This document shows, piece by piece, positions 1 to 64,000 of a stretch of 64,000 nt of DNA. The DNA comes from Malacoraja senta. Taxonomy: Eukaryota. The stretch spans positions 4,032,001-4,096,000 of the forward strand of contig CM075995.1 in assembly GCA_038087875.1 (NCBI GenBank), in the 5' to 3' direction. Position 1 is the first letter of the stretch; each line of letters opens with the position of its first letter. The translations under genes and the position numbers were made by a program. Below the pieces are notes generated by a model. The model saw only the letters and a list, made by a program, of their open reading frames with translations, made no database searches and was not told where the DNA came from.

Positions 1-1082
1 TTGGTACTAAAGGTACAGAGGGATATGAGCCAAATATGGGCTGGCGGGAGAAGCGTAGGTGGAGCACCTTTGGTTTGATGGAATGGCGGTGCCTGTATGG
101 TGGTGGTGGGAGAAGGGAATCCCTATTCACATATTTCCAGCGTATGTTCCTTTAATATCCTGGAAAGAACAGCCTGAGGTGAAAAAAGACATCAGAGCAA
201 ATTTATTGAGATAAATGTACACGGTGTCCTCCTGTCTGGAAATCATGCTGCTACTTGTACCTCATAAGCTAATTGAGAAGCCTCACCTGATAGCACTGCG
301 ATGAAGAACCGTGAGCTTTGGAACTTGTGACTAATTAGGAATTCAGGGACTTGGAACTGTACTTAACCCGCCGTTACCAGACAAGGCAAGAGCAATTGTC
401 TCCTTCATAGAATAAATGAGGAAGCAACCTGCTTCCTAGATTTTCCAGATAATTAAACTCTTAAAGTCTGGGTTTTTTTTTTAACCAACTGGCTTTCTGC
501 CTCCAAAGATCATTCAATGCTGTTGCAAGCACATATTATGATAAATGAGAGTAAACAGACTTTATAAAACACATAGATAATTATAATGTCCTCTAATGAG
601 GCCTGCACTTGATCAACTCTTACAGGAACTCTCATTATCCCCTACATTATTCTTTACAAAGAAGTTCCTGAAGGTGACCTTTTTATAGCAGTAACCATGG
701 TTACAGGCCTCTTATCCACCAGCTAAATGACACTGTTCTTGCACAGCAAATATTACTGATTTTAGCAAAAATAATCGCTACATCTCTTCAGGTCTCGGCT
801 GATTAAATATGAATTCAAAAGAAAAATTGCTCCAGAAATTCAAAATGTGTTTTGCTTACTCATTTGGCAATAACCTTGTGGCACTGAGAATCATGGGATA
901 TAAAAACATCTTGTACAGGTTTCAGAAGTGCAATCAATCTTCCTTTAGGATCACGCTGGTAAAGATAACATGATGTTTGCTCTGCTTACAGGTTTACTGA
1001 CTGCAAATGTAACTTTAATGATTATTCGATGCAAGTGAAAATATTGTAATCATCACTTATTGTGGGAAGTGATGCAAGTCTC

Positions 1083-1560
1083 AGTTTAGTTTTGTTTAGT
1101 TTAGAGATACAGCGCAGAAACCGGCCCTTTGGCTCACTGAGTCCGCACCGACCAGTGATCCCACACACGGGACATTTTACAATTTTACCCAAATAATAAT
1201 AATAATAATAATAAATTTTATTTGTGGGCGCCTATACAAAAGTCTCAAGGACACCTTACAGAGTTTAACAAAGAAACAAATAATCGGGGTAAAATAAGTT
1301 ATAAAGACATCACCAATACACAAATGAAAGACAGAATTCAATCCAAAGACACAAAAAAGAAAATCAGAAACACAATGTGAGTACCCAAGCCAATTAACTA
1401 CAAACCTGTATGTCTCTGGAGTGTGGGAATAAACCGGAGCTCCTGGAGAAAACCCACGCAGGTCAAGGGGAGAATGTGCAAACTCCGCACCAGTAGTCAG
1501 GATTGAACCCAGGTCTCTGGCACTGTAGGGCAGCAGTTCTACTACCGCTGCACCACCCCT
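1083..1560 (-). mobile_element. HE1-like SINE interrupted by a LINE-tail insertion (about 1190-1383)
   Basis: Same head, core and tail as 33370-33726; TACCCAA repeated on both sides of the insert. Confidence 0.8.
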
Positions 1561-2227
1561 ATGTCCTAAAGTTGAAGTCTTATTCATATAGTGCCTTTAT
1601 TGTAAGAGTGAATCTGCAGAGATATCTTGATGTGAGGTTGTGCATCGAATTATCCCACATGGTTAACTTTTGACAAAGGACCTGGACATAAGGTCATAAG
1701 TGATAGGAACAGAATTAGCCTATCAAGTCTACTCTGCCATTTAATCATGGTTGATCTATCTCTTCCTGCCCATTCTCCTGCCTTCTCCCCCATAACCCCT
1801 GACACCCGTACTAATGGGATAGGACAACGATATCACGGAAAGAGAAAAATACCCCTACCCACAACATTACATTCCCTGTCACTGCACCCACCCATGGTTC
1901 TGGTTTTACTGGTGATTTTTATACTTTGCTCTTTCTCAACATTATGAAATATTATTATGTTGTATAATATTCCATCTTGCAAACAAATGTGAGCAGCTAA
2001 GAGTCGCAACTGCATAAAATGCCTCTGAACCAGAAACGAGTTACGGTTGATGCTGAGTTGACTGATGGACAATCTTGCATTTAAATTGTAAATTGTGTGG
2101 GTGAGTGGTAACATTTAAAGGGAGTTAATAGGAATGTGGGGAGAATAAAAATAGGTTTGAGGTAAGATTGATGTATAAGGGTGCCAATGGTCTGAGGAGG
2201 CTGGTTCTGTGCTGTTCTTCATAACAC

Positions 2228-2506
2228 TTTAGACTTTAGAGATACCCCCGTACACTAGCACTATCCTACTTTAATAATTGTTTGATGCAAGTGAAAATAA
2301 TGTAATCATCCCTACACGCTAGGGATAATTTCCAATTTACAGAAGCCAATCAGCCTACAAACCTGTACGTCTTTACAGTGTGGGAGGAAACCGGATCACC
2401 CAGTGAAAACCCAGGCAGGTCACGGGGAGAAAGTACAAACTATGTACAGACAGCACCCGTAGTCAGGTCTATGGCGCTTTAAGGCAGCAACACTGCCGCT
2501 GTGCCA
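2228..2506 (-). mobile_element. HE1-like SINE
   Basis: Core and head similar to the other copies. Confidence 0.75.
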
Positions 2507-3790
2507 TTCTGACAATATTTTATACAAAACTGTTAACCCTTTCCACTGCCAGTTATTTTTACCTCACCTTGCAGCAACTTACAACATATAATAGTCGATA
2601 AATTGACAGAAGAAAATTATGAGCTGATCTTTTAACTCTTGGGCTCTTAACCATAGCTGCAATCAACTCCCTTTTAACCTGTTCACTTCCAAGTTTTTTC
2701 TCAATATTGGCCATGACCCAAGTATTGGCACTGAACTGGTGAAACTATACTACCATGATAATCCAAGCCCCATACATAATTACATATCAACAGTTGTAAG
2801 AATGTAAGAATTTATCCATAGACATAGAAACAAAATGCTCTTTGTGTGAGATAAATCAGTCCTGACAAGGTGAAAATATGTTGCATGTCATCATTATGAA
2901 GCTGATTATGTTTCAATTGCTGTTAAAACAAAGTCAATGTGTCTCAGAGCCAAATGACTTCTAGATACCTTTTATTCAACTGTGTCACTCGCTAGCTGCT
3001 AGCTCCCGTCCCCAACAGTCAGAGATCCTGTAGTTCCACTGAATACCAATGCCTGTAGTTGCCAACCATCAGATGTGTGAAGATCTCCTTCCATATCTCC
3101 CCCTCTTCCAAGTACAGGTCCACCACCGACCCTTGATTCAAGAGCCTTTCTGGATTAAGAGGTGTTGCCAGGCCAACAGAGGTCACGGCCTCCGAGAGGA
3201 GGCCAACACTACTGGAATGGTCCTCCTAGGCCGCTGAGGGACCTAGATACTGGCTCGCAGAGAAGGCCTCGGAAATCTGCTGGCTCCGGCTGGGCCGGAG
3301 TTCTAGAGCCCTGGCCGCAGAAGACAAATTCAACCCATCGATTGTTGCAGAAGTCCCAATGAGGTCGAGATCGGCTACCTTACCCGGCCTAGGAGCTACA
3401 TTTTCGAGGGGACTTCCGGGAGGGATTTCAAGAGAGCCCTTGTGATTTTGTCCAGATTAAAGGAGGTGCCAGACCAACAGTTGCTGGAAAATCGGCAGTG
3501 GACCTGTATTCTGTACTCCCTTCTCCTGTAAAAAAAATTTAAAAATGAGTGGGTGCAAAGGCATATCTCTGTTGGAGTCCCGACGTCGGAGTTTCGCACA
3601 TCCCGACGAGTAGCGGAGGGATCATGGCCCCGACCACGGATGAACAAAGGAGGAGGACTGACTGAAAGTTATTGCCTTACACCACAGTGAAGAATGTTGA
3701 CCCCACTGTGGTGGATGTTCATGTTGTATTCTATTGTGTATTGTGCCCTTTTGTTTGTATGGCTGCATGGTAAGTCAAATTCCACTGTAC

Positions 3791-3883
3791 CTGAAGAAGG
3801 GTTTCGGCCCGAAACGTTACCTATTTCCTTCGCTCCATAGATGCTGCTGCACCCGCTGAGTTTCTCCAGCATTTTTGTGTACC
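3791..3883 (+). mobile_element. Short PLE-derived insertion containing a hammerhead-like core, with a target-site duplication
   Basis: CTGAAGAAGGGTTTCGGCCCGAAACGTTAC; flanked by TTCCACTGTACC(T) at 3780-3792 and 3884-3896. Confidence 0.75.
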
Positions 3884-4287
3884 TTCCACTGTACCTTAAT
3901 TGGTGCATGTGGCAATAAATGTGAACTTGAACTTTAACTTGAACTTGAATTGGTAAGGATAGCACCAAGGGAAGTGCTGGAGGAACTCAGCGGCTCAGGC
4001 AGCATCTGTAGAGGAAATTGATACGCAACATTTTGTATTGGGACCATCCCCCAAACCCCTTCCAGGTCATACTCAAAAAGCAAGACTCCATTAACGTTCA
4101 ACATTATTCCTTGGAGAGCAGGTGGCCAAAGGGTGATTTTATAGAGGTGTATAAAATTATGAGCGGTATAGATAGGGTGAATGCACACAGTCTTTTACCC
4201 AGGATAGAGGAATCAAAATCTGAGGACAACTTTTTTCATTCATTCGATAATGAATTTATGGAACAACCTGTCCAAGGAGGTAGTTAG

Positions 4288-4746
4288 AAACACAGACATA
4301 GAAACATAGAAAATAGTTGCAGAAGTAGGCTATTCGGCCTTTTGAGCCAGCACCGCCATTCAATAAGATCATGGCTGATCATCCAGAATCAGTACCCCGT
4401 TCCTGCTTTCTCCCCATATCCCTTGATTCTGTTGGTTCTATGAGCGATATCCCACTCTTGAATACATCCAATGAATTGGCCTCCACTGCCTTCTGTGGCA
4501 GAGAATTCCACAGATTCACAACTCTCCGGGTGAAAATGTTTTTCCTCATCTCAGTCCTAAATGGCCTACCCCTTATTCTTAAACTGTGACCCCTGGTTCT
4601 GGACTCCCCCAACATTGGAAACATTTTTCCTGCATTATTCTTTCCTGCATCTTTCTGTCCAATCCTTTAAGAATTTTATATGTTTCTAAAAGATTCCCTC
4701 TCATCCTTCTAAATTCCAATGAATATAAGCCCAGTCGGTCCATTCT
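4288..4746 (-). mobile_element. CR1 LINE 3' fragment
   Basis: ESRTRGHSLRIRG..RVVNLWNSLP motif and tail. Confidence 0.88.
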
Positions 4747-4824
4747 TTAGTTGATATAAGTACTATAACAACATATAAAAGTCACTGGAAAAGTACACGG
4801 ATAGGAAAGGGTTAGAGGGTTATG

Positions 4825-5864
4825 TAGCAATGTTACAAACTTTTGAGATTTTAAAAATAAAGTCTGCAATTTATCCCATCAGATAAAGCATAAAAAGAAG
4901 TTTAATTTGACACCTAATTCACTTTCATATCTTCAGTATTAAAGAAGTTATGGCCATTTTCATACTCGGAAATTAGCATCTTGTTCCCAATTGCTTTTCC
5001 ATTGACTTAACACAAAAGCTGTGATCGAGGACAGTTAAAAGCCCATAACTTTCTTAAAAATTAAGATAACTGAAAGAAATTTTCAGTTATTATAGATTGA
5101 AGCATTCTGCAACAAATATGAAACAATCTTACTTAGAAGACATGAAAGTAAAGCATATAATTAGTTAGTTACCTAATTGTAGCCAATTACAAAATTCAAT
5201 TACTAGATCTAAACATCTATCAATTTCTAAAGAATAGATTAACATTTTTAAATAGGGTAAGTGTCCAAATAACATTCACACAAGAATTCACAATATAACA
5301 TAATTTTTAAATCTAATTTTCATGAATTTACAGGCCAAATGGAAGGAATTGAATGTTTAATACCTGTAAATTAATGGGCATTTATATCATCTTGTGAGTG
5401 AGGATTTCTGGAACGCGATCTTTTGGAACGTTCATTTGCGGGGAATTTAACCCTGTATTGGCATGAAAAATACTGCCGTTAGTTCGGGGAATAAAATCAC
5501 CGTGTCGCATGAAAAAATGTGAATTAAAGGCTTCTTAAGAAGCACTTTTATACATTTAAAGAATCCACTTTCGTTTACCTGTCCCGTGTGTGAAATCCGT
5601 CCCCGTTATCGGCATTGACGCTTCAGGAGCTGCTTTTAAAATTACTCTAGCGCTGACATTGACGATTTAATAAAAATAAAAAATTCACAAAAGGCTACCA
5701 GGAACGATTCTTCAGCAAACGCTTGTACTCCAACAAAATATTAACCAGGACAAGGGAGGAGAAACCGCGTTTTAACCCCGCCCCCCCTTAAAGGCGCCAA
5801 AATCGTGCACACGGCCAGTGGCAGAATTACAGCGCGACTGAAGGTAAGTTTTGTAACATACCTA
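4825..5864. mobile_element. Non-autonomous DNA transposon (TAG...CTA termini) inserted into a CR1 tail
   Basis: Imperfect TIR TAGCAATGTTACAAA / TTTGTAACATACCTA; GGTTATG duplicated on both sides; removing it restores the CR1 tail GATAGGAAAGG..AGAGGGTTATGGGCCAAA. Confidence 0.85.
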
Positions 5865-6634
5865 GGTTATGGGCCAAAGAAGGCAAAGAGGACTATCTTA
5901 AATGAGATCTTGGTCAGCATTGGCGAGTTGGTCCGAAGGGCCAGTTTTCATGTTGTATGACTATATAACATCTAATCTGAGCTCACTAGCATGAGTTCTT
6001 AATTGCAGCTATAACCATAAAATGGGGGCTTTGAAGACGATGGGCTTAATAGAGCAGAGAACATGAAGCAGAAATGTAATAATAATGTAAAACTATAAAG
6101 GGTTTTGCCAGCAAATAATGAGAAACTGCTTTCATTGCCAAAGGGGACAGTGAGTAATCGATGCAGAATTAAGATAATTGGTAAAAGTTTCAGGGGGGAG
6201 ATGAGGAGTGAATATACTGCCTGAAGGAATGGTGGCAGCAGATTCAATTGTATTGCTCAGTGGGGAATTGTGTATGTACTTCAAAGTAAAAGGTTTGTAG
6301 ACCCATGCAGAATGAATAAGGGAGTGGTGGTTAATTAGATTTCAGAAGTACAGTATTCTTCTTTTCAGGTTACAGGTACTGTGAAATCTCCTGCACGAAA
6401 ATGATGACTGTAATAACAGCTTCAATTTGCAAAAGTCAAGTTAATAAAGTATTGGGTTAAATGATCACTGCTTCAAATTGCCTCAGCTAACAATGAACCA
6501 TTCTACATTTCCTGTTTAAGAAAGGACTGTCTGAAGAAGGGTCTCGACCCAAAACGTCACCTATTCCTTCTCTGCATAGATGCTGCTTCACCCGCTGAGT
6601 TCCATCAGCATTTTATTCTACATTTCCTTATCAT

Positions 6635-8037
6635 ATAACCATATAACCATATAACAATTACAGCACGGAAACAGGCCATCTCGACCCTTCTAGTCCGTGC
6701 CGAACACGTATTCTCCCCTAGTCCCATATACCTGCGCTCAGACCATAACCCTCCATTCCTTTCCCGTCCATATAACTATCCAATTTATTTTTAAATGATA
6801 AAAACGAACCTGCCTCCACCACCTTCACTGGAAGCTCATTCGACACAGCCACCACTCTCTGAGTAAAGAAGTTCCCCCTCATGTTACCCCTAAACTTCTG
6901 TCCCTTAATTCTCAAGTCATGTTCCCTTGTTTGAATCTTCCCTACTCTCAGTGGGAAAAGCTTATCCACGTCAACTCTGTCTATCCCTCTCATCATTTTA
7001 AAGACCTCTATCGTCCCCCCTTAACCTTCTGCGCTCCAAAGAATAAAGCCCTAACTTGTTCAAGCTTTCTCTGCAACTTAGTTGCTGAAACCCAGGCAAC
7101 ATTCTAGTAAATCTCCTCTGTACTCTCTCTATTTTGTTGACATCCTTCCTACAATTAGGCGACCAAAATTGTACACCATACTCCAGAATTGGCCTCACCA
7201 ATGCCTTGTACAATTTTAACATTACATCCCAACTTCTATACTCAATGCTCTGATTTATAAAAGCCAGCACATCAAAAGCTTTCTTTACCACCCTATCTAC
7301 ATGAGATTCCACTTTCAGGGAACTGTGCACAGTTATTCCAAGATCCCTCTGTTCACCTGCATTCTTCAATTCCCTACCATTTACCATGTACGTCCTATTT
7401 TGATTTGTCCTGCCAAGATGTAGCACCTCACACTTATCAGCATTAAACTCCATCTGCCATCTTTCAGCCCACTCTTCCAACCGGCATAAATCTCTCTGTA
7501 GACTTTGAAAATCTACTTCATTATCCACAGCCCCACCTATCTTAGTATCATCTGCATACTTACTAATCCAATTTACCACACCATCATCCAGATCATTGAT
7601 GTACATGACAAACAACAGTGGACCCAACACAGATCCCTGTGGCACCCCACTAGTCACTGGCCTCCAACCTGACAAACAGCCATCAACCATTACTCTCTGG
7701 CATCTCCCATTCAGCCACTGTTGAATCCATCTTGCTACTCCACCATTAATACCCAACCATTGAACCTTCTTAACCAACCTTCCGTGAGGAACCTTGTCAA
7801 AGGCCTTACTGAAGTCCATATATACAACATCCACGGCTTTACCCTCATCAATTTCCCGAGTAACCTCTTCAAAAAATTCAAGAAGATTAGTCAAACATGA
7901 CCTTCCAGGCACAAATCCATGTTGACTGTTCCTAATCAGCCCCTGTTTATCCAGATGCTTATATATATTATCTCTAAGTATCCTTTCCATTAATTTGCCC
8001 ACCACTGACGTCAAACTAACAGGTCTATAATTGCTAT
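6635..8037 (-). mobile_element. CR1 LINE, 5'-truncated, with 3' tail
   Basis: ORF 6998-8014 RT motifs; FFTQRVV C-terminus; (ATATGGTT)n tail. Confidence 0.95.
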
Positions 8038-8547
8038 ATATTGATCTGCTATATAACAGATCATCAGTCTGTTTTGATCTCTCGTTATCAGACCTTATCC
8101 CTCCACATCTCTAGACTCCCTCTCCCCTGACTCTCAGTCAGAGGAAGGATCTCGGCCCAAAACGTCACCCGTTCCTGCTCTCCAGAGATGCTGCCTGTCC
8201 CGCTGAGTTGCTCCAGCATTTTGCATCTATCTTCAAATTGGAGGTCGCCTCTTATAATATTGATGTAAAAAGGCAGACCTGCACATTTTAAATCCACCTC
8301 TTCATTTCCACATCTACCAACCAGCCAGAACAGTTAAAGCTTTAAGATATAAGAGGAGTCTAATGAGCTGTGCATCCAAAACAAGGATCTAATCAGAATC
8401 TCATCCTGTGGTAATGTTCAGACCAAATGATGGAGATGAGTTTATAATGTACAGGTAATTTGTGAATAGACGATGTTAATGTAACCACTGAGGGTGGGCT
8501 CACCAGTAACTCCACCTTTCCTGGCTTTTAAGATTATTCTGTGAGAT

Positions 8548-9112
8548 GTATCGTGTGCAGTTTTGGTCCCCTAATTTGAGGAAGGACATTCTTGCTATTG
8601 AAGGAGTGCAGCGTAGGTTTACAAGGTTAATTCCCGGGATGGCGGGACTGTCATATGCTGAGAGAATGGAGCAGCTGGGCTTGTACACTCTGGAGTTTAG
8701 AAGGCTGAGAGGATATCTCATTGAAACATATAAGATTGTTAAGGGCTTGGACACGCTAGAGGCAGGAAACATGTTCCCGATGTTGGGGGAGTCCAGAAGC
8801 AAGGACCACATTTTAAGAATAAGGAGTAAGCCATTTAGAATGGAGACAAGGAACCACTTTTTCTCACAGAGAGTGGTGAGTCTGTGGAATTCTCTGCCTC
8901 AGAGGGCGGTGGAGGCAGGTTCTGTGGATGCTTTCAAGAGAGAGCTAGATAGGGCTATTAAAAATAGCGGAGTCAGGGGATATGGGGAGAAGGCAGGAAA
9001 GGGGTACTGATTGGGGATGATCAGCCATGATCACATTGAATGGTGGTGCTGGCTCGAAGGGCCAAATGGCCTACTCCTGCACCTATTGTCTATTGTCTAT
9101 TGTCTATTGTCT
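8548..9112 (+). mobile_element. CR1 LINE 3' fragment
   Basis: VQFWSP..EGVQRRFTRLIPG..FFSQRVV; (CTATTGT)n tail. Confidence 0.9.
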
Positions 9113-10694
9113 ATCTTTCCAGTGTATTATACGGTACGATACGATAGAACTCCATTGATCCTAGGAGGGAAATTGATCTGCCAACAATCATAAAACACAA
9201 GATACATAAAACGTGACATTTAAGTGATGAGTCCAGGATTGGGGATGTGCAAAGATTGGGGTGGGGTGGTTTGGGATGGGTGGGGTAAGGGGAGGCAGTC
9301 TACACCATCACAGAAGGGGGAGGAGTTGTACAGTTTTATAACCACAGGGAAAAAGTATATTGTTCTGTGCTGCATCTTGGTGGAACCAGTCTGTTGCTGA
9401 AGGTGCTCCTCAGGTTGACCAGTTTGTCATGGAGGGGGTGAGCTGTGTAGTCCTCCCCTCTAAGACCATCTCCAACGAATCCAACTCCACTCCCAGGACA
9501 GAGCTAGCTTTCCTGATGAGCTTGTTGATTCTAAAATATTAAATATTAAATATTATACATTATTATATAAATATTTGAAAATATTATGAACATAATGTAA
9601 ACATTATTGTACTTTCTAAATTACAAAAACATAGGCCAGGTACTTGTGTAAGGAAAGGGTGAAAGGAATAGGTGCTGTTTCGGGTCAAACCCCTTCTCCA
9701 GACTGGGAGTTCTGAGAGTCAGAAGCAGGGTTTTGACCTGAAACATTATTTTTCTCCAGAGATGCTGCCTGACCCGCTGAGTTACTCCAGCATTTGTGTC
9801 TATTATCGGTGTAAACCAGCATCTGCAGTTCCTTCCTACACATTTTGTCTGATCCACTGGAAAATCTCTTCAGGTGTGCCTACTTTGAAGAAATTCTCCT
9901 CCTCTCTCCGACGAGCACTCTGCAACACCCTCTCTCAGGAGTCTTGGAGTCATAGAGGGACACAGTGTGGAAACAGCCCCTTCGGCCCAACTTGCCCTCG
10001 ACGGCCAACATGTCCCAGCTACACTAGTCCCACTTGCCCGCATTTGCTTAATTTTCCTCCAAAACTGATCCATGAACCTGTCTAACTGCTTCTTAAATGT
10101 TGGGATAGACCCTGCTACAACTACCTCCTCTGGCAGCTTGTTCATACACCCACCACCCTTTGTGTGAAGTCTGAAGAATGGTGTCAACCCGAAACATCGC
10201 CTATTCCTTTTCCCAAGAGATGCTGCATAACCCACTGAGTTACTCCAGCATTTTGTGTCTATCATCTGAGGAAAGGGTATTATTTGTTGCTGGATTGTGC
10301 TTCCTTATTGGTATATAGAAAATGGCATCCAATGTTTGATGTCTCATGGAGTTTCAGAAGGTCATTGTATTTACATGTAAACTTCCCATTAAACTTGCCA
10401 CAGTACATTCAGCCTGCTAATCAAGTGTTTTGTTTAAAGTGTTTTAACCAGATATGGGTTAAAAGGGCAGAGTTTGTTGTTGGCCTTTTGAACTGAGCAC
10501 CTTGCTGATCAACTAATTACAATTAATTTAAAATAAATGAATGTAACTATTCAATGGAAGTTAAGTCAAACACACTGGTGTGTTCAGAGGTTTTATACGT
10601 TTACTTTGATGGAGTAGAGAGAGCAGACCCATTGTAACATTAAGTATATTCGAACAGAACAAATGCAACGTGATTTGATTTGGCACTTCACAAG

Positions 10695-11215
10695 TTCATA
10701 AGTTATAGTAGAATTAGGCCAAGGAGTCTACACCATTCAATCCTGGCTGATCTCTGCCTCCAATCCCATTTTCCTGCCTTCTCCTCATAACCCTTGACAC
10801 ACGTTCTAATCAAGAATTTGTCTATCTCTGCCTTAAAAATATCCACTGACTTGGCCTTCACAGCACTCTGTGGCAATGAGACCCACAGATCAACTACCCT
10901 CTTACTAAAGAAGTTCCTCCTCACCTTCTTTCTAAAAGAGCGTCCTTTAATTCTGAGGCTATGACCTCTGGTCCTAGATTCTCCCACCAGTGGAAAAAAT
11001 CCTCTGTAAGTTTCAATGAGGTCGCCCTTCTAAACTCCAGCTGTCAAACGCTCATCATATACTACCCCACTCATTCCTGGGATAATTCTTGTAAACCTCC
11101 TCTGGACCCTCTCCAGAGCCAGCACATCCTTCCTCAGATATGGGGCCCAGATTTGCTCACAGTACTCCAAATGCAGCCTGACCAGCACCTTATAGAGCCT
11201 CAGCATTACATCTCT
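10695..11215 (-). mobile_element. CR1 LINE 3' fragment with internal deletions
   Basis: LYKVLVRLHLEYC..LERVQRRFTR; TRGHSLRIKG. Confidence 0.85.
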
Positions 11216-11529
11216 TGGACTTGCCGACTGAGCATTCCACATATCCACACTTTGCTTGGGCTAATGCAGAGGCTGAACGATCTGATTCCCCACTGAGACT
11301 TATAGAGTCGTACCGCACAAAAAGAGAACCTTTGGCACAACTCACCATATCGACCAAGATGCTCCGTATAAGCAAGTCCACGTCCGTGTTTGGCCCATAT
11401 CCCTCTATCATTCATGTAATTGTCCAAGTATCTATTAGAGTCAGGCAAAGAGGCGCAGCAAAGATCAGACAACCGACTAGTGAGTCTCACCCCAGAACAT
11501 CCTGAAACCATCAAAAGGTGGCAAGGTTT

Positions 11530-11820
11530 TGGGCGGCAGTGGAGTTGCGGCCTCACAGCGCCAGAGACCCGGGGTCAATCCTGACTACAGGTGATGTCTG
11601 TACGGGGTTTGTAAATTCTCCCTGTGACTGCTTGGATTTTCTCTAGGTGCTCCAGTTTCCTCCCACATTCCAAAGATCTGCAGGTTTGTAGGTTAATTGG
11701 CTTCGGTAAAAACTGTAAATTGTCCCTAGAGTGTAGGATAGTGCTAGAGTACGGGGTGATCTCTGGTCGGCGTCGACTCAGTGAGCCGAAGGGCCTGTTT
11801 CCATACTGTATCTCCAAAGT
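11530..11820 (+). mobile_element. HE1-like SINE
   Basis: tRNA-like head, core and tail. Confidence 0.82.
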
Positions 11821-12473
11821 CTTATCTCATGTTAAAGGTAAGCGTCTTTCTTTCAGACTTTTTAAATGCCTCTAAGACATTACTGTAAATAATGATAGAA
11901 GTTGCAAAAAACGTTTACGATTTTTTTTTAATTGATTAAAATACGTGAAGAAATAACAAACCATTAATTAAGAGTAAGATGAGTGAACAAAGCATTCATT
12001 TATTTATGTAGGGAGGAACTGCAGATGCTGGTTTAACCAAAGACAGACACAAAACTCAACGGATCAGGCAGCATCTCTGGAGAATATGAACGGTTGGCGT
12101 TTCGGGTCAGGGGAAAGGGAAACGAGAGGTTCTTTTAATTTACCTCCTTGATGCCAGGTCAGAAATGAATGGGAACTCTGACAATGTCCCGGCTAGGTCC
12201 TGCTGGCACAAGACACAGTGGCTGATTCCTCCTGGAGTTCAGCATTGGAATAACAGATGCACCAACATCTGTTGCTCAGCATGTCCCTGTCTTACAGTAC
12301 GATTGGAAGGTACTTTGCCACAGATGGCCGAATGCCAGTATTTCCCTCCAGATCCACTAGGCACAACTGTTGCATTTTGACCCAACGATTCCGCATCCAC
12401 AACCACTGGAGTGGAGAATTCCAAGCATTCACAAGCATTCACCGGAGATCCCGGAGAAAACCCACGCAGGTCA

Positions 12474-12693
12474 TGTTTGTACGTTCTCCCCGTGACCGCG
12501 TGGATTTTCTCCGAGATCTTCGGTCTCCTCCCACACTCCAAAGACGCACAGGTTTGTAGGTTAATTGGCTATGAATAAATGTCAATTGCCCCCAATGTGT
12601 GTAGGATATCATTAATATGCGGGGTTCGCTGGTCGGCATGGACTTGGTGGGCCAAAGAGCCTGGTTCCAGGCTGTATCTCCAAACTAAACTAA
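12474..12693 (+). mobile_element. HE1-like SINE body, nested in an opposite-strand SINE
   Basis: Core plus (AAACT) tail; the flanks are minus-strand SINE pieces. Confidence 0.7.
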
Positions 12694-13579
12694 TCCCAGA
12701 TCTCTGGCGCTGTAGGCTGTAACTCTACCTCTGCGCCACTGTGCCGCCCTATGATGAAAATAGTGACGGAATTTCAAACTGCTGCGCTTTCATGAATGTG
12801 TTGCCTGGATCTGCACTATGTGGTGGAAACTGCTGTTGAAATGCATGAAAATGAAAACCAGCCTCAGCCTATCTATTTTCCTAAGTGAAAGTGAAAACAT
12901 ATTCTGTGTGATGTAAGGTTAGCACAGACTGCAGGGTCCAAATACATTTGCATTAGTTGACACAGATGGAATAAGCCTGTTTTTTGTTTAGGCACACTGA
13001 CTCTGTACTTCAGAGACAGCTACATCTGTCAATATAGAGCGGACTGACAGCGCTCATAGTGTGGTGAGACAGAATTATATTTGTTCAACTACAATTTGCA
13101 TTTGCTGTTTATTGTGATTTTAGGAACCTATAGTTTTTCTTTTTCCTCTGTCAAGGGAATAAATTGACTGCAAAAACACATAATTCAGGCTGGTGTTCGA
13201 AAGACTACAGCTTGGTGTGCAACACCATCACCCCCTCCACATTGGTTGCCAAGCTCAGTGAACTGGTCTCTGCGCATCCCTTTGCAACTGGATTCTTAAC
13301 CGCCTCATCTACAGAAGGTTGGCAGCAACACTTCATCCTCAATAACCATCAGGACAGGAGCGCCTCAAGGCTGTGTGCTCAGCACACTGCTCAACTCACC
13401 CTATACTCATGAATGAATAGCCGGGCACATATCCAACTCCATCTTTAAATTCATTCTGGTACAGGAGGGAGATCGATCGTCTGACTGAGTGGTGTCAGAA
13501 CAAGAACCTTGGTCCCAATGTCAGTAAAACCAAGGAAGTGATTGTTGAATTTAGAAGAGGAAAGCCGAGGATCCACAAA

Positions 13580-14095
13580 CCCTAATTTGAGGAAGGACAT
13601 TCTTGCTATTGAGGGAGTGCAGCATAGGTTCACGAGGTTAATTCCCAGGACTGTCATATGATGAAAGAATGGAGCGACTGGGCTTGTATTCACTGGAATT
13701 TAGAAGGATGAGAGGTTATCTTATAGAAACAAATACAATTATTAAGGGATTGGACATGCTAGATGCAGGAAACATGTTCCCGATGTTGGGGGAGTCCAGA
13801 ACCAGGGGCCACAGATTAAGAATAAGGGGTAGACCATTTAGAACTGAGATGAGGAAAAATTGTTTCACACAGAAAGTTGGAATTCTCTGCCTCAGAAGGC
13901 AGTGGAGGCCGATTCATTGGATGCATTCAAAAGAGAGTTAGATAGAGCTCTTAGGGCTAGCGGAATCAAGGGATATGGGGGGGAAGGCAGGAACGGGGTA
14001 CTGATTGTGGATGATCAGCCATGATCACATTGAATGGCGGTGCTGGCTCGAAGGGCCGAATGGCCTACTTCTGCACCTGTTTATGTATCTATGTA
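13580..14095 (+). mobile_element. CR1 LINE 3' fragment nested in a Rex1-like fragment
   Basis: ERLGLYSLEFRRMRG..ESRTRGH; the flanks (13200-13580 and 14095-14380) carry Rex1-type RT remnants. Confidence 0.8.
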
Positions 14096-14704
14096 AACCT
14101 GTCTTCATCGACGGGACAGTGTTGGGAAGGGTCAAAAATGTCAAATTCCAGGCCATCCATATCTCTGAATTTCTGTCCTAAGTCTAGCACATTGATGCAA
14201 TCATAAATAAAGCCCATCAATGCCTCTACTTCCTCAAGAGACTGAGGAGATTTGGTTTGTCGACAGATACTCTCTTGATCTTCTACAGGTGTATGGTAGA
14301 GAGCATATTTACTGGTCGCATCATGACCTGGTTCGGCAACTCGAACGCCCAGGAACAAAGGAGATTGCAATAAGTGGTAGACAAAAAATGCTGGAGAAAC
14401 TCAGCGGGTGAGGCAGCATCTATGGAGAGAAGGAACGGGCCACATCTCGGGTCGAGACCCTTCTTCACTCTTTCAATATCTAGTCCATCACAGGTACTGA
14501 CCTCCCCACCATCGAAGGGATCTACAGGAGGCATGGTGAAACGTCCTTGATTGCAGTAGGGATTTGGGGGCATTGTTTTTGTCTTTGCACTATATTGTTT
14601 GTTTGTTTGTTTTCATATATTGAACTTATAGTTGTTTATGACAGTATCTACTGAGTACTGTCTTTACATATCTGTTGTGCTGCTACAGGTAAGAGTTTCA
14701 CTGT

Positions 14705-14825
14705 GTAAGAAGGAACTGCAGATGCTGGTTTAATCCGAAGATAGACACAAAAAGCTGGAGTAACTCAGCGGGACAGGCAGCATCTTTCGAGAGAAGGAAT
14801 GGGTGACGTTTCGGGTCGAGACCCT
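14705..14825 (-). mobile_element. Short PLE-related insertion with a 15-bp TSD
   Basis: TAAGAGTTTCACTGT at 14690-14704 and 14826-14840; begins within the hammerhead-like motif. Confidence 0.75.
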
Positions 14826-14841
14826 TAAGAGTTTCACTGTT

Positions 14842-15195
14842 CAAGAAGGAACTGCAGATGTTGGAAAATCGAAGGTAGACAAAAGTGCTGGAGAAACTCA
14901 GCGGGTGCGGCAGCATCTATGGAGCGAAGGAAATAGGCAAAGTTTCGGCCCAAAACCCTTCTTCAGACTGATGCGGGGCGGGAAGAAGAAAGGAAGAGGA
15001 AGAGCCAGAGGGCTGAGGGAGACTGGGGAGGGGAGGAGAAAGCAAGGGCTACCGGAAATTGGAGAAGTCAATGTTCAAGCCACTGGGGTGCAGACTGCCC
15101 AAGCGGAATATGAGGTGCTGCTCCACCAATTTCCGGTGGTGCTCACTCATACCATGGAGGAGGCCCAGGACAGAAAGGTTGGATTTGGAATGGGA
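14842..15195 (-). mobile_element. Penelope-like 3' fragment
   Basis: RKLVEQHLIFRLGSLHPSGLNIDF plus the same terminal repeat as 43640-43850. Confidence 0.85.
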
Positions 15196-18100
15196 CGATT
15201 TATGACAATAAAACACTCTTGACTGTTGAAGAGGCATGCTTCTTAATCATAATATGGCTGCAGTTATTAAGTGCCTGAGTAATTCAGCAGCTCAGGAAGA
15301 ATCTCTGGAGAAAATGGAGAGGTAACATTTCCAGACCCAAAATATCCCTTATCCATTTTTAAAGGGTCCTGACCTGAAATGTCACCAATCCATTTTCTAC
15401 CGAGATGCTGCCTGAACCACTGCGATACTCCAGCATTTTGTGTCTATCTTTGGTATAAACCAGCATCTGCAGTTCATTTTTATTACATATTTTCAAAGGC
15501 GTGTTACCCTATTATCCAATGTGCACATTCTAGACCATAAGACATAGGAGCAGAATTAGGCCATTTGGCCCATTGAGTCTGCTCTGCCATTCGCTCATGG
15601 CTGATCTATTTTTTTTCTTCCCAACCCCATTCTCCTGCCTTCTCCCCGCAACCTTTGACGCCCTTACTAATCAAAACCTTATCAATCTCCGCTTTAAAAA
15701 AAAACCAATCACTTGGCCTCCACCGCTCTCTGTGGCAATGAATTTCACAGATTCATCACCATCTGGCTAAAGAAATTTCTGCTCGAGAAGAGCTCACTTC
15801 TTTCAATTATTTCCCTTATCATGTATCTGTACACTGTAGATGGCTTGATTGTAATCATGTATTGCCTTTCCACTGACTGGTTAGCACGCAACAAAAGCTT
15901 TTCACTGTACCTCGGTACACGTGACAGTAAACTAAATTTAACTCAACTCCTCGACTAATGTCCACAGGTCCACTGCACGTCATCAACCAATATTAACTCG
16001 CCTCAAATTGGATGTGGCGTAGGAGACAGTAGAGACAGTAGGAGTCAGTAGAGACCAGGAGATGTAGATGCTGGAGTCTTGAGCAAACACCTAAGATAGG
16101 ATGAGCTCAGTAGGTCAGGCAGCATCTGTGGAGGGAAAGAATAAGCAAAGTTTTGGATCAAGACCCTTCTTCAGACTAATTGTAGTAGAGGGAAGAAAGC
16201 TGGAAAAGAGAGGTGGGGGTGGGACAAAGCCTAGCAAGTGATGTGGATACAGGTGAGGGGGGGTTGATTATCAAATGGGGGTGTCAGATAATGAGAGGGG
16301 AGTGTGATGTAAAGTCAGAGGGAGGGGTGTACGTAAGTGGAAAGGAGCAAAAGGGGCTCCATGCAGAGAGAAATAGGTTCACACCAGGGTGCGGAGGGGG
16401 CACAGGAAAGGGAGAGAGGTGGGGGGGGGGATATTCCTTAAAAGTGGAGAATTCAATGTTCGTAAGCATCAGGAACCCTCGGACTATCTTTGATCGGAGA
16501 CTACTGACTTTACCTTGCACTAAACGATATTCCCTTATCATGTATCTATCTATGCACTGCAAATGGCTCGATTGTAATCATGTATTGTCTTTCTGCTGAC
16601 TGGTTAGCATGCAACAAAAGCTTTTCACTGCACCTCAGTACACGTGACAATAAACTGAACTGGACCCCACATTCCCTACCCACCTTGGCTCCCTTTGTGG
16701 TCTGTTCAGTTTAATTTATATTACATTTGGCATATGGAAGTTTGTCAGATATAAGTGGCTTTTAAACTCCACCAGGGGCGCCACACGATTGGCAGCCCCG
16801 CCAACAGTCTGTGTGGTTTTTAGTGTGTGTTAAAAGTCTGTGTAAATTTTCTCCGGTTTATTTTCGGATTGCATCTCCGGGCGCTCTGCGGCCTACCATC
16901 GATGGAGTTGGAGGCCTCCTCGTACTGACTTTGGGCCTCACTTACATCGGGCGTGGACTTGCATCGGAGCCGATCCTTTGCCTGGGAATGCTCCAACCAT
17001 GGCCTGCAGACTTACCATCAAGAGCTCGCAGTCTCGGGAGAGGCTAGTCAGGAAGCTCGATCGACGCAGAGGCTCGACCAGCCCCGATTGTCCGACGCGG
17101 GGGAGCTGAAATCCCCCCGATGCAGGAGCTGTTCACCTCGATGCAGAGGGCCCAAACGCCGCCGGCTACGGGAGTCATGATCGTTCCGTCAACGGAGGGC
17201 TCGAGGCCCCCGACCGCAGGGGAGCTAAGGGAAGAGATTTGAACTTTTTTTCCCTTTCCATCACAGTGAGGAATGTGGAGGAGTCACTGTGGTGGATGTT
17301 TATGTTAAAATGTATTTTGTGTGTTCTGTTGCTTTTTATTTGTATGACTGACTTGGCAAATTAAATTCCTCTTATGTTGCAAAACATACTTGGCTAATAA
17401 AGTATTATTGTGATTGTGAATGTTAGGGGATAACTAAAGTCAATTAGACACAAAATGCTGGAGTAACTCAGCGGGTCAGGCAGCATCTCTGGAGAAAATG
17501 GATAGGTGAAGTTTCAGGTGGAGACCCTTCTTCAGACTGATTGCAGCCCCCCTGCTTGGGAACCTGACATTATTTCCCATTATTCTGCACTAATTAAAAA
17601 AAGATTGCATGACCAGAACTGTTTAAATGCTCTAATCTTGGCACAATTTCCACGTATTAATTTCTGGTAATGAGAAATCTGAAGCACACAGTCATAAAGA
17701 ATGCTTTATTATGCAAGCAAATTGCCTCAAAGTTGCGAGGTGGCTTTTACGTTAGATTAGTTTGATGGTTCATGATAGGCCAATGAAAGATTTTTGTGGG
17801 TTCAACACTGGAAAATTCAATGATGCACCAAGTCAAAGGAATAACCATATAATATAACCATATAACAATTACTGCACGGAAACAGGCCATCTCGGCCCTT
17901 CTAGTCCGTGCCAAACCCTTTCTCTCACCTAGTCCCATCTACCTGCACTCAGACCATAACCCTCCATTCCTTTCCCGTCCATATACCTATCCAATTTATT
18001 TTTAAATGATAAAATCGAACCTCGACTTTAAGAGCCCGCAGAAAATCGAATCATGAACAAACTCTGCATGCTCGACTGGGTAAAGGCCATTTCTGGTGGT

Positions 18101-18237
18101 CAATTGATCGGGACTTGGATTCACAGGGAGGATCAGGGATTGAAAAGGAAATAATAATAATAACAATAACTTTATTTGTACAGCACTATTCATACAATTG
18201 AATGCAACCCAAAGCGCTTTCCACACAAACACAGGTC

Positions 18238-18567
18238 TTTGTGTTCCCAATGTTGGGCGAGTCCAGAACCAGGGGCCACAGTCTTAGAATAAAGGGGAGG
18301 CCATTTAAGACTGAGGTGAGAAAAAACTTTTTCACCCAGAGAGTTGTGAATTTGTGGAATTCCCTGCCACAGAGGGCAGTGGAGGCCAAATCACTTGATG
18401 GATTTAAGAGAGAGTTGGATAGAGCTCTAGGGGCTAGTGGAATCAAGGGATATGGGGAGAAGGCAGGCACGGGTTATTGATTGGGGACGATCAGCCATGA
18501 TCACAATGAATGGTGGTGCTGGCTCGAAGGGCCGAATGGCCTCCTGCACCCATATTCTATGTTTCTA
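18238..18567 (+). mobile_element. CR1 LINE 3' fragment
   Basis: ESRTRGHSLRIKG..FFTQRVVNLWNSLP. Confidence 0.88.
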
Positions 18568-19016
18568 AACAAAAATACAATTTGAAACAGTAAAGACGTA
18601 GACAATTAATAGCTCAAAAAGTACAGATTTATATAAAAATATAAATTAAAAATTGAAAAATTGAGAGTGTAAAAGGACAAAAACCAAAACCACTGAGGTC
18701 CAATACAGTCCCATATACTATATCTCACAAGCTGCTGAAGGATATGCTAAGATAAATACAAGCGAATAAAGGTATTTTCTACAATGTCAGCAGAAGAAGT
18801 AAAGTCAGTTAAAAGCTTGATTGAAAAGATAAGTTTTTAGCTGCCGTTTAAAAATGTCGACTGAGTGGATGTGGGGAAGTGTATAGAGAGTTGAAGGTGA
18901 GGTTAGCTATAGGGGATGGGCAGCGAGGTGCTATGGAGGATGTGGGGAAGTGCGTGGCGTTGTGATGTGAATAGAAACATGAGAAAAATATTATCAAATC
19001 TTATTACAAAAGATAA

Positions 19017-19210
19017 GGGTGGCGCAGTGGTCGAGTTGCTGCCTCGCAGTGCCAGAGACCCAGGTTCAATCCTGATGATGGGTGTTTGTCTGTACAGAGT
19101 TTGTGCGTTCTCCCCGCGACCTGTGTGGGTTTTTCCCAGGAGCTCCGGTTTCCTCCCATACTCCAAAGACAGACAGCTTTGTAGGTGAATTGGCTTGGTA
19201 AAATTGTAAC
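19017..19210 (+). mobile_element. HE1-like SINE, 3' end broken by microsatellite
   Basis: GGTGGCGCAGTGG..GGTTCAATCC head and core. Confidence 0.8.
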
Positions 19211-19211
19211 T

Positions 19212-19315
19212 ATGTGTCTCTCTCTCCGAGTCTGTGTGTGTCTCTCTCTGACTGTGTGTGTGTCTCACTGTGTGCGTGTGTATCTTTCTGACTGTGTGTG
19301 TATCTCTCTCTGAGT

Positions 19316-19347
<32 letters not shown>

Positions 19348-19498
19348 CTGAGTATGTGGGCGAGAGAGAGGTTGATAGAGGGGGAGAGAGGGGAGAGGGG
19401 GGGAGGAGAGGGGGGTAGAGGGGGGTAGAGGGGGGTGGAAGAGGGGGGGAAAGGGGGGGGAGAGGTGGGGTAGAAGAGGGGGGGAAGAGGGGGGGGGG
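19212..19498 (+). repeat. Compound (CT)/(GT) microsatellite followed by a G/A-rich polypurine tract
   Basis: Seen directly in the sequence. Confidence 0.9.
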
Positions 19499-21677
19499 AC
19501 TCCACCTGTTGAATAACTGGTCTCTCTCCTCGGTACAGAGTATAAAGTTTTTTGCACGGGCAATGGCAAATCTCCTGGGCTCCGTGCTGTCCCAACTGAT
19601 CCATCCGGACCAGTCCTATACATTCCCTGGCCGGTCCATTCCGAATAACATCCACCTAGTTAGGGACCTGATTCATCTATCTCAGGGTACTGGTCAGTCA
19701 GCTGCATTTCTGTCCCTTGATCAGGAGAAGGCTTTTGACTGGGTAGATCATGACTACCTCTTCGGGACGCTGCAAGTGTTTGGATTTGGACGGCATTTTG
19801 TGGCCCGGGTCTTGCTTTTGTACACTGCAGTGGAGTGCCTCGTGAAGGTTAATGGTGCATTGTTGGCTCCCTTTCATTTTGGGAGGGGGGTCCGTCAGGG
19901 GTGCCCCATGTCGGGTCAGTTGTACTCGGTCTGTGTGGAGCCGTTCCTGTGTCTTCTTCGGAGGAGGTTGACAGGCCTGGCTCTACCAGGTCCGGGGGTG
20001 GAGGTGGTTCTTTCGGCATATGCGGATGATGTACTTCTTATGTTCACTGATCCTGGTGACCTGTGGAGGATGCGTGACTGCCAGAGGATTTTCTCGGCTG
20101 CATCTTCTGCCAGGATTAACTGGAGTAAGTGCTCTGGTCGTTTAGTGGGTCAGTGGCAGGTGGACTCCCTGCTGGAGGAGATGGCAAGGTATGTGTGGAG
20201 CACCACACATCTCCTCTACCTGGGGGTTTACCTGAGTCCCACTGAGGATGCTTGGCCGGCGAACTGGCAGGAGTTGGAGACGAAAGTGGTTGCCCGGTTG
20301 GGGCGCTGGTCAGGCGTGCTTGGAGTTCTTTCCTTTCAGGGGAGGGTGCTGGTCATAAACCAGCTGGTGACCTCCATGTTATGGTACCGGCTGGCTACTC
20401 TTGTCCCACCTTCCATATTTGTAAATGCTCTTCAGAAGAAGCTGGTAGATTTCTTCTGGGGAAATAGGAAGCACTGGGTCTCTGCAGCGGTCCTGAGTCT
20501 CCCATTAGAGGAGGGCGGCCAGTCCTTGGTATGCGTGCGTATCCAGGTGGCGGCTCTCCGTCTCAGGACTCTGCGGAGGTATATGTATGTAGAGAACCCC
20601 CCCAGATGGCACGCTCTGGCCACGTATTTTTTTCGTCGTGGTCGTTGCCTAGGGGGGGGTCTCGCGGCTCCCGGTGGCGGGCATCAGTCGACCCGCCCTA
20701 AGGGGTTTGCCCGTTTTCTACCGGGATGTGCTCAGAGTGAGGAATTTGGTTGTTTTCAGCCAGCGTGTTGTTCTACGAGGGGAGGGGGATGTTGCGGCTG
20801 TGGGAGTGGCCGGTCCTCGCCCAGTCATGGCGGGTGTCGAGGAGAGGCGAGCGCCTAGAGTGGTTCTGGCTGAGCTTTCAATTGCTCCGTCAGATCTGCT
20901 CATCGGGCCTAGGCTCCGGGATATATCTCGGGCACCGGCTCCACACAACCTGAGCCGCATTTCTGAGATGATCAGCATACCGTTTCGTGATGCGAAGAGA
21001 CGCACATTGTATAGGATGTTCCTGCACATTCTGCACCTCCTTGCCTTTGTTTCCCGTCCTGACACACCTTGGCGGACGGTATTACCACCTGACCTTGGGG
21101 GGGGGTCCCTGGTGGGGGTCCTTCTATACGGGAGTTGTCCCCCTTTACATTGGGGAGACTGTTGCATGGAGACTGTTGCAAGGAAGAAACCGTGTCCCAC
21201 GTATACATGGAGTGTGAGAGGTTACTGCCCCTGTACCAATATCTGAAGGGGTTGTTCCCTAAGTTCTGGTTGCATTTTAGTCCCACGATTCTAGTGTGTG
21301 GGCATACGGTAGGGTGTGGGGAGAGCCAAGTGGGGGGGTGGGACCTCCCTGTTGGTTTGCTCCTGGGCCTGGCCAAGATGGCCACTTGTGGGTCCAGGCA
21401 GCGGGCGGTCGATGGTGAGGCGAGAGTTGGCTGCCTGCCCCTCTTCCGGGCGTACGTCCGTGCACGGGTGTCCCTGGAGCGGGAATATGCGGTGTCCACG
21501 GGGACTCTGGAGGCCTTCCGTGGGTGATGGTCACCACGTGGGGTGGAGAGTATAATAAATAATGAATGTACTGTTGTACTATAATGATGTGTTTTGATAT
21601 AATGTATCTTTTGAGTATGTATTGATGTGATGTATCATTGAGTGTGTTGAATAAAGATTTTGAAAAAAAAAAAAAAA
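19495..21677 (+). mobile_element. 5'-truncated copy of the same Tx1 family with a poly(A) tail
   Basis: Aligns to 26190-28430 at high identity; starts inside RT; ends with AATAAA and an A-run at 21663-21677. Confidence 0.92.
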
Positions 21678-21741
21678 GGGAGAGGGAGAGGGAGAGGGAG
21701 AGGGAGAGGGAGAGGGAGAGGGAGAGGGAGAGGGAGAGGGA
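21678..21741 (+). repeat. (GGGAGA)n microsatellite between the two Tx1 copies
   Basis: About 10 perfect hexamer units. Confidence 0.95.
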
Positions 21742-22261
21742 GCGAGCTTTTTCAGCTCTGAAGTTGAGACGGATTGAAGCAGCTTTTCAAGGACTTTGTC
21801 GATGGGGAAGGAACAGAGGCAGAGGGGCTTCGTAGGTTAACTTATCATTGGACTGGTGAAACTCACCTCTGCTCTAGGAATCCTCCACGATTGTGAAGAT
21901 TCCTGAGATTTTGCTCCATTGTCGAGGGTGCGGTTGTCGTTGGTGGACTGCCAAGAGTGCCTGGAGATCGAGGGTATGAAGATTGTAGTGTTTTGTCATT
22001 TTTTTAGCACCGTTTCTCTGCCCTAAAGGCATTTTGCTCAGGCGGATGCCGGGCTTAATGTGAAGATGGTACTTTTGCTTCCGGCAAGACTGGGTTAGAG
22101 CTTCCCAAAAGCTGCTCTCGGCTGTGGACATATTTGGGGATTTTCTTGCTTCAGCTGGAGGCTTCTGATTTCTGCTACTTGCATTTGACTGTGACTGTCT
22201 GCGGGACTTAACGTGGAGCTGAGCTGCTGGGCTGACTGGAGCTGGTTGTGCCTCTGTCAGG

Positions 22262-24576
22262 ATGGCGATGGCTGAGGCGCGGCCGAAGAACCGGAGCTAC
22301 GCAGTGGCGGCATCAGAGGCGGATGCGAGACCATCAGAGTATGAGCCTTCTGTTGACTTGGATTGGGGCAGGTTTGGTATCTCGGTCCAAACTGGGCCCC
22401 AGATGTCAAGGGGAGTAATTACAAAGGCCGTGAATGGCCTTATTGGGGGGCGGGCTGTTGTCTCTTCCGAGCTTGAAAGAGGAAAGGTGGAGATGATATT
22501 AAAGACCCGGGAGGGTGTGGCCATGGCGTTGGAGAGGGGGATCTCAGTGGGGGGGGTCCACATACAGGTGGATCCGTGGGTATCTAGGGTGAGCGGTTCT
22601 CCTGCGGAGTTGCCCCACATTTATTCCGGATTCTACACTTATTCCACACCTGTCTAAGGTTGGGGAGGTGAGGTCTAAGTGCTTTAGGCTCAGGCACCCC
22701 GGGGGGGACCCGGAGGAAAGAGGGATCTTTAGTTTTAAGAGGAGGGTGTTTCTGAAGGTGGGTGAGGGCGAAGGCGCGGAGGGGAGCTTTGAGGTGGAGT
22801 GTCTGAGTCTCCGTAGAACCGTGTATTGGAGTTGAGGGAAGGCACGGTGTCATGCGTGTGGAGAATTTGGACATCTCCGTAAAGAGTGTCTTTTTCACGG
22901 GGTCGCTGCTAGAAGTTCTAGCGCAGCGGCCCAGGATTGCACTGCAGGCCCATCCGGGGTGGCTCATCATGCCTCGGTGGCGCTGGGTGGCACTGCTGAC
23001 CTGGCTAGGGCGGCTAGCTCTACCTCGGGGATCCGGGGCGGAAGTGATAGCCCATCTGGGTCTGCAAGTTCCGCCTTGGGGACCCGGGGCGGGGATGGCC
23101 TCCGCCCCCTGCGTCCTGAGCCTGTGGAGGTGGTGGTGGCTAATGGTGAGGTGCAGGGCGAGGGTGAAGAGGGGGAGGATGCAGAGGGGGAGGGGAATTG
23201 GGAGGTGCAGAAGAAGAGGAGGAGGACGAGACAGGTCAATCAAGAGAGTCTATCGCAATCTGAGACCACCCAAGGGGCGCCTGTCAGCTCTAGTGAGGTC
23301 CAGAGTGTGCTTGCCGTGGCCCAGCAAGGAGATGAGGTGGCTCAGACGTGGGTAGGGATGGTAAAGTGTGCGGGTGGTAAAGTGGCTGGGGGTAGTGTCG
23401 AGGAGGAAGACCCTTCCTTTATGGAGGTCACCGTACCGCCGCATGCTAGTGGGGTAAAAAGGAGGTTTAGGCCTGGCGAGGAAGAGGAAGTTAGGGGGAC
23501 GACTTTTTCCAGACCTTCCACCACTGATGTGGTTGGTGGTCAAGAAATGGTGTCTTCCGGGTTGGAGGTTGGGCCTCCATTTCAGGGATCTTCCGCGGGG
23601 ATTATAGGACCAGGTGATGGGGTTGATTCCTCTGGAGTTGTGTCCTCTGGGTGGGTGGATGTCCCTTCATCTCAGGGGCCCTCCGATGGAGTTATCTCAT
23701 CGGGTATTGAGGTTAGCTCCCCTGGGTGTGTGTCCTCTGGGTCGGAGGAGGTCCCCTCGTTTCAGAAGCCTCTTGAGGGTGATGGAACGCCAGAGGATGT
23801 GGTATGCGCCCCTGGTAGTGGGGTCCCTGAGATGGGGGATGAGCAGAGTCAGCCCGAGGGGGGTGGTTCGGGGGCTTTGGTGTTCCAGTCTGTGCTCCAC
23901 ATCAGAGCCAGTGGTGGTGATGGGGGGTGTGCTGCATCGCCGGATGAGTTGGTAGGGGAGAGGCTAAAGGAAAGTGGAGAGCCTCTGGGTGCTGCCAGTG
24001 GAGGTGATGCTATAGGTGCTGTGGAGGTCGGGGATAGTTCGGGTGGTGATCTCCCTTTAGTTTCCGGGGGATGCCAGTGTATCACAGGCCCTGGGGGTGC
24101 CTAGTGTTTTTGCTTCCCCAGGCCCAGGCGTAGAGGGTGATGGTACCGTGCAGGTCCCCAGCCAGTCAGGGGGCTGCCTGTTGCAGTCATGGGTTTCGGG
24201 ACCCTTACCCAGCATTGATACTGGGGGTGGTGTCTTGCTGGAGGAGTGGGAGAGTGCTCAGGAAAGTTTGTGTAGTGGGGGTGACGAGCTTTCGGAGAGC
24301 TCTGGTCTTTCAAATTCTGAAAGCGACCTTGAACATTGTGGTGTGGAGCCTGTTGTTGCAGGTGCGAGTGAGTTGGCTGAGTGCCCAGGCTCCAAGGCCG
24401 AGTCTCATGTACGTGATATACGGGAGGTTCGAGAATTCCTCAAAACAAACCGCTCTAGCAGAACAAGAATGGATGCTGCTAAAAGGCGGTGGGCTGATCT
24501 GCCAGTTTTGATTCAGACTCTCGAGGCTATTCTTGGCAACAGGGAGAGTGATCTTCCTGTCTTAGAGCAGAGCTAG
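22262..24576 (+). pseudogene. Tx1 ORF1 (gag-like), frameshifted
   Basis: N-terminus RSYAVAA...GISVGGVHIQVDP, CCHC knuckle near 22850, and a long low-complexity G/S/E linker. Confidence 0.8.
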
Positions 24577-24649
24577 TTTGGGGACTTTTGGGTGTTCCTC
24601 AGACAGAGAGTTGTTGTGTCAACGGGGAGTATGAGGGGTTTAATCTAGT

Positions 24650-27600
24650 GTGCCTTCACATTCACCGTCGCAACATTAAACTTAAACGGGAGTAGAGCGA
24701 GTTTTCGTAGATTTCAGCTTTTATTAGTCCTTAAAGAGGGGAGATTTGCAGTGTGTTTTCTGCAGGAGACGCACACAGTTGTTAGTGATGAACCTACATG
24801 GAGACTGGAGTGGGAAGGAGGGGCTTACATGAGCAATCTCAGCTCGAATTCGAGTGGGGTGGCCTTTCTGTTGGCCCAGAATTTCCTGCCAACTATTCTA
24901 AAAGTGCAAGAAGTTGTGCCAGGACGTTTGCTCCATCTGGCCGTGAGCCTGGATGGCATGCTGTTGCATTTCATTAACGTGTATGCCCCTAGCTCCGGTA
25001 CGATGCAGGCCGGCCTAATTCAGGAGGTGACTGCTCTGTTGAGCACTATTGATAGGGGAGAGTGTGTCTTCCTTGGTGGGGACTTTAATTGCACACTTGA
25101 GGCGCGAGATCGTTCTGGTACTCAGTGTGCCCCTGCTGTAGCGAAGAAGTTGAGAGGGTTGATTGAATCCTTTGAGCTGGTTGATGTGTGGCGGAACCTC
25201 CACCCGGATTCCACTGCGTTTTCGCGGAGGTCTGAGGGTGGTGGTTCCCGTATTGATCGATATATATTTCCCGAGCGTTTTTTGCCCGTGTCTCAGCAGC
25301 CTCAATGCGGTTGGTGCCGTGTTCGGATCACTGTCTGGTGCGTGTGGACTTCAATCCGGCACGTACTCGGGCTGGGTCCGCGTACTGGCACTTTAACAAC
25401 CGGCTGCTGGAGGATCGGTGTTTCCGGGAGTCATTCAGTCGGTTTTGGGTGAAGAGGAGAGAGAGGCGGAGGTGCTTCTCTTCCCTTAGGCAGTGGTGGG
25501 ATGTGGGGAAGGCTCACATCCGTCTCTTTTGTAAGGAGTATACGTGGGGGTCGACCGGACGGCGGGACTCAGCAGTCGAGAGGCTTGAGAGGGAGCTACT
25601 GGGTGCAGAGTCTCGCCTGGGTCGGGTTGGTGAGGACTCCTGTGAATGGGGAGAGTTTCAGGAGAAGAAGGAAGCCTTGAGGAACCTGCTGCTTGAGCGG
25701 TCCCGAGGCGCTTTCGTGAGGGCGCGGGTCCAGATGATGCAAGATCTGGACCGAGCTTCGCCTTTCTTTTTCTCTCTGGAGAAAGGGAGGGGAGCCTGCA
25801 AACAGCTCGTACAGCTGCTCGCAGATGATGGCTCCTCTGTCACTGATCCGGAGAGGATCAGTGAGGAGGTCAGGTCCTTTTATGGGTCCCTGTTCTCCAC
25901 AGGGGGATTCAACGGGGAGGCTCAGCAGGACTTGTGGGAGGGTCTACCGACTGTTGATAGGGAGGTGGCCGATCTTCTTGATGGGCCCTTATCTTTGGAG
26001 GAGTTGACTTGTGCATTGTTTCAGCTCAGGAAGGGTAAGTCACCCGGGCTGGATGGGTTGACGGTAGAGTTTGTCAGAGCTTTCTGGGATATCCTGGGGG
26101 GTGATTACATGTTGGTGCTGGGGGCGAGTCTGGCGGCCGGGGCGATGCCCCTCTCGTGGTGTAGGGCAGTTGTTGTCTTGCTGCCCAAGAAGGGCGAACT
26201 CTGCTTGTTGAAGAACTGGAGGCCGGTCTCTCTCCTATGTACAGTATAAAGTATTTGCACGGGCAATGGCAAATCGCCTGGGCCCTGTGCTGTCTCAAAT
26301 GATTCATCCTGACCAGTCCTATACAGTCCCTGGCAGGTCCATTCAGGATAATATCCACCTGGTTCGGGACCTGATTCATCTAGCTCAGGGTACTGGTCAG
26401 TCAGCTGCTTTTATGTCTCTTGATCAGGAGAAGGCTTTTGATAGGGTAGAGCATGATTACCTATTTGGAACGTTGCAAGCGTTTGGACTTGGATCGCATT
26501 TTGTGGCCCGGGTCCGGCTTCTGTACGCTTCAGCGGAGTGCCTTGTGAAGGTTAATGGTGCGTTGTTGGCTCCCATTCATTTTGGGAGGGGGGTCCGTCA
26601 GGGGTGCCCCATGTTGGGTCAGTTGTACTCGGTCTGTGTGGAGCCGTTCCTTTGTCTTCTTCGGAGGAGGTTGAAAGGCCTGGCCCTACCTGGCCCGGGG
26701 GTGGAGGTGGTTCTTTCGGCGTATGCAGATGATGTACTCCTTATGTTCACTGATCCTGGTGACCTGCGGAGGATGCGTGACTGCCAGGAGATTTTCTCAG
26801 CTGCATCTTCTGCCAGGATTAACTGGAGTAAGTGCTCTGGTCTTTTAGTGGGTCAGTGGCAGGTGGATTCCCTGCGGAGGAGATGGAAAGGTATGTGTGG
26901 AGCACCACACATCTCCTCTATCTGGGGGTTTACCTGAGCCCCACTGAGGATGCTTGGCCGGCGAACTGGCAGGAGTTGGAGACGAAAGTGGTTGCCCGGC
27001 TGGGGCGCTGGTCGGGCTTGCTTGGAGTTCTTTCCTTTCAGGGGAGGGTGATGGTCATAAATCAGCTGGTGGCCTCTATGTTATGGTACCGGCTGGCTAC
27101 TCTTGTCCCACCTTCCATATTTGTAAATGCTCTACAGAAGAAGCTGGTAGATTTCTTTTGGGGAAATAGGAAGCACTGGGTCTCTGCAGCGGTCCTGAGT
27201 CTCCCGTTAGAGGAGGGCGGCCAGTCCTTGGTATGCGTGCGTACCCAGGTGGCGGCTCTCCGTCTCAGGACTCTGCGGAGGTATATGTATATAGAGAACC
27301 TCCCCAGATGGCACGCTCTGGCCACGTATTTTTTCGTCGGGGTCGTTGCCTAGGGGGGGTCTCGCGGCTCCCGGTGGTGGGCATCAGTCGACCCGCCCTA
27401 AGGGGTTTGCCTGTTTTCTACCGGGATGTGCTCAGAGTGAGGAATTTGGCTGTTTTCAGCCAGCGTGTTGTTCTACGAGGGGAGGGGGATGTTGCGGCTG
27501 CGGGAGTGGCCGGTCCTCGCCCAGTCATGGCGGGTGTCGAGGAGAGGCGCGCGCCTAGAGTGGTTCTGGCTGAGCTTTCAATTGCTCCGTCAGATCTGCT

Positions 27601-28351
27601 CATCGGGCCAAGGCTCCGGGATATATCTCGGGCACCGGCTCTACACAACCTGAGCCGCCTTTCTGAGATGATCAGCATACCGTTTCGTGATACGAAGAGA
27701 CGCACACTGTATCGGATGTTCCTGCACATTCTGCACCTCCTTGCCTTTGTTTCCCGTCCTGACACACCTTGGAGGACGGTGTTACCACCTGAAGGCGAGG
27801 GAGGTCCCTGGTGGGGGTCCTTCTATAAGGGAGTTGTCCCCCTTTATATTGGGGACCTGGGGTGGAGACTGTTGCACGGAGCGGTGGTTTGTAATATACT
27901 TTTGAGTAGGTTCACGGGATCGTCCGCCGCGTGTATTTTCTGTGGCAAGGAAGAAACCGTGTTCCACGTATACATGGAGTGTGCGAGGCTACTGCCCCTG
28001 TACCAATATCTGAAGGGGTTGTTCCTCAAGTTCTGGTTGCATTTTAGTCCCACGATTCTAGTGTGTGGGCATAAGGCAGGGTGTGGGGAGAGCGAAGTGG
28101 GGGGGTGGGACCTCCCTGTTGGTTTGCTCCTGGGCCTGGTTAAGATGGCCATTCGTGGGTCCAGGCAGCGGGCGGTCGATGGTGAGGCTAGAGTTGGCTG
28201 CCTGCCCCTCTTCCGGGCGTACGTCCGTGCACGGGTGTCCCTGGAGCGGGAACATGCGGTGTCCACGGGGACTCTGGAGGCCTTCCGTGGGCGCTGGTCA
28301 CCACGTGGGGTTGAGAGTATAGTAAATAATGAATGTACTGTTGTACTATAA
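24650..28351 (+). pseudogene. Tx1 ORF2 (APE-RT-zinc finger), frameshifted
   Basis: ATLNLNG, FLQETH, NVYAP, GGDFNC, SRIDR, SDH; KSPGLDGLTVEF, KNWRPVSLL, LDQEKAFDRV, GVRQGCP, AYADDV; CIFCGKEETVFHVYMEC. Confidence 0.92.
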
Positions 28352-28944
28352 TGATTTGTTTTGATATAATGTATCTTTTGATTATGTATTGATGTGTTGT
28401 ATCATTGATTGTGTCGAATAAAATTTTGAAACTTTTTTTTTAAAAGAGAGAGAACATTAATTTGTTAACCCTGTTCTCAGACTGACTCTTCAAAGAGGTG
28501 ATTTTGGTGTTCATGGTGTTACAAAAGTTGTTGATGTATAACAAGATATAAATGTGTCTGCATGTTGTGCCCAGGAGCCTCTGGATGCACTTTTATCGAT
28601 ATAGTCAAGCTGTGCTGCAACTTCCCTGATACACTTCGTGCAAGCCAACTAAAAGCACAAAAATCAATTAGCGTAAATCCCAAGTGCTCCTACTTAAAGA
28701 ACTTTTTGTTCTATTTTGCTAAATTTGGATTCATATATTCTTGATTTCCCTCATGCTGCTTTCTCTGTATTACACCTTGGCATTTTGTTCTCCAACCTCT
28801 ACAACCCAGGTTAAAACATAGACAACATTGATCTAAGGGTGGGCCGTTGTCTTTAGTGAGATTCTATGTCAACTTATCATTATCTCCAGTTGGGAACAGA
28901 AGAACAATGGTTGAGAGCTTCAAGTAAAAAGTTAAGAGCCTCAA

Positions 28945-29425
28945 GTTCCTTGGTATCAGGATCGACAAACTCATCAGGAAGGCTGGCTCCGTCCTGGGGG
29001 TGGAGTTGGATTCATGGGAGGTGGTCTTGGAGGGGAGGATGCTCCTCAAACTGCGAAGCATCTTGGACAATACAGCTCACCCCCTCCATGACACACACTG
29101 GTCAACCTGAGGAGTACCTTCAGCAACAGACTGGTTACAACAAGATGCAGTACAGAACGCCACAGGAGATCCTTCTTCCCTGTGGCTATCAAACTGTACA
29201 ACTCCTCCCCCTTCTGTCATGGGGTAGACTGAGATTGACTCCACCCCCCCCCCCCGCTCCCCCATCTCCTCAATTTTCGCACATCCCCAAAGTCTTTCCA
29301 CTTGTCACTTTAATTTCATGTTTCATGTATTTTGTGTTTTTTTATGACTGTTGACAGATTAAATTCCGTCCTGAAATAAATAGTTCTATCGTATCGTATC
29401 GCATCATATCGCATTGTATCGTATT
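28945..29425 (+). mobile_element. Rex1-like LINE 3' tail fragment (related copies on the minus strand at 9135-9530 and 32135-32575)
   Basis: Shared LRSILDNTAHPLH..SFFPVA and (ATCGT)n tail. Confidence 0.7.
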
Positions 29426-29479
29426 AATATTACCAACATGTTGTGTACCAACCACATTGATGTGATAGCCAAGAAGGCA

Positions 29480-30608
29480 TACATAGATACATAGAAAATA
29501 GGTGCAGGAGTAGGCCATTCAGCCCTTCGAGCCTGCACCGCCATTCAATATTATCATGGCTGATCATCCAACTCAGTATCCTGTACCTGCCTTCTCTCCA
29601 TACCCCCTGATCCCTTTAGCCACAAGGGCCACATCTAACTCCCTCTTAAATATAGCCAATGAACTGGCCTCAACTACCCTCTGTGGCAGAGAATTCCAGA
29701 GATTCACCACTCTCTGTGTGAAAAACTTTTTCCTCATCTCGGTCTTAAAGGATTTCCCCCTTATCCTTAAACTGTGACCCCTTGTCCTGGACTTCCCCAA
29801 ATCTGGAACAATCTTCCTGCATCTAGCCTGTCCAACCCCATAAGAATTTTGTACGTTTCTATAAGATCCCCTCTCAATCTCCTAAATTCTAGCGAGTATA
29901 AGCCAAGTCTATCCAGTCTTTCTTCATATGAAAGTCCTGACATCCCAGGAATCAGTCTGGTGAACCTTCTCTGCACTCCCTCTATGGCTATAATGTCCTT
30001 CCTCAGATTAGGAGACCAAAACTCTACGCAATACTCCAGGTGTGGTCTCACCAAGACCCTGTACAACTGCAGTAGAACCTCCCTGCTCCTATACTCAAAT
30101 CCTTTTGCTATGAAAGCTAACATACCATTCGCTTTCTTCACTGCCTGCTGCACCTGCATGCCTACTTTCAATGACTGGTGTACCATGACACCCAGGTCTC
30201 GCTGCATCTCCCCATTTCCTAATCGGCCACCATTTAGATAATAGTCTGCTTTCCTGTTTTTGCCACCAAAGTGGATAACCTCACATTTATCCACATTATA
30301 CTGCATCTGCCAAACATTTGCCCACTCACCCAGCCTATCCAAGTCACCTTGCAGTCTCCTAGCATCCTCCTCACAGCTAACACTGCCCCCCAGCTTAGTG
30401 TCATCCGCAAACTTGGAGATGTTGCCTTCAATTCCCTCATCCAGCTCATTAATATAAATTGTAAATAGCTGGGGTCCCAGCACTGAGCCTTGCGGTACCC
30501 CACTAGTCACTGCCTGCCATTGTGAAAAGGACCCGTTTACTCCTACTCTTTGCTTCCTGTTTGCCAGCCAGTTCTCTATCCACATCAATACTGAACCCCC
30601 AATACCAC
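29480..30608 (-). mobile_element. CR1 LINE, 5'-truncated
   Basis: GVPQGSVLGP, FADDTK, RPHLEYC and C-terminal motifs; (TATG) tail. Confidence 0.93.
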
Positions 30609-30641
30609 TGCTTCTACTTCCTGACGAAACTGAGGAAAAAG

Positions 30642-30958
30642 GGGCCGCACTGTGACGCAGCGGTAGAGTTGCTGCCTTACAGTGCCAGAGACCCGGGTTC
30701 AATCCTGACTACAGGTGCTGCCTGTATGGAATTTGTACGTTCTCCTTGTGATCGCGTGGGTTTTAGCCGAGTGCTCCCATTTCCTCCCACATTTCAAAGA
30801 TGTACAGGTTTGTAAGTCAATTGGCATCGGTAAAAATTGTAAATTGTCCCCTGCAGGATAGCACTAGTGTAGGGGGTGGACACTGGTCGGCTCGGACACT
30901 GTGGGCCAAAGGGCTTGTTTCTGTGGCATATCTCTGAAGTCGAAAGTCGAAAGTCTGA
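30642..30958 (+). mobile_element. HE1-like SINE
   Basis: Head, core and (GAAAGTC) tail. Confidence 0.8.
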
Positions 30959-31124
30959 ATTCAGCATGTCTGCAATGTCTTTTATAGCCTTCTGCAGATG
31001 TACCATAGAAAGCAAACTGTTGGGTTGCATCACAGCTTGGTTTGGGAACAGCTCTGACAACAAGCAATTGCAGAAAGTTGTGGATGTAACTCAGTCCATC
31101 ATGCACAGACAAAATCTCTACAAT

Positions 31125-32020
31125 CCGCACTGTGGTGGTGGGCCTGATCTCCAATAACGATGAGAAGGCCTACTGGGAGGAGGTGGCTGATCTGGCACTC
31201 TGGTGTCAGGACAACAGCCTCCTCTTGAATATCAAACAAAATAAGGAGCTGATCATGGACTTTAGGAGGGCACAACATCCAAGGACGTACACACCATTGA
31301 AGATAAATAGGGATACTGTGGATAGGGTGAGCTGTTTTAAATACCTGGGAATCCACATCTCAGAGGATCTGACATGGACATCACACGCTGCAGCACTGGT
31401 GAGTAAGGCAAGGCAGCGCCTTTACTACCTCAGGCAATTGAGGAAATTCAGAGTGTCTCTGAGGATCCTCCAGTGCTTCTACTCAGCGGCTGTGGAAAGC
31501 ATCTTGTCCAGAAACATCATGATTTGGTTTGGGAACTGCTCTGCCCAGGACAAGAAGGCTTTGCAGAGAGTGGTGCGTTCGGCCGAACGCACTATGGGAA
31601 CTACACTCGCCCCCCTGCAGGAACTATACATCAGAAGTTGCAACTCCAGAGCCAATAAGATCATGGGAGACCCCTTCCACCCCTGCAACGGACTGTTCCA
31701 GCTGCTACGGTCAGGCAAACGCCTCCGTTGCCATACTGTGAAAACGGAGAGGATGAGAAGGAGTTTCTTCCCTGAGGCCATTAGGACTGTAAACTCCTAT
31801 CTCACCAGGGACTAACTTACTGGACCATACTACTGTTGTGTGATGTCTTTTTAAAATTGCTCTTTTTTTCTTTTTTTCCTCCCACAAATACGTAATATGT
31901 GAATATGTGTTTCTGTTCCATTCTGTTTTGTAGGGGGGTTTTGCACAATCCGCGAGCATTGCCACTTTTCATATCACTGCACATCTCGTATGTGTATGTG
32001 ACGAATAAACTTGACTTGAC
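31125..32020 (+). mobile_element. Rex1/Babar-type LINE 3' fragment
   Basis: ORF 31132-31815: VVGLISNNDE..WCQDNSLLLN..KYLGIHI..KARQRLYYLRQL..SFFPEAIR; AATAAA followed by a (CTTGA) tail. Confidence 0.8.
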
Positions 32021-33369
32021 AACATTGACTCCATCTAAACTTCACAATGCCTCAGAAATGCAGTCAACATAATCAAAGATGTCCCACACCAGTCATTCCT
32101 TCTTCTCCCAGCTCCCATCGGATAAAAGATATGATACAATACGATACGATACGATATCACTTTATTTATCCCAGGAGGGAAATTGATCTGCCAACAGTCA
32201 TAAATCACAAAATACGTGAAACGTGAAATTAAAGTGACGAGTGGAAAGGATTGAGGATTTGCAAAGATTTGGGGGGAGGGGTGGTTGGGGGGGGGGGGGA
32301 TTGGGTGGGAGGGTTTGGGGGAGGGGGGTTTGGGGTTTGGGGGGTGGGAGGGAAATCAGTCTCCATCTACCCCACAACAGAAGAGGGAGGAGTTGTACAG
32401 TTTGACAGCCACAGGGAAGAAGGATGCCCTGTGGCATTCTGTCCTGCATCTTGGTGGAACCAGTCTGTTGCTGAAGGTGCTCCTCAGGTTGACCAGTGTG
32501 TCATGGAGGGGGTGAGCAGTATTGTCCAGGATGCTCCGCAGTTTGAGGAGCATCCTCCCCTCCAAGACCACCTCCAAAGATTACAAAAGCTTGAAAGCAT
32601 GCACCACCAGACTCAGTAATAGCTACACCCCCTCTGTTATCAAGCTTTTGAACAGTCTCTCCATAAGCTAGTACTGTCCAATTCGTATCTACCTCATTGC
32701 GGACATCGGACTTTGTACGAGGAGGTGTATTGCTACAATATTGAGAATTATATTCTTCTGTCTGTATTTTCCCCTTTGCTCTACCTATTGTTTTTAAGTT
32801 TGACGTGGTTGCATTTATGTATATTATTTTCTGATCGGAATGGAGAACGTGAAAAACAAAGGTTTTCACTGTACCTTGGTAAATTTGACAATAATAAGCC
32901 TAAACCTGAATCTAAAGATGACCATGTTGGTATTCTCAGGCAGAATTCAGTCAAAAACATCGACTATCTCAATATCAGGTACTTCCTTTACTGATTATGG
33001 AACAAATTGTTGTGCCGCTCTGATATTCCTTTTTCATAAGACCATGACATAGCATCAGAATTAGGCCATTCTGCCCATCGAGTCTACTTCACCATTCAAT
33101 CGTGGCTGATCAATATTTGCCTCTCTCCTCCACCGCCTTCTTCCCGTGAGGGAGATTGATAGGATTCTTCAGGTCGAGATCTATATCTGATTCTTCAAGA
33201 TGGCGGCCGTTACTCTCCGTTAAGTACTACACCTCAGTGCATTGGATTACGCAGGAGTGGAGTATCTTACTCCGCTCCATGATCTTTGCTGCCAAGGGCA
33301 GGTATTATAACGATATTTAAAATATATTGGGACAGGTACGTGGATAGGAAAGTTTTAGAGGGACTTAGA

Positions 33370-33726
33370 CGGTGGCACAGTGGCGCACGGAGGAGGGGCG
33401 GCATGGTGGCGCAGCTGTAGAGTTGCTGCCTTACAGCGCTTGCGGCATCGGAGATCCGGGTTCATTCCCAGATCAATGGGTGCTTGTCTGTACGGAGTTT
33501 GTACGCTCTCCCCGTGACTGCGTGGGTTTTCTCCGAGATCTTCAGTTTCATCCCACACTCCAAAGACGTACAAGTATGTAGGTTTATTGGCTTAGTATGA
33601 GTGTAAATTATCCCAAGTGTGTGCAGGATAGTGTTAATGTGCGGGGGTCGCTGGTCGGCGCGGACTCGATGGGCCGAAGGGCCTGTTTCCACGCTGTATC
33701 TCTAAACTAAACTAAACTAGACTAAA
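33370..33726 (+). mobile_element. tRNA-derived SINE (HE1/V-SINE-like)
   Basis: A box TGGCGCAGCTGTAG, B box GGGTTCATTCC, conserved core GTACGGAGTTTGTACG..CCCCGTGAC, (AAACT)n tail. Confidence 0.85.
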
Positions 33727-35349
33727 GGTGGGCAGGTGGGACTAGCTTAGATGGGGCATCTTGGTCAGCATGGACAAGTTAGCTCGAAGGACCTGTTTCT
33801 GTGCTGAATGACTCTACGACGATATGACTATAATTGCCTTGATACCACTGCAGAAACCTTCTCTGGCAACAATTTTTTTTAATGAATATACTGTAATCTA
33901 TTTGCTATTGTAGAACCATGGTTTCAAGGAGACAAAGATTTGAAATTAAATATTCCAGAACAAAATAGTCAAGGGAGTTTAATTGGCATATGTAGCAAAA
34001 CAGAACAATGAAAATCTTACTTGCAGCAGCACAACCAGCTTGTAAACACTGTATTCTTATAGATAGCACAATAAACAAACAAAAAACACTTCAATAAATA
34101 TTAAAACCCAATACGGTGCAAAACAAAATAAGCCCAAAGTCCCAAGTGCAAACAAGAGCATTCGTAGTTTGTAGTTTGTGTTTGTCATGTTCAAGAGCCT
34201 GATGGTTTTTGGAAAGAAATTGTTGCTGAACTTGGAGGTCATGGTCTTCTGATTTCTATACCGTCTTCCCGATGGTAGGAGTGAAATGAGAGCATGGCCA
34301 GGGTAGTGTGGGTCCTTGATGATGCTGGTTTGTAATCTCCTTTGTTCCTGGGTGTTCGAGTTGCTGAACCAAGCCACGATGCAAGCAGTTAACATGGTCA
34401 CGTGTACCGAGGTACAGGCAAAATGTTTTGTTGCACGCTAACCAGCCAGCGGAGAGACAATACATGATTACAATCGAGCCATTCGCAGTGTAGAGATACA
34501 TGATAAGGGAATTAGTGCAAGATAAAGCCAGTAAAGTCCGATTAAAGATAGTCCGAGTGCCCCCGGTGAGGTAGACAGCAGTTCTTCTTCTCTTCTTGCG
34601 CTTGAGGCAGCACAGGTTATGTAACGCCCTCCAGGCGCTGTAGCCAGTTCAATGTGCCGTTGTCGAGGGCCATGAGGTCTACCCCTCCACCAGGGGGGCG
34701 GAGGACAGTGAATTGCGGAGGTCGTGTAGTTCACGGCTGCTCTCTGGTTGTGGTAGAATAGTTCAGTTGCCTGATAACAGCCGGGGAGAAACTGTCCCTG
34801 AATCAGTCAATATGCTCTCTTCCGTACACCTGTAGAAGTTCACGAGAGTATCTTTTGACATACCAAATCTCCTCAATCTTCTAAGGAGGTAGAGGCGTTG
34901 GTGAGGTTTCTTCACTATTGCATCAATGTGTTGGGACCAGGACAGATCTTCAGAGATTACGCATGCCCTGGAACTTTAAGTTGTTGACTCTGTCCACCAA
35001 TGGCCGACGATGAAGACAGGTTTATGGATCCTCAGCTTATCTCTATATTCCCAGCTGTTATCAGGCAACTGAACCATCCTATCATCCTGACCTACCAACT
35101 ACCTCATTGGAGCCCCTCAGACCATCATTAATTGAACTTTACTGGAATTTATAGGGCACTGAATGTTATTCCCTTTGTACTGTATCTGTACACTGTAGAT
35201 GGTTTGATTGTAATCATGTACTGTATAATCTTTCTACTGACTGGACAACACGCAACAAAAAAGATTTTAACATGACCTAAACTAAACTAAACATAATATA
35301 GAAAAAAGAAAGGCCATCCACTTTGTAATAAAAGTAGAGATTGAACGGA

Positions 35350-35850
35350 ACTGATGTTGTCAAGCTAGAAAGGGTACAGATAAAATTTACGAAGATGTTG
35401 CCAGGACTTGAGGGTCTGAGCTATAGGGAGAGGTTGAGTAGGCTGGGACACTATGCCTTGGCCCACAGGAGGATGAGGGGAAATCTTATAGTGTATAAAA
35501 TCATGAAAGGAATAGATCGGGTAGATACAGAGAGTCTCTGGCCCAGATGAATTGAGGACCAGAGGACTTACGTTTAAGTTGAAGGGAAAAGATTTAATAG
35601 GAATCTGAGGGGTAACTTTTTCATACAAAGGGTGGTGATTGTATGTAACAAGCTGCCAGTGGAGGTAGTTGAGGCTGGGACAATCCCAACATTTAAGAAA
35701 CAGTTAGACAGGTACATGGATAGGACACGTTTGGAGGGATATGGACCAAGCGCAGGCAAGTGGATCTAGTGTTGCTGGGACATGTTGGCCGGTGTGGGCA
35801 AGTTGGGCTGCAGGGCCTGTTTCCACACTGTATCACTCTATGACTCTAAC
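35350..35850 (+). mobile_element. CR1 LINE 3' fragment
   Basis: LERVQIKFTKMLPGL..YRERL; (ACTCTATG) tail. Confidence 0.8.
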
Positions 35851-36013
35851 TACTATCAGGGGGCTGGGTGACCATCCAAATGAATCACTCTGATGTACTG
35901 GCCCCAGATCTAGAACACACAACTTCTGGCATATCCATTTTTGGAAGGAATGAGATTGTTATTTTGAAAAGTAGATGAGTTCCTAAATATTTTTACAAAT
36001 ATATTTCATTGCA

Positions 36014-36315
36014 TTGTTTTGTTTTGTTTAGTTCAGAGATACAGCATGGAAACAGGCCCTTTGGCCCATCGAATCCGCACCGACCAGCGATCCCCACACA
36101 CTAATACCATCCTACACACACATGGGACAATTTACATTTATACCAAGTCAATTAACCTATATCCCTGTAGGACTGTGGGAGGAAACCGAAGATCTCGGAG
36201 AAACCCATGCAGGTCACGGGGCGAATGTGCAAACTCCATACAGACAAGCACCCGTAGTCAGCATCGAACCCGGGTCTAAGGCAGTAGCTCTACCGCTACG
36301 CCACCGTGCTGCCCC
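36014..36315 (-). mobile_element. HE1-like SINE (deleted duplicate at 39005-39187)
   Basis: Head, core and tail. Confidence 0.8.
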
Positions 36316-38658
36316 CAAAAACATTGTAATTAGATTTAATGGCATGTAATAATTGTGACACATTTCTCCATGGGGGTAACATCTGGCTTCCCAAGAAAAA
36401 GTATGGAAGCTAAAATTGTCACAGAGGCATTTTATGAGTTTGAGTTCCGTTCCTTTCCTTTCCTTCCTTGGGAGAGAATGCCTTTTAATTCTTAGTTCCA
36501 TCTAAACTATTTAATTCCAATTTATGTAAAAAATGCAATGTCTGAAATTAAGATGTTAATAAGTGACATTTTGCTTGTGTGGAAACTGCTGTAAATACCA
36601 CTTGATTACACTGCTCTTGAATTATTCAGCGTTTTTAATAACCCTCGCAGCTTATCATTCCTATAGCCTGGTATTTCCATCCTTTTTTAATTAGCTATCA
36701 CCGCCATATTGATACGTCTGACAGCTTTGTCATGATTATAATGCTAATATTTTAGCAAATTTTATTATTTCAGTTATGGGACCTGCAGATGTCGTTTGGT
36801 GATGTGGTTACTCTGGTCCAGAAAAAATCAACCCAGTCGAGCCGAGTTATGCATTGCTCAGACCGCCCATTCATTTCTACAGTCACTGCATTCTGTCATA
36901 CAAAGCACACCCTATTAATGATTTCCCAGCCACTGTCTGTTAACAAGCCAGGGCATTTTGCTAATGATCAAACTCACCAAGAAGGGCTTTATTGACACTG
37001 TCAGAACTACTTGCTGTCTCAGCGGTAATACCAAACAGCTGTACAGAATGCATAATCTCTGATGTGCATCTGCGTCTGCATATTAAACAGAACACACCAA
37101 ATTAAATGAAGGGATATAGGAGGCAGAGAAGCAACCTTTTCTGCTATTTACATCTTGGTTTTTTTTGCTGGATATTCACCCATGAGGAAGGGAGGGAGGG
37201 AGGGAGAGGGAGGGAGAGGGAAGTATTATGAATGTGAGCCTGATACAACACGCTGGCATACAGTTTGCAGTGTGTCCATGTTTGCTCTTGTTAACAGATC
37301 ATAAGGTTGTAATTGATAGTAGAATTAGGCCATTCGGCTCATCAAGTCGACTCTGCCATTCAATCATGCCTGATCTATCTCTCCCTCCTAACCCCATTCT
37401 CCTGCCTTCTCACCATAACCTGACTCTTGTACTAATCAAGAATCTACCAATCTCTGCTTTAAAAATATCCACTCACTTGGCCTCCACAGCCTTCTGCGGC
37501 AAAGAATTCCACAGATTCACCACCGTCTGACTAAAGAAATTGCTCCTCATCTCCTTCCTAAAAGAACGTCCTTTAATTCTGAGGCTATGACTTTTAATCC
37601 TAGACTCTCCCACTAGTGGAAACATCCTTGATCCTAGTGGCAGGAGTTGAGAGGGATAGATAGATCTGAAACGGCGGAGTAGGTTCGATGGCACACATGA
37701 CCTAATTCTGCTCCTATGACTAATGAACTTATAAAAACACAGATACTCAAGTGGTGGGTTTAAATTAATTGTATGTGAACAGTACAAGCTGAGTAGATCA
37801 CATCCTCAAAGAACTGGTATAATTAGAGAAGAATCTTCCAATGCAAATTGGATATCCCTACGCACACACATATTTTACATCTTCCCATTGTGTGCTTAAC
37901 AGTTAGTATGGGTGGCTGGTAATAATCTACTTAATTTCCACTTGTCACTTGCTTTCATTATCACCTTCACTTCTCCTCAGCATGTTTCGCCCAAGAGCAT
38001 GTATCTTAACACATTTTGTTGACAACTATAAACCTGTCAGGCAAGGAGGCCAATTATTATTGACAACTTCACACTGAGGCGATGTGCAAGGCAAGGTCTT
38101 TTGCACAGAGAGCGGTGAGTGCTGCCAGGAGTGTCTTGGAGAGCAGGAGACTAAGAACTGTATAAGATCTTGAGGGGAATAGATAGGGTAAATGCACAGA
38201 GTATTTTACCCAGATCAGGGGAATCAAGAATCAGAGGACATAGGTTCAAGGTGAAGGGGGGGGGGGGGGAGTGGGAATTTAATAGGGGATTCATTTAAAT
38301 GGAATTGGGGCAACTTTTTCACACGGAGCGTGGTGGGCATACAGAACAAGCTGCCAGAGCAGATAGTTGACGCAGGTACTATAACATGTAAAAGAGATTT
38401 GAAGAGGTAGATGGATAGGAAAGATTTAGTCTGAAGAAGGGTCTCGACCCAAAACATCACCCATTCCTTCTCTCCAGAGATGCTGCCTGTCCCGTTGAGT
38501 TACTCCAGCTTTTTGTGTCTATCAGGGTTATAACAAGGCTAGGTGGGACTTGTGTAGATGGGGAATCTTGGTCAGCATGGGAAAATTGGGGCTAAGGGCC
38601 TGTTTCCATGCTGTATGACTATAACTCTATGATCTGCAGGGAATGGAGAGATATGCAT

Positions 38659-38858
38659 NNNNNNNNNNNNNNNNNNNNNNNNNNNNNNNNNNNNNNNNNN
38701 NNNNNNNNNNNNNNNNNNNNNNNNNNNNNNNNNNNNNNNNNNNNNNNNNNNNNNNNNNNNNNNNNNNNNNNNNNNNNNNNNNNNNNNNNNNNNNNNNNNN
38801 NNNNNNNNNNNNNNNNNNNNNNNNNNNNNNNNNNNNNNNNNNNNNNNNNNNNNNNNNN
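38659..38858. other. Assembly gap (200 N)
   Basis: Run of N. Confidence 1.
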
Positions 38859-41800
38859 GACCATCCAAAATGAATCACTCTGATGTACTGGCCCCAGATC
38901 TAGAACACACAACTTCTGGCATATCCATTTTTGGAAGGAATGAGATTGTTATTTTGAAAAGTAGATGAGTTCCTAAATATTTTTACAAATATATTTCATT
39001 GCATTGTTTTGTTTTGTTTAGTTCAGAGATACAGCATGCTTGGCCCATCGAAGTGGGAGGAAACGAAGATCTCGGAGAAACCCATGCAGGTCACGGGGCG
39101 AATGTGCAAACACAGACAAGCCCCGTAGTCAGCATCGAACCCGGGTCTAAGGCAGTAGCTCTACCGCTACGCCACCGTGCTGCCCCCAAAACATTGTAAT
39201 TAATTTAATGGCATGTAATAATTGTGACACATTTCTCCATGGGGGTACATCTGGCTTCCCAAGAAAAAGTATGGAAGCTAAAATTGTCACAGAGGCATTT
39301 TATGAGTTTGAGTTCCGTTCCTTTCCTTTCCTTCCTTGGGAGAGAATGCCTTTTAATTCTTAGTTCCATCTAAACTATTTAATTCCAATTTATGTAAAAA
39401 AATGCAATGTCTGAAATTAAGATGTTAATAAGTGACATTTTGCTTGTGTGGAAACTGCTGTAAATACCACTTGATTACACTGCTCTTGAATTATTCAGCG
39501 TTTTTAATAACCCTCGCAGCTTATCATTCCTATAGCCTGGTATTTCCATCCTTTTTTAATTAGCTATCACCGCCATATTGATACGTCTGACAGCTTTGTC
39601 ATGATTATAATGCTAATATTTTAGCAAATTTTATTATTTCAGTTATGGGACCTGCAGATGTCGTTTGGTGATGTGGTTACTCTGGTCCAGAAAAAATCAA
39701 CCCAGTCGAGCCGAGTTATGCATTGCTCAGACCGCCCATTCATTTCTACAGTCACTGCATTCTGTCATACAAAGCACACCCTATTAATGATTTCCCAGCC
39801 ACTGTCTGTTAACAAGCCAGGGCATTTTGCTAATGATCAAACTCACCAAGAAGGGCTTTATTGACACTGTCAGAACTACTTGCTGTCTCAGCGGTAATAC
39901 CAAACAGCTGTACAGAATGCATAATCTCTGATGTGCATCTGCGTCTGCATATTAAACAGAACACACCAAATTAAATGAAGGGATATAGGAGGCAGAGAAG
40001 CAACCTTTTCTGCTATTTACATCTTGGTTTTTTTTGCTGGATATTCACCCATGAGGAAGGGAGGGAGGGAGGGAGAGGGAGGGAGAGGGAAGTATTATGA
40101 ATGTGAGCCTGATACAACACGCTGGCATACAGTTTGCAGTGTGTCCATGTTTGCTCTTGTTAACAGATCATAAGGTTGTAATTGATAGTAGAATTAGGCC
40201 ATTCGGCTCATCAAGTCGACTCTGCCATTCAATCATGCCTGATCTATCTCTCCCTCCTAACCCCATTCTCCTGCCTTCTCACCATAACCTGACTCTTGTA
40301 CTAAATCAAGAATCTACCAATCTCTGCTTTAAAAATATCCACTCACTTGGCCTCCACAGCCTTCTGCGGCAAAGAATTCCACAGATTCACCACCGTCTGA
40401 CTAAAGAAATTGCTCCTCATCTCCTTCCTAAAAGAACGTCCTTTAATTCTGAGGCTATGACTTTTAATCCTAGACTCTCCCACTAGTGGAAACATCCTTG
40501 ATCCTAGTGGCAGGAGTTGAGAGGGATAGATAGATCTGAAACGGCGGAGTAGGTTCGATGGCACACATGACCTAATTCTGCTCCTATGACTAATGAACTT
40601 ATAAAAACACAGATACTCAAGTGGTGGGTTTAAATTAATTGTATGTGAACAGTACAAGCTGAGTAGATCACATCCTCAAAGAACTGTATAATTAGAGAAG
40701 AATCTTCCAATGCAAATTGGATATCCCTACGCACACACATATTTTACATCTTCCCATTGTGTGGCTTAACAGTTAGTATGGGTGGCTGGTAATAATCTAC
40801 TTAATTTCCACTTGTCACTTGCTTTCATTATCACCTTCACTTCTCCTCAGCATGTTTCGCCCAAGAGCATGTATCTTAACACATTTTGTTGACAACTATA
40901 AACCTGTCAGGCAAGGAGGCCAATTATTATTGACAACTTCACACTGAGGCGATGTGCAAGGCAAGGTCTTTTGCACAGAGAGCGGTGAGTGCTGCCAGGA
41001 GTGTCTTGGAGAGCAGGAGACTAAGAACTGTATAAGATCTTGAGGGAATAGATAGGGTAAATGCACAGAGTATTTTACCCAGATCAGGGGAATCAAGAAT
41101 CAGAGGACATAGGTTCAAGGTGAAGGGGGGGGGGGGGGAGTGGGAATTTAATAGGGGATTCATTTAAATGGAATTGGGGCAACTTTTTCACACGGAGCGT
41201 GGTGGGCATACAGAACAAGCTGCCAGAGCAGATAGTTGACGCAGGTACTATAACATGTAAAAGAGATTTGAAGAGGTAGATGGATAGGAAAGATTTAGTC
41301 TGAAGAAGGGTCTCGACCAAAACATCACCCATTCCTTCTCTCCAGAGATGCTGCCTGTCCCGTTGAGTTACTCCAGCTTTTTGTGTCTATCAGGGTTATA
41401 ACAAGGCTAGGTGGGACTTGTGTAGATGGGGAATCTTGGTCAGCATGGGAAAATTGGGGCTAAGGGCCTGTTTCCATGCTGTATGACTATAACTCTATGA
41501 TCTGCAGGGAATGGAGAGATATGCATTATGTGTAAGCAGAAGAGATTATTTAAACATGGCATCATGGGCATTGAGGGCCGAAGGGTCTTATATTGTGTTG
41601 TATTGTTTTACGATCTATGTTAACTCTACAAAATAATCATGCTTATCTAGATTTCATTTGTTTTTATAAGACTAATTCTGACTGCAATGATAATTTACAA
41701 TGAGTTTATTTTTCATAGAATCTATCATAAGATGATCATTTACGATCTTGAAAAACATCGAATTAAATAATGTAAATATGTGATGCATTAGCACGATGAA

Positions 41801-42129
41801 ACATCTATACAGCAGAAGAATCGAGGAATGCAGGTACATGGTTCGTTGAAAGTAGCTGTACCGCTGCTGGCAAATTAATTTCACTGCACTTTATTGCGTA
41901 TGTGAAGAATAAAACTGATTGATTGATGATTGATTGACAGGAAGATAAAGTGGTCATAAAGGCTTTTGGCACAATGGCCCAGTTGGGAGATCATGTTGCA
42001 GTTGTATAAGACGTTGGTGAGGCCACTTTTAGAGTATTGTGCTTGGTTCTGAGCACCATGTCATAGGGCGGCGCCCACCCACAGCAAGAAGCAGCCCGAC
42101 ATGGCGAGGAGTTGGAAATATACTCACAC

Positions 42130-42500
42130 GCCGCAAAGCTGCTCGCTGAAGCCGTGCACCGACAGCATGCCGCCCGCCGCTGCAGTCATAGCCGCCTGCA
42201 GCTCCTGCAGTGCTTACACACTGTTTGCCTGGATCACTTCCTGCAGCCGCTTGCAGCTGTTTACAGCTTCCCACAGCCCCTTGCGGTTCCTGCAGCCTCT
42301 TGAAGCTTCTTACAGCCTCTTGCAGCTCCCTGTGTAGATTCTTGCAGTTGCTTCTTACTTCCTGCCGCTCTTTGCAGTTCCCAACTGTCGCTGCAGCTTC
42401 CTGCAGCCTCTTGCGGCTTTCTACAATGTCCTCCAGCCGCTCCTGCAGCCTCATGTAACTTCCTGCAGCCGCTTGCAACTCCTTGCAGCCATTGCAGCGG
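42130..42500 (+). repeat. Degenerate (CTTGCAGC)-type low-complexity repeat
   Basis: TGCAGC recurs at a period of about 10-11 bp. Confidence 0.7.
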
Positions 42501-42829
42501 CACCACAGTTCCCTCCTGAACAAACCTGTCAATCACCCGACCCGGGCCAGCCCACCTGTCAATCACAATCCCCAGGTCAACACTTGCAAAACCCGCTGCA
42601 AACATTGACTTCTCCAACCTCGTTACCCTTGCATCCCCTTCTCTCTCCATCACTCCCCCACCCTGGTAGTTGCACTAGTTTCACAGTCATTGTGTCGGAA
42701 GGAACTGCAGATGCCGGTTTGCACCAAAGATAGACACAGTGCTGGAGTGGCTCGGTGGGTCGGGCAGCATCTCTGGTGAGCATGGCAAGGTGACACTTCA
42801 CGGTGCTGGTTTCGAGTCCACACGAATTC

Positions 42830-43022
42830 TTCCCTAATTCCCATTAACTGGTAAATTGCCCTCCCCTAATTTCCCATTTACCAGTGCCCTCCCCTAATTC
42901 CCCCTTTACTGGTGCCCTCCCCTAATTTCCCATTTACCAGTGCCCTCCCCTAATTCCCCATTTACCAGTGCCCTCCCCTAATTCCCCATTTACCAGTGCC
43001 CTCCCCTAATTCCCCATTTACT
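42830..43022 (+). repeat. 28-bp minisatellite (CCAGTGCCCTCCCCTAATTCCCCATTTA)n
   Basis: About 6-7 units, with two further units at about 43495-43545. Confidence 0.9.
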
Positions 43023-43164
43023 GGACGCCTGTATAGTTGCCCTGTCGCACCTTTATATGGTCGACGCTGGATTTTCAACGGTGAAAATTTTCTGCGACCT
43101 GCTGCGACTATGACGGGTGCTGGTAGTCGCTGAAAAAATTGCATGTGGGACAGGCCCTTAAGGG

Positions 43165-43415
43165 TCTCAAACTATTCTTACTTGCAACTGTAGAGACCAT
43201 ATTATTGTATGGGTGTGAGGCATGGACTCGAGCACACCCGAATGCTCAGAAAAGTTCAAAATGTCAGTTGGAGGGACCACATCACCCTCTGAAGAATCCA
43301 CCTCTGACCAAGAAGGTCAGGTCAAGAAGGATGAGGCTCACTGCTCACTGCCACCGCCACCCAGAAATGCCAGCAAACAAGGTTGTGCTGTGGGAACCCA
43401 CCCATGGAGGACATG
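43165..43415 (+). mobile_element. RTE-like LINE C-terminal fragment
   Basis: ATVETILLYGCEAWT..RRMRLTAHCHRH..VLWEPTHG. Confidence 0.6.
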
Positions 43416-43639
43416 TGTAGTGCGTCCGTCACTGTGCCCGTCGGAAACCACCACCACTGCGTCGCTAATGTTTTTAACGACGATGAATGAACAAATCCCC
43501 AAATTCCCCATTTACTGGTGCCCTCCCCTAATTCCCCCATTTACTTACTATTAGTACTTACATACTATCCAGTGTGTAGCTCAGTCCAGCGAGCTACCTA
43601 TAATCCAGTATGTATCTCAGTCCAGTGAGCTATCTAGCT

Positions 43640-45025
43640 AAGGTACACAAAAATGCTGGAGAAACTCAGCGGGTGCAGCAGCATCTATGGAGCGAAGGAA
43701 ATAGGCAACGTTTCGGGCCGAAACCCTTCTTCAGACTGATAGGGGGTGGGGAGAAGAAAGGAAAAAAGGAAAAAGGCGGAGGAGGAGCTTGAGGGCTGGG
43801 GGAGTGGAGGAGACAACCAGAGGGCTGATGAAGGGGAGGGGACAGCAAGGGCTAGCAGAATTGGGAGAATTCAATGTTCAAGCCCCCAGGATGTAGACTG
43901 CCCAAGCGGAATATGAGGTGCATTTCCTCCAATTTACGGTGTTGCTCGCTGTGGCCATGGAGGAGACCCAGGACAGAGAGGTCAGATATGGAATGGGAGG
44001 GGGAGTTGAAGTGCTGAGCCATCGGGAGGTCAAGTTGGTTATTGCGGACCGACCGGAGGTGTTCGGCGAAACGATCGCCAAGCCTCCGCTTGGTCTCACC
44101 GATGTAGATCAGCTGGCATCTAGAGCAGCGGATGCAATAGATGAGGTTGGAGGAGATGCAGGTGAACCTCTGTCGCACCTGGAACAACTGCTTGGGTCCT
44201 TGAATGGAGTCGAGGGGGGAGGTGAAAGGACAAGTGTTGCATCTCTTGCGGTTGCAAGGGAAAGTACCAGGGGAGGGGGTGGTATGGGAGGGAAGGGAAG
44301 AATTGACAAGGGAGTTACGGAGGGAGCGGTCTTTGCGGAAGGCAGACATGGGGTGAGATGGGAAGATGTGGCGAGTGGTGGGGTCACGTTGGAGGTGGCG
44401 AAACTGACGGAGGATCACTTGTATGTGACGGCTGGTGGGGTGAAAGGTGAGGACTAGGGGGACTCTGCCCTTGTTGTGAGTGGGGGGATGGGGAGAGAGA
44501 GCAGTGTTGCGGGGTATGGCAGAGACCCTGGTGCGAGCCTCATCTATGGTGGAGGAGGGGAACCCCCGTTCCCTGAAGAATGAGGACATTTCAGATGCCC
44601 TGGTGTGGAACGCCTCATCCTGGGAGCAGATGCGGCGTAGACGGAGGAATTGGGAGTGGGGTATGGAGTCCTTACAGGAAGCAGGGTGGGAAGAAGTGTA
44701 GTCCAGATAGCCATGGGAGTCGGTGGGTTTGTAGTGGATGTTGGTAAGAAGTCTATCACCTTCGATGGAGATAGTGAGGTCAAGGAATGGTAGGGAAGTG
44801 TCGGAAATGGTCCAGGTGTATTTGAGTGCCGGATGGAAGTTGGTGGTGAAGTGGATGAAGTCAGTCAGTTGTGTGTGGGTGCAGGAGGTAGCACCAAAAC
44901 AGTCATCGATGTAGCGGAGGTAGAGGTCGGGGATGGGGCCCTGGTACGCATTGAACAAGGATTGTTCTACATACCCGACAAAGAGGCAGGCGTAGCTGGG
45001 GCCCATGCATGTGCCCATAGCTGTC
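43640..45025 (-). mobile_element. Penelope-like element, 5'-truncated: RT C-terminal part, GIY-YIG endonuclease and 3' terminal repeat with a hammerhead-like motif
   Basis: ORF 43852-45084: TAMGTCMGPSYACLF, RYIDDCF, PFLDLTI, NLIYCIRC..YIGETKRRLGDRFAEH, HPGGLNIEF. Confidence 0.92.
43705..43737 (-). ncRNA. Minimal hammerhead ribozyme-like motif in the PLE terminal repeat
   Basis: CTGAAGA-A-GGGT(TTCG)GCCC-GAAAC-GTT provides the CUGANGA box, stem II hairpin, GAAA box and short palindromic stem III. Confidence 0.65.
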
Positions 45026-45067
45026 CTGCTACATACCTGTCTAGCTATCCAGGTATGTAGCAGGACA

Positions 45068-45441
45068 GTTGGCGGGACTGTCATATGAGGAAAGATTGAA
45101 AAGACGGCTTGTATTCACTGGAGTTTAGAAGGATGAGGGGTGAACTTATGGAAACATATAAATGTTTCTCACCTCATTTAAGACTGAGGTGAAAAAAAAC
45201 GTTTTCACCCAGTTGTGAATTTGTGGAATTCCCTGCCACAGAGGGCAGTGGAGGCCAAATCACTGGATGGATTTAAGAAAGAGTTAGATAGAGCTCTAGG
45301 GGCTAGTGGAATCAAGGGATACGGGGAGAAGGAAGGCACGGATTATTGATTGGGGACGATCAGCCATGATAACAATGAATGGCGGTGCTGGCTCAAAGGG
45401 ACGAATGGCCTCCTCCTGCACCTATTTTCTATGTTTCTATG
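45068..45441 (+). mobile_element. CR1 LINE 3' fragment
   Basis: Similar to 18300-18567. Confidence 0.8.
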
Positions 45442-45459
45442 TAAACGGCCACTGCAGTC

Positions 45460-45660
45460 CATGGTGGACGAAACGCGTGAGCATTCTTTGATGCCATCTC
45501 CATTGTGGTAGCAATCTTGCATGCTTTCTCGAATGTAAGATCTGGAGTGTTCATGAGTTTTGGACTGAATTAGTTCATCCACTAGAGCACAAACAAATCT
45601 GTCGCGTAGTGCGCGTCCGAGAAAGGTTCCAAAGTTACAGTGCAAAGTTACGTTTTTCAA
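45460..45660 (-). mobile_element. Degenerate Gypsy gag remnant
   Basis: HCNFGTFLGRALRDRFVCAL motif. Confidence 0.55.
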
Positions 45661-45904
45661 GGCAACAATCTACTCATTGATTGTCTCATTCTACTTCTGG
45701 TTTCTAGTTGGCATCTACAAACTCTATCCCATCAATCTTGTTATATTCCGGACGGCAGAATGAATAACAACTTACACACTGTTTGCCTGGATCACGAGAG
45801 AGAGATTTATTACCAAACATTCCCTGCTTATATTGAACACCAACTCATTAACATATACATGAATATGTATGAATACATTACAATCATGATGACATTTCCC
45901 TTTC

Positions 45905-46180
45905 AATTCCCCTCCAATTCCCACACTGACCTTTCCGTCCTAGGCCTCCCCCATTGTCAGGGTGAGGCCCAGTGCAAATTGGGGAACAGCACTTCATATT
46001 TTGCTTGGGCAGCGTACAACCCAGCGATATGAACATTGACTTCTCTAACTCCAAGTAGCTCTTGCTTACCCTCTCTCTCCATTCCCTCCTCCTTTCCAGT
46101 TCTCCGACCAGTCTTACTGTCTCTGACTTCATCTTATCTGTTTGCTTTTGTTGTTACCTTCTCCTAACTAACAATGAACA
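45905..46180 (+). mobile_element. Degenerate Penelope-like 3' fragment
   Basis: SHTDLSVLGL..EQHFIF..MNIDFS remnants matching the GIY-YIG C-terminus of 43852-44050. Confidence 0.7.
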
Positions 46181-46945
46181 TCGGGTGGCGACACCAGCAG
46201 TGGCTGCCTCGTCAACAGTCTGTCTGTCCTTTCTTCGTTTTGTTATTTTTAGTATGTGTTTCAGTGTTCCTTGATGGGTTGGGGGAAACTTTTTTTCAAT
46301 CTCTTACCTTGACGGAGATGCGATTTTTTTCCGAATCGCATCTCCGTCCCCACTGCGGCCCAACATCGTGGAGTTGGCGGCTTTTCCTGGAGACCGACCC
46401 GGCACTCCAAGCTGCGGGAGTCTGCGGGACTTTAACATCGCGGAGCATGCGATCCCTTTGCCGGGGATCGAAGCTCCAACCGTGGGGCCAGTGGACTTTG
46501 ACATCGTGATGCCCGCGGTCTTTGGTGAGAAGAGGCTGACTCGGGAGCACCACGCCTCGAAGAGAGTTTCAACCACCCCCGACGCAGGAGTTTCGATCAC
46601 CCGACGGGAGCTCTCGATCGTCGGCTGCGGGGGCTTTGAACGCCCCGACTGCGGATGGTTTGACTGCCCCGACCACGGGAAAACAAAGAGGAAGAAGATG
46701 GAACTTTATTGCCTTCCATCACGGTGAGGAATGTGAAATCCACCATGATGGATGTTTATGTTAACTTTTATGTGGCTGTGTGTCTTGGTGCTTTTCACTT
46801 AGTATGGCTGTATGGTAACTCAAATTTCATTGTACCGTAATTGGTACATGTGACAATAAACTGACCTTGAAACCTTGACCTACATTTTCCTTGAACTTCA
46901 TTCCCTTTGTCCTGTTTTCACCTCAGATCCTCTCCAAATGTCTTA

Positions 46946-47399
46946 AGGGCCTGTCCCACTTAGGTGTCCTTGGCACGCAAATTGAGCGACCTTGTGGTCG
47001 CGATGGTCCTGCGAAGGCCGGGCGCGATTACATGCGTACGCACAGCCGTCTGGAGCGCGTGACGTCATTTGAAGATGGACACCAAGCTGGAGTAACTCAG
47101 CGGGACCGGCAGCATCTCTGGAGAGAAGCAATGGGTGACGTTTCGTGTCGAGACTCTTCTTCAGTCTGAAAAGAAGGGTCTTGACCCGAAACGTCACCCA
47201 TTGCTTCTCTCCAGAGATGCTGCCGGTCCCGCTGAGTTTACTCCTGCAATTTGTGCCTATCTTCAATTTTCTTGGCCCCCCCCCCCTCCGCGCTTCTAAG
47301 TGGGACCGCCCCGTGCGGCCATACGATGCCAGTACGCCTCAACGCGACCACGAGGTCGCGTACTTTGCGTGCCAAGGACACGTAAGTGGGACAGGACCT
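46946..47399. mobile_element. PIF/Harbinger-like MITE with a nested insertion
   Basis: Long imperfect TIRs AGGGCCTGTCCCACTTA...TAAGTGGGACAGGACCT; TTA TSD at 46943-46945 and 47400-47402. Confidence 0.8.
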
Positions 47400-47889
47400 T
47401 TACTGCTCATCTTCTTCTTATCGAGTCCACACACAAGATTAGAAGTTGTTCAGCCAGAGCTGAACACACTTCTCGGCATCTGCATACAATGGTGTCTGTC
47501 TTGTCGCTTCTTGTGCGTGGTGGTGGAAAGATTGGTGGAAACAGGGCCGCGACGTGAACGCTCTTTACTTGACTGCTCATCTTAACCCATGTATTCTGGT
47601 CTTTCATGCTCTATCATGGGTAAAGTTACATACCCTGTCTATTCCCCTCATAATTTGGTATACCCCATCAGTTCCTACTTCTGCTTCATCTGCTCCAAGT
47701 ACAAAACCAGCCTCTCCAGACTCTCCTTAGTGTAGTTTAAATTTAGTTTAGAGACTGAGTCCGCACCGATCAGCGATCCCCGTACATTAACACTATCCAA
47801 CACAAACTAGGGACAATGTACACATACACCAAGCCAATTAACCTACATACCTGTACATCATTGGAGTGTGGAAGGAAACCGAAGATCTG

Positions 47890-49290
47890 CAGAATATTAA
47901 AAATTGTCTTCCCGCCGACCTAGATCCACTGCAGTTCGCCTACAGAGCCCAACCGGTCCGCAGAGGGCGCAGTCTCCACTACACTGAACCTCGCACTGTC
48001 ACACCTCGACCAGAGAAATACTTATGCCAGGATCCTCTTTTTAGACTTCAGCTCTGCTTTTAATACAATCATTCCACAGCAGCTGGTGGAGAAGCTGAGG
48101 CTGTTAGGGTCGATACTGGCACTTGTAACTGGGTCCTTAACTTCTTATCACAACGGCAGCAGACAGTCAGGGTGGGCAGTCGGACATCAAAAACCATCGC
48201 CGTCAGCACTGGCTCACCCCAAGGCTGTGTCCTAAGCCCCCTGCTGTTTAGTCTGCTTACACATGATTGTACTGCTAGACTCAATAACAACTATATCAAC
48301 AAGTTCGCTGATGACACAACAGTGGTGGGTCTCATCAGCGATAATAGTGAGTCGGCATACAGGATGGAGGTGGAGCTGCTCACAGGATGGTGCAGATCCC
48401 ACAACCGCACTCTTAATGTGGGAAAAACTAAGGAGATGGTGGTCGACTTCAGGAGGGCGGGAAAACAACACCATACACCGCTGTATATTGATGGAACTGC
48501 TGTGGAGAGGGTCAGCAGTGTGAAGTTCCTAGGACCACCTGTCGGATGACCTGACCTCTATGACCAACACCACAGCAGTGGTCAAAAGAGCCCAACAGCG
48601 ACTCCACCCTCTCCGGAGACTTCGGAAAGCAGGTCTCCCCACTGCCCATCTAAGAACCTTCTATAGGGGCACAATTGAAAGCATAATAACCTACGGCATC
48701 ATTTCCTGGTTCGGGACCTGCAAGGCTTACGAACAATATCAACTAAACAGGATAGTGAAGACCGCCAGCAGGATTATCGGTGCCCCACTCCCTTTCCTGC
48801 TGGAGATATACAAGAAGAGGAGCATCAGTAGAGCCATCTCCATCATCCAGGACCCCTACCACCCATCACACCACATCTTTTCCATTCTGCCATCTGGGAA
48901 GAGGTACAGGAGCATCAGCTGCAAAACCAGCAGGATGCTCCTCAGCTTCTTCCCACAGGCAATAAGACTGATTAACGGACTTTGTCCCCTCCCAAAACAT
49001 CGCTCATTCACACATCCAACCGTGCCCATACTTTGACAGTTAGGCACCTGTCAAGTAAAGCCACTGTGAAGCCACTGTCGATCAGAATGACTGTTTTTAT
49101 TATATTGTTAATTTTTAGGCCTACTTTCTTTTTAAGAATGGTAATTTTAATTTATTTTTAAAGCTCTATGTATTATCCTTTTGTTTTTTACACTGAATGG
49201 AAACCGATTGAGCAACGTTTTTTCGTTTCCTCTGTGTATGCGAGTACTCAGTGAAATGATATTAAAGAAATACTGAATACTGAATACTGA
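47890..49290 (+). mobile_element. Rex1/Babar-type LINE, 5'-truncated
   Basis: [43 protein letters not shown]; (GAATACT)n tail. Confidence 0.82.
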
Positions 49291-49543
49291 TCTCCCGCGA
49301 GAAAATGAACGCGGTCGCGGGGAGAACGTACAAACTGTGCAAACAGCCCCCGTAGTCAGGATCGAACCTGGGTCTCCGACGCTGCAAGCACTGTAAGGCA
49401 GCAACTCTACCGCTGCGCCACCGTGACCGCCTTCATAAATGAAATGATCCATCTCAGGCAACACTTTGGTGAATCTGCTCTGCAGCCTCTCCAGTGCAAT
49501 GATATCTTTCCTAAGGTGAGGCAACCATAAAAATTGAGAAAGG

Positions 49544-50478
49544 TGTAGGGGTTTTGGTTCCCTTCACTTCGGGCCCAACTGCCCGATAAAGAGGTTCCCC
49601 TGGGTTCTAGACCTCGGAATTATGGTGGGATATGATAAAAAATTGACTTGACCAGAGCGTGCTGATGAGAGAAAACAGAAACCAAGACGGGCTCAAAGCA
49701 AGTCTAAAATTTACAGGCTTTATTAAACAATGAGAAATCGAATCTCACCAACACTACATAATACATGACTAAACTTATGCTTTAAACTAAGACTATGGAA
49801 AGAAAATTATCGGGCACGTCGTAAAACTTACTTTACACAATTTTACAAATACACCCCCTTTCCCCTTCTTCTCTCAACCTCTATCCTATTTTCGGGAACT
49901 TCACCAGGTCGTCTGGGGTACTTACAGCTAGATTGATGCAGGGTCAGGAGTCATCCAACAGAGCAGAAAAGAGAGCGAAACCTTCCTTGACTGTCCTTTT
50001 TTATACCTGAGTTTCTCCCTTGAAACCCCCCAGGTGGTCCTCTGGACAAAAGTGCCTTTCGATGATTCCCAGTTTCGATCTGGCATGAACAATAGGCTTC
50101 CGATGATAATGGGTTTGGTGATGTCACGATGCCTCAGCCTGATCGTTATCCCATCACCTGGATGGGCTCCGATTGTCCCGATGGATGCGTCATCCACGAT
50201 GATGATTGCGTTGCTGCTGGGCTGTTTACCCCCGTCTGCTGAGGCTCGGTTCCTTCCTTTGTCTTTCCAAGATAATCTCGTTATCTCCGTCCCGGCCTTT
50301 CCTGTTCACACCATTCGCATAGTCATGTAATACCCAGGCCCACAGACAGGTTTTAAACTGGTTCTTCCTTTGTGGATTGTTTTTTTTTCCTTTTGCAGCC
50401 AGCATGTCCGTTTTAAAATGTCCAGGTCCTTATCCCCGAGTTCTTCCATAATTTGAGGATTTGCCACAATAGCTTACA
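49544..50478 (-). repeat. 3' LTR of provirus
   Basis: Same length as 59337-60271 and roughly 95% identical by eye; minus-strand TATAAAA at 49999-50005 and AATAAA at 49719-49724. Confidence 0.95.
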
Positions 50479-50794
50479 TGCCCCTACGATACGTCCAGGC
50501 TTGCACGGACCGTATCGATTGACAAACTTAGTGTGCAACTCCTCCAGTCTCAAGAGTTGTAAACTCCCCTGTCGAGATTGTGAAATTATGTACCCCAAAA
50601 GACCCCTTAATTGCTAAACTAGACCCTCGAAGCACATTAACTTACACTATCACCTTTTACTTTAAATAAATCCCACAAACCATACAGTACCATCACGACC
50701 ATTCCCTGAAAATGCAGGGATCACAACATACGTACGAAAACCATTGCAATAGAGTACAGACATTTTACAGTGCTGAGGTGTCGTTACAGCTGCG

Positions 50795-52080
50795 TCAGGC
50801 GGCTCGATTTACCAGCTGTTGTAATTTGGTCATCCTCCTCCGCCTTTTAAATTTGCAATTAATGCATAGCAAATACACTACAATTATCATCTGGCAGATG
50901 ATCAGAACATGGGACACGATGCGGGCCCATGCTGGAACTATGATCCAGGACTCCAGGACTCCAGGTCCCACCAACTTGGAGACTTGATTTCTTCGATCTC
51001 CCTGGCGATATCCAGTGTCTTTTGTTCCAGGGAGAAGAAGTGTTTGTGCGACAACTCGACCGCCGCCAGCAACTCTTTTAATTTTTCCTTCACTGGGGGA
51101 ATATCATACCCGAAATGGGCCACATAGTTAGATAAGTCCGTTACATTTTCTCGTACCGAGAGGTGAACCGAAGAAGGTTCCGGGATGGGTAATTTTCGCT
51201 GCTGTGCCACATGGACTTCTGCCCTGGGTTTAAAACAGAAGCTGCTGTGTGGTATCGGGCACCACAGCTGTGATCCGTGCTGATACCGCTGGGCACTTGT
51301 GGTGACACAGTATGTCCCACTGCTTATATACGCCACCTGTGGAGGGACATGGTCTGCCGCCATCGCCTCCATGGTACAGTTTATAGGCTGTGCCCCAACA
51401 GTCCTGAACCCACACTGAGGCCTAGCCTCGGCGCCCATGTGCTCCCCGGCTCCGACAACCCAAAAGGTCAATGCCTGTCACAGCTTGCTCCCTCACTATG
51501 ACATAAGGCGGGACCTTCCTGTAGCGAATATGCACCCCCCCCCCCACGAACAACTCCCACGTTCTCCACTCGGTACAGAGGAGCTGGTAGTGCCGAGGTT
51601 CCCATCACCGGGATTCTTACGACCACTCCCATTATAGTGTGATTGGACTTTCCACAATCCACCGGTACTGGGTAGGCCTCGGAGGCCACACGAAGCTGAC
51701 AAGGACTCAAAGTGCTGTTATAAGGGTGTAGCGCTGCTAGGTGCTGGTTGCTTATCCAGGAGGGGACCCGACCTTGCCTCAGGTCTTCCAGGTTGCTCCT
51801 CCCCTCCCCCAACAACCACGCACCATACAGCCCACACACCTCATTCTGTGCAGCCTGATCGGACGCATTCCGGTCCTCTTTAATCAAAGCGTTTATCGTT
51901 TTTGCATGTGTCTCCAATTGTGCTATGATTTCATTTAGATGTAGAGTCATTGCCACCTCGTCGTGCAGCCCCGATCCTACCACCGCATTTTCCTCCCCCA
52001 GAACCTCGTTGCCATCATCCATACGGCGGGGCTACCCATCTGGGAAACAAAGCAAAACACCTCCTTGCCTCCACATCGCT
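50795..52080 (-). pseudogene. env: env: class I fusion glycoprotein-like, disrupted; 5' boundary uncertain
   Basis: Lies between IN and the 3' LTR. Contains a heptad segment (LHLNEIIAQLETHAKTINALIK), a Cys-rich beta region, N-glycosylation sequons (NAS, NST, NHT, NCT, NVT), a second heptad (LEQKTLDIAREIEEI) and W-rich SWWDLESW. Removing an 8-bp duplication (50945-50960) restores TM IVSHVLIICQMIIVVYLLCI, a basic stop-transfer KFKRRRR and a stop at 50795. Confidence 0.85.
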
Positions 52081-52354
52081 GTCCGCCTCCCTGCACTCCA
52101 TCACACCCATGGAAGAGTGGCCATCCGGCCAACGGTAGCGGCTACCGTCCTAATAATGGCATTCGGGGTTTTGTTTTGTCTGTTGTGGTCTACTTTTCCA
52201 CAGCCCATCCCTTCGAGGCAGCCGACGTTCCCGTACTGTCCGTCCCTGTACTCCCCTGTATACAAAACCCTATATCTATTACCAAACGCTAACTACATCT
52301 ACTCACACACAAACCAATGCTATATACAACGCCACCCGTCTCCGGGTGGCCAAC

Positions 52355-55300
52355 TCATAACTGGTCCCCGTCACGCTGGGGCCACCCCTCTGGCGGGCCC
52401 ACCCGTGCAGGCCAGAACTCCTCCTGTCGAGGGGTCTGACTGCCCCTCACCTCCCTTTGCACTACGGGGTTTCGAGATACCCCTACGTTCCCTGCGGAGA
52501 CTGGGCTCCCTCCAACCGCACTCCGTAGTGCCCTGTTTCGGTCATTCTCCTTCCCGGCCCTCCTGTGGCCGGCCCTAGCCCTAGGTTTGATTAGGGATGG
52601 GGACCACCTTACTGGGGGTTTAGTGACCCTGTTACTCCTGTGTCTGACCGGGGGCTCCCACACCAGAGGTGATACCTCCATCTCCTCTGCTTCTGCCAGT
52701 TCTGCCTCTCTTAGGCAGTCTACGGTACCTGCCTGCGGAGGGCTGGAATCAGCATCCTTCCCCGCTGCTTCCAGTCCTCACCCTGGGACACAGCAGGCTA
52801 CTTCAGGCTGACTACCTGTGGGCTCGCCTGGCTCCCCTACGGTTTCCACATCAACCCGGGTCTGTTCTTGATCCTGTTCCCTGACATGTACCACTTTCTT
52901 ACTTTTCCCTGCCATTGTGGGGTCGAACAATTTACACTGGTTGATGTGGAACTATTTGACTCTATGGGGAAGCTGAATGGCATACACCATGGGACTGGCC
53001 TTGTTCACTATGTTGTATGGGCCAGCATACAAGGGTTCGAACACCCCTACCCTAGCATATCTCCTGACCATTACCTGGTCCCCCACTGCCCACTCGCAAT
53101 GCCTCCGAGGCTCCAGTAGTAGCTTGTTTCTTTGGTGCTGGGCCCCCATGTTTCTGGCTGCCTGCCAGTGAACCTGCCTAAGTTGTTCAAATAGCCCCTT
53201 GGCGAACTTGTCCCGGTTCACTTCCCTGAGCTGTCCCTCTGTTAAGGCTGGGACCATAACGTGCATGGGCGTTCTCATGACCCGGCCCGTCATAAGCTCA
53301 TGGGGAGAGTACCCCGTACTCCTGGACTGGCTGGCCCGAATCCCCATAAGGACCAGGGGTAAAACCTCCACCCACAGGTTGGGTGAGTCCCCTGTTTCCT
53401 TCCTTATCCTTTCCTTTATTGTCCGGTTCAACCGCTCTACTGGACCTGAGGACTGGGGGTGGTAGACCACATGCCACTTGGCCTTGATGCCCAGTATTCT
53501 AAGGGTGGACTGCATGACCTGTCCCGTGAAATGGCTCCCCTGATCTGACTCCACGAACTGTGGGAGTCCCCACCGGGTGAACACCTCCCTAACCAGGATT
53601 TTTGCCATACCCTATGTACAGTTATTCCTAGATCCTTCTGTTCAACTGCATTCCTCAATTCTCTACCATTTACCATGTACGTCCTATTTTGATTTGTTGT
53701 GCCGAGATGTAGTACCTCACATTTATCAGCATTAAACTCCATCTGCCATCTTTCAGCCCACTCTTCCAAATGGCCTGAATCTCTCTGTAGACTTTGAAAA
53801 TCTACTTCATTATCCACCACACCACCTATCTTAGTATCATCTGCATACTTACTAATCCAATTTACCACACCATCATCCAGATCATTGATGTACATGACAA
53901 ACAACAGTGGACCCAACACAGACCCCTGAGGCACCCCACTAGTCACCGGCCTCCAACCTGACAAACAGCCATCCACCATTACTCTCTGGCATCTCCCATT
54001 CAGCCACTGTTGAATCCATCTTGCTACTCCACCATTAATACCCAACAATTTAATCTTCTTAACCAACCTTCCATGAGGAACCTTGTCAAAGGCCTTACTG
54101 AAGTCCATATAGACAACATCCACTGCTTTACCCTCATCAATTTCCCTAGTAACCTCTTCGAAAAATTCTAGAAGATTAGTCAAACATGACCTTCCAGGCA
54201 CAAATCCATGTTGACTGTTCCTAATCAGACCCTGCTTATCCAGATGCTTATATATATTATCTCTAAGTATCCTTTCCATTAATTTGCCCACAACTGACGT
54301 CAAACTAACAGGTCTATAATTGCTAGGTTTACTCTTAGAACCCTTTTTAAACAACAGAACAACATGCGCAGTACGCCAATCCTCCGGCACTATTCCCGTT
54401 TCTAATGACATTTGAAATATTTCTGTCATAGCCCCTGCTATTTCTACACTAACTTTCCTCAATGCCCTCGGGAATATCCTGTCAGGACCTGGAGACTTAT
54501 CCGTTTTCATATTTTTCAAAAGTGTCCGCACCTCTTCTTTGAATCTCATAGTTTCCATTGCTACTCTGCTTGTTTCCCTTACCTCACATAATTCCATATC
54601 CTTCTCCTTGGTGAATACCGAAGTAAAGAAATTGTTCAATATCTCCCCCATCTCTTTTGGCTCTGCAGATAGCTGTCCACTCTGACTCTCTAATGGACCA
54701 ATTTTATTCCTTGTTATCCTTTTGCTATTAATATAGCTGTAGAAACCCTTTGGATTTACTTTCACCTTACTTGCCAAAGCAACCTCATATCTTCTTTTAG
54801 CTTTTCTAATTTCTTTCTTAATATTCTTTTTACATTCTTTATACTCCTCAAGCACCTCATTTACTCCATGCTGCCTATAATTATTGTAGATCTCTCTCTT
54901 TTTCCGAACCAAGTGTCCAATTTCCCGTGAAAACCATGGCTCTTTCCAATTTTTACTATTTCCTTTCAAACGAATAGGGACATAAAGATTCTGTACTTAA
55001 AATGTTACCCTTAAATGTCCTCCATTTCTCTTCTACATCCTTCCCATAAAACAACATGTCCCAATTCACTCCTTTTAAATCCTTTCGCATCTCCTCAAAG
55101 TTAACCTTTCTCCAATCAAAAATCTCAACTCTAGGTCCAGTTCTGACCCTCTCCACCTTCACTTTATGGATATATCTATCCCCGCCCTTCCCTACGGCTG
55201 CTACAATCCTCTCTAATAGGGGTTTAGTGGTCAGGGGCTTCCCGTCCGATCAGGTGTACCCTCGGCGGGACCAGATGGCCAGATATTCCGAGCAGGAATT

Positions 55301-57449
55301 GAATGTGAACATGCTGTCCGAACATATGGTGTATGGGGGGGGGAAACGCTCGGGATGGGTGATCACGTACATTACCGCCGCCAGCTCGGCCTGCTGGGTG
55401 CTTAACGTATGTGGGAGTTTAAGGGCTAGGGCTATCTCCGCCTCGGGGTCCCAGATCCCACAGCCCGTGAGCCTTATGCCCTCGGTCACGATACTGGACC
55501 CGTCCACGTATATTTCCCTACCCGTGGGATGTAACCCTGCTCTGCCCAAAGTCCACCTCCCATACCCCTTCCACCGAGCAATGGTGTGGCTCCCCTGGGT
55601 ACACCAAATTGGCTGCGAGCTTGGGCTCGCATAGCCTCTCAACCCGTAAGGCTATTTGGGAAAGGAGAAGAGTCCAGCGAGTGATCCTCGCACTGCTAAC
55701 GGTCCCATCCTTAATCCGACCGTCCAGCAGCATCTGGGTTGGGGTATGGTGGGTCAGGAGGGTGATGGGGGACACTCTTATGAAGACCTGTACCCTCTTC
55801 ACTGCCCAGTATGTGGCTAGCAGGTGCCGCTCACAGTTTGAATAGGACCTTTCTACCTCTGTGAGGACTCTGGAGGAATACACCACTGGCCTTAACTTGC
55901 CGTGCCGTTCCTGGAGGAGCACTTCGCCCAGGCCCTCTTTGCCTGCGGCTACCTCCAGGAAAAATTCCTCCCTGTAGTCGATGGCTCCCAGAGCTGGGGC
56001 CTTTTGCAGGTCCCGCTTCAAATGGACGAAGGCCGACTCGCACTGCTCATCCCACTCCCACTCTACCCCTTTGCGTAGCAGCCGGTGCTGCGGTCACGGC
56101 ATAGTCCTCTATAAAGTCTCGGCAGTAGCCCATGACTCCCAGAAATGACCTTACCCCCCCCCCCCCACGTCCGCTGGGATTGGGAGTTCCTGCACTGCCT
56201 GCCTTCTTGCTGTATCGATACCCCTTTCTCCGGCCCTAAGGGTCAGTCCCAAGAACTTTACCTCTTGTAACCCTATCTGTGCCTTCTTGGGATTTACTTT
56301 TAAACCGCTCTTACAGAGCAGCTCCAGCAGTTCGTTTACTAGGGGCCCATGTTCCTCACTGGTGTCCGTGAATAGCAAAATATCATCCACATACTGGACG
56401 ATCTTGTGGGGCTCACTGAATTCCTTTAAACATTCCGCCATACATTGGTGGAAAATACTGGGGCTATTGTGGAACCCTTGGGGAAGACAGTTCCACGTGT
56501 ACTGCTGCCCCTTGAATGTGAAAGCAAATTTGTACTGGTCTTCCTTCCTGACCGGGATAGACCAGAAACCGTTCGCGATGTCTAGCACCGTAAATACAGA
56601 TGCAGACGCCGGAATTTCCTCTAATAGGTCTGCTACGGCTGCCACAGTTGGTGCGCAAGCCGGAATGTTCTTATTCAGGACCCTATAATCTACCGTGGCC
56701 CTCCATGAATTGTCTGGCTTCCGTATGGGCCAGAGCGGTGAGTTCACATGGGTGGTTATGGGCCTCAAAACGCCTTGCTTAACCAGTGAACTCAGGGCGA
56801 CTTCTAAGTCAGCCTCCGCTTCTCGGGGAAACTATACTGTTTCTGCAGTCGGGACATGGGATCCCCGTCTATCCTGACCTCTGTTCCTGTGACCCTTCCA
56901 CAGTCATGCTTGTGAGTAGCGAATGCGGCCAAATTTTGCTTAACATGGCCTCGATACTCTGTCGGGGTCTGCCTCACTAGGGCCTCTACATCGTACCACT
57001 CTCTGGGCTTCACAACACACAGAGCCCCTCTCTCTGGTGCCCTCTCGATGACCATTACCTCCTTCTCTCTCTCAGCCCCTTCTCCTGCTATGCCCCACAA
57101 ACAGTGGTTCCTCAGGTCCACCAGGACCTGGTGGGCCACTATAAAGTCGGCGCCTAGTATCCCCTTTCCCTCCTACTCCCAACTCATCAGGACACACTTC
57201 CACTGTGCCTGGAGTGCTCCTAATCGAATGGACAAGGGAACAGAGAAAAACCCCGTCTTCTCATTTCCTGTAAAACCGACAAGACTATAGGGCGCCCCAC
57301 TAGATAGAGGGGATGTACGGGGATGGTACTGGAAGCACCTGTGTCCAGCAGGTAACTCCCGACCACATCCTGGACCTCCATCTTGACCCAGGGTCTCCCA
57401 CATGGGCATACTGTAACGGGCATAGGAATGTGGGCTGTTTTGCTGGCAG
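52355..57449 (-). pseudogene. pol: pol polyprotein: protease, RT, degenerate RNase H, second RNase H, integrase; frameshifted and interrupted by CR1
   Basis: LLDTGAS (PR); SPLWPIRKPD, VLDIANGFWSIP, LPQGFHNSP and YVDD (RT, 56151-56768); RPVVYSSRVLTEVERSYS..ERHLLA (RH1, 55518-56021); YVDGS..AELAA..SDS (RH2, about 55160-55515); SDQGSHF..HPQSSGPVERLNRTIK..GPY (IN, 52952-53608). The frame continues through stops to the RSNRVTKPPVRW tail at 52355-52681. Confidence 0.92.
53612..55160 (-). mobile_element. Internal CR1 LINE ORF2 fragment nested in proviral pol
   Basis: ORF 53437-54969 has KSPGPDRIFPR, NYRPVSLTS, DFSKAFDKVPH, GVPQGSVLGP and YADDTK; it is nearly identical to the CR1 at 7.3-8.0 kb and has no 3' tail. 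Confidence 0.93.
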
Positions 57450-59334
57450 TCATAAAGGTGCCGGGGGTGCGGATACGGGCGCGCGCTGGCCTGTTGCCAT
57501 GGCTACCTGTCCGGACCCTCCAGCCTTGGACTGCAAATAGGCCAATAGATCTTTTACATCTATTGTTCCCGGCACGGCCGCTCCCTCGTCCGGGGCTGGG
57601 TCGGCTGTTACCGGGGTCCTATCCTCCACTGCTCTACTTGGGTTTCTGCACTCCCTCTTGTAGTGCCCTGGTTTCCCACACCCGTAGTACGCCGGCCTCA
57701 TCTCGGAAGAGGTCCGGTTGCCTTCCTGTTTCCACTGCCTCCTTTTGGGGGGTGCCGGTGCTATATTGTGCACCTTGCCCTTAAAGGGCTTCTCCTCACT
57801 TCTCTCCCCGTTGCGATAAGCAAGGGTGAGCTTCCTTATTACCTCCGCCTCGTTAAGGCTTGGGTCCGCTGGGTCGAACCAGTGCTCGGCCTTTGCCCTA
57901 ACTCGCGGGATGCAATTCGCTACCAAAGTCTTCAGCCAGTGGGCTGTTCTCTCATCTAAATTCCGCCTAGCTAAAGGCGTTCCACACGCTCCCTCATACA
58001 CTGCCCACAGTCTGTCTGCGAACATGTCCGGGGACTCAGCTACCTGCTGCTTCGTATCCCCCACCCTGGCGAAAGGACTACCCTGATTCAACCCCATGGT
58101 CTCCAGAACCGCTGTCTGTGCCGCTACCCATGTTTCAGGTCTTCCCCCTTCCCTGGAGGTCACCGCCTTGCATAGGTAGGAATCCAGGGTCATCAGTAGT
58201 AGCTTTACCCGTTCTACCTCATCGCAATCATTTATGTCGGCTGCCTGCTGCACCTCCATAAAATGCAATGACGGGTCTCCCGCCCTGGTTAACCTGGGAA
58301 CGTAAGCCACCATCCCCCTCAGCACGTGTGCCCCATGGGGAATGATGATATCACTCTCTATGGGCCCCCTATCTGCCTGCCCTACCGGGGGACCATATTT
58401 CCTTTGCCGTACTGGGCACATCTGCCCTTCCCGGATGTTGCCCCTTTACCCCCTGCTCTCCCACCATGATCGGTAACCCCACCACCTCGTGGTGTGCTAC
58501 ACATGGCGCAGACGCCGCTAACTGAGGGTGCTCTTCCGCCCCTCCTTGGGTCTGTCCCTTCCCGGACAACCCGAACCCCACCTGCCGACCCGGACCTATT
58601 CCCGGCGCCTCAGGAGGCGGTCTATTCCTCTTTGCCCCTGGGGAATCACATGCTGAGGGAAGCCCTCTGCCCCTGGGGGACCCCCCTGGTCCTACCAGGT
58701 GAACCCGTCCCCTAGTCTTGGACAGAGTCTCCTCCAGCTGCGCTACCCTTGCCTGGCAAGGCCCATGATCACAATCCCCTTGCTCGCTATGGGCCACCCT
58801 GTATGCTGCTTGGATATCTTGGAACTTTCACTCCAGCTCCCTGTATCTCTGTGTACTCTGAGCCAGGCGTTCCTGGGTATTCCGCTCCCTCTCCTTTGCC
58901 TCTACTGCCTGACATTGGAGGAATTCCTGGGCATTTCTGTGGGACTCCCTAGCCTGCAAGATACACTGCCTGGCTACACTGAGTTCCTCACATAGCCCTT
59001 CCCCTTCTCTAGCGCTTTCCTCAGCACTGGCCCTAGCTATTCTCAGTTGCTCTTCTAGACTCTCTACCTGTCTCTCCATTTTGGCTACCTGCTGTGATAG
59101 GCACGCTAGCCGAACTGCCTTTTCCTTCCCTATATTATAACCTTTACTTTCAGTCCATTCTGCTGCAGCTGCTGCGGGCTGCTGTGCTGTCAAAAGTGCT
59201 ACCACCCATTGTTTGGTGAGATTGATCTTTTTAAACAGATAAGAGGAGATTCTCTCCTCCATCTTGCTACGTTCTCTCACCCCCTCTGGCAAGTCACATA
59301 TCCCAAACCACCGAGGTCCTGCCATGGTCGCCAT
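57450..59334 (-). pseudogene. gag: gag: N-terminal coiled coil, capsid-like region and CCHC zinc knuckle; broken into several ORFs
   Basis: ORF 58828-59334 is heptad- and Glu/Arg-rich; ORF 58369-58797 follows; ORF 57450-58421 contains YYGCGKPGHYKREC (CX2CX4HX4C with the first C mutated). Confidence 0.85.
59316..59333 (-). promoter_or_regulatory. Primer binding site, tRNA-Arg(TCG)-like
   Basis: TGGCGACCATGGCAGGAC lies 3 nt inside the 5' LTR boundary. It matches 16/18 of the complement of the vertebrate tRNA-Arg 3' end GTCCTGCCGCGGTCGCCA (recalled, not searched), and both mismatches fit CpG decay. Confidence 0.75.
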
Positions 59335-59336
59335 TC

Positions 59337-60271
59337 TGTAGGGGTTTTGGTTCCCTTCACTTCAGGCCCAACTGCCTGAAAAAGGGGTTCCCCTGGGTTC
59401 TAGACCTCAGAATTATGGTGGGATATGATAAAAGGTTGACTTGACCAGAGCGTGCTGATGAGAGAAAACAGAAACCAAGACGGACTCAAAGCAAGTCTAA
59501 AATTTACAGGCTTTATTAAACAATGAGAAATCGAATCTCACCAACACAACATAATACGTGACTAAACTTATGCTTTAAACTAAGACTATGGAAAGAAAAT
59601 TATCAGGCACGTCGTAAAACTTACTTTACACAATTTTACAAATACACCCACTTTCCCCTTCTTCTCTCAACCTCTATCCTATTTTTGGGAACTTCACCAG
59701 GTCGTCTGGGGTACTTACAGCTAGATCGATGCAGGGTCAGGAGTCATCCAACAGAGCAGAAAAGAGAGCGAAACCTTGCTTGACTGCCCTTTTTTATACC
59801 TGAGTTTCTCCCTTGAAACCTCCCAGGTGGTCCTCTGGACAAAAGGGTCTTTCGATGATTCCCAGTTTCGATCTGGCATGAACAATAGGCTTCCGATGAT
59901 AATGGGTTTGATGATGTCACGATGCCTCAGCCTGATCGTTATCCCATCACCTGGATGGGCTCCCATTGTTCCAATGGATGGGTCATCCACGATGGTGATT
60001 GTCTTTGCTGCTGGGCTGTTTACCCCCGTCTGCTGAGGCTCGGTTCCTTCCTTTGTCTTTCCAAGATAATCTCGTTATCTCCGTCCCGGCCTTTCCTGTT
60101 CACACCATTCGCATAGTCCTGTAATGCCCAGGCCCACAGACAGGTTTTAAACTGGTTCTTCCTTTGTGGATGGGGGGTTTTCCTTTTGCAGCCAGCATGT
60201 TCGTTTTAAAATGTCCAGGTCCTTATCCCCGTGTTCTTCCATGATTTGAGGATTTGCCACAATAACTTACA
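59337..60271 (-). repeat. 5' LTR of provirus
   Basis: Direct repeat of 49544-50478; minus-strand TATAAAA at 59792-59798, GTAAGT at 59713-59718 and AATAAA at 59512-59517; adjacent to the PBS. Confidence 0.95.
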
Positions 60272-60699
60272 AAGGAGAGGAGAAGGTTGATTTAGTCAGA
60301 GGGTGGTGACTCTGTGGAATATAATGCCACAGACGGCTGTGGACGACGTCAGTTCAGTTCCGTTCAGTTTTGCTTATTGCCACATGTACCAAGGTGTTTG
60401 TTGCGTGCTATCCAGTCAGCAGAAAGACAATACATGATTACAATCGTGCCATTTATAGTGTATAGATACAAGATAAGGGAATAACGTTTAGTGCAAGGTA
60501 ATAGCAACAAAGTCCAATCAAGAATAGTCCAAGGGTCATCAAAGAGGTAGGTTGTAGTTCAGCACTGCTCTCGGGTTGTGGTCGGATGATTCAGTTGTCT
60601 GATAACTGTCCCTGAATCTGGTGGTGTGCGTTTTCACCTTTTGCCTGATGGGAGAGGGGAGAAAAGGGAGTGGCCAGGGTGCGACTCATCCTTGATTAT

Positions 60700-60903
60700 T
60701 GTAAAGGATCTATAACGAGGCATCGTTACTTTACTATCTTTATTCATACTGGAGCATTACACATTGCACTAGCTGTACGTGGTCTGTCACAGGAACTAGA
60801 GAGTGATCTGTGGGTGGGGAGGTTGTAGATATACTTGTGATATGGGGAGTGGTTAGTAGGTATGAGGTCACTATGTTAAAGGCACATGCATATCTCATCT
60901 ACA
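60700..60903 (-). repeat. Putative 3' LTR of the Gypsy element
   Basis: TGTA...TACA termini, immediately preceded on the minus strand by a polypurine tract; the partner LTR is outside the window. Confidence 0.75.
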
Positions 60904-60972
60904 TCTTTCCTCTTCGAAACAACAGGCAAATACAATGGTGACATGGCGACCACGGCTCATGCGCTAGGATAG

Positions 60973-63914
60973 TTAAACAAAATCGCCATAGCGGTCAGGC
61001 GGTTTGACAAGACGTCCCGCCCGGGTTCGCGTCTCACCATCCACCCTTCCTGCAGGAGGAAGAGGCACCGGCGGGGACAGACGAACCTGAAAGGGGGAAA
61101 CGGGAGGAGACGGAGGAGACCGCGGCACCGAACCCGGAGGTGATGCGAGATCAGGACCGGGAAGAGCGCGGGCAGGCGAGCGAGGACTAGTCAGAGCGGG
61201 GTGGAACGGAAGGGGCTGAGGAGGAGCAGAACGTTGCATGTCAGGAAGGACGGGCAGAGCAACGCCCTGACGCGAAACAGGCAGTGGGGGAGCAAAGGGA
61301 TCCGCGGCAGGAGGACGCGGCTCGTTGACGAGCCGAAGGTGCTGGCGGGACCGTCGGTAAATGGCTCCAGCGTGGTCGACGAGATAGGACCTGGGCGACC
61401 CCGCAGAGCCGACGACGGTAGCGAGCTTGGAGTGACCGGGAGCGGTCTGCATACGGACAACTTGACCGGGGAAGAGGCGCGGCAGCGGGTGGCAGGACCT
61501 GTCATGGGAACGCTTTTGGACGTCGTGCCTGAAGGCAATGCGTTTCTGAACTGCCGCAGGTGGGAGGATGGAGGGTATGAGGGAGCGCTGGGCCACAGGG
61601 AGCGGGAGTCTGGTAGCGCGAGACATGAGCCGCTGAGCAGGTGAACCCATGGCAGAGTCGCGGGAAATGTTCCGAAGGTTGAGGAGGGCCAGATGGAAGT
61701 CGGAGTTAATGCCACCACACTGTTCCAACAGGTGCTTCGCGCTGCGGACTGCGCGCTCGGCCAAACCGTTGCTTTGCGGGTACTCCGGGCTGCTGGTGAA
61801 ATGGCGGAAGTTCCATCTGGAAGCGAACGCTTTAAACTCGGAGCTCGTGAACTGGCTGCCATTGTCCGATTGCAGGCTTGCCGGGGGGCCAAAAGTGCCA
61901 AAATGAGGGTACAACCTATCGATGATGGCCGAAGAGGTTATGGAATGCAGCCGGTCGACCACAAACCAGCTGGAGTAGGAGTCAACGAGAACCAGGAAGT
62001 GTTTGCCCCGCCACTCGAAAATGTCGGCGGCAAGCGCCATCCAGGGCAGTTCGGGCGCGGGCTGCTGCAGAAGCGGCTGACGCTGCTGGTGGGGGGCGAG
62101 GCTGTTGCAGGTGGAACACGAGGAGACCCTCTCCCGGATGTATTTGGCCATATCCGGCCAATAGAACTGGCTCCTGGCGAGAGACACGGTGGCTTCGGCC
62201 CCAGGATGACCGCGGTGAGCGACTTGAAAATAGTGGTCGTGCAGCGCCGCGGGCACGACCACCTTGTGACCCTTCACCACCACGCCGTCATGCAGTACGA
62301 GCTCGTCACGGACCAGGAAGTAGGGCACGGCACCAACCGGCAGTGCCGAACGACGGTCAGGCCAGCCCTGCCGGATGACGGCAGACAGCTGTTGCAGGGC
62401 AGGGTCATTGGTAGTGTGTTCAACCAGGGACTTCATCTGCTGTGAGGGGACGATGTTCAATTGTAGCACCAATAGCTCAGACATTTCATATTGGTGGCGA
62501 GCGGTGGACGTTAGCGGGGCGCGAGACAACGTGTCGGCCACGAACATGTCCTTGCCCTTACGATAAACCACCGTGAACGTGAAGCGCTGGAGCTGCAGCA
62601 TCATGCGCTGCAGGCGTGATGAGGCCACATGGATCGACTTGTTGAGGATGGTGACAAGTGGCTGATGGTCAGTCTCAACGGTGAAAGTGTTGCCCACGAT
62701 GTAGTCCCGGAATTTGGAGCAGGCAAACACCACGGCCAGTAGCTCCTTCTCGATCTGCGCGTAGTGCTGTTCGGTGGCGGTCATGGTGCGGGACGCGAAG
62801 GAGACAGGCAGCTGCAGGCCGTCATGGACCTGGAGACAGGCGGCACCGAGTCCGAACTGAGAGGCGTCGCAGGTGAGGACAATGGGACGCTGCAGGTCAA
62901 AGAACTTGAGCGTGGGGGTGCTGATCAGCTTAGACTTAAGAATGTCGAATGCCTTCTGATGGTTGGGTAACCAAAGCCAGGACGTGTCCTTTTTTTTACC
63001 AGATCCCTCAGGGAAGCGCTGAGCTCGCTGAGGTCGGGGATGAACTTCCCCAGGTAGTTTACCAAGCCTAGGAAGCGTTGCAGGCCTGCCACATTGGTAG
63101 GAGGGGGCATCCCTGAAATGGCAGCCGTTTTCTGCGGGTCTGGCTTTAACCCCTCAGCGGTGAATACATGTCCAACATAGGTGACCTCCGGGACGCGGAA
63201 TCGGCACTTCTTGGGGTTCAGTTTCAAGTTGATTTGCCGGGCCCGGTCCAGGACCTGGCGGAGGTTGACATCGTGTTCGGCAACGTCCTTACCGTAAACG
63301 AGGATGTCGTCAACAATTATGGCGCAAGGTAGACCTAAAAACAACTGCTCCATTGTCCACTGAAATACCTCGCTGGCAGAGTTGATTCCGAATGGCATTC
63401 GGAGGAACCGAAACCTTCCATAGGGGGTGGCGAAAGTTGTCAAAATGGACGACCGCTCGTCCAGTGGTATCTGCCAGAAGGAGCTTTTGGCATCGAGGAC
63501 AGAAAAAACCGTTGCTGGACCAACCTGTGCAGCGACTTCTTCCACCGTTCTCATAGGGTAGTGACGGCGTCTAATGGCCAGGTTGAGGTCTTTGGGGTTG
63601 ATGCAGATGCGTATCTCGCTCATGTCCTTTTTAGCAGCAACAACCATGGAAGAGACCCAGCTGGTGGGCTCGACGACCGCCTTTAGGATGCCCATTTGTA
63701 CCATACTGTGTAGTGTCGCCTCCACTCTGTCCCTCATGGCGAAGGAGACACGGTGAGGAGCATGGACCACAGGAACGATCTTACGGTCCACTACAATCTT
63801 GTAGCTGCAGGGTAGTTTGCCTAGCTTATCATCAAAGCGGTCGGGATAATCGGCCAGCGGGTCCATAAGAGTCTGCACCTGGTGGATGTCACGGTGGAAG
63901 TACACCAGTCCCAT
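60973..63914 (-). pseudogene. pol: Gypsy pol (RT-RNase H-integrase) with a frameshift at the T-run near 62990
   Basis: VLDAKSSFWQIPL, RMPFGINSASEVFQ, IVDDILVYG; YAQIEKELLA..TDHQPL; HRGHPG..CSTC; SDNGSQF; PQSNGLAERAVR. Confidence 0.92.
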
Positions 63915-64000
63915 TTCCTGGCATGCCCGGATCCCCAGCAGGGGAATGCATTTTTGATCGAGGAGATAGAAGGTGAGGGGCCGAGAGGTCTCTAGTATCT

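Follow-up and report, generated by a model that had tools for sequence, protein, structure and literature searches.

The window analysed here, a 64,000-nucleotide stretch of the genome of Malacoraja senta (GCA_038087875.1 CM075995.1:4032001-4096000), contains a provirus that lies entirely on the minus strand and shows the canonical order LTR-PBS-gag-pro-RT-tether-RH-IN-env-LTR within a target-site duplication. Its two 935-bp LTRs (5' LTR, 59337..60271; 3' LTR, 49544..50478) both run from TG to CA and differ by 37 substitutions over 934 aligned sites (K2P 0.0408), and comparison of the flanks revealed a 4-bp duplication, AAGG, at 49540..49543 and 60272..60275, with no 5-bp extension. The primer-binding site (59316..59333) matches the complement of the last 15 nucleotides of a host tRNA-Arg(CCG) gene plus CCA at 18 of 18 positions; an assignment to tRNA-Gly was rejected in favor of tRNA-Arg(CCG) once introns were allowed in the tRNA gene. 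By eye, a short purine-rich stretch (50479..50487) occupies the position of the polypurine tract, for which it is a weak candidate. The host, which the initial annotation had taken for a cartilaginous fish of the skate/ray type, is indeed one, and its RAG1, 97% identical to a skate cluster, points to a skate. Identity falls to 89-90% with a stingray and an electric ray, to 87-88% with sharks and to no more than 81% with bony vertebrates.

Gag (57453..59315) is distributed over three frames and comprises a coiled-coil-like N-terminal part, by eye rich in E, Q, R and A, a capsid-like region and one CCHC knuckle (E 0.005 in a profile search of the window); no separate open reading frame that might represent the optional smc-like gene of lokiretroviruses lies between the LTR and gag in this copy, and the coiled coil belongs to Gag itself. 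At the gag/pol border stands a TGA (57450..57452), after which pol continues without a change of frame in sister copies. This junction recurs in all 22 locus reads (19 distinct copies), with the protease in frame in 20, and Gag-Pol would be made by read-through of the stop. There follow a protease and RT leader (56832..57449, frameshifted in the window copy), a reverse transcriptase core with YVDD (56151..56831; RVT_1, E 3e-37), a tether, or degenerate Ty3-type RNase H (55656..56054; PF17919/PF17917, E 5e-24 and 6e-21), a second RNase H of retroviral type that lacks its end (55157..55543; PF00075, E 7.8e-9), an integrase remnant (52355..53612) and, between the integrase and the 3' LTR, an env-like remnant (50765..52039). 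All the features by which the provirus had originally been recognized (paired LTRs, 4-bp duplication, primer-binding site, coiled-coil gag, YVDD reverse transcriptase, two RNase H domains, an integrase with a GPY motif and an env in the retroviral position) are thus present.

The window copy is defective in ways on which the initial annotation is silent: all of its genes are frameshifted, and both pol and env have lost sequence. A LINE fragment of 1.54 kb (53613..55155, minus strand) carries a non-LTR reverse transcriptase, is presumably of the CR1/L2 type and stands in place of about 0.66 kb of pol; none of the three sister copies aligned across the insertion spot carries it. The integrase retains the second half of its core, the GPY motif and a long C-terminal tail, and is without its zinc finger and first catalytic residue (the rve match covers profile positions 53-102 only). 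In env, a start codon and a few further codons are followed by a gap of about 1.07 kb, in which the surface arm, furin site and fusion peptide have been lost, and then by HR1, beta domains, HR2 and a transmembrane segment, with further frameshifts. This deletion is common to about 36 copies; a stop preceding a 425-aa env frame, considered as a family-wide trait, was rejected as such, because it marks the deleted sub-lineage only. The family probably entered the germ line by infection. The sub-lineage of the window copy lost 1.07 kb of env and nevertheless reached about 36 copies, presumably either through retrotransposition inside the cell or with the help of Env provided in trans; the LINE insertion and frameshifts later killed the window copy.

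The provirus had been read as a member or relative of the lokiretroviruses (Loki); membership is contradicted by its reverse transcriptase. The named reference closest to the window RT is SnRV (43.9% identity, 194 bits), as against 33.6-35.1% and 140-145 bits for Loki and 32-37% for foamy viruses, and its motif B reads LPQGF, as in SnRV, where the published Loki rows inspected have a PFG-type motif; the Loki RT signature drawn from the published alignment (PFG-type motif B, LSRWPM/MSGWPVP) is absent from the window RT. Trees were built under LG+G4 with short searches and three Loki rows, and with no Odin or fish FLERV rows. In an RT-only IQ-TREE tree of 33 of 77 rows by 234 columns, the window falls inside the canonical retroviral clade (99.1/100), where it joins frog, coelacanth and P0012 rows (94.2/95), and Loki forms a clade without the skate family (99.4/100). 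The same arrangement was recovered from RT plus tether (46 rows by 399 columns), with 98.2/100 for the canonical clade including the window and 100/100 for Loki without the skate family. An AU test on 30 of these 46 rows rejected the grouping with Loki both of the family (p=0.002) and of the broad clade (p=0.006). The window RT also lies outside the foamy clade in these trees without fish FLERVs, and the provirus does not fit the Odin retrotransposons, which have dual RNase H but no env and are sister to Loki, in that an env is present and the RT lies outside the Loki side of trees that contain no Odin row.

Other parts of the element do resemble Loki, as had been proposed. Loki is the best named match for the family integrase (43.5% identity and 209-215 bits, against 125-130 for gammaretroviruses and 129 for SnRV), and the top Pol matches carry NYNRIN-like names, but in the integrase tree, from which CGIN1 was absent, the nodes near the family are unsupported (0.0-0.48). 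In FastTree, the RNase H clusters at 0.9 with those of Loki and foamy viruses, similarity over RT plus tether is slightly higher to Loki than to SnRV (253-264 vs 240 bits), the gag-stop-pol layout is alike, and Env, described below, is of the F type with Loki as its best named reference. A true lokiretrovirus in a cartilaginous fish nevertheless strikes us as very improbable given the RT motifs, the exclusion from the Loki clade in all three trees and the AU test; moreover, the tRNA-Arg primer-binding site differs from that of two Loki copies, which we take to be for tRNA-Met, and the Env does not match PF00523. When the skate genome was queried with Loki RT, identity did not exceed 39% among the 141 candidates scored of 15,688, and the Loki motif pattern had 0 matches, so that the gap in the Loki host range, which it had been suggested that the provirus could fill, stays open; with this number scored, the absence of Loki from the skate genome is not proven. 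The window RT protein had no match among viral contigs.

A Ty3/Gypsy retrotransposon with a captured env, similar to errantiviruses, would account for the GPY motif and the Ty3-like tether match, and F-type env genes are known in Gypsy errantiviruses (PMC13524379). We give this reading almost no credence: the window RT is not among the Gypsy clades, Retroviridae and Loki being united against the Gypsy rows in both IQ-TREE trees (99.4/100 and 100/100), foamy and MLV RTs (151 and 120 bits) outscore Ty3 (96 bits) among PDB matches, and two RNase H domains are present. By its RT sequence, the skate family is placed inside Retroviridae as a canonical retrovirus, not a lokiretrovirus, and tentatively assigned to the basal class III ('SnRV-like'/Huo) clade with endogenous retroviruses of frogs, coelacanth and elephant shark.

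Within Retroviridae, both IQ-TREE trees set the skate clade near the canonical base without SnRV, which joins it only in FastTree (0.92). By eye, no SnRV-type leader exon precedes gag, and the family retains a Loki-like integrase, a tether that has degraded little and an F-type Env of compact size; these features would suit a separate deep lineage that forms the first canonical branch and merits a name other than 'SnRV-like'. This is a possibility that we entertain at somewhat less than even chances, as the basal order of canonical retroviruses receives a UFBoot of 58-64, the AU test does not reject the grouping of the broad clade with SnRV (p=0.18), and SnRV and the skate family share an Arg-type primer-binding site. 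Against it, too, CmiERV lineage I of the elephant shark has been placed with SnRV (Han 2015, PMC4422223).

The fold of the envelope was modeled on the natural frame of a sister copy, in which Env is a single open reading frame with a hydrophobic N-terminus, an extra N-terminal arm, an RQRR furin site, heptad helices and one transmembrane segment. The model has a pLDDT of 60.6 (core mostly 70-94, N-terminal arm below 50), and its top PDB matches in Foldseek are all paramyxovirus or pneumovirus F proteins (best E 2.3e-9); comparison by VIA gave a Z of 11.8 with NDV F and of 8.5 with foamy Env, and no unrelated row exceeded 5.9. The Mononegavirales-like Env that the initial annotation had named for this lineage is thereby upheld for the family, the truncated window copy aside: its Env is modeled with a paramyxovirus-F fold, and may act as a class Ib fusogen, with the arm responsible for receptor binding and the F core for membrane fusion. 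Against 524 reference frames, the Env profile scored 59-60 bits with Loki Env, at most 16 with foamy Env, 4.4 with SnRV Env and below 1 with gamma Env, and hhalign probabilities are 98.3 for Loki and 83.5 for SnRV, making Loki the closest named reference for Env as well as integrase. Taken alone, skate Env matches Loki Env weakly (E 0.001-0.005, the best of three shuffles reaching 0.009), and it is the frog members that provide the strong link (E 3e-12 to 5e-7). By sequence, Env matched nothing in Pfam or PDB, pairwise BLASTP of the skate Env gave no significant match to that of SnRV (E 1.3), and 0 of 32 family members matched PF00523 at E 0.1, where a Loki control gave E 1.2e-5; one chordate cluster in the ESM Atlas, at 0.83, is a lead only. 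Homologues occur in five shark genera, one skate and two frogs, and are deeply diverged, distant members sharing 17-35% identity.

An F-like character is also seen in the Envs of SnRV, foamy viruses and walleye viruses; for SnRV, the Env model (pLDDT 53.5) matches F proteins at E 6e-5, a result that is partly circular, because its alignment consists of the skate family and one Loki Env. Two RNase H domains are common to all retroviruses and Odin. Foamy virus Env is likewise of the F type (PMC11468914). Neither feature is therefore diagnostic of Loki, and 'dual RNase H plus F-like Env' is insufficient to identify a lokiretrovirus.

An Env so much closer to that of Loki than to SnRV or foamy Env might have been acquired by recombination, in which case a class III canonical RT would be joined to an env, and perhaps an integrase, taken from a co-infecting lokiretrovirus of fish or amphibians. 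Env exchange is evident in the clade, where CmiERV scaffold 2 has, by eye, an Env of gamma type that carries ISD and CX6CC. An endogenous retrovirus of Xenopus that combines class III with a class I env has reportedly been described (PMC8278194). We regard such an origin as rather unlikely, because the Env family is so deeply diverged and is set apart by an N-terminal arm and a cysteine pattern of its own, and because the F-like Envs of SnRV, foamy and walleye viruses favor an old shared fold. The F-type Env and apparently NYNRIN/CGIN1-like integrase of the skate lineage and Loki would most simply have been kept from a common ancestor, some relatives of the skate lineage having swapped in a gamma-type Env. 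We think it probable that the provirus in the window is a germ-line copy, now defective, of a canonical class III retrovirus ('SnRV-like'/Huo) that branched off early and spread in skates.

More tentatively, and with the balance somewhat against it, the clade of shark, skate, frog and coelacanth elements could be the earliest canonical branch, still with an ancestral kit that comprises an F-type Env resembling that of Loki in sequence, a NYNRIN-like integrase and an intact-looking tether. Were this so, the foamy, SnRV and walleye-virus Envs considered with it, the ancestor of Loki and all retroviruses would already have had a paramyxovirus-F-type envelope, which may thus be the original retroviral one, and gamma-type Env would be a later, repeated replacement, once inside the skate clade itself. 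Wang & Han set out four scenarios of envelope origin, of which they favor the one where Loki and canonical retroviruses acquired theirs independently. An ancestral F-type envelope of this kind would contradict the preferred 'independent env origins' model (PMC9040795), as well as the statement that Loki and retroviral Envs have no significant sequence similarity (PMC7947760). A canonical-side lineage with a Loki-related Env and many young copies in sharks, skates and frogs makes these scenarios testable through Env and RT trees. Screens for endogenous retroviruses that, like that of Han 2015, demand a homologue of a known Env would pass over the abundant skate family. Our search of the open literature found no description of an F-type Env on an SnRV-like endogenous retrovirus, and six chondrichthyan names had no match in a search of the PMC9040795 supplement; Repbase/Dfam and subscription papers, which lay outside that search, may catalogue the family.

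Set beside known systems, the skate family shares with Loki an F-type Env with the same motif order, an apparently NYNRIN/CGIN1-like integrase, a well-preserved tether and the gag-stop-pol layout (Wang & Han 2021, PMC7947760), but differs in RT clade and motifs, primer-binding site and the PF00523 match; its Env has an extra N-terminal arm of about 230 aa, and its protease region is short, whereas the Loki pol frames examined have about 640 aa before RT. Foamy viruses have a similar F-like class Ib Env core (PMC11468914; the VIA Z of 8.5 above) and provide the best PDB sequence match for RT, but form a separate RT clade, and the CCHC Gag, read-through pol and lack of a visible bel/tas region contrast with them.

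SnRV, whose locus was identified by an RT match to the SnRV row in data set S2 of PMC7947760, is like the skate family in its RT, the best match, with the LPQGF motif, in its coiled-coil Gag and in its in-frame gag-stop-pol. Its Env aligns weakly with the skate family (the hhalign value of 83.5), its integrase is more distant (35.7%), and it is unlike the family in its much larger Env (1134-aa frame), leader exon and accessory ORFs. The primer-binding sequence seen at the SnRV locus is one that we take to be Arg-type; Hart et al. reportedly described SnRV in 1996 with a tRNA-Arg primer-binding site and a coiled-coil Gag, and the skate family has both.

CmiERV1, of the elephant shark, carries a gamma-type Env with ISD and CX6CC, unlike the F-type Env of the skate family, which has neither, and its primer-binding site, presumably for tRNA-Ser, differs from the tRNA-Arg site found here. 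CmiERV lineage I (PMC4422223) nonetheless resembles the skate family in having a cartilaginous fish as host, in its coiled-coil Gag and in its comparable size and LTR divergence (0.033), and belongs to the same pol clade by proxy: CmiERV itself is not in the tree, and the link runs only through P0012, since an 11-mer and a 17-mer of the CmiERV RT, as translated by eye, recur there. With these peptides common to a clade member, the pol clade would already be known from cartilaginous fish rather than being new to them, as the initial annotation had allowed, and would fall within what has been called 'SnRV-like', or clade Huo (Xu et al. 2018, PMC6001957). An elephant-shark relative with a gamma-type Env indicates that Env types have been exchanged inside this clade.

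The provirus occupies positions 49544-60271 on the minus strand of the window, bounded by two 935-bp LTRs that start with TG and end with CA (5' LTR at 59337-60271, 3' LTR at 49544-50478, both minus strand) and flanked on either side by the 4-bp target-site duplication AAGG. After a 3-base spacer, the 5' LTR is followed by an 18-base primer-binding site complementary to the 3' end plus CCA of host tRNA-Arg(CCG), whose intron-containing gene (18-nt intron; locus L023, 1499-1592, minus strand) was the sole genome match to the pattern. Pfam domains in this copy comprise a CCHC knuckle, RVT_1, a tether (PF17919/PF17917), RNase H (PF00075) and half of rve, after which comes a GPY motif. These features bear out the initial annotation of a true provirus, and its host is indeed a cartilaginous fish: RAG1 from the same assembly identifies it as a skate, with 97% identity to a skate cluster against 89-90% for two rays and 87-88% for sharks. 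Where the 5' LTR ends, the gag frame is already open, and it stays so across the primer-binding site (59316-59361, minus strand), which leaves an unusually short untranslated leader or none at all.

The two LTRs differ at 37 of 934 sites (K2P 0.0408), and the age of the insertion is uncertain tenfold because the two published rates, 2.2e-9 (PMC7947760) and 2.2e-10 (PMC4422223), give about 9 vs 93 million years. This copy is incapable of replication: a LINE fragment (53613-55155), absent from the three sister copies aligned over that spot, replaces about 0.66 kb of pol (the RNase H end and integrase start), about 1.07 kb of env encoding the surface arm, furin site and fusion peptide is gone near 52007, and frameshifts occur in gag, protease, pol and env. 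The env deletion junction is common to all 12 copies retrieved with the env region of the window copy, that copy included. With a pol probe, 38 of 40 scored candidates (window included) matched over near-full coverage at 94-100%, a lower bound, as 175 candidates were found. An env-junction probe, by our own tally of 150 listed among 155 matches, recovered at least 70 copies with near-full coverage at 86-91% and open frames of up to 798 aa, and at least 37 (36 without one full copy that is frameshifted) that begin, like the window copy, only at residue 155-157. The genome also holds a second, more distant family of the same kind, with about 60% Env identity (contigs C4152 and C1).

The initial annotation read this provirus as a member or relative of the lokiretroviruses; the RT evidence rejects membership. 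As references we fetched three Loki-type contigs, found by motif from the published alignment, along with SnRV, foamy, gamma, walleye, beta and delta viruses, labelled in part by matches to rows of data set S2 of PMC7947760. Motif B is of the PFG type in Loki rows and LPQGF in the window, as in SnRV; the Loki motif occurred in none of 98 RT homologues, in only part of which the pattern displayed motif B. SnRV is the best named RT match (43.9%, 194 bits), with Loki at 33.6-35.1%. In IQ-TREE analyses under simple models, with Odin and fish foamy-like ERVs left out, the family fell inside canonical Retroviridae for both RT (33 rows, 99.1/100) and RT plus tether (46 rows, 98.2/100), Loki forming a separate clade. 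AU tests rejected the union of Loki with the family (p=0.002) and with the broader clade (p=0.006); joining the broad clade to SnRV was not rejected (p=0.18). Among named sequences, those closest to the family are 'NYNRIN-like' Pols of frogs and coelacanth (46-53% for the top matches that bear a name), in a clade with the window RT supported at 94.2/95. The family falls within canonical Retroviridae, probably in the loosely defined SnRV-like/Huo group. For integrase, Loki is the best named match (43.5%, 209-215 bits; gamma 125-130, SnRV 129), and the integrase tree lacks support; in FastTree, RNase H clusters with the Loki and foamy sequences at 0.9.

Nor does the family extend the lokiretroviral host range, as had been proposed. 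Loki was reported from none of six chondrichthyan genomes (Wang and Han, 2021; supplement Fig. S1, PMC7947760); a Loki RT query of the skate genome recovered only this family, at no more than 39%, among 141 scored of 15,688 candidates, and the Loki motif pattern had zero matches there. A pol lineage new to cartilaginous fish is also unlikely: CmiERV lineage I of the elephant shark was reported as SnRV-like (Han, 2015; PMC4422223), and because its RT, translated by eye from supplementary sequence, has an 11-mer and a 17-mer in common with P0012, a protein of the window's clade, this pol clade was most probably already known in cartilaginous fish. Clade Huo is said to infect every major vertebrate lineage (PMC6001957), and chondrichthyan ERV RTs are reported to fall mostly in clade III (PMC11089739). 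Separately, the skate genome carries a very young LTR-element family (dozens of copies with identical 130.5 bits, 1316-aa open frames, 30% identity to Loki RT), and a metagenome collection yielded near-complete lokiretrovirus proviruses (L036-L038), presumably in carried-along host DNA.

The initial annotation implied a Mononegavirales-like envelope, and structural modeling favors this reading. A natural 785-aa Env frame from another copy opens with a hydrophobic stretch and includes an arm of about 230 aa, the sequence RQRR at 328, several long helices and a single transmembrane segment at about 736; an ISD and CX6CC are absent from it. The AlphaFold2 model (32 sequences; pLDDT 60.6, with a high core and a low arm) matched paramyxo/pneumovirus F across the whole PDB list (best E 2.3e-9), and in VIA comparisons Z was 11.8 with NDV F (337 aligned, rmsd 18.4) and 8.5 with foamy Env (276 aligned, rmsd 5.3), against a background of at most 5.9. 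In BFVD, the model also matched Env of WEHV-1, WDSV and feline foamy virus. Against 524 reference frames, Loki Env was the clear best match to the Env profile (59-60 bits, others at most 16), and hhalign gave 98.3 for Loki Env and 83.5 for SnRV Env. This signal derives from the frog members: skate Env alone matched Loki Env at E 0.001-0.005, near the shuffled background of 0.009. PF00523 matched no member of the Env family, but does match a Loki Env.

Env homologues occur in Pristiophorus, Chiloscyllium, Mustelus, Heterodontus, Scyliorhinus, Rhinoraja, Pelodytes and Xenopus; a frog Pol from the window's clade carries a fused env start that one of these homologues, P0123, matches at 48%, which links the Env family to that Pol clade. 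As CmiERV scaffold 2, placed in this clade through P0012, has a gamma-type Env (by eye) and the skate family an F-type one, the pol clade appears to mix Env types. The N-terminal arm displays an Ig-V-like pattern by eye (about 100-200 of the L034 env frame; 25-96 of P0123); P0123 has a weak V-set match (E 0.045), and the homologue P0110 is named 'Ig-like domain-containing' in UniRef. Shark gene models P0106, P0107 and P0126 (Niban-like, cadherin-related, fbxo15) contain pieces of this Env, through either fused annotation or exonisation of ERV sequence. Env of walleye epsilonretroviruses (BFVD Q9WHI8, A4GTG3) and of SnRV (L089) likewise resembles F-type fusogens, which suggests that this Env type is widespread among fish retroviruses.

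The tRNA-Arg priming site, integration with a 4-bp duplication and the F-type Env architecture are the observed parts of the mechanism that we propose. A TGA separates in-frame gag and pol in all 22 locus reads (19 distinct copies), and Gag-Pol would be made by stop read-through. Entry may proceed by furin-primed class Ib fusion, the N-terminal arm binding the receptor; the germ line would have been invaded through infection, and the env-deleted sub-lineage may have spread later via retrotransposition or complementation.

About 0.7 kb from the provirus lies a Gypsy-type pol (60973-63998, minus strand) with RT, a single RNase H, an integrase with a zinc finger and long open frames. On the plus strand, tandem or nested copies of a non-LTR element that we take to be Tx1/L1-like (zinc-knuckle ORF1, endonuclease, RT; about 19900-28300) stand 6.7 kb apart and are 95-98% alike. 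A direct duplication of 2.87 kb (about 36500-41500), 100% identical across the 300-nt blocks shown, is either a very recent event or an assembly artefact.

Searches of the literature, subscription journals, Repbase and Dfam being outside their scope, found no F-type, Loki-related Env on an SnRV-like/Huo-type pol in print. Between Loki and retroviral Env, no significant similarity was reported (PMC7947760), and independent Env origins are preferred in PMC9040795. Because foamy Env is already shown to be F-like (PMC11468914), an F-type Env here is less surprising. The skate family is like the lokiretroviruses in envelope and integrase, but unlike them by the defining test, that of RT.

Follow-up and report, generated by a model that had tools for sequence, protein, structure and literature searches.

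The 64-kb stretch of the Malacoraja senta genome analyzed here (the window) contains a minus-strand provirus of 10.7 kb (49544-60271) with an env remnant at its 3′ end. The element is a dead endogenous retrovirus (ERV) in which every gene is broken. Its genes are arranged in the order gag (coiled coil, CCHC), protease, RT, tether, RNase H, integrase and env. Part of the stretch was found in 20 of the 22 public runs listed (10 studies, 7 organisms). The features distinguished outside env, in the direction of transcription, are as follows:

60272-60275, no strand: target-site duplication, copy 2, matching the 4-mer at 49540-49543
59337-60271, minus strand: 5′ LTR, paired with the LTR at 49544-50478
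59316-59333, minus strand: primer-binding site, TGG 4 nt past the LTR end, overlapping the first gag ATG
57450-59334, minus strand: gag in pieces, with an N-terminal coiled coil and a C-terminal CCHC knuckle (zf-CCHC, E 0.0046, under the cut-off)
56819-57349, minus strand: protease region, 51% identical to P0031 15-191
55548-56831, minus strand: RT and tether (Ty3-type RNase H-like) with three in-frame stops (RVT_1, E 3e-37; RT_RNaseH_2, E 4.9e-24)
55154-55543, minus strand: second (retroviral-type) RNase H (PF00075, E 7.8e-9)
53633-55153, minus strand: LINE RT fragment in place of ~215 lost pol codons (RVT_1, E 1.6e-34)
52952-53632, minus strand: C-terminal part of the integrase (Pfam rve, SH3), 70% identical to P0031 966-1128
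49544-50478, minus strand: 3′ LTR (TG...CA), 95.8% identical to 59337-60271 (K2P 0.041, 934 sites)
49540-49543, no strand: target-site duplication, copy 1, 4 bp; the identical 4-mer stands beside each LTR

The LTR divergence corresponds to ~9 My at the rate taken from the available text of PMC7947760, and to ~41 My at the shark rate in that of PMC10699275. The LTRs are 935 bp long, and stop-free stretches of 100-130 codons run through both copies. There is practically no gag leader: the primer-binding site, putatively tRNA-Arg-like, runs into the first gag ATG (59316-59334). No tRNA genes were identified in the 64-kb window and no Rfam families in 49000-61000. The long Gag coiled coil opens at 58828-59334, and SnRV-like Gag starts likewise; the match of the Gag N-terminus to the latter is one of coiled coils only (E 0.026). 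This coiled coil may have a counterpart in the ‘smc’ ORF that certain lokiretroviruses are reported to carry. Across the LINE fragment, which has a 95% identical copy at 7323-8036, the match to P0031 skips from residue 748 to 966. Between integrase and env lie ~870 bp (52080-52950) in which no homology was recognised, and the stop-free stretches found there could be remnants of accessory genes.

Other elements were also distinguished in the window. These are a plus-strand non-LTR element with endonuclease and RT ORFs (19419-28431), accompanied just upstream by a partial second copy (93-95% identical), a 2.5-kb direct repeat (36175-38658 and 39053-41526, 99.4% identical) that either arose by tandem duplication not long ago or is an assembly artefact, and an independent Ty3/gypsy pol ORF, at least 726 codons long and encoding RNase H and integrase (60973-63153), just beyond the 5′ LTR.

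Relative to its closest relative, P0001, env is spread over three frames, with identities of 82, 60 and 62%, and the TM lies on a fourth piece:

52009-52079, minus strand: likely interrupted remnant of the env signal peptide, judged from an ATG and a short hydrophobic stretch
52006-52009, no strand: deletion junction, where env homology ends, with loose ends in 4/4 runs
51561-52007, minus strand: C-terminal half of heptad A and predicted domain III core, 82% identical to P0001 70-217
51437-51547, minus strand: short middle piece, predicted domain I, 60% identical to P0001 223-257 (frame -1)
50965-51444, minus strand: predicted domain II (beta), heptad B and Trp pair, 62% identical to P0001 263-419
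50944-50965, no strand: 8-bp tandem repeat at a frame change (frames -2 to -1), differing in other copies
50795-50944, minus strand: TM helix and basic cytoplasmic tail, 36-58% identical to the TM region of relatives

Along the protein, two heptad helices enclose a Cys-rich spacer; they are followed by a Trp pair, by a hydrophobic segment whose best 19-residue Kyte-Doolittle mean is 2.57, and by a basic tail that runs to the stop codon at 50795. This is the arrangement described in the original prediction, except that only the C-terminal half of heptad A is present; the Trp-rich membrane-proximal segment proposed there exists as the Trp pair, while some of the Trp richness falls inside the 8-bp repeat. 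The long inter-heptad spacer was confirmed in the P0001 model, where it measures 233 residues (146 to 380) and contains 9 Cys. In agreement with the proposed lack of gamma-type signatures, all three minus-strand frames of 50791-52100 are free of CX6CC and of ISD-like [LI]QN[RK] motifs, and an ectodomain furin motif is also absent from them.

Three frame changes interrupt the env reading, at the C-run 51535-51545, at ~51437-51444 and at the 8-bp repeat 50944-50965, and the middle piece lies between the first two (C-run and ~51440). Two simple lesions had been predicted, a homopolymer slip and an 8-bp duplication; both are real, but the change at ~51437-51444 had been missed. At this site the window copy is without a short stretch that relatives have, and loose ends (51438-51443) were observed in 3/4 runs.

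A deletion had been placed near 52030. It is real, but its junction lies at 52006-52009: contigs from 4/4 public runs diverge into other sequence at 52006, and other copies pass from the 52009-52079 segment into sequence missing in the window copy. These sister copies were observed solely as contigs of the four runs. For all tested relatives env homology ends at or below ~52019, the exception being a weak extension to 52079 at 25% identity. Within 52008-52955 no convincing remnant of the lost N-terminal part was found (best E ~0.02). As comparison with the relatives shows, the deletion took the furin site and fusion peptide together with the F2 part, the first half of heptad A and an N-terminal domain that is probably Ig-like. 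Since the N-terminal third, with cleavage site and fusion peptide, is gone and three frame changes have accumulated, this copy cannot encode a working fusogen. It is dead, and signs of host use are absent.

What an intact Env of this family looks like could be read from 29 relatives, among them sequences of Pristiophorus, Rhinoraja, Mustelus, Heterodontus, Chiloscyllium and two frogs, which are 720-750 aa long where full. Env and pol linkage for this lineage was established in the window only. Upstream of the junction point, the relatives have an N-terminal extension; after it come an F2-like strand and helix, a furin motif and a putative fusion peptide, and finally the first half of heptad A. 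The furin site and putative fusion peptide whose absence had been pointed out are kept in relatives: R-x-R/K-R was present in 7 of the 8 checked, followed by a Gly/Ala/Thr-rich putative fusion peptide, both ~35-40 residues before the start of the window copy. The N-terminal extension comprises ~180 residues, ahead of the F2-like part, and gives weak Ig-like signals (P0007 60-215, P0011 and P0025 25-96), i.e. Pfam V-set at E 0.045 on P0025, atlas scores of 0.88-0.89 and a UniRef name. As a lead only, we suggest that it may be an Ig-like, receptor-binding domain.

The fold was approached through AlphaFold models of two relatives, P0001 and P0021. In Foldseek searches all matches listed for both models (32/32 and 38/38, respectively) were to paramyxo/pneumovirus F or foamy Env; gamma-type or non-viral best matches did not appear. 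Together with the profile links given below, these results support the claim of an F-type rather than an SU/TM Env. Nested domains I, II and III with a long beta-rich inter-heptad spacer could be distinguished in both models, which are of low confidence (mean pLDDT 54 and 59; TM-scores of 0.08-0.27), and identity to paramyxo/pneumovirus F in the structural alignments was 9-15%. The foamy Env matches were 8rm0, 8rm1 and 8ozh. The top two BFVD matches were the Envs of WDSV and WEHV-1 (E 3.9e-8 and 9.5e-8). With the P0001 model, the VIA-align matches were for the most part generic coiled coils.

Direct sequence searches gave no such assignment. The window env pieces, P0001 and 25 relatives had no match to the fusion-protein families of Pfam, including Fusion_gly, nor to TLV_coat or Foamy_virus_ENV. 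Searches of PDB sequences with P0001 and with alignment A1 yielded nothing significant, and the window pieces had no ectodomain BLAST match among 38 reference Envs.

Profiles were compared with reference Envs. Profile A1 contains 21 rows; A2 has 27, including two pieces from the window. Together they include most of the 29 relatives. The references were L001 (its RT corresponds to the SnRV row in the PMC7947760 supplement), L021 (the WDSV row), L023 and L025 (Loki-like), 17 foamy records and 19 gamma-type records, 17 of which yielded an Env with CX6CC. By HMMER, Loki-like Env scored 50-59 bits, WDSV Env 13-22 (0/36 and 0/38 shuffles as high), foamy Env -7 to 14 and the 17 gamma-type Envs at most 2.4. 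SnRV-like Env stayed at background by HMMER, not above shuffles, and was lifted by hhalign alone. The hhalign scores with A1 were 97 for Loki (E 3e-13, 328 columns), 72 for WDSV (E 2.2e-9, 457 columns, from the Cys-Pro motif opening F2 to beyond the TM), 41 for SnRV (L001; E 1e-4, 285 columns, colinear), 28-39 for three foamy Envs and 14-22 for six gamma-type Envs; in the SnRV controls 30 shuffles reached at most 34 and the reversed sequence 21. Sequence identities of Env across these groups are 10-20%. The Envs L021:5962-9648 (WDSV-like) and L001:6407-9535 (SnRV-like) are colinear with the F-type family. Loki-like Envs match Pfam Fusion_gly (PF00523) under its cut-off, as published, so similarity to Mononegavirales F, a lokiretrovirus trait, is reached here through a chain running from this family via Loki-like Env to PF00523.

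The low pLDDT values and TM-scores and the prevalence of coiled coils in the VIA-align results could mean that the F matches are a long-helix artefact of poor models, and that this Env is unrelated or a very divergent gamma-type protein. We regard this as extremely unlikely: the chain to PF00523 is an independent line of sequence evidence, the alignments span the beta and Cys region, and 17/17 gamma-type Envs and all shuffles remained at background, which largely refutes such a reading. The intact Env is predicted, from these low-confidence models, to adopt an F-type fold.

The pol gene bears on which virus carried this env. In RT the window is 44% identical to the SnRV-like L001, 32-37% to foamy viruses and 34-35% to Loki-like and epsilon sequences. 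By eye, the window RT lacks the motifs common to the Loki rows of the PMC7947760 alignment and resembles the SnRV row. A 28-row tree of RT and tether, with two Loki RTs and without ERV-L and fish foamy-like RTs, separated Loki and gypsy from all others (100/97); the best tree places the window with SnRV and with amphibian and coelacanth relatives in a clade of just 56/30 support. Both a tether and a new RNase H are present, a dual arrangement common to all retroviruses. Domain by domain, the close relative P0031 is nearest to SnRV in RT and RNase H and nearest to Loki in tether and integrase (~40% identity vs 22-35% to others); the integrase is 40-46% identical to Loki-like integrase, and the integrase tree, built without a CGIN1 row, gave no resolution.

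A plain lokiretrovirus in cartilaginous fish, a host group without prior report (0/6 chondrichthyan genomes scored positive in the available text of PMC7947760), would fit the tether, the integrase, the dual RNase H and the top score of Loki-like Env with our profile. This was the first reading of the element and was dropped on account of the RT motifs, the 100/97 split and the rejection of a tree constraining the window with the two Loki rows (p-AU 0.013); Loki-like Env also lacks the ~180-residue N-terminal extension. We now consider it very unlikely. The Loki motif was not found in the viral contigs collection; two metagenome contigs, L024 and L027, are chance matches to the Loki RT pattern, with long ORFs and no RT or Env match.

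Foamy viruses supply the best PDB matches of the RT and the top VIA-align row, and a tree constraining the window with foamy viruses, a grouping not seen in the best tree, was not rejected (p-AU 0.107, in a data set without fish foamy-like rows). The element could accordingly be a fish foamy-like ERV with a simplified foamy Env, which appears very unlikely given that the RT is closer to SnRV, Foamy_virus_ENV is not matched and a receptor-binding insertion ahead of the furin site is missing from the relatives. Foamy Gag is also not known to carry a CCHC knuckle, which is present here.

In the best reading, this lineage is a deep-branching canonical, SnRV-like one that retained Loki-like features. 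Overall, we consider it highly probable that the locus holds a broken ERV env whose intact form is a predicted F-type (class Ib) fusogen and not a gamma-type SU/TM Env, and that the element is on the canonical side by RT, nearest to SnRV in RT similarity, with Loki-like Env, tether and integrase.

The same fold might have another history. A snakehead-like virus may have acquired env, and perhaps integrase, from a lokiretrovirus by recombination, in which case the F fold would not be ancestral in the lineage. The mosaic of SnRV-like and Loki-like domains speaks for such a swap, and env swapping is frequent in anamniote retroviruses; SnRV-related Pol also occurs with gamma-type Env (bioRxiv 10.1101/2021.11.23.469661, available text). 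However, the tether is situated between RT and RNase H, so several crossovers would be needed and shared slow evolution is simpler; SnRV-like, WDSV-like and foamy Envs align with the family too, and the integrase tree is mute on this point. We treat the swap as possible, though doubtful.

Where retroviral env came from has been described as a long-standing question (bioRxiv 2021.11.05.467493). F-like Envs are known from lokiretroviruses (PMC7947760), foamy viruses (PMC11468914) and errantiviruses (bioRxiv 2023.10.26.564294). Epsilon Env is described as distinct from gamma- and beta-type Envs (PMC9967133; bioRxiv 2021.11.23.469661), modelling of its SU failed (bioRxiv 2021.11.05.467493), and the review PMC9967133 considers it a recent replacement of a gamma-type Env. 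The accessible portions of PMC6001957, PMC12583693, PMC11521997, PMC13709493, PMC10435555, PMC12456133 and bioRxiv 2024.03.17.585361 do not call SnRV or epsilon Env F-type, and in the literature covered, which is incomplete, no statement that epsilonretrovirus or SnRV Env is F-type was found. Wang and Han (PMC9040795), in the text available, favour the view that lokiretroviruses and canonical retroviruses each acquired env on their own, since no similarity between Loki and canonical Envs was seen.

The Env family described here forms a sequence bridge: a single profile joins the Envs of Loki and walleye epsilon viruses, reaches those of foamy viruses and SnRV with less strength, and rejects gamma-type Envs. 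The question of single origin versus swapping thereby becomes testable. Our results suggest that F-type Env is widespread among deep retrovirus branches. An F-type fusogen may even be the ancestral Env of all retroviruses, surviving in Loki, foamy, the shark/amphibian lineage, SnRV and walleye epsilon, with gamma- and beta-type SU/TM Envs as later replacements and receptor binding added in different ways (here by a probable Ig-like domain at the N-terminus, in foamy viruses by an insertion inside the protein). Against this stands frequent env swapping (PMC9040795 and bioRxiv 2021.11.23.469661, as far as their available text goes), and we see the proposal as nearly balanced, tilting slightly towards doubt. 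If true, the long-unclassified Envs of SnRV and walleye epsilonretroviruses would be F-type.

By analogy with paramyxovirus F and from features of the relatives, the signal peptide would route the Env precursor into the ER. Receptor binding would likely fall to the N-terminal domain, which is probably Ig-like, and furin would cleave at R-x-R/K-R, freeing the fusion peptide for insertion. Once heptad A had extended, heptad B would fold back against it to give a six-helix bundle, the Cys-rich beta domains I and II would form the head between the heptads, and the N-terminal subunit would stay in the fusion machine, as is suggested by paramyxovirus F and foamy Env (PMC11468914, available text).

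Compared with known systems, the element is similar in Env to lokiretroviruses (PMC7947760, in the text available), whose Env is F-like, has a furin site, fusion peptide, heptads and TM, and is the top-scoring reference; dual RNase H, tether and integrase are likewise similar, whereas the window RT falls outside Loki and the relatives add the N-terminal, probably Ig-like extension. SnRV (clade Huo/class III in the accessible part of PMC6001957) offers the nearest reference RT and RNase H, a Gag with an N-terminal coiled coil and CCHC knuckle, and a colinear Env, but monophyly with it is unsupported (56/30), its Env match is background by HMMER, and its tether and integrase are far less similar than those of Loki. 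The epsilonretroviruses WDSV and WEHV-1 resemble the family in Env, through the BFVD matches and the 457-column alignment, and differ in a separate class I Pol (100/99 clade) and an Env of ~1200 aa. Foamy Env (class Ib; PMC11468914, available text) has an F-like core and provides structural matches, but its receptor-binding domain is inserted before the furin site and its leader contains a second TM, while here the extra domain is N-terminal. Paramyxo/pneumovirus F (PF00523) is alike in predicted fold and element order; unlike it, this Env family has no direct Pfam match and carries its own probable receptor-binding domain.

Follow-up and report, generated by a model that had tools for sequence, protein, structure and literature searches.

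Two tandem RNase H-type domains, RH1 and RH2, lie on the minus strand of the window (the whole 64,000-nucleotide stretch of Malacoraja senta DNA analysed here), and the stretch that they occupy is very probably the reverse transcriptase-connection-RNase H part of the pol gene of a defective SnRV-like endogenous retrovirus (class III, clade Huo). Both domains were found where a sequence-only reading had placed them, inside the pol of a broken 10.7 kb element with the order gag-pro-pol-env (Table 1). Such a tandem is the normal layout of retroviral pol, real but ordinary, and Gypsy-like tethers have already been published for lokiretroviruses and Odin elements, as far as the accessible sections of those reports go. 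In their accessible text, two of these reports describe a tether followed by an RNase H as general for retroviruses (PMC7947760, PMC9040795), and the same annotation is given for a frog class III endogenous retrovirus in the available part of PMC8278194.

The element has the layout of Retroviridae, with gag, pro, pol and env bounded by long terminal repeats (LTRs). The LTR pair is identical at 896 of 933 aligned bases (96%, K2P 0.041), a distance that, combined with two rates quoted in the accessible portion of PMC4422223, gives a very rough age of 9 to 93 million years. The closest relative, P0001, runs from protease to integrase in one frame and is 70-80% identical to the window copy from the reverse transcriptase onward. 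Residues 749-965 of P0001 are unmatched in the window, where a LINE piece that we take to be of CR1 type occupies the site of about 217 missing pol codons, namely the end of RH2, the integrase zinc finger and the first part of the integrase core. The order of pol was found to be reverse transcriptase, a tether lacking DEDD, an RNase H with DEDD (its fourth acid read from relatives) and integrase.

Table 1. Features of the provirus and of the neighbouring Gypsy element (positions are those of the window)
Feature	Position	Strand	Remarks
Target site duplication AAGG, 4 bp	49540..49543; partner 60272-60275	.	flanks the provirus
3' LTR	49544..50478	-	TG...CA ends
env remnant	50864..52007	-	three frames; hydrophobic anchor at the C terminus; resembles an F protein in a language-model lead
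Integrase, second half	52952..53632	-	Pfam and P0001 match
LINE ORF2 piece, presumably CR1 type	53612..55153	-	95% to the LINE copy at 7323-8036
RH2, retroviral RNase H	55154..55546	-	frame differs from that of RH1; interrupted by the stop at 55250-55252 and lacking its 3' end
RH1, connection/tether domain	55518..56093	-	open frame without catalytic acids; Pfam, solved-structure ranks and alignment
Reverse transcriptase, YVDD	56151..56831	-	PF00078 E 3e-37; best solved match foamy virus reverse transcriptase
Protease and start of reverse transcriptase, broken	56819..57349	-	tblastn P0001 residues 15-191, 51%
gag, capsid-like part and zinc knuckle	57450..58445	-	zf-CCHC at E 0.0046, short of the cut-off
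gag, 5' part, coiled-coil-like frame	58828..59361	-	weak coiled-coil Pfam matches only
Primer-binding-site-like stretch	59316..59333	-	starts TGG three bases past the 5' LTR; assigned from position
5' LTR	59337..60271	-	935 bp, TG...CA ends
Separate Gypsy element	60973..63998	-	one intact RNase H; internal control

RH1 had been described as Gypsy-like and devoid of the usual acidic residues, and this was borne out at the residue level. The domain matched PF17919 (E 4.9e-24, 84.7 bits) and PF17917 (E 6e-21) and carries EVAA, HLLA and THH at the DAS, ELLA and TDH sites of Gypsy RNase H (55947-9, 55824-6 and 55749-51), with Ala, His and His in the three catalytic positions and the fourth-acid motif also missing. 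Among solved structures the MuLV connection domain (3.1e-07, 33.5 bits) ranked above the Ty3 RNase H (5.3e-05, 26.2 bits) by a small gap, and a single-sequence fold of RH1 reached a pLDDT of 41.3, too poor for fold comparison. Judged from these sequence matches, RH1 is an ordinary, finished retroviral tether, catalytically dead and with a Gypsy-derived RNase H fold. It is not unusually Gypsy-like, because tethers with lokiretrovirus motifs reach 95.9 bits on PF17919 against the 84.7 of RH1. The tethers of the RH1 clade stay closer to Gypsy than the MuLV tether does. The Gypsy element at 61-64 kb, which had been singled out as a comparison with a single intact domain, does have an RNase H with DAS, EKELLA and TDH, and gave no PF00075 match.

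RH2 (55157-55546, the stop read as X) was recognised by another model, PF00075 (E 3.7e-11, 43.8 bits against a cut-off of 25.8), so that each of the two parts answers to a profile of its own, and its best solved match was the MuLV RNase H. The retrovirus-type motifs YVDGS, AELAA and SDS, which the sequence-only reading had named, are present and supply the catalytic Asp, Glu and Asp; the fourth acid is visible in relatives, and the window copy is cut before it. That reading had missed three breaks: RH2 does not share the frame of RH1, it contains the in-frame stop at 55250-55252, and it is severed at about 55154 by the LINE piece, upstream of its last catalytic motif. The damaged domain in the window copy is therefore RH2, with its frameshift, stop and LINE cut, and not RH1, and a working pol is impossible from this copy.

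The loss of acids in RH1 is common to the family. RH1 was matched in 215 of the 216 sequences surveyed, of which 40 were too short at the end to be classed for RH2. A downstream RH2 was found in 20 sequences (19 of them reliable, P0008 being a misaligned row), and in these RH1 kept none of the three acids in 15 and one in five. Another 155 sequences had no RH2, and 141 of them kept all three acids, eight kept one or two, and six kept none. The six proteins without any of the three acids and without a detected RH2 run counter to the SnRV-like reading. The fourth-acid motif was absent from all 20 RH2-bearing rows (the misaligned P0008 among them), whereas 130 of the 156 intact rows of full length had it. 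Relatives with a dead tether followed by RH2 include those of bullfrog, Xenopus, coelacanth, bowfin, turtles and an eel, three turtle relatives retaining Glu as their one RH1 acid. P0001 has the same RH1 residues as the window, with RH1 and RH2 in a single frame, and in three relatives the identity to P0001 was 49-51% for the tether, 56% for the reverse transcriptase and 35-39% for RH2.

Four of the 21 public sequencing runs listed were also compared with the window. The three RH1 sites were unaltered by any difference listed in the four runs, with one silent third-position change and two rows unseen, and one X7 contig covers all three sites and has its 11 differences elsewhere. Differences exclusive to X21, the more distant run (21 reads), fell at third codon positions in 17 of 22 cases (p 3e-5), and those private to the window did so in six of 12 (p 0.18). 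The RH1 tether is thus under purifying selection, a constrained domain whose present copy in the window drifts. The proposal that RH1 is decaying is contradicted, because the losses are common to relatives, the domain is constrained and the tether is better conserved than RH2. It is extremely improbable that the RH1 losses are post-insertion decay of one copy, or that RH2 is a chance insertion; the window copy is badly damaged and differs at 12 places from what runs X3 and X7 show, but the sites are unaltered by the differences listed in the four runs, both domains are in one frame with the same residues in P0001, and relatives share the losses.

The reverse transcriptase bears on what kind of element carried the two domains. 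Against solved structures its best score was with foamy virus (E 3.5e-43), followed by MuLV (1e-33) and Ty3 (2e-26). For the tree, all 14 dead-tether rows and 30 of the 107 intact rows were taken from 124 usable rows, three two-acid rows being left out. In the resulting 46-row tree 15 dead-tether rows stood apart from 31 intact-RNase-H rows (100/98), and the window fell within a 13-row clade (100/99) split from two rows with lokiretrovirus motifs (100/99). The latter (P0173 and P0169) were recognised by motifs identical to those in the published alignment, not by name, and the tree, like the integrase tree below, was built without SnRV, foamy virus or MuLV sequences. Structure ranks and tree agree in placing the reverse transcriptase closer to retroviruses than to Ty3/Gypsy.

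This bears on the proposal that RH1 is a tether precursor, still decaying within a Gypsy-type element. The strong scores of RH1 on Gypsy-type profiles and the Glu retained in turtles are in its favour, but we consider it highly improbable: the reverse transcriptase is of retroviral kind and groups with none of the 31 intact-RNase-H rows, the best solved match of RH1 is the MuLV connection domain, the losses are common from frog to coelacanth, and RH1 is constrained and more conserved than RH2. What stands of the tether proposal is a dead Gypsy-derived fold ahead of a cellular-type RNase H; what falls is the halfway stage, as the tether is already finished. Membership of Ty3/Gypsy (Metaviridae) was rejected, since the single intact DEDD RNase H of that group was not found and the reverse transcriptase lies outside Gypsy.

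Placement beside SnRV is likely, as suggested by search ranks and by motifs compared by eye. The reverse transcriptase, RNase H and integrase of SnRV, in published rows, have motifs in common with the window family. For the clade as described in the accessible sections of the literature, these are PTVA, LPQGFH.SP.IFHQ and QYVDDILL in the reverse transcriptase, YLA.W.RRG in the RNase H and, in P0001, PMG..R..EGP.Q in the integrase. SnRV-like endogenous retroviruses have been reported from the elephant shark (PMC4422223) and the coelacanth (PMC4977317), and the clade, which includes CmiERV lineage I, from all vertebrate groups (PMC6001957, PMC12193657), again in the accessible portions of these papers. 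CmiERV-I of the elephant shark resembles the window provirus in its size near 9.6 kb, its LTR divergence of the same order and its host group (PMC4422223, available text). The likeness to the clade is drawn from motifs and published descriptions. A scan of viral contigs with the reverse transcriptase returned five pattern matches, none of which was confirmed.

Were the element a lokiretrovirus, it would be the first known from a cartilaginous fish and would widen the host range of that group (none of 6 chondrichthyan genomes had one in the accessible part of the original survey). The tether with RNase H, the F-like env lead and the coiled-coil 5' frame would all be compatible with this reading. 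Nevertheless, we hold this to be very improbable, given a reverse transcriptase that lacks the RWPM, PFGY and PAEFN motifs of the published lokiretrovirus alignment, is 33-35% identical to the lokiretrovirus-motif rows against 49-52% to its own clade, and is divided from those rows by starred branches.

The integrase and env gave a less uniform picture. In an integrase tree built from 13 dead-tether rows and 25 of 95 other rows, with no canonical integrase anchors, 12 family rows grouped with two lokiretrovirus-motif rows (93/84, below the bar for a starred branch). The env search matched one protein among 1504 candidates, and the window env is 82% identical to a Pristiophorus japonicus protein, a match that points to a shark or ray as host. 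The nearest clusters to the env relative P0226 in the ESM Atlas were Fusion_gly (PF00523; 0.92, 201 of 256 features) and Baculo_F, against a background in which a value of 0.9 is attained with shuffled proteins in four to ten cases per 100, and by predicted structure it was nearest Baculo_F at a TM of 0.58, under the bar of the tool. By eye, P0226 has an RQRR site followed by about 385 residues and no adjacent CC. It had no Pfam fusion match and no PDB sequence match, its single-sequence fold (pLDDT 34.6) was too poor for fold comparison, and the window's own env piece gave no usable match in the ESM Atlas. The env thus looks like a paramyxovirus or baculovirus F protein as far as these model-based comparisons suggest. 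Both the integrase grouping and the F-like look of the env count against the SnRV-like reading.

The same observations would suit a separate basal lineage of retroviruses, different from both SnRV proper and the lokiretroviruses, with a class III reverse transcriptase, a lokiretrovirus-like integrase, an F-like env and an ordinary tether. We regard such a lineage as improbable, however, since the integrase support stays below the bar in a tree without canonical integrases, the SnRV integrase has motifs in common with the family, and P0226 matched neither Pfam fusion families nor PDB sequences. A related suggestion, that the SnRV-like family itself joins a canonical retroviral reverse transcriptase to a lokiretrovirus-like integrase and an env resembling the paramyxovirus/baculovirus F protein, is tentative and rather unlikely. 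The Env of foamy virus has been shown to be F-like, and an F-like env in class III would accordingly be less surprising. No report pairing SnRV with a paramyxovirus-like env was found in the open-access literature searched, and the accessible text of PMC9447858 (NYNRIN) holds nothing on the SnRV-like clade; this type of env may already have been described in a survey of anamniote env genes.

Several known systems resemble the SnRV-like provirus in part. MuLV and foamy virus have the same domain order and supply the best solved matches of the reverse transcriptase, RH1 and RH2, although RH1 in the window is nearer the Gypsy profile. Unlike the gag of spumaviruses, which lack a zinc knuckle, the window gag has a zinc-knuckle-like motif, and the CX6CC of gamma-type env was not seen in P0226. 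Lokiretroviruses (PMC7947760) and Odin (PMC9040795) have, in the accessible sections, a Ty3-like tether (32% and 27%, respectively) before a new RNase H, and lokiretroviruses also have a published F-like env; the integrase appears to be similar as well; lokiretroviruses differ in reverse transcriptase motifs and clade, and Odin, found in sea anemones, differs in its reverse transcriptase motifs and has no env. An Odin retrotransposon was ruled out by the env remnant and these motifs. Plant Tat retrotransposons (PMC4408406, available text) likewise have a degenerate native RNase H ahead of an added one, but this is convergent, and the added Tat domain is of archaeal type with Arg where the window relatives have His (KVKAH, KVKGH).

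In the live ancestor the genome would have been copied by the reverse transcriptase, and RH1, as a non-catalytic connection domain, may have held and oriented the RNA/DNA hybrid and positioned the downstream RNase H, RH2 presumably doing the cutting of RNA. The role proposed for RH1 comes from the literature, where the tether is described as orienting the substrate (PMC4408406, accessible section, citing HIV-1 structures).

As given, the RH1-RH2 finding matters little, as a dead tether precedes the RNase H in every retrovirus. Canonical tethers were judged too diverged for phylogeny in the accessible part of PMC9040795, and the family described here is a source of slowly evolving ones (49-51% identity between P0001 and frog and other members). 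The env and integrase lead deserves separate attention, and only the unusual env may merit a second look. An F-type env, if real, would raise the importance of the family, as the accessible literature treats an F-like env as a mark of lokiretroviruses against canonical retroviruses. If the lead is true, the ancestor shared by lokiretroviruses and canonical retroviruses would already have had a tether, an RNase H, a lokiretrovirus-like integrase and an F-type env, the F-type env would be no lokiretrovirus-specific capture, and this would settle the choice between the scenarios for the origin of env that the accessible text of PMC7947760 and PMC9040795 leaves undecided.

The LINE piece that stands in pol of the broken provirus replaces about 650 bases of that gene, and it shares 95% identity over 714 bases with a LINE copy at 7323-8036. 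The non-LTR element is presumably Tx1-like, and the RT-like frame is one that we take to be Penelope-like. Part of the non-LTR element occurs again about 6.7 kb away (88-98% identity). The tandem duplication represents either a recent duplication or an assembly artefact.

Features of the provirus and of its surroundings in the window
Feature	Position	Strand	Remarks
Non-LTR element	19400-28400	+	zinc knuckle, endonuclease and RT frames
Tandem duplication	36500-41500		near-perfect, period ~2.87 kb
RT-like frame	43852-45114	-	GIY-YIG-like motif at its end
Env remnant	50864-52007	-	three pieces matching P0226
Integrase	52952-53632	-	groups weakly with lokiretrovirus-motif integrases
LINE piece	53612-55153		3' end cut; stands in pol
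Coiled-coil frame	58828-59361	-	its ATG directly after 5' LTR

The env pieces are 60-82% identical to P0226, a protein of the Japanese sawshark which, judging from the ESM Atlas, looks like a paramyxovirus/baculovirus F protein. No counterpart of P0226 residues 1-69, the portion holding the cleavage site, was found in the window. At the other end of the provirus, the ATG of the coiled-coil frame overlaps a primer-binding-site-like stretch, so that no leader is left before it; the frame is reminiscent of the 'smc' frame which some lokiretroviruses reportedly have. In a turtle subgroup (P0085, P0107 and P0114) the dead tether, the RH1 connection domain of pol, has kept its Glu and lost the other acids.

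In the tree, the integrase of this probably SnRV-like family and those labelled by motif identity with the published lokiretrovirus alignment formed one weak group (support 93/84). Relatives carry the database names 'NYNRIN-like' or 'Gypsy integrase-like', and the clade is therefore widely mislabelled.
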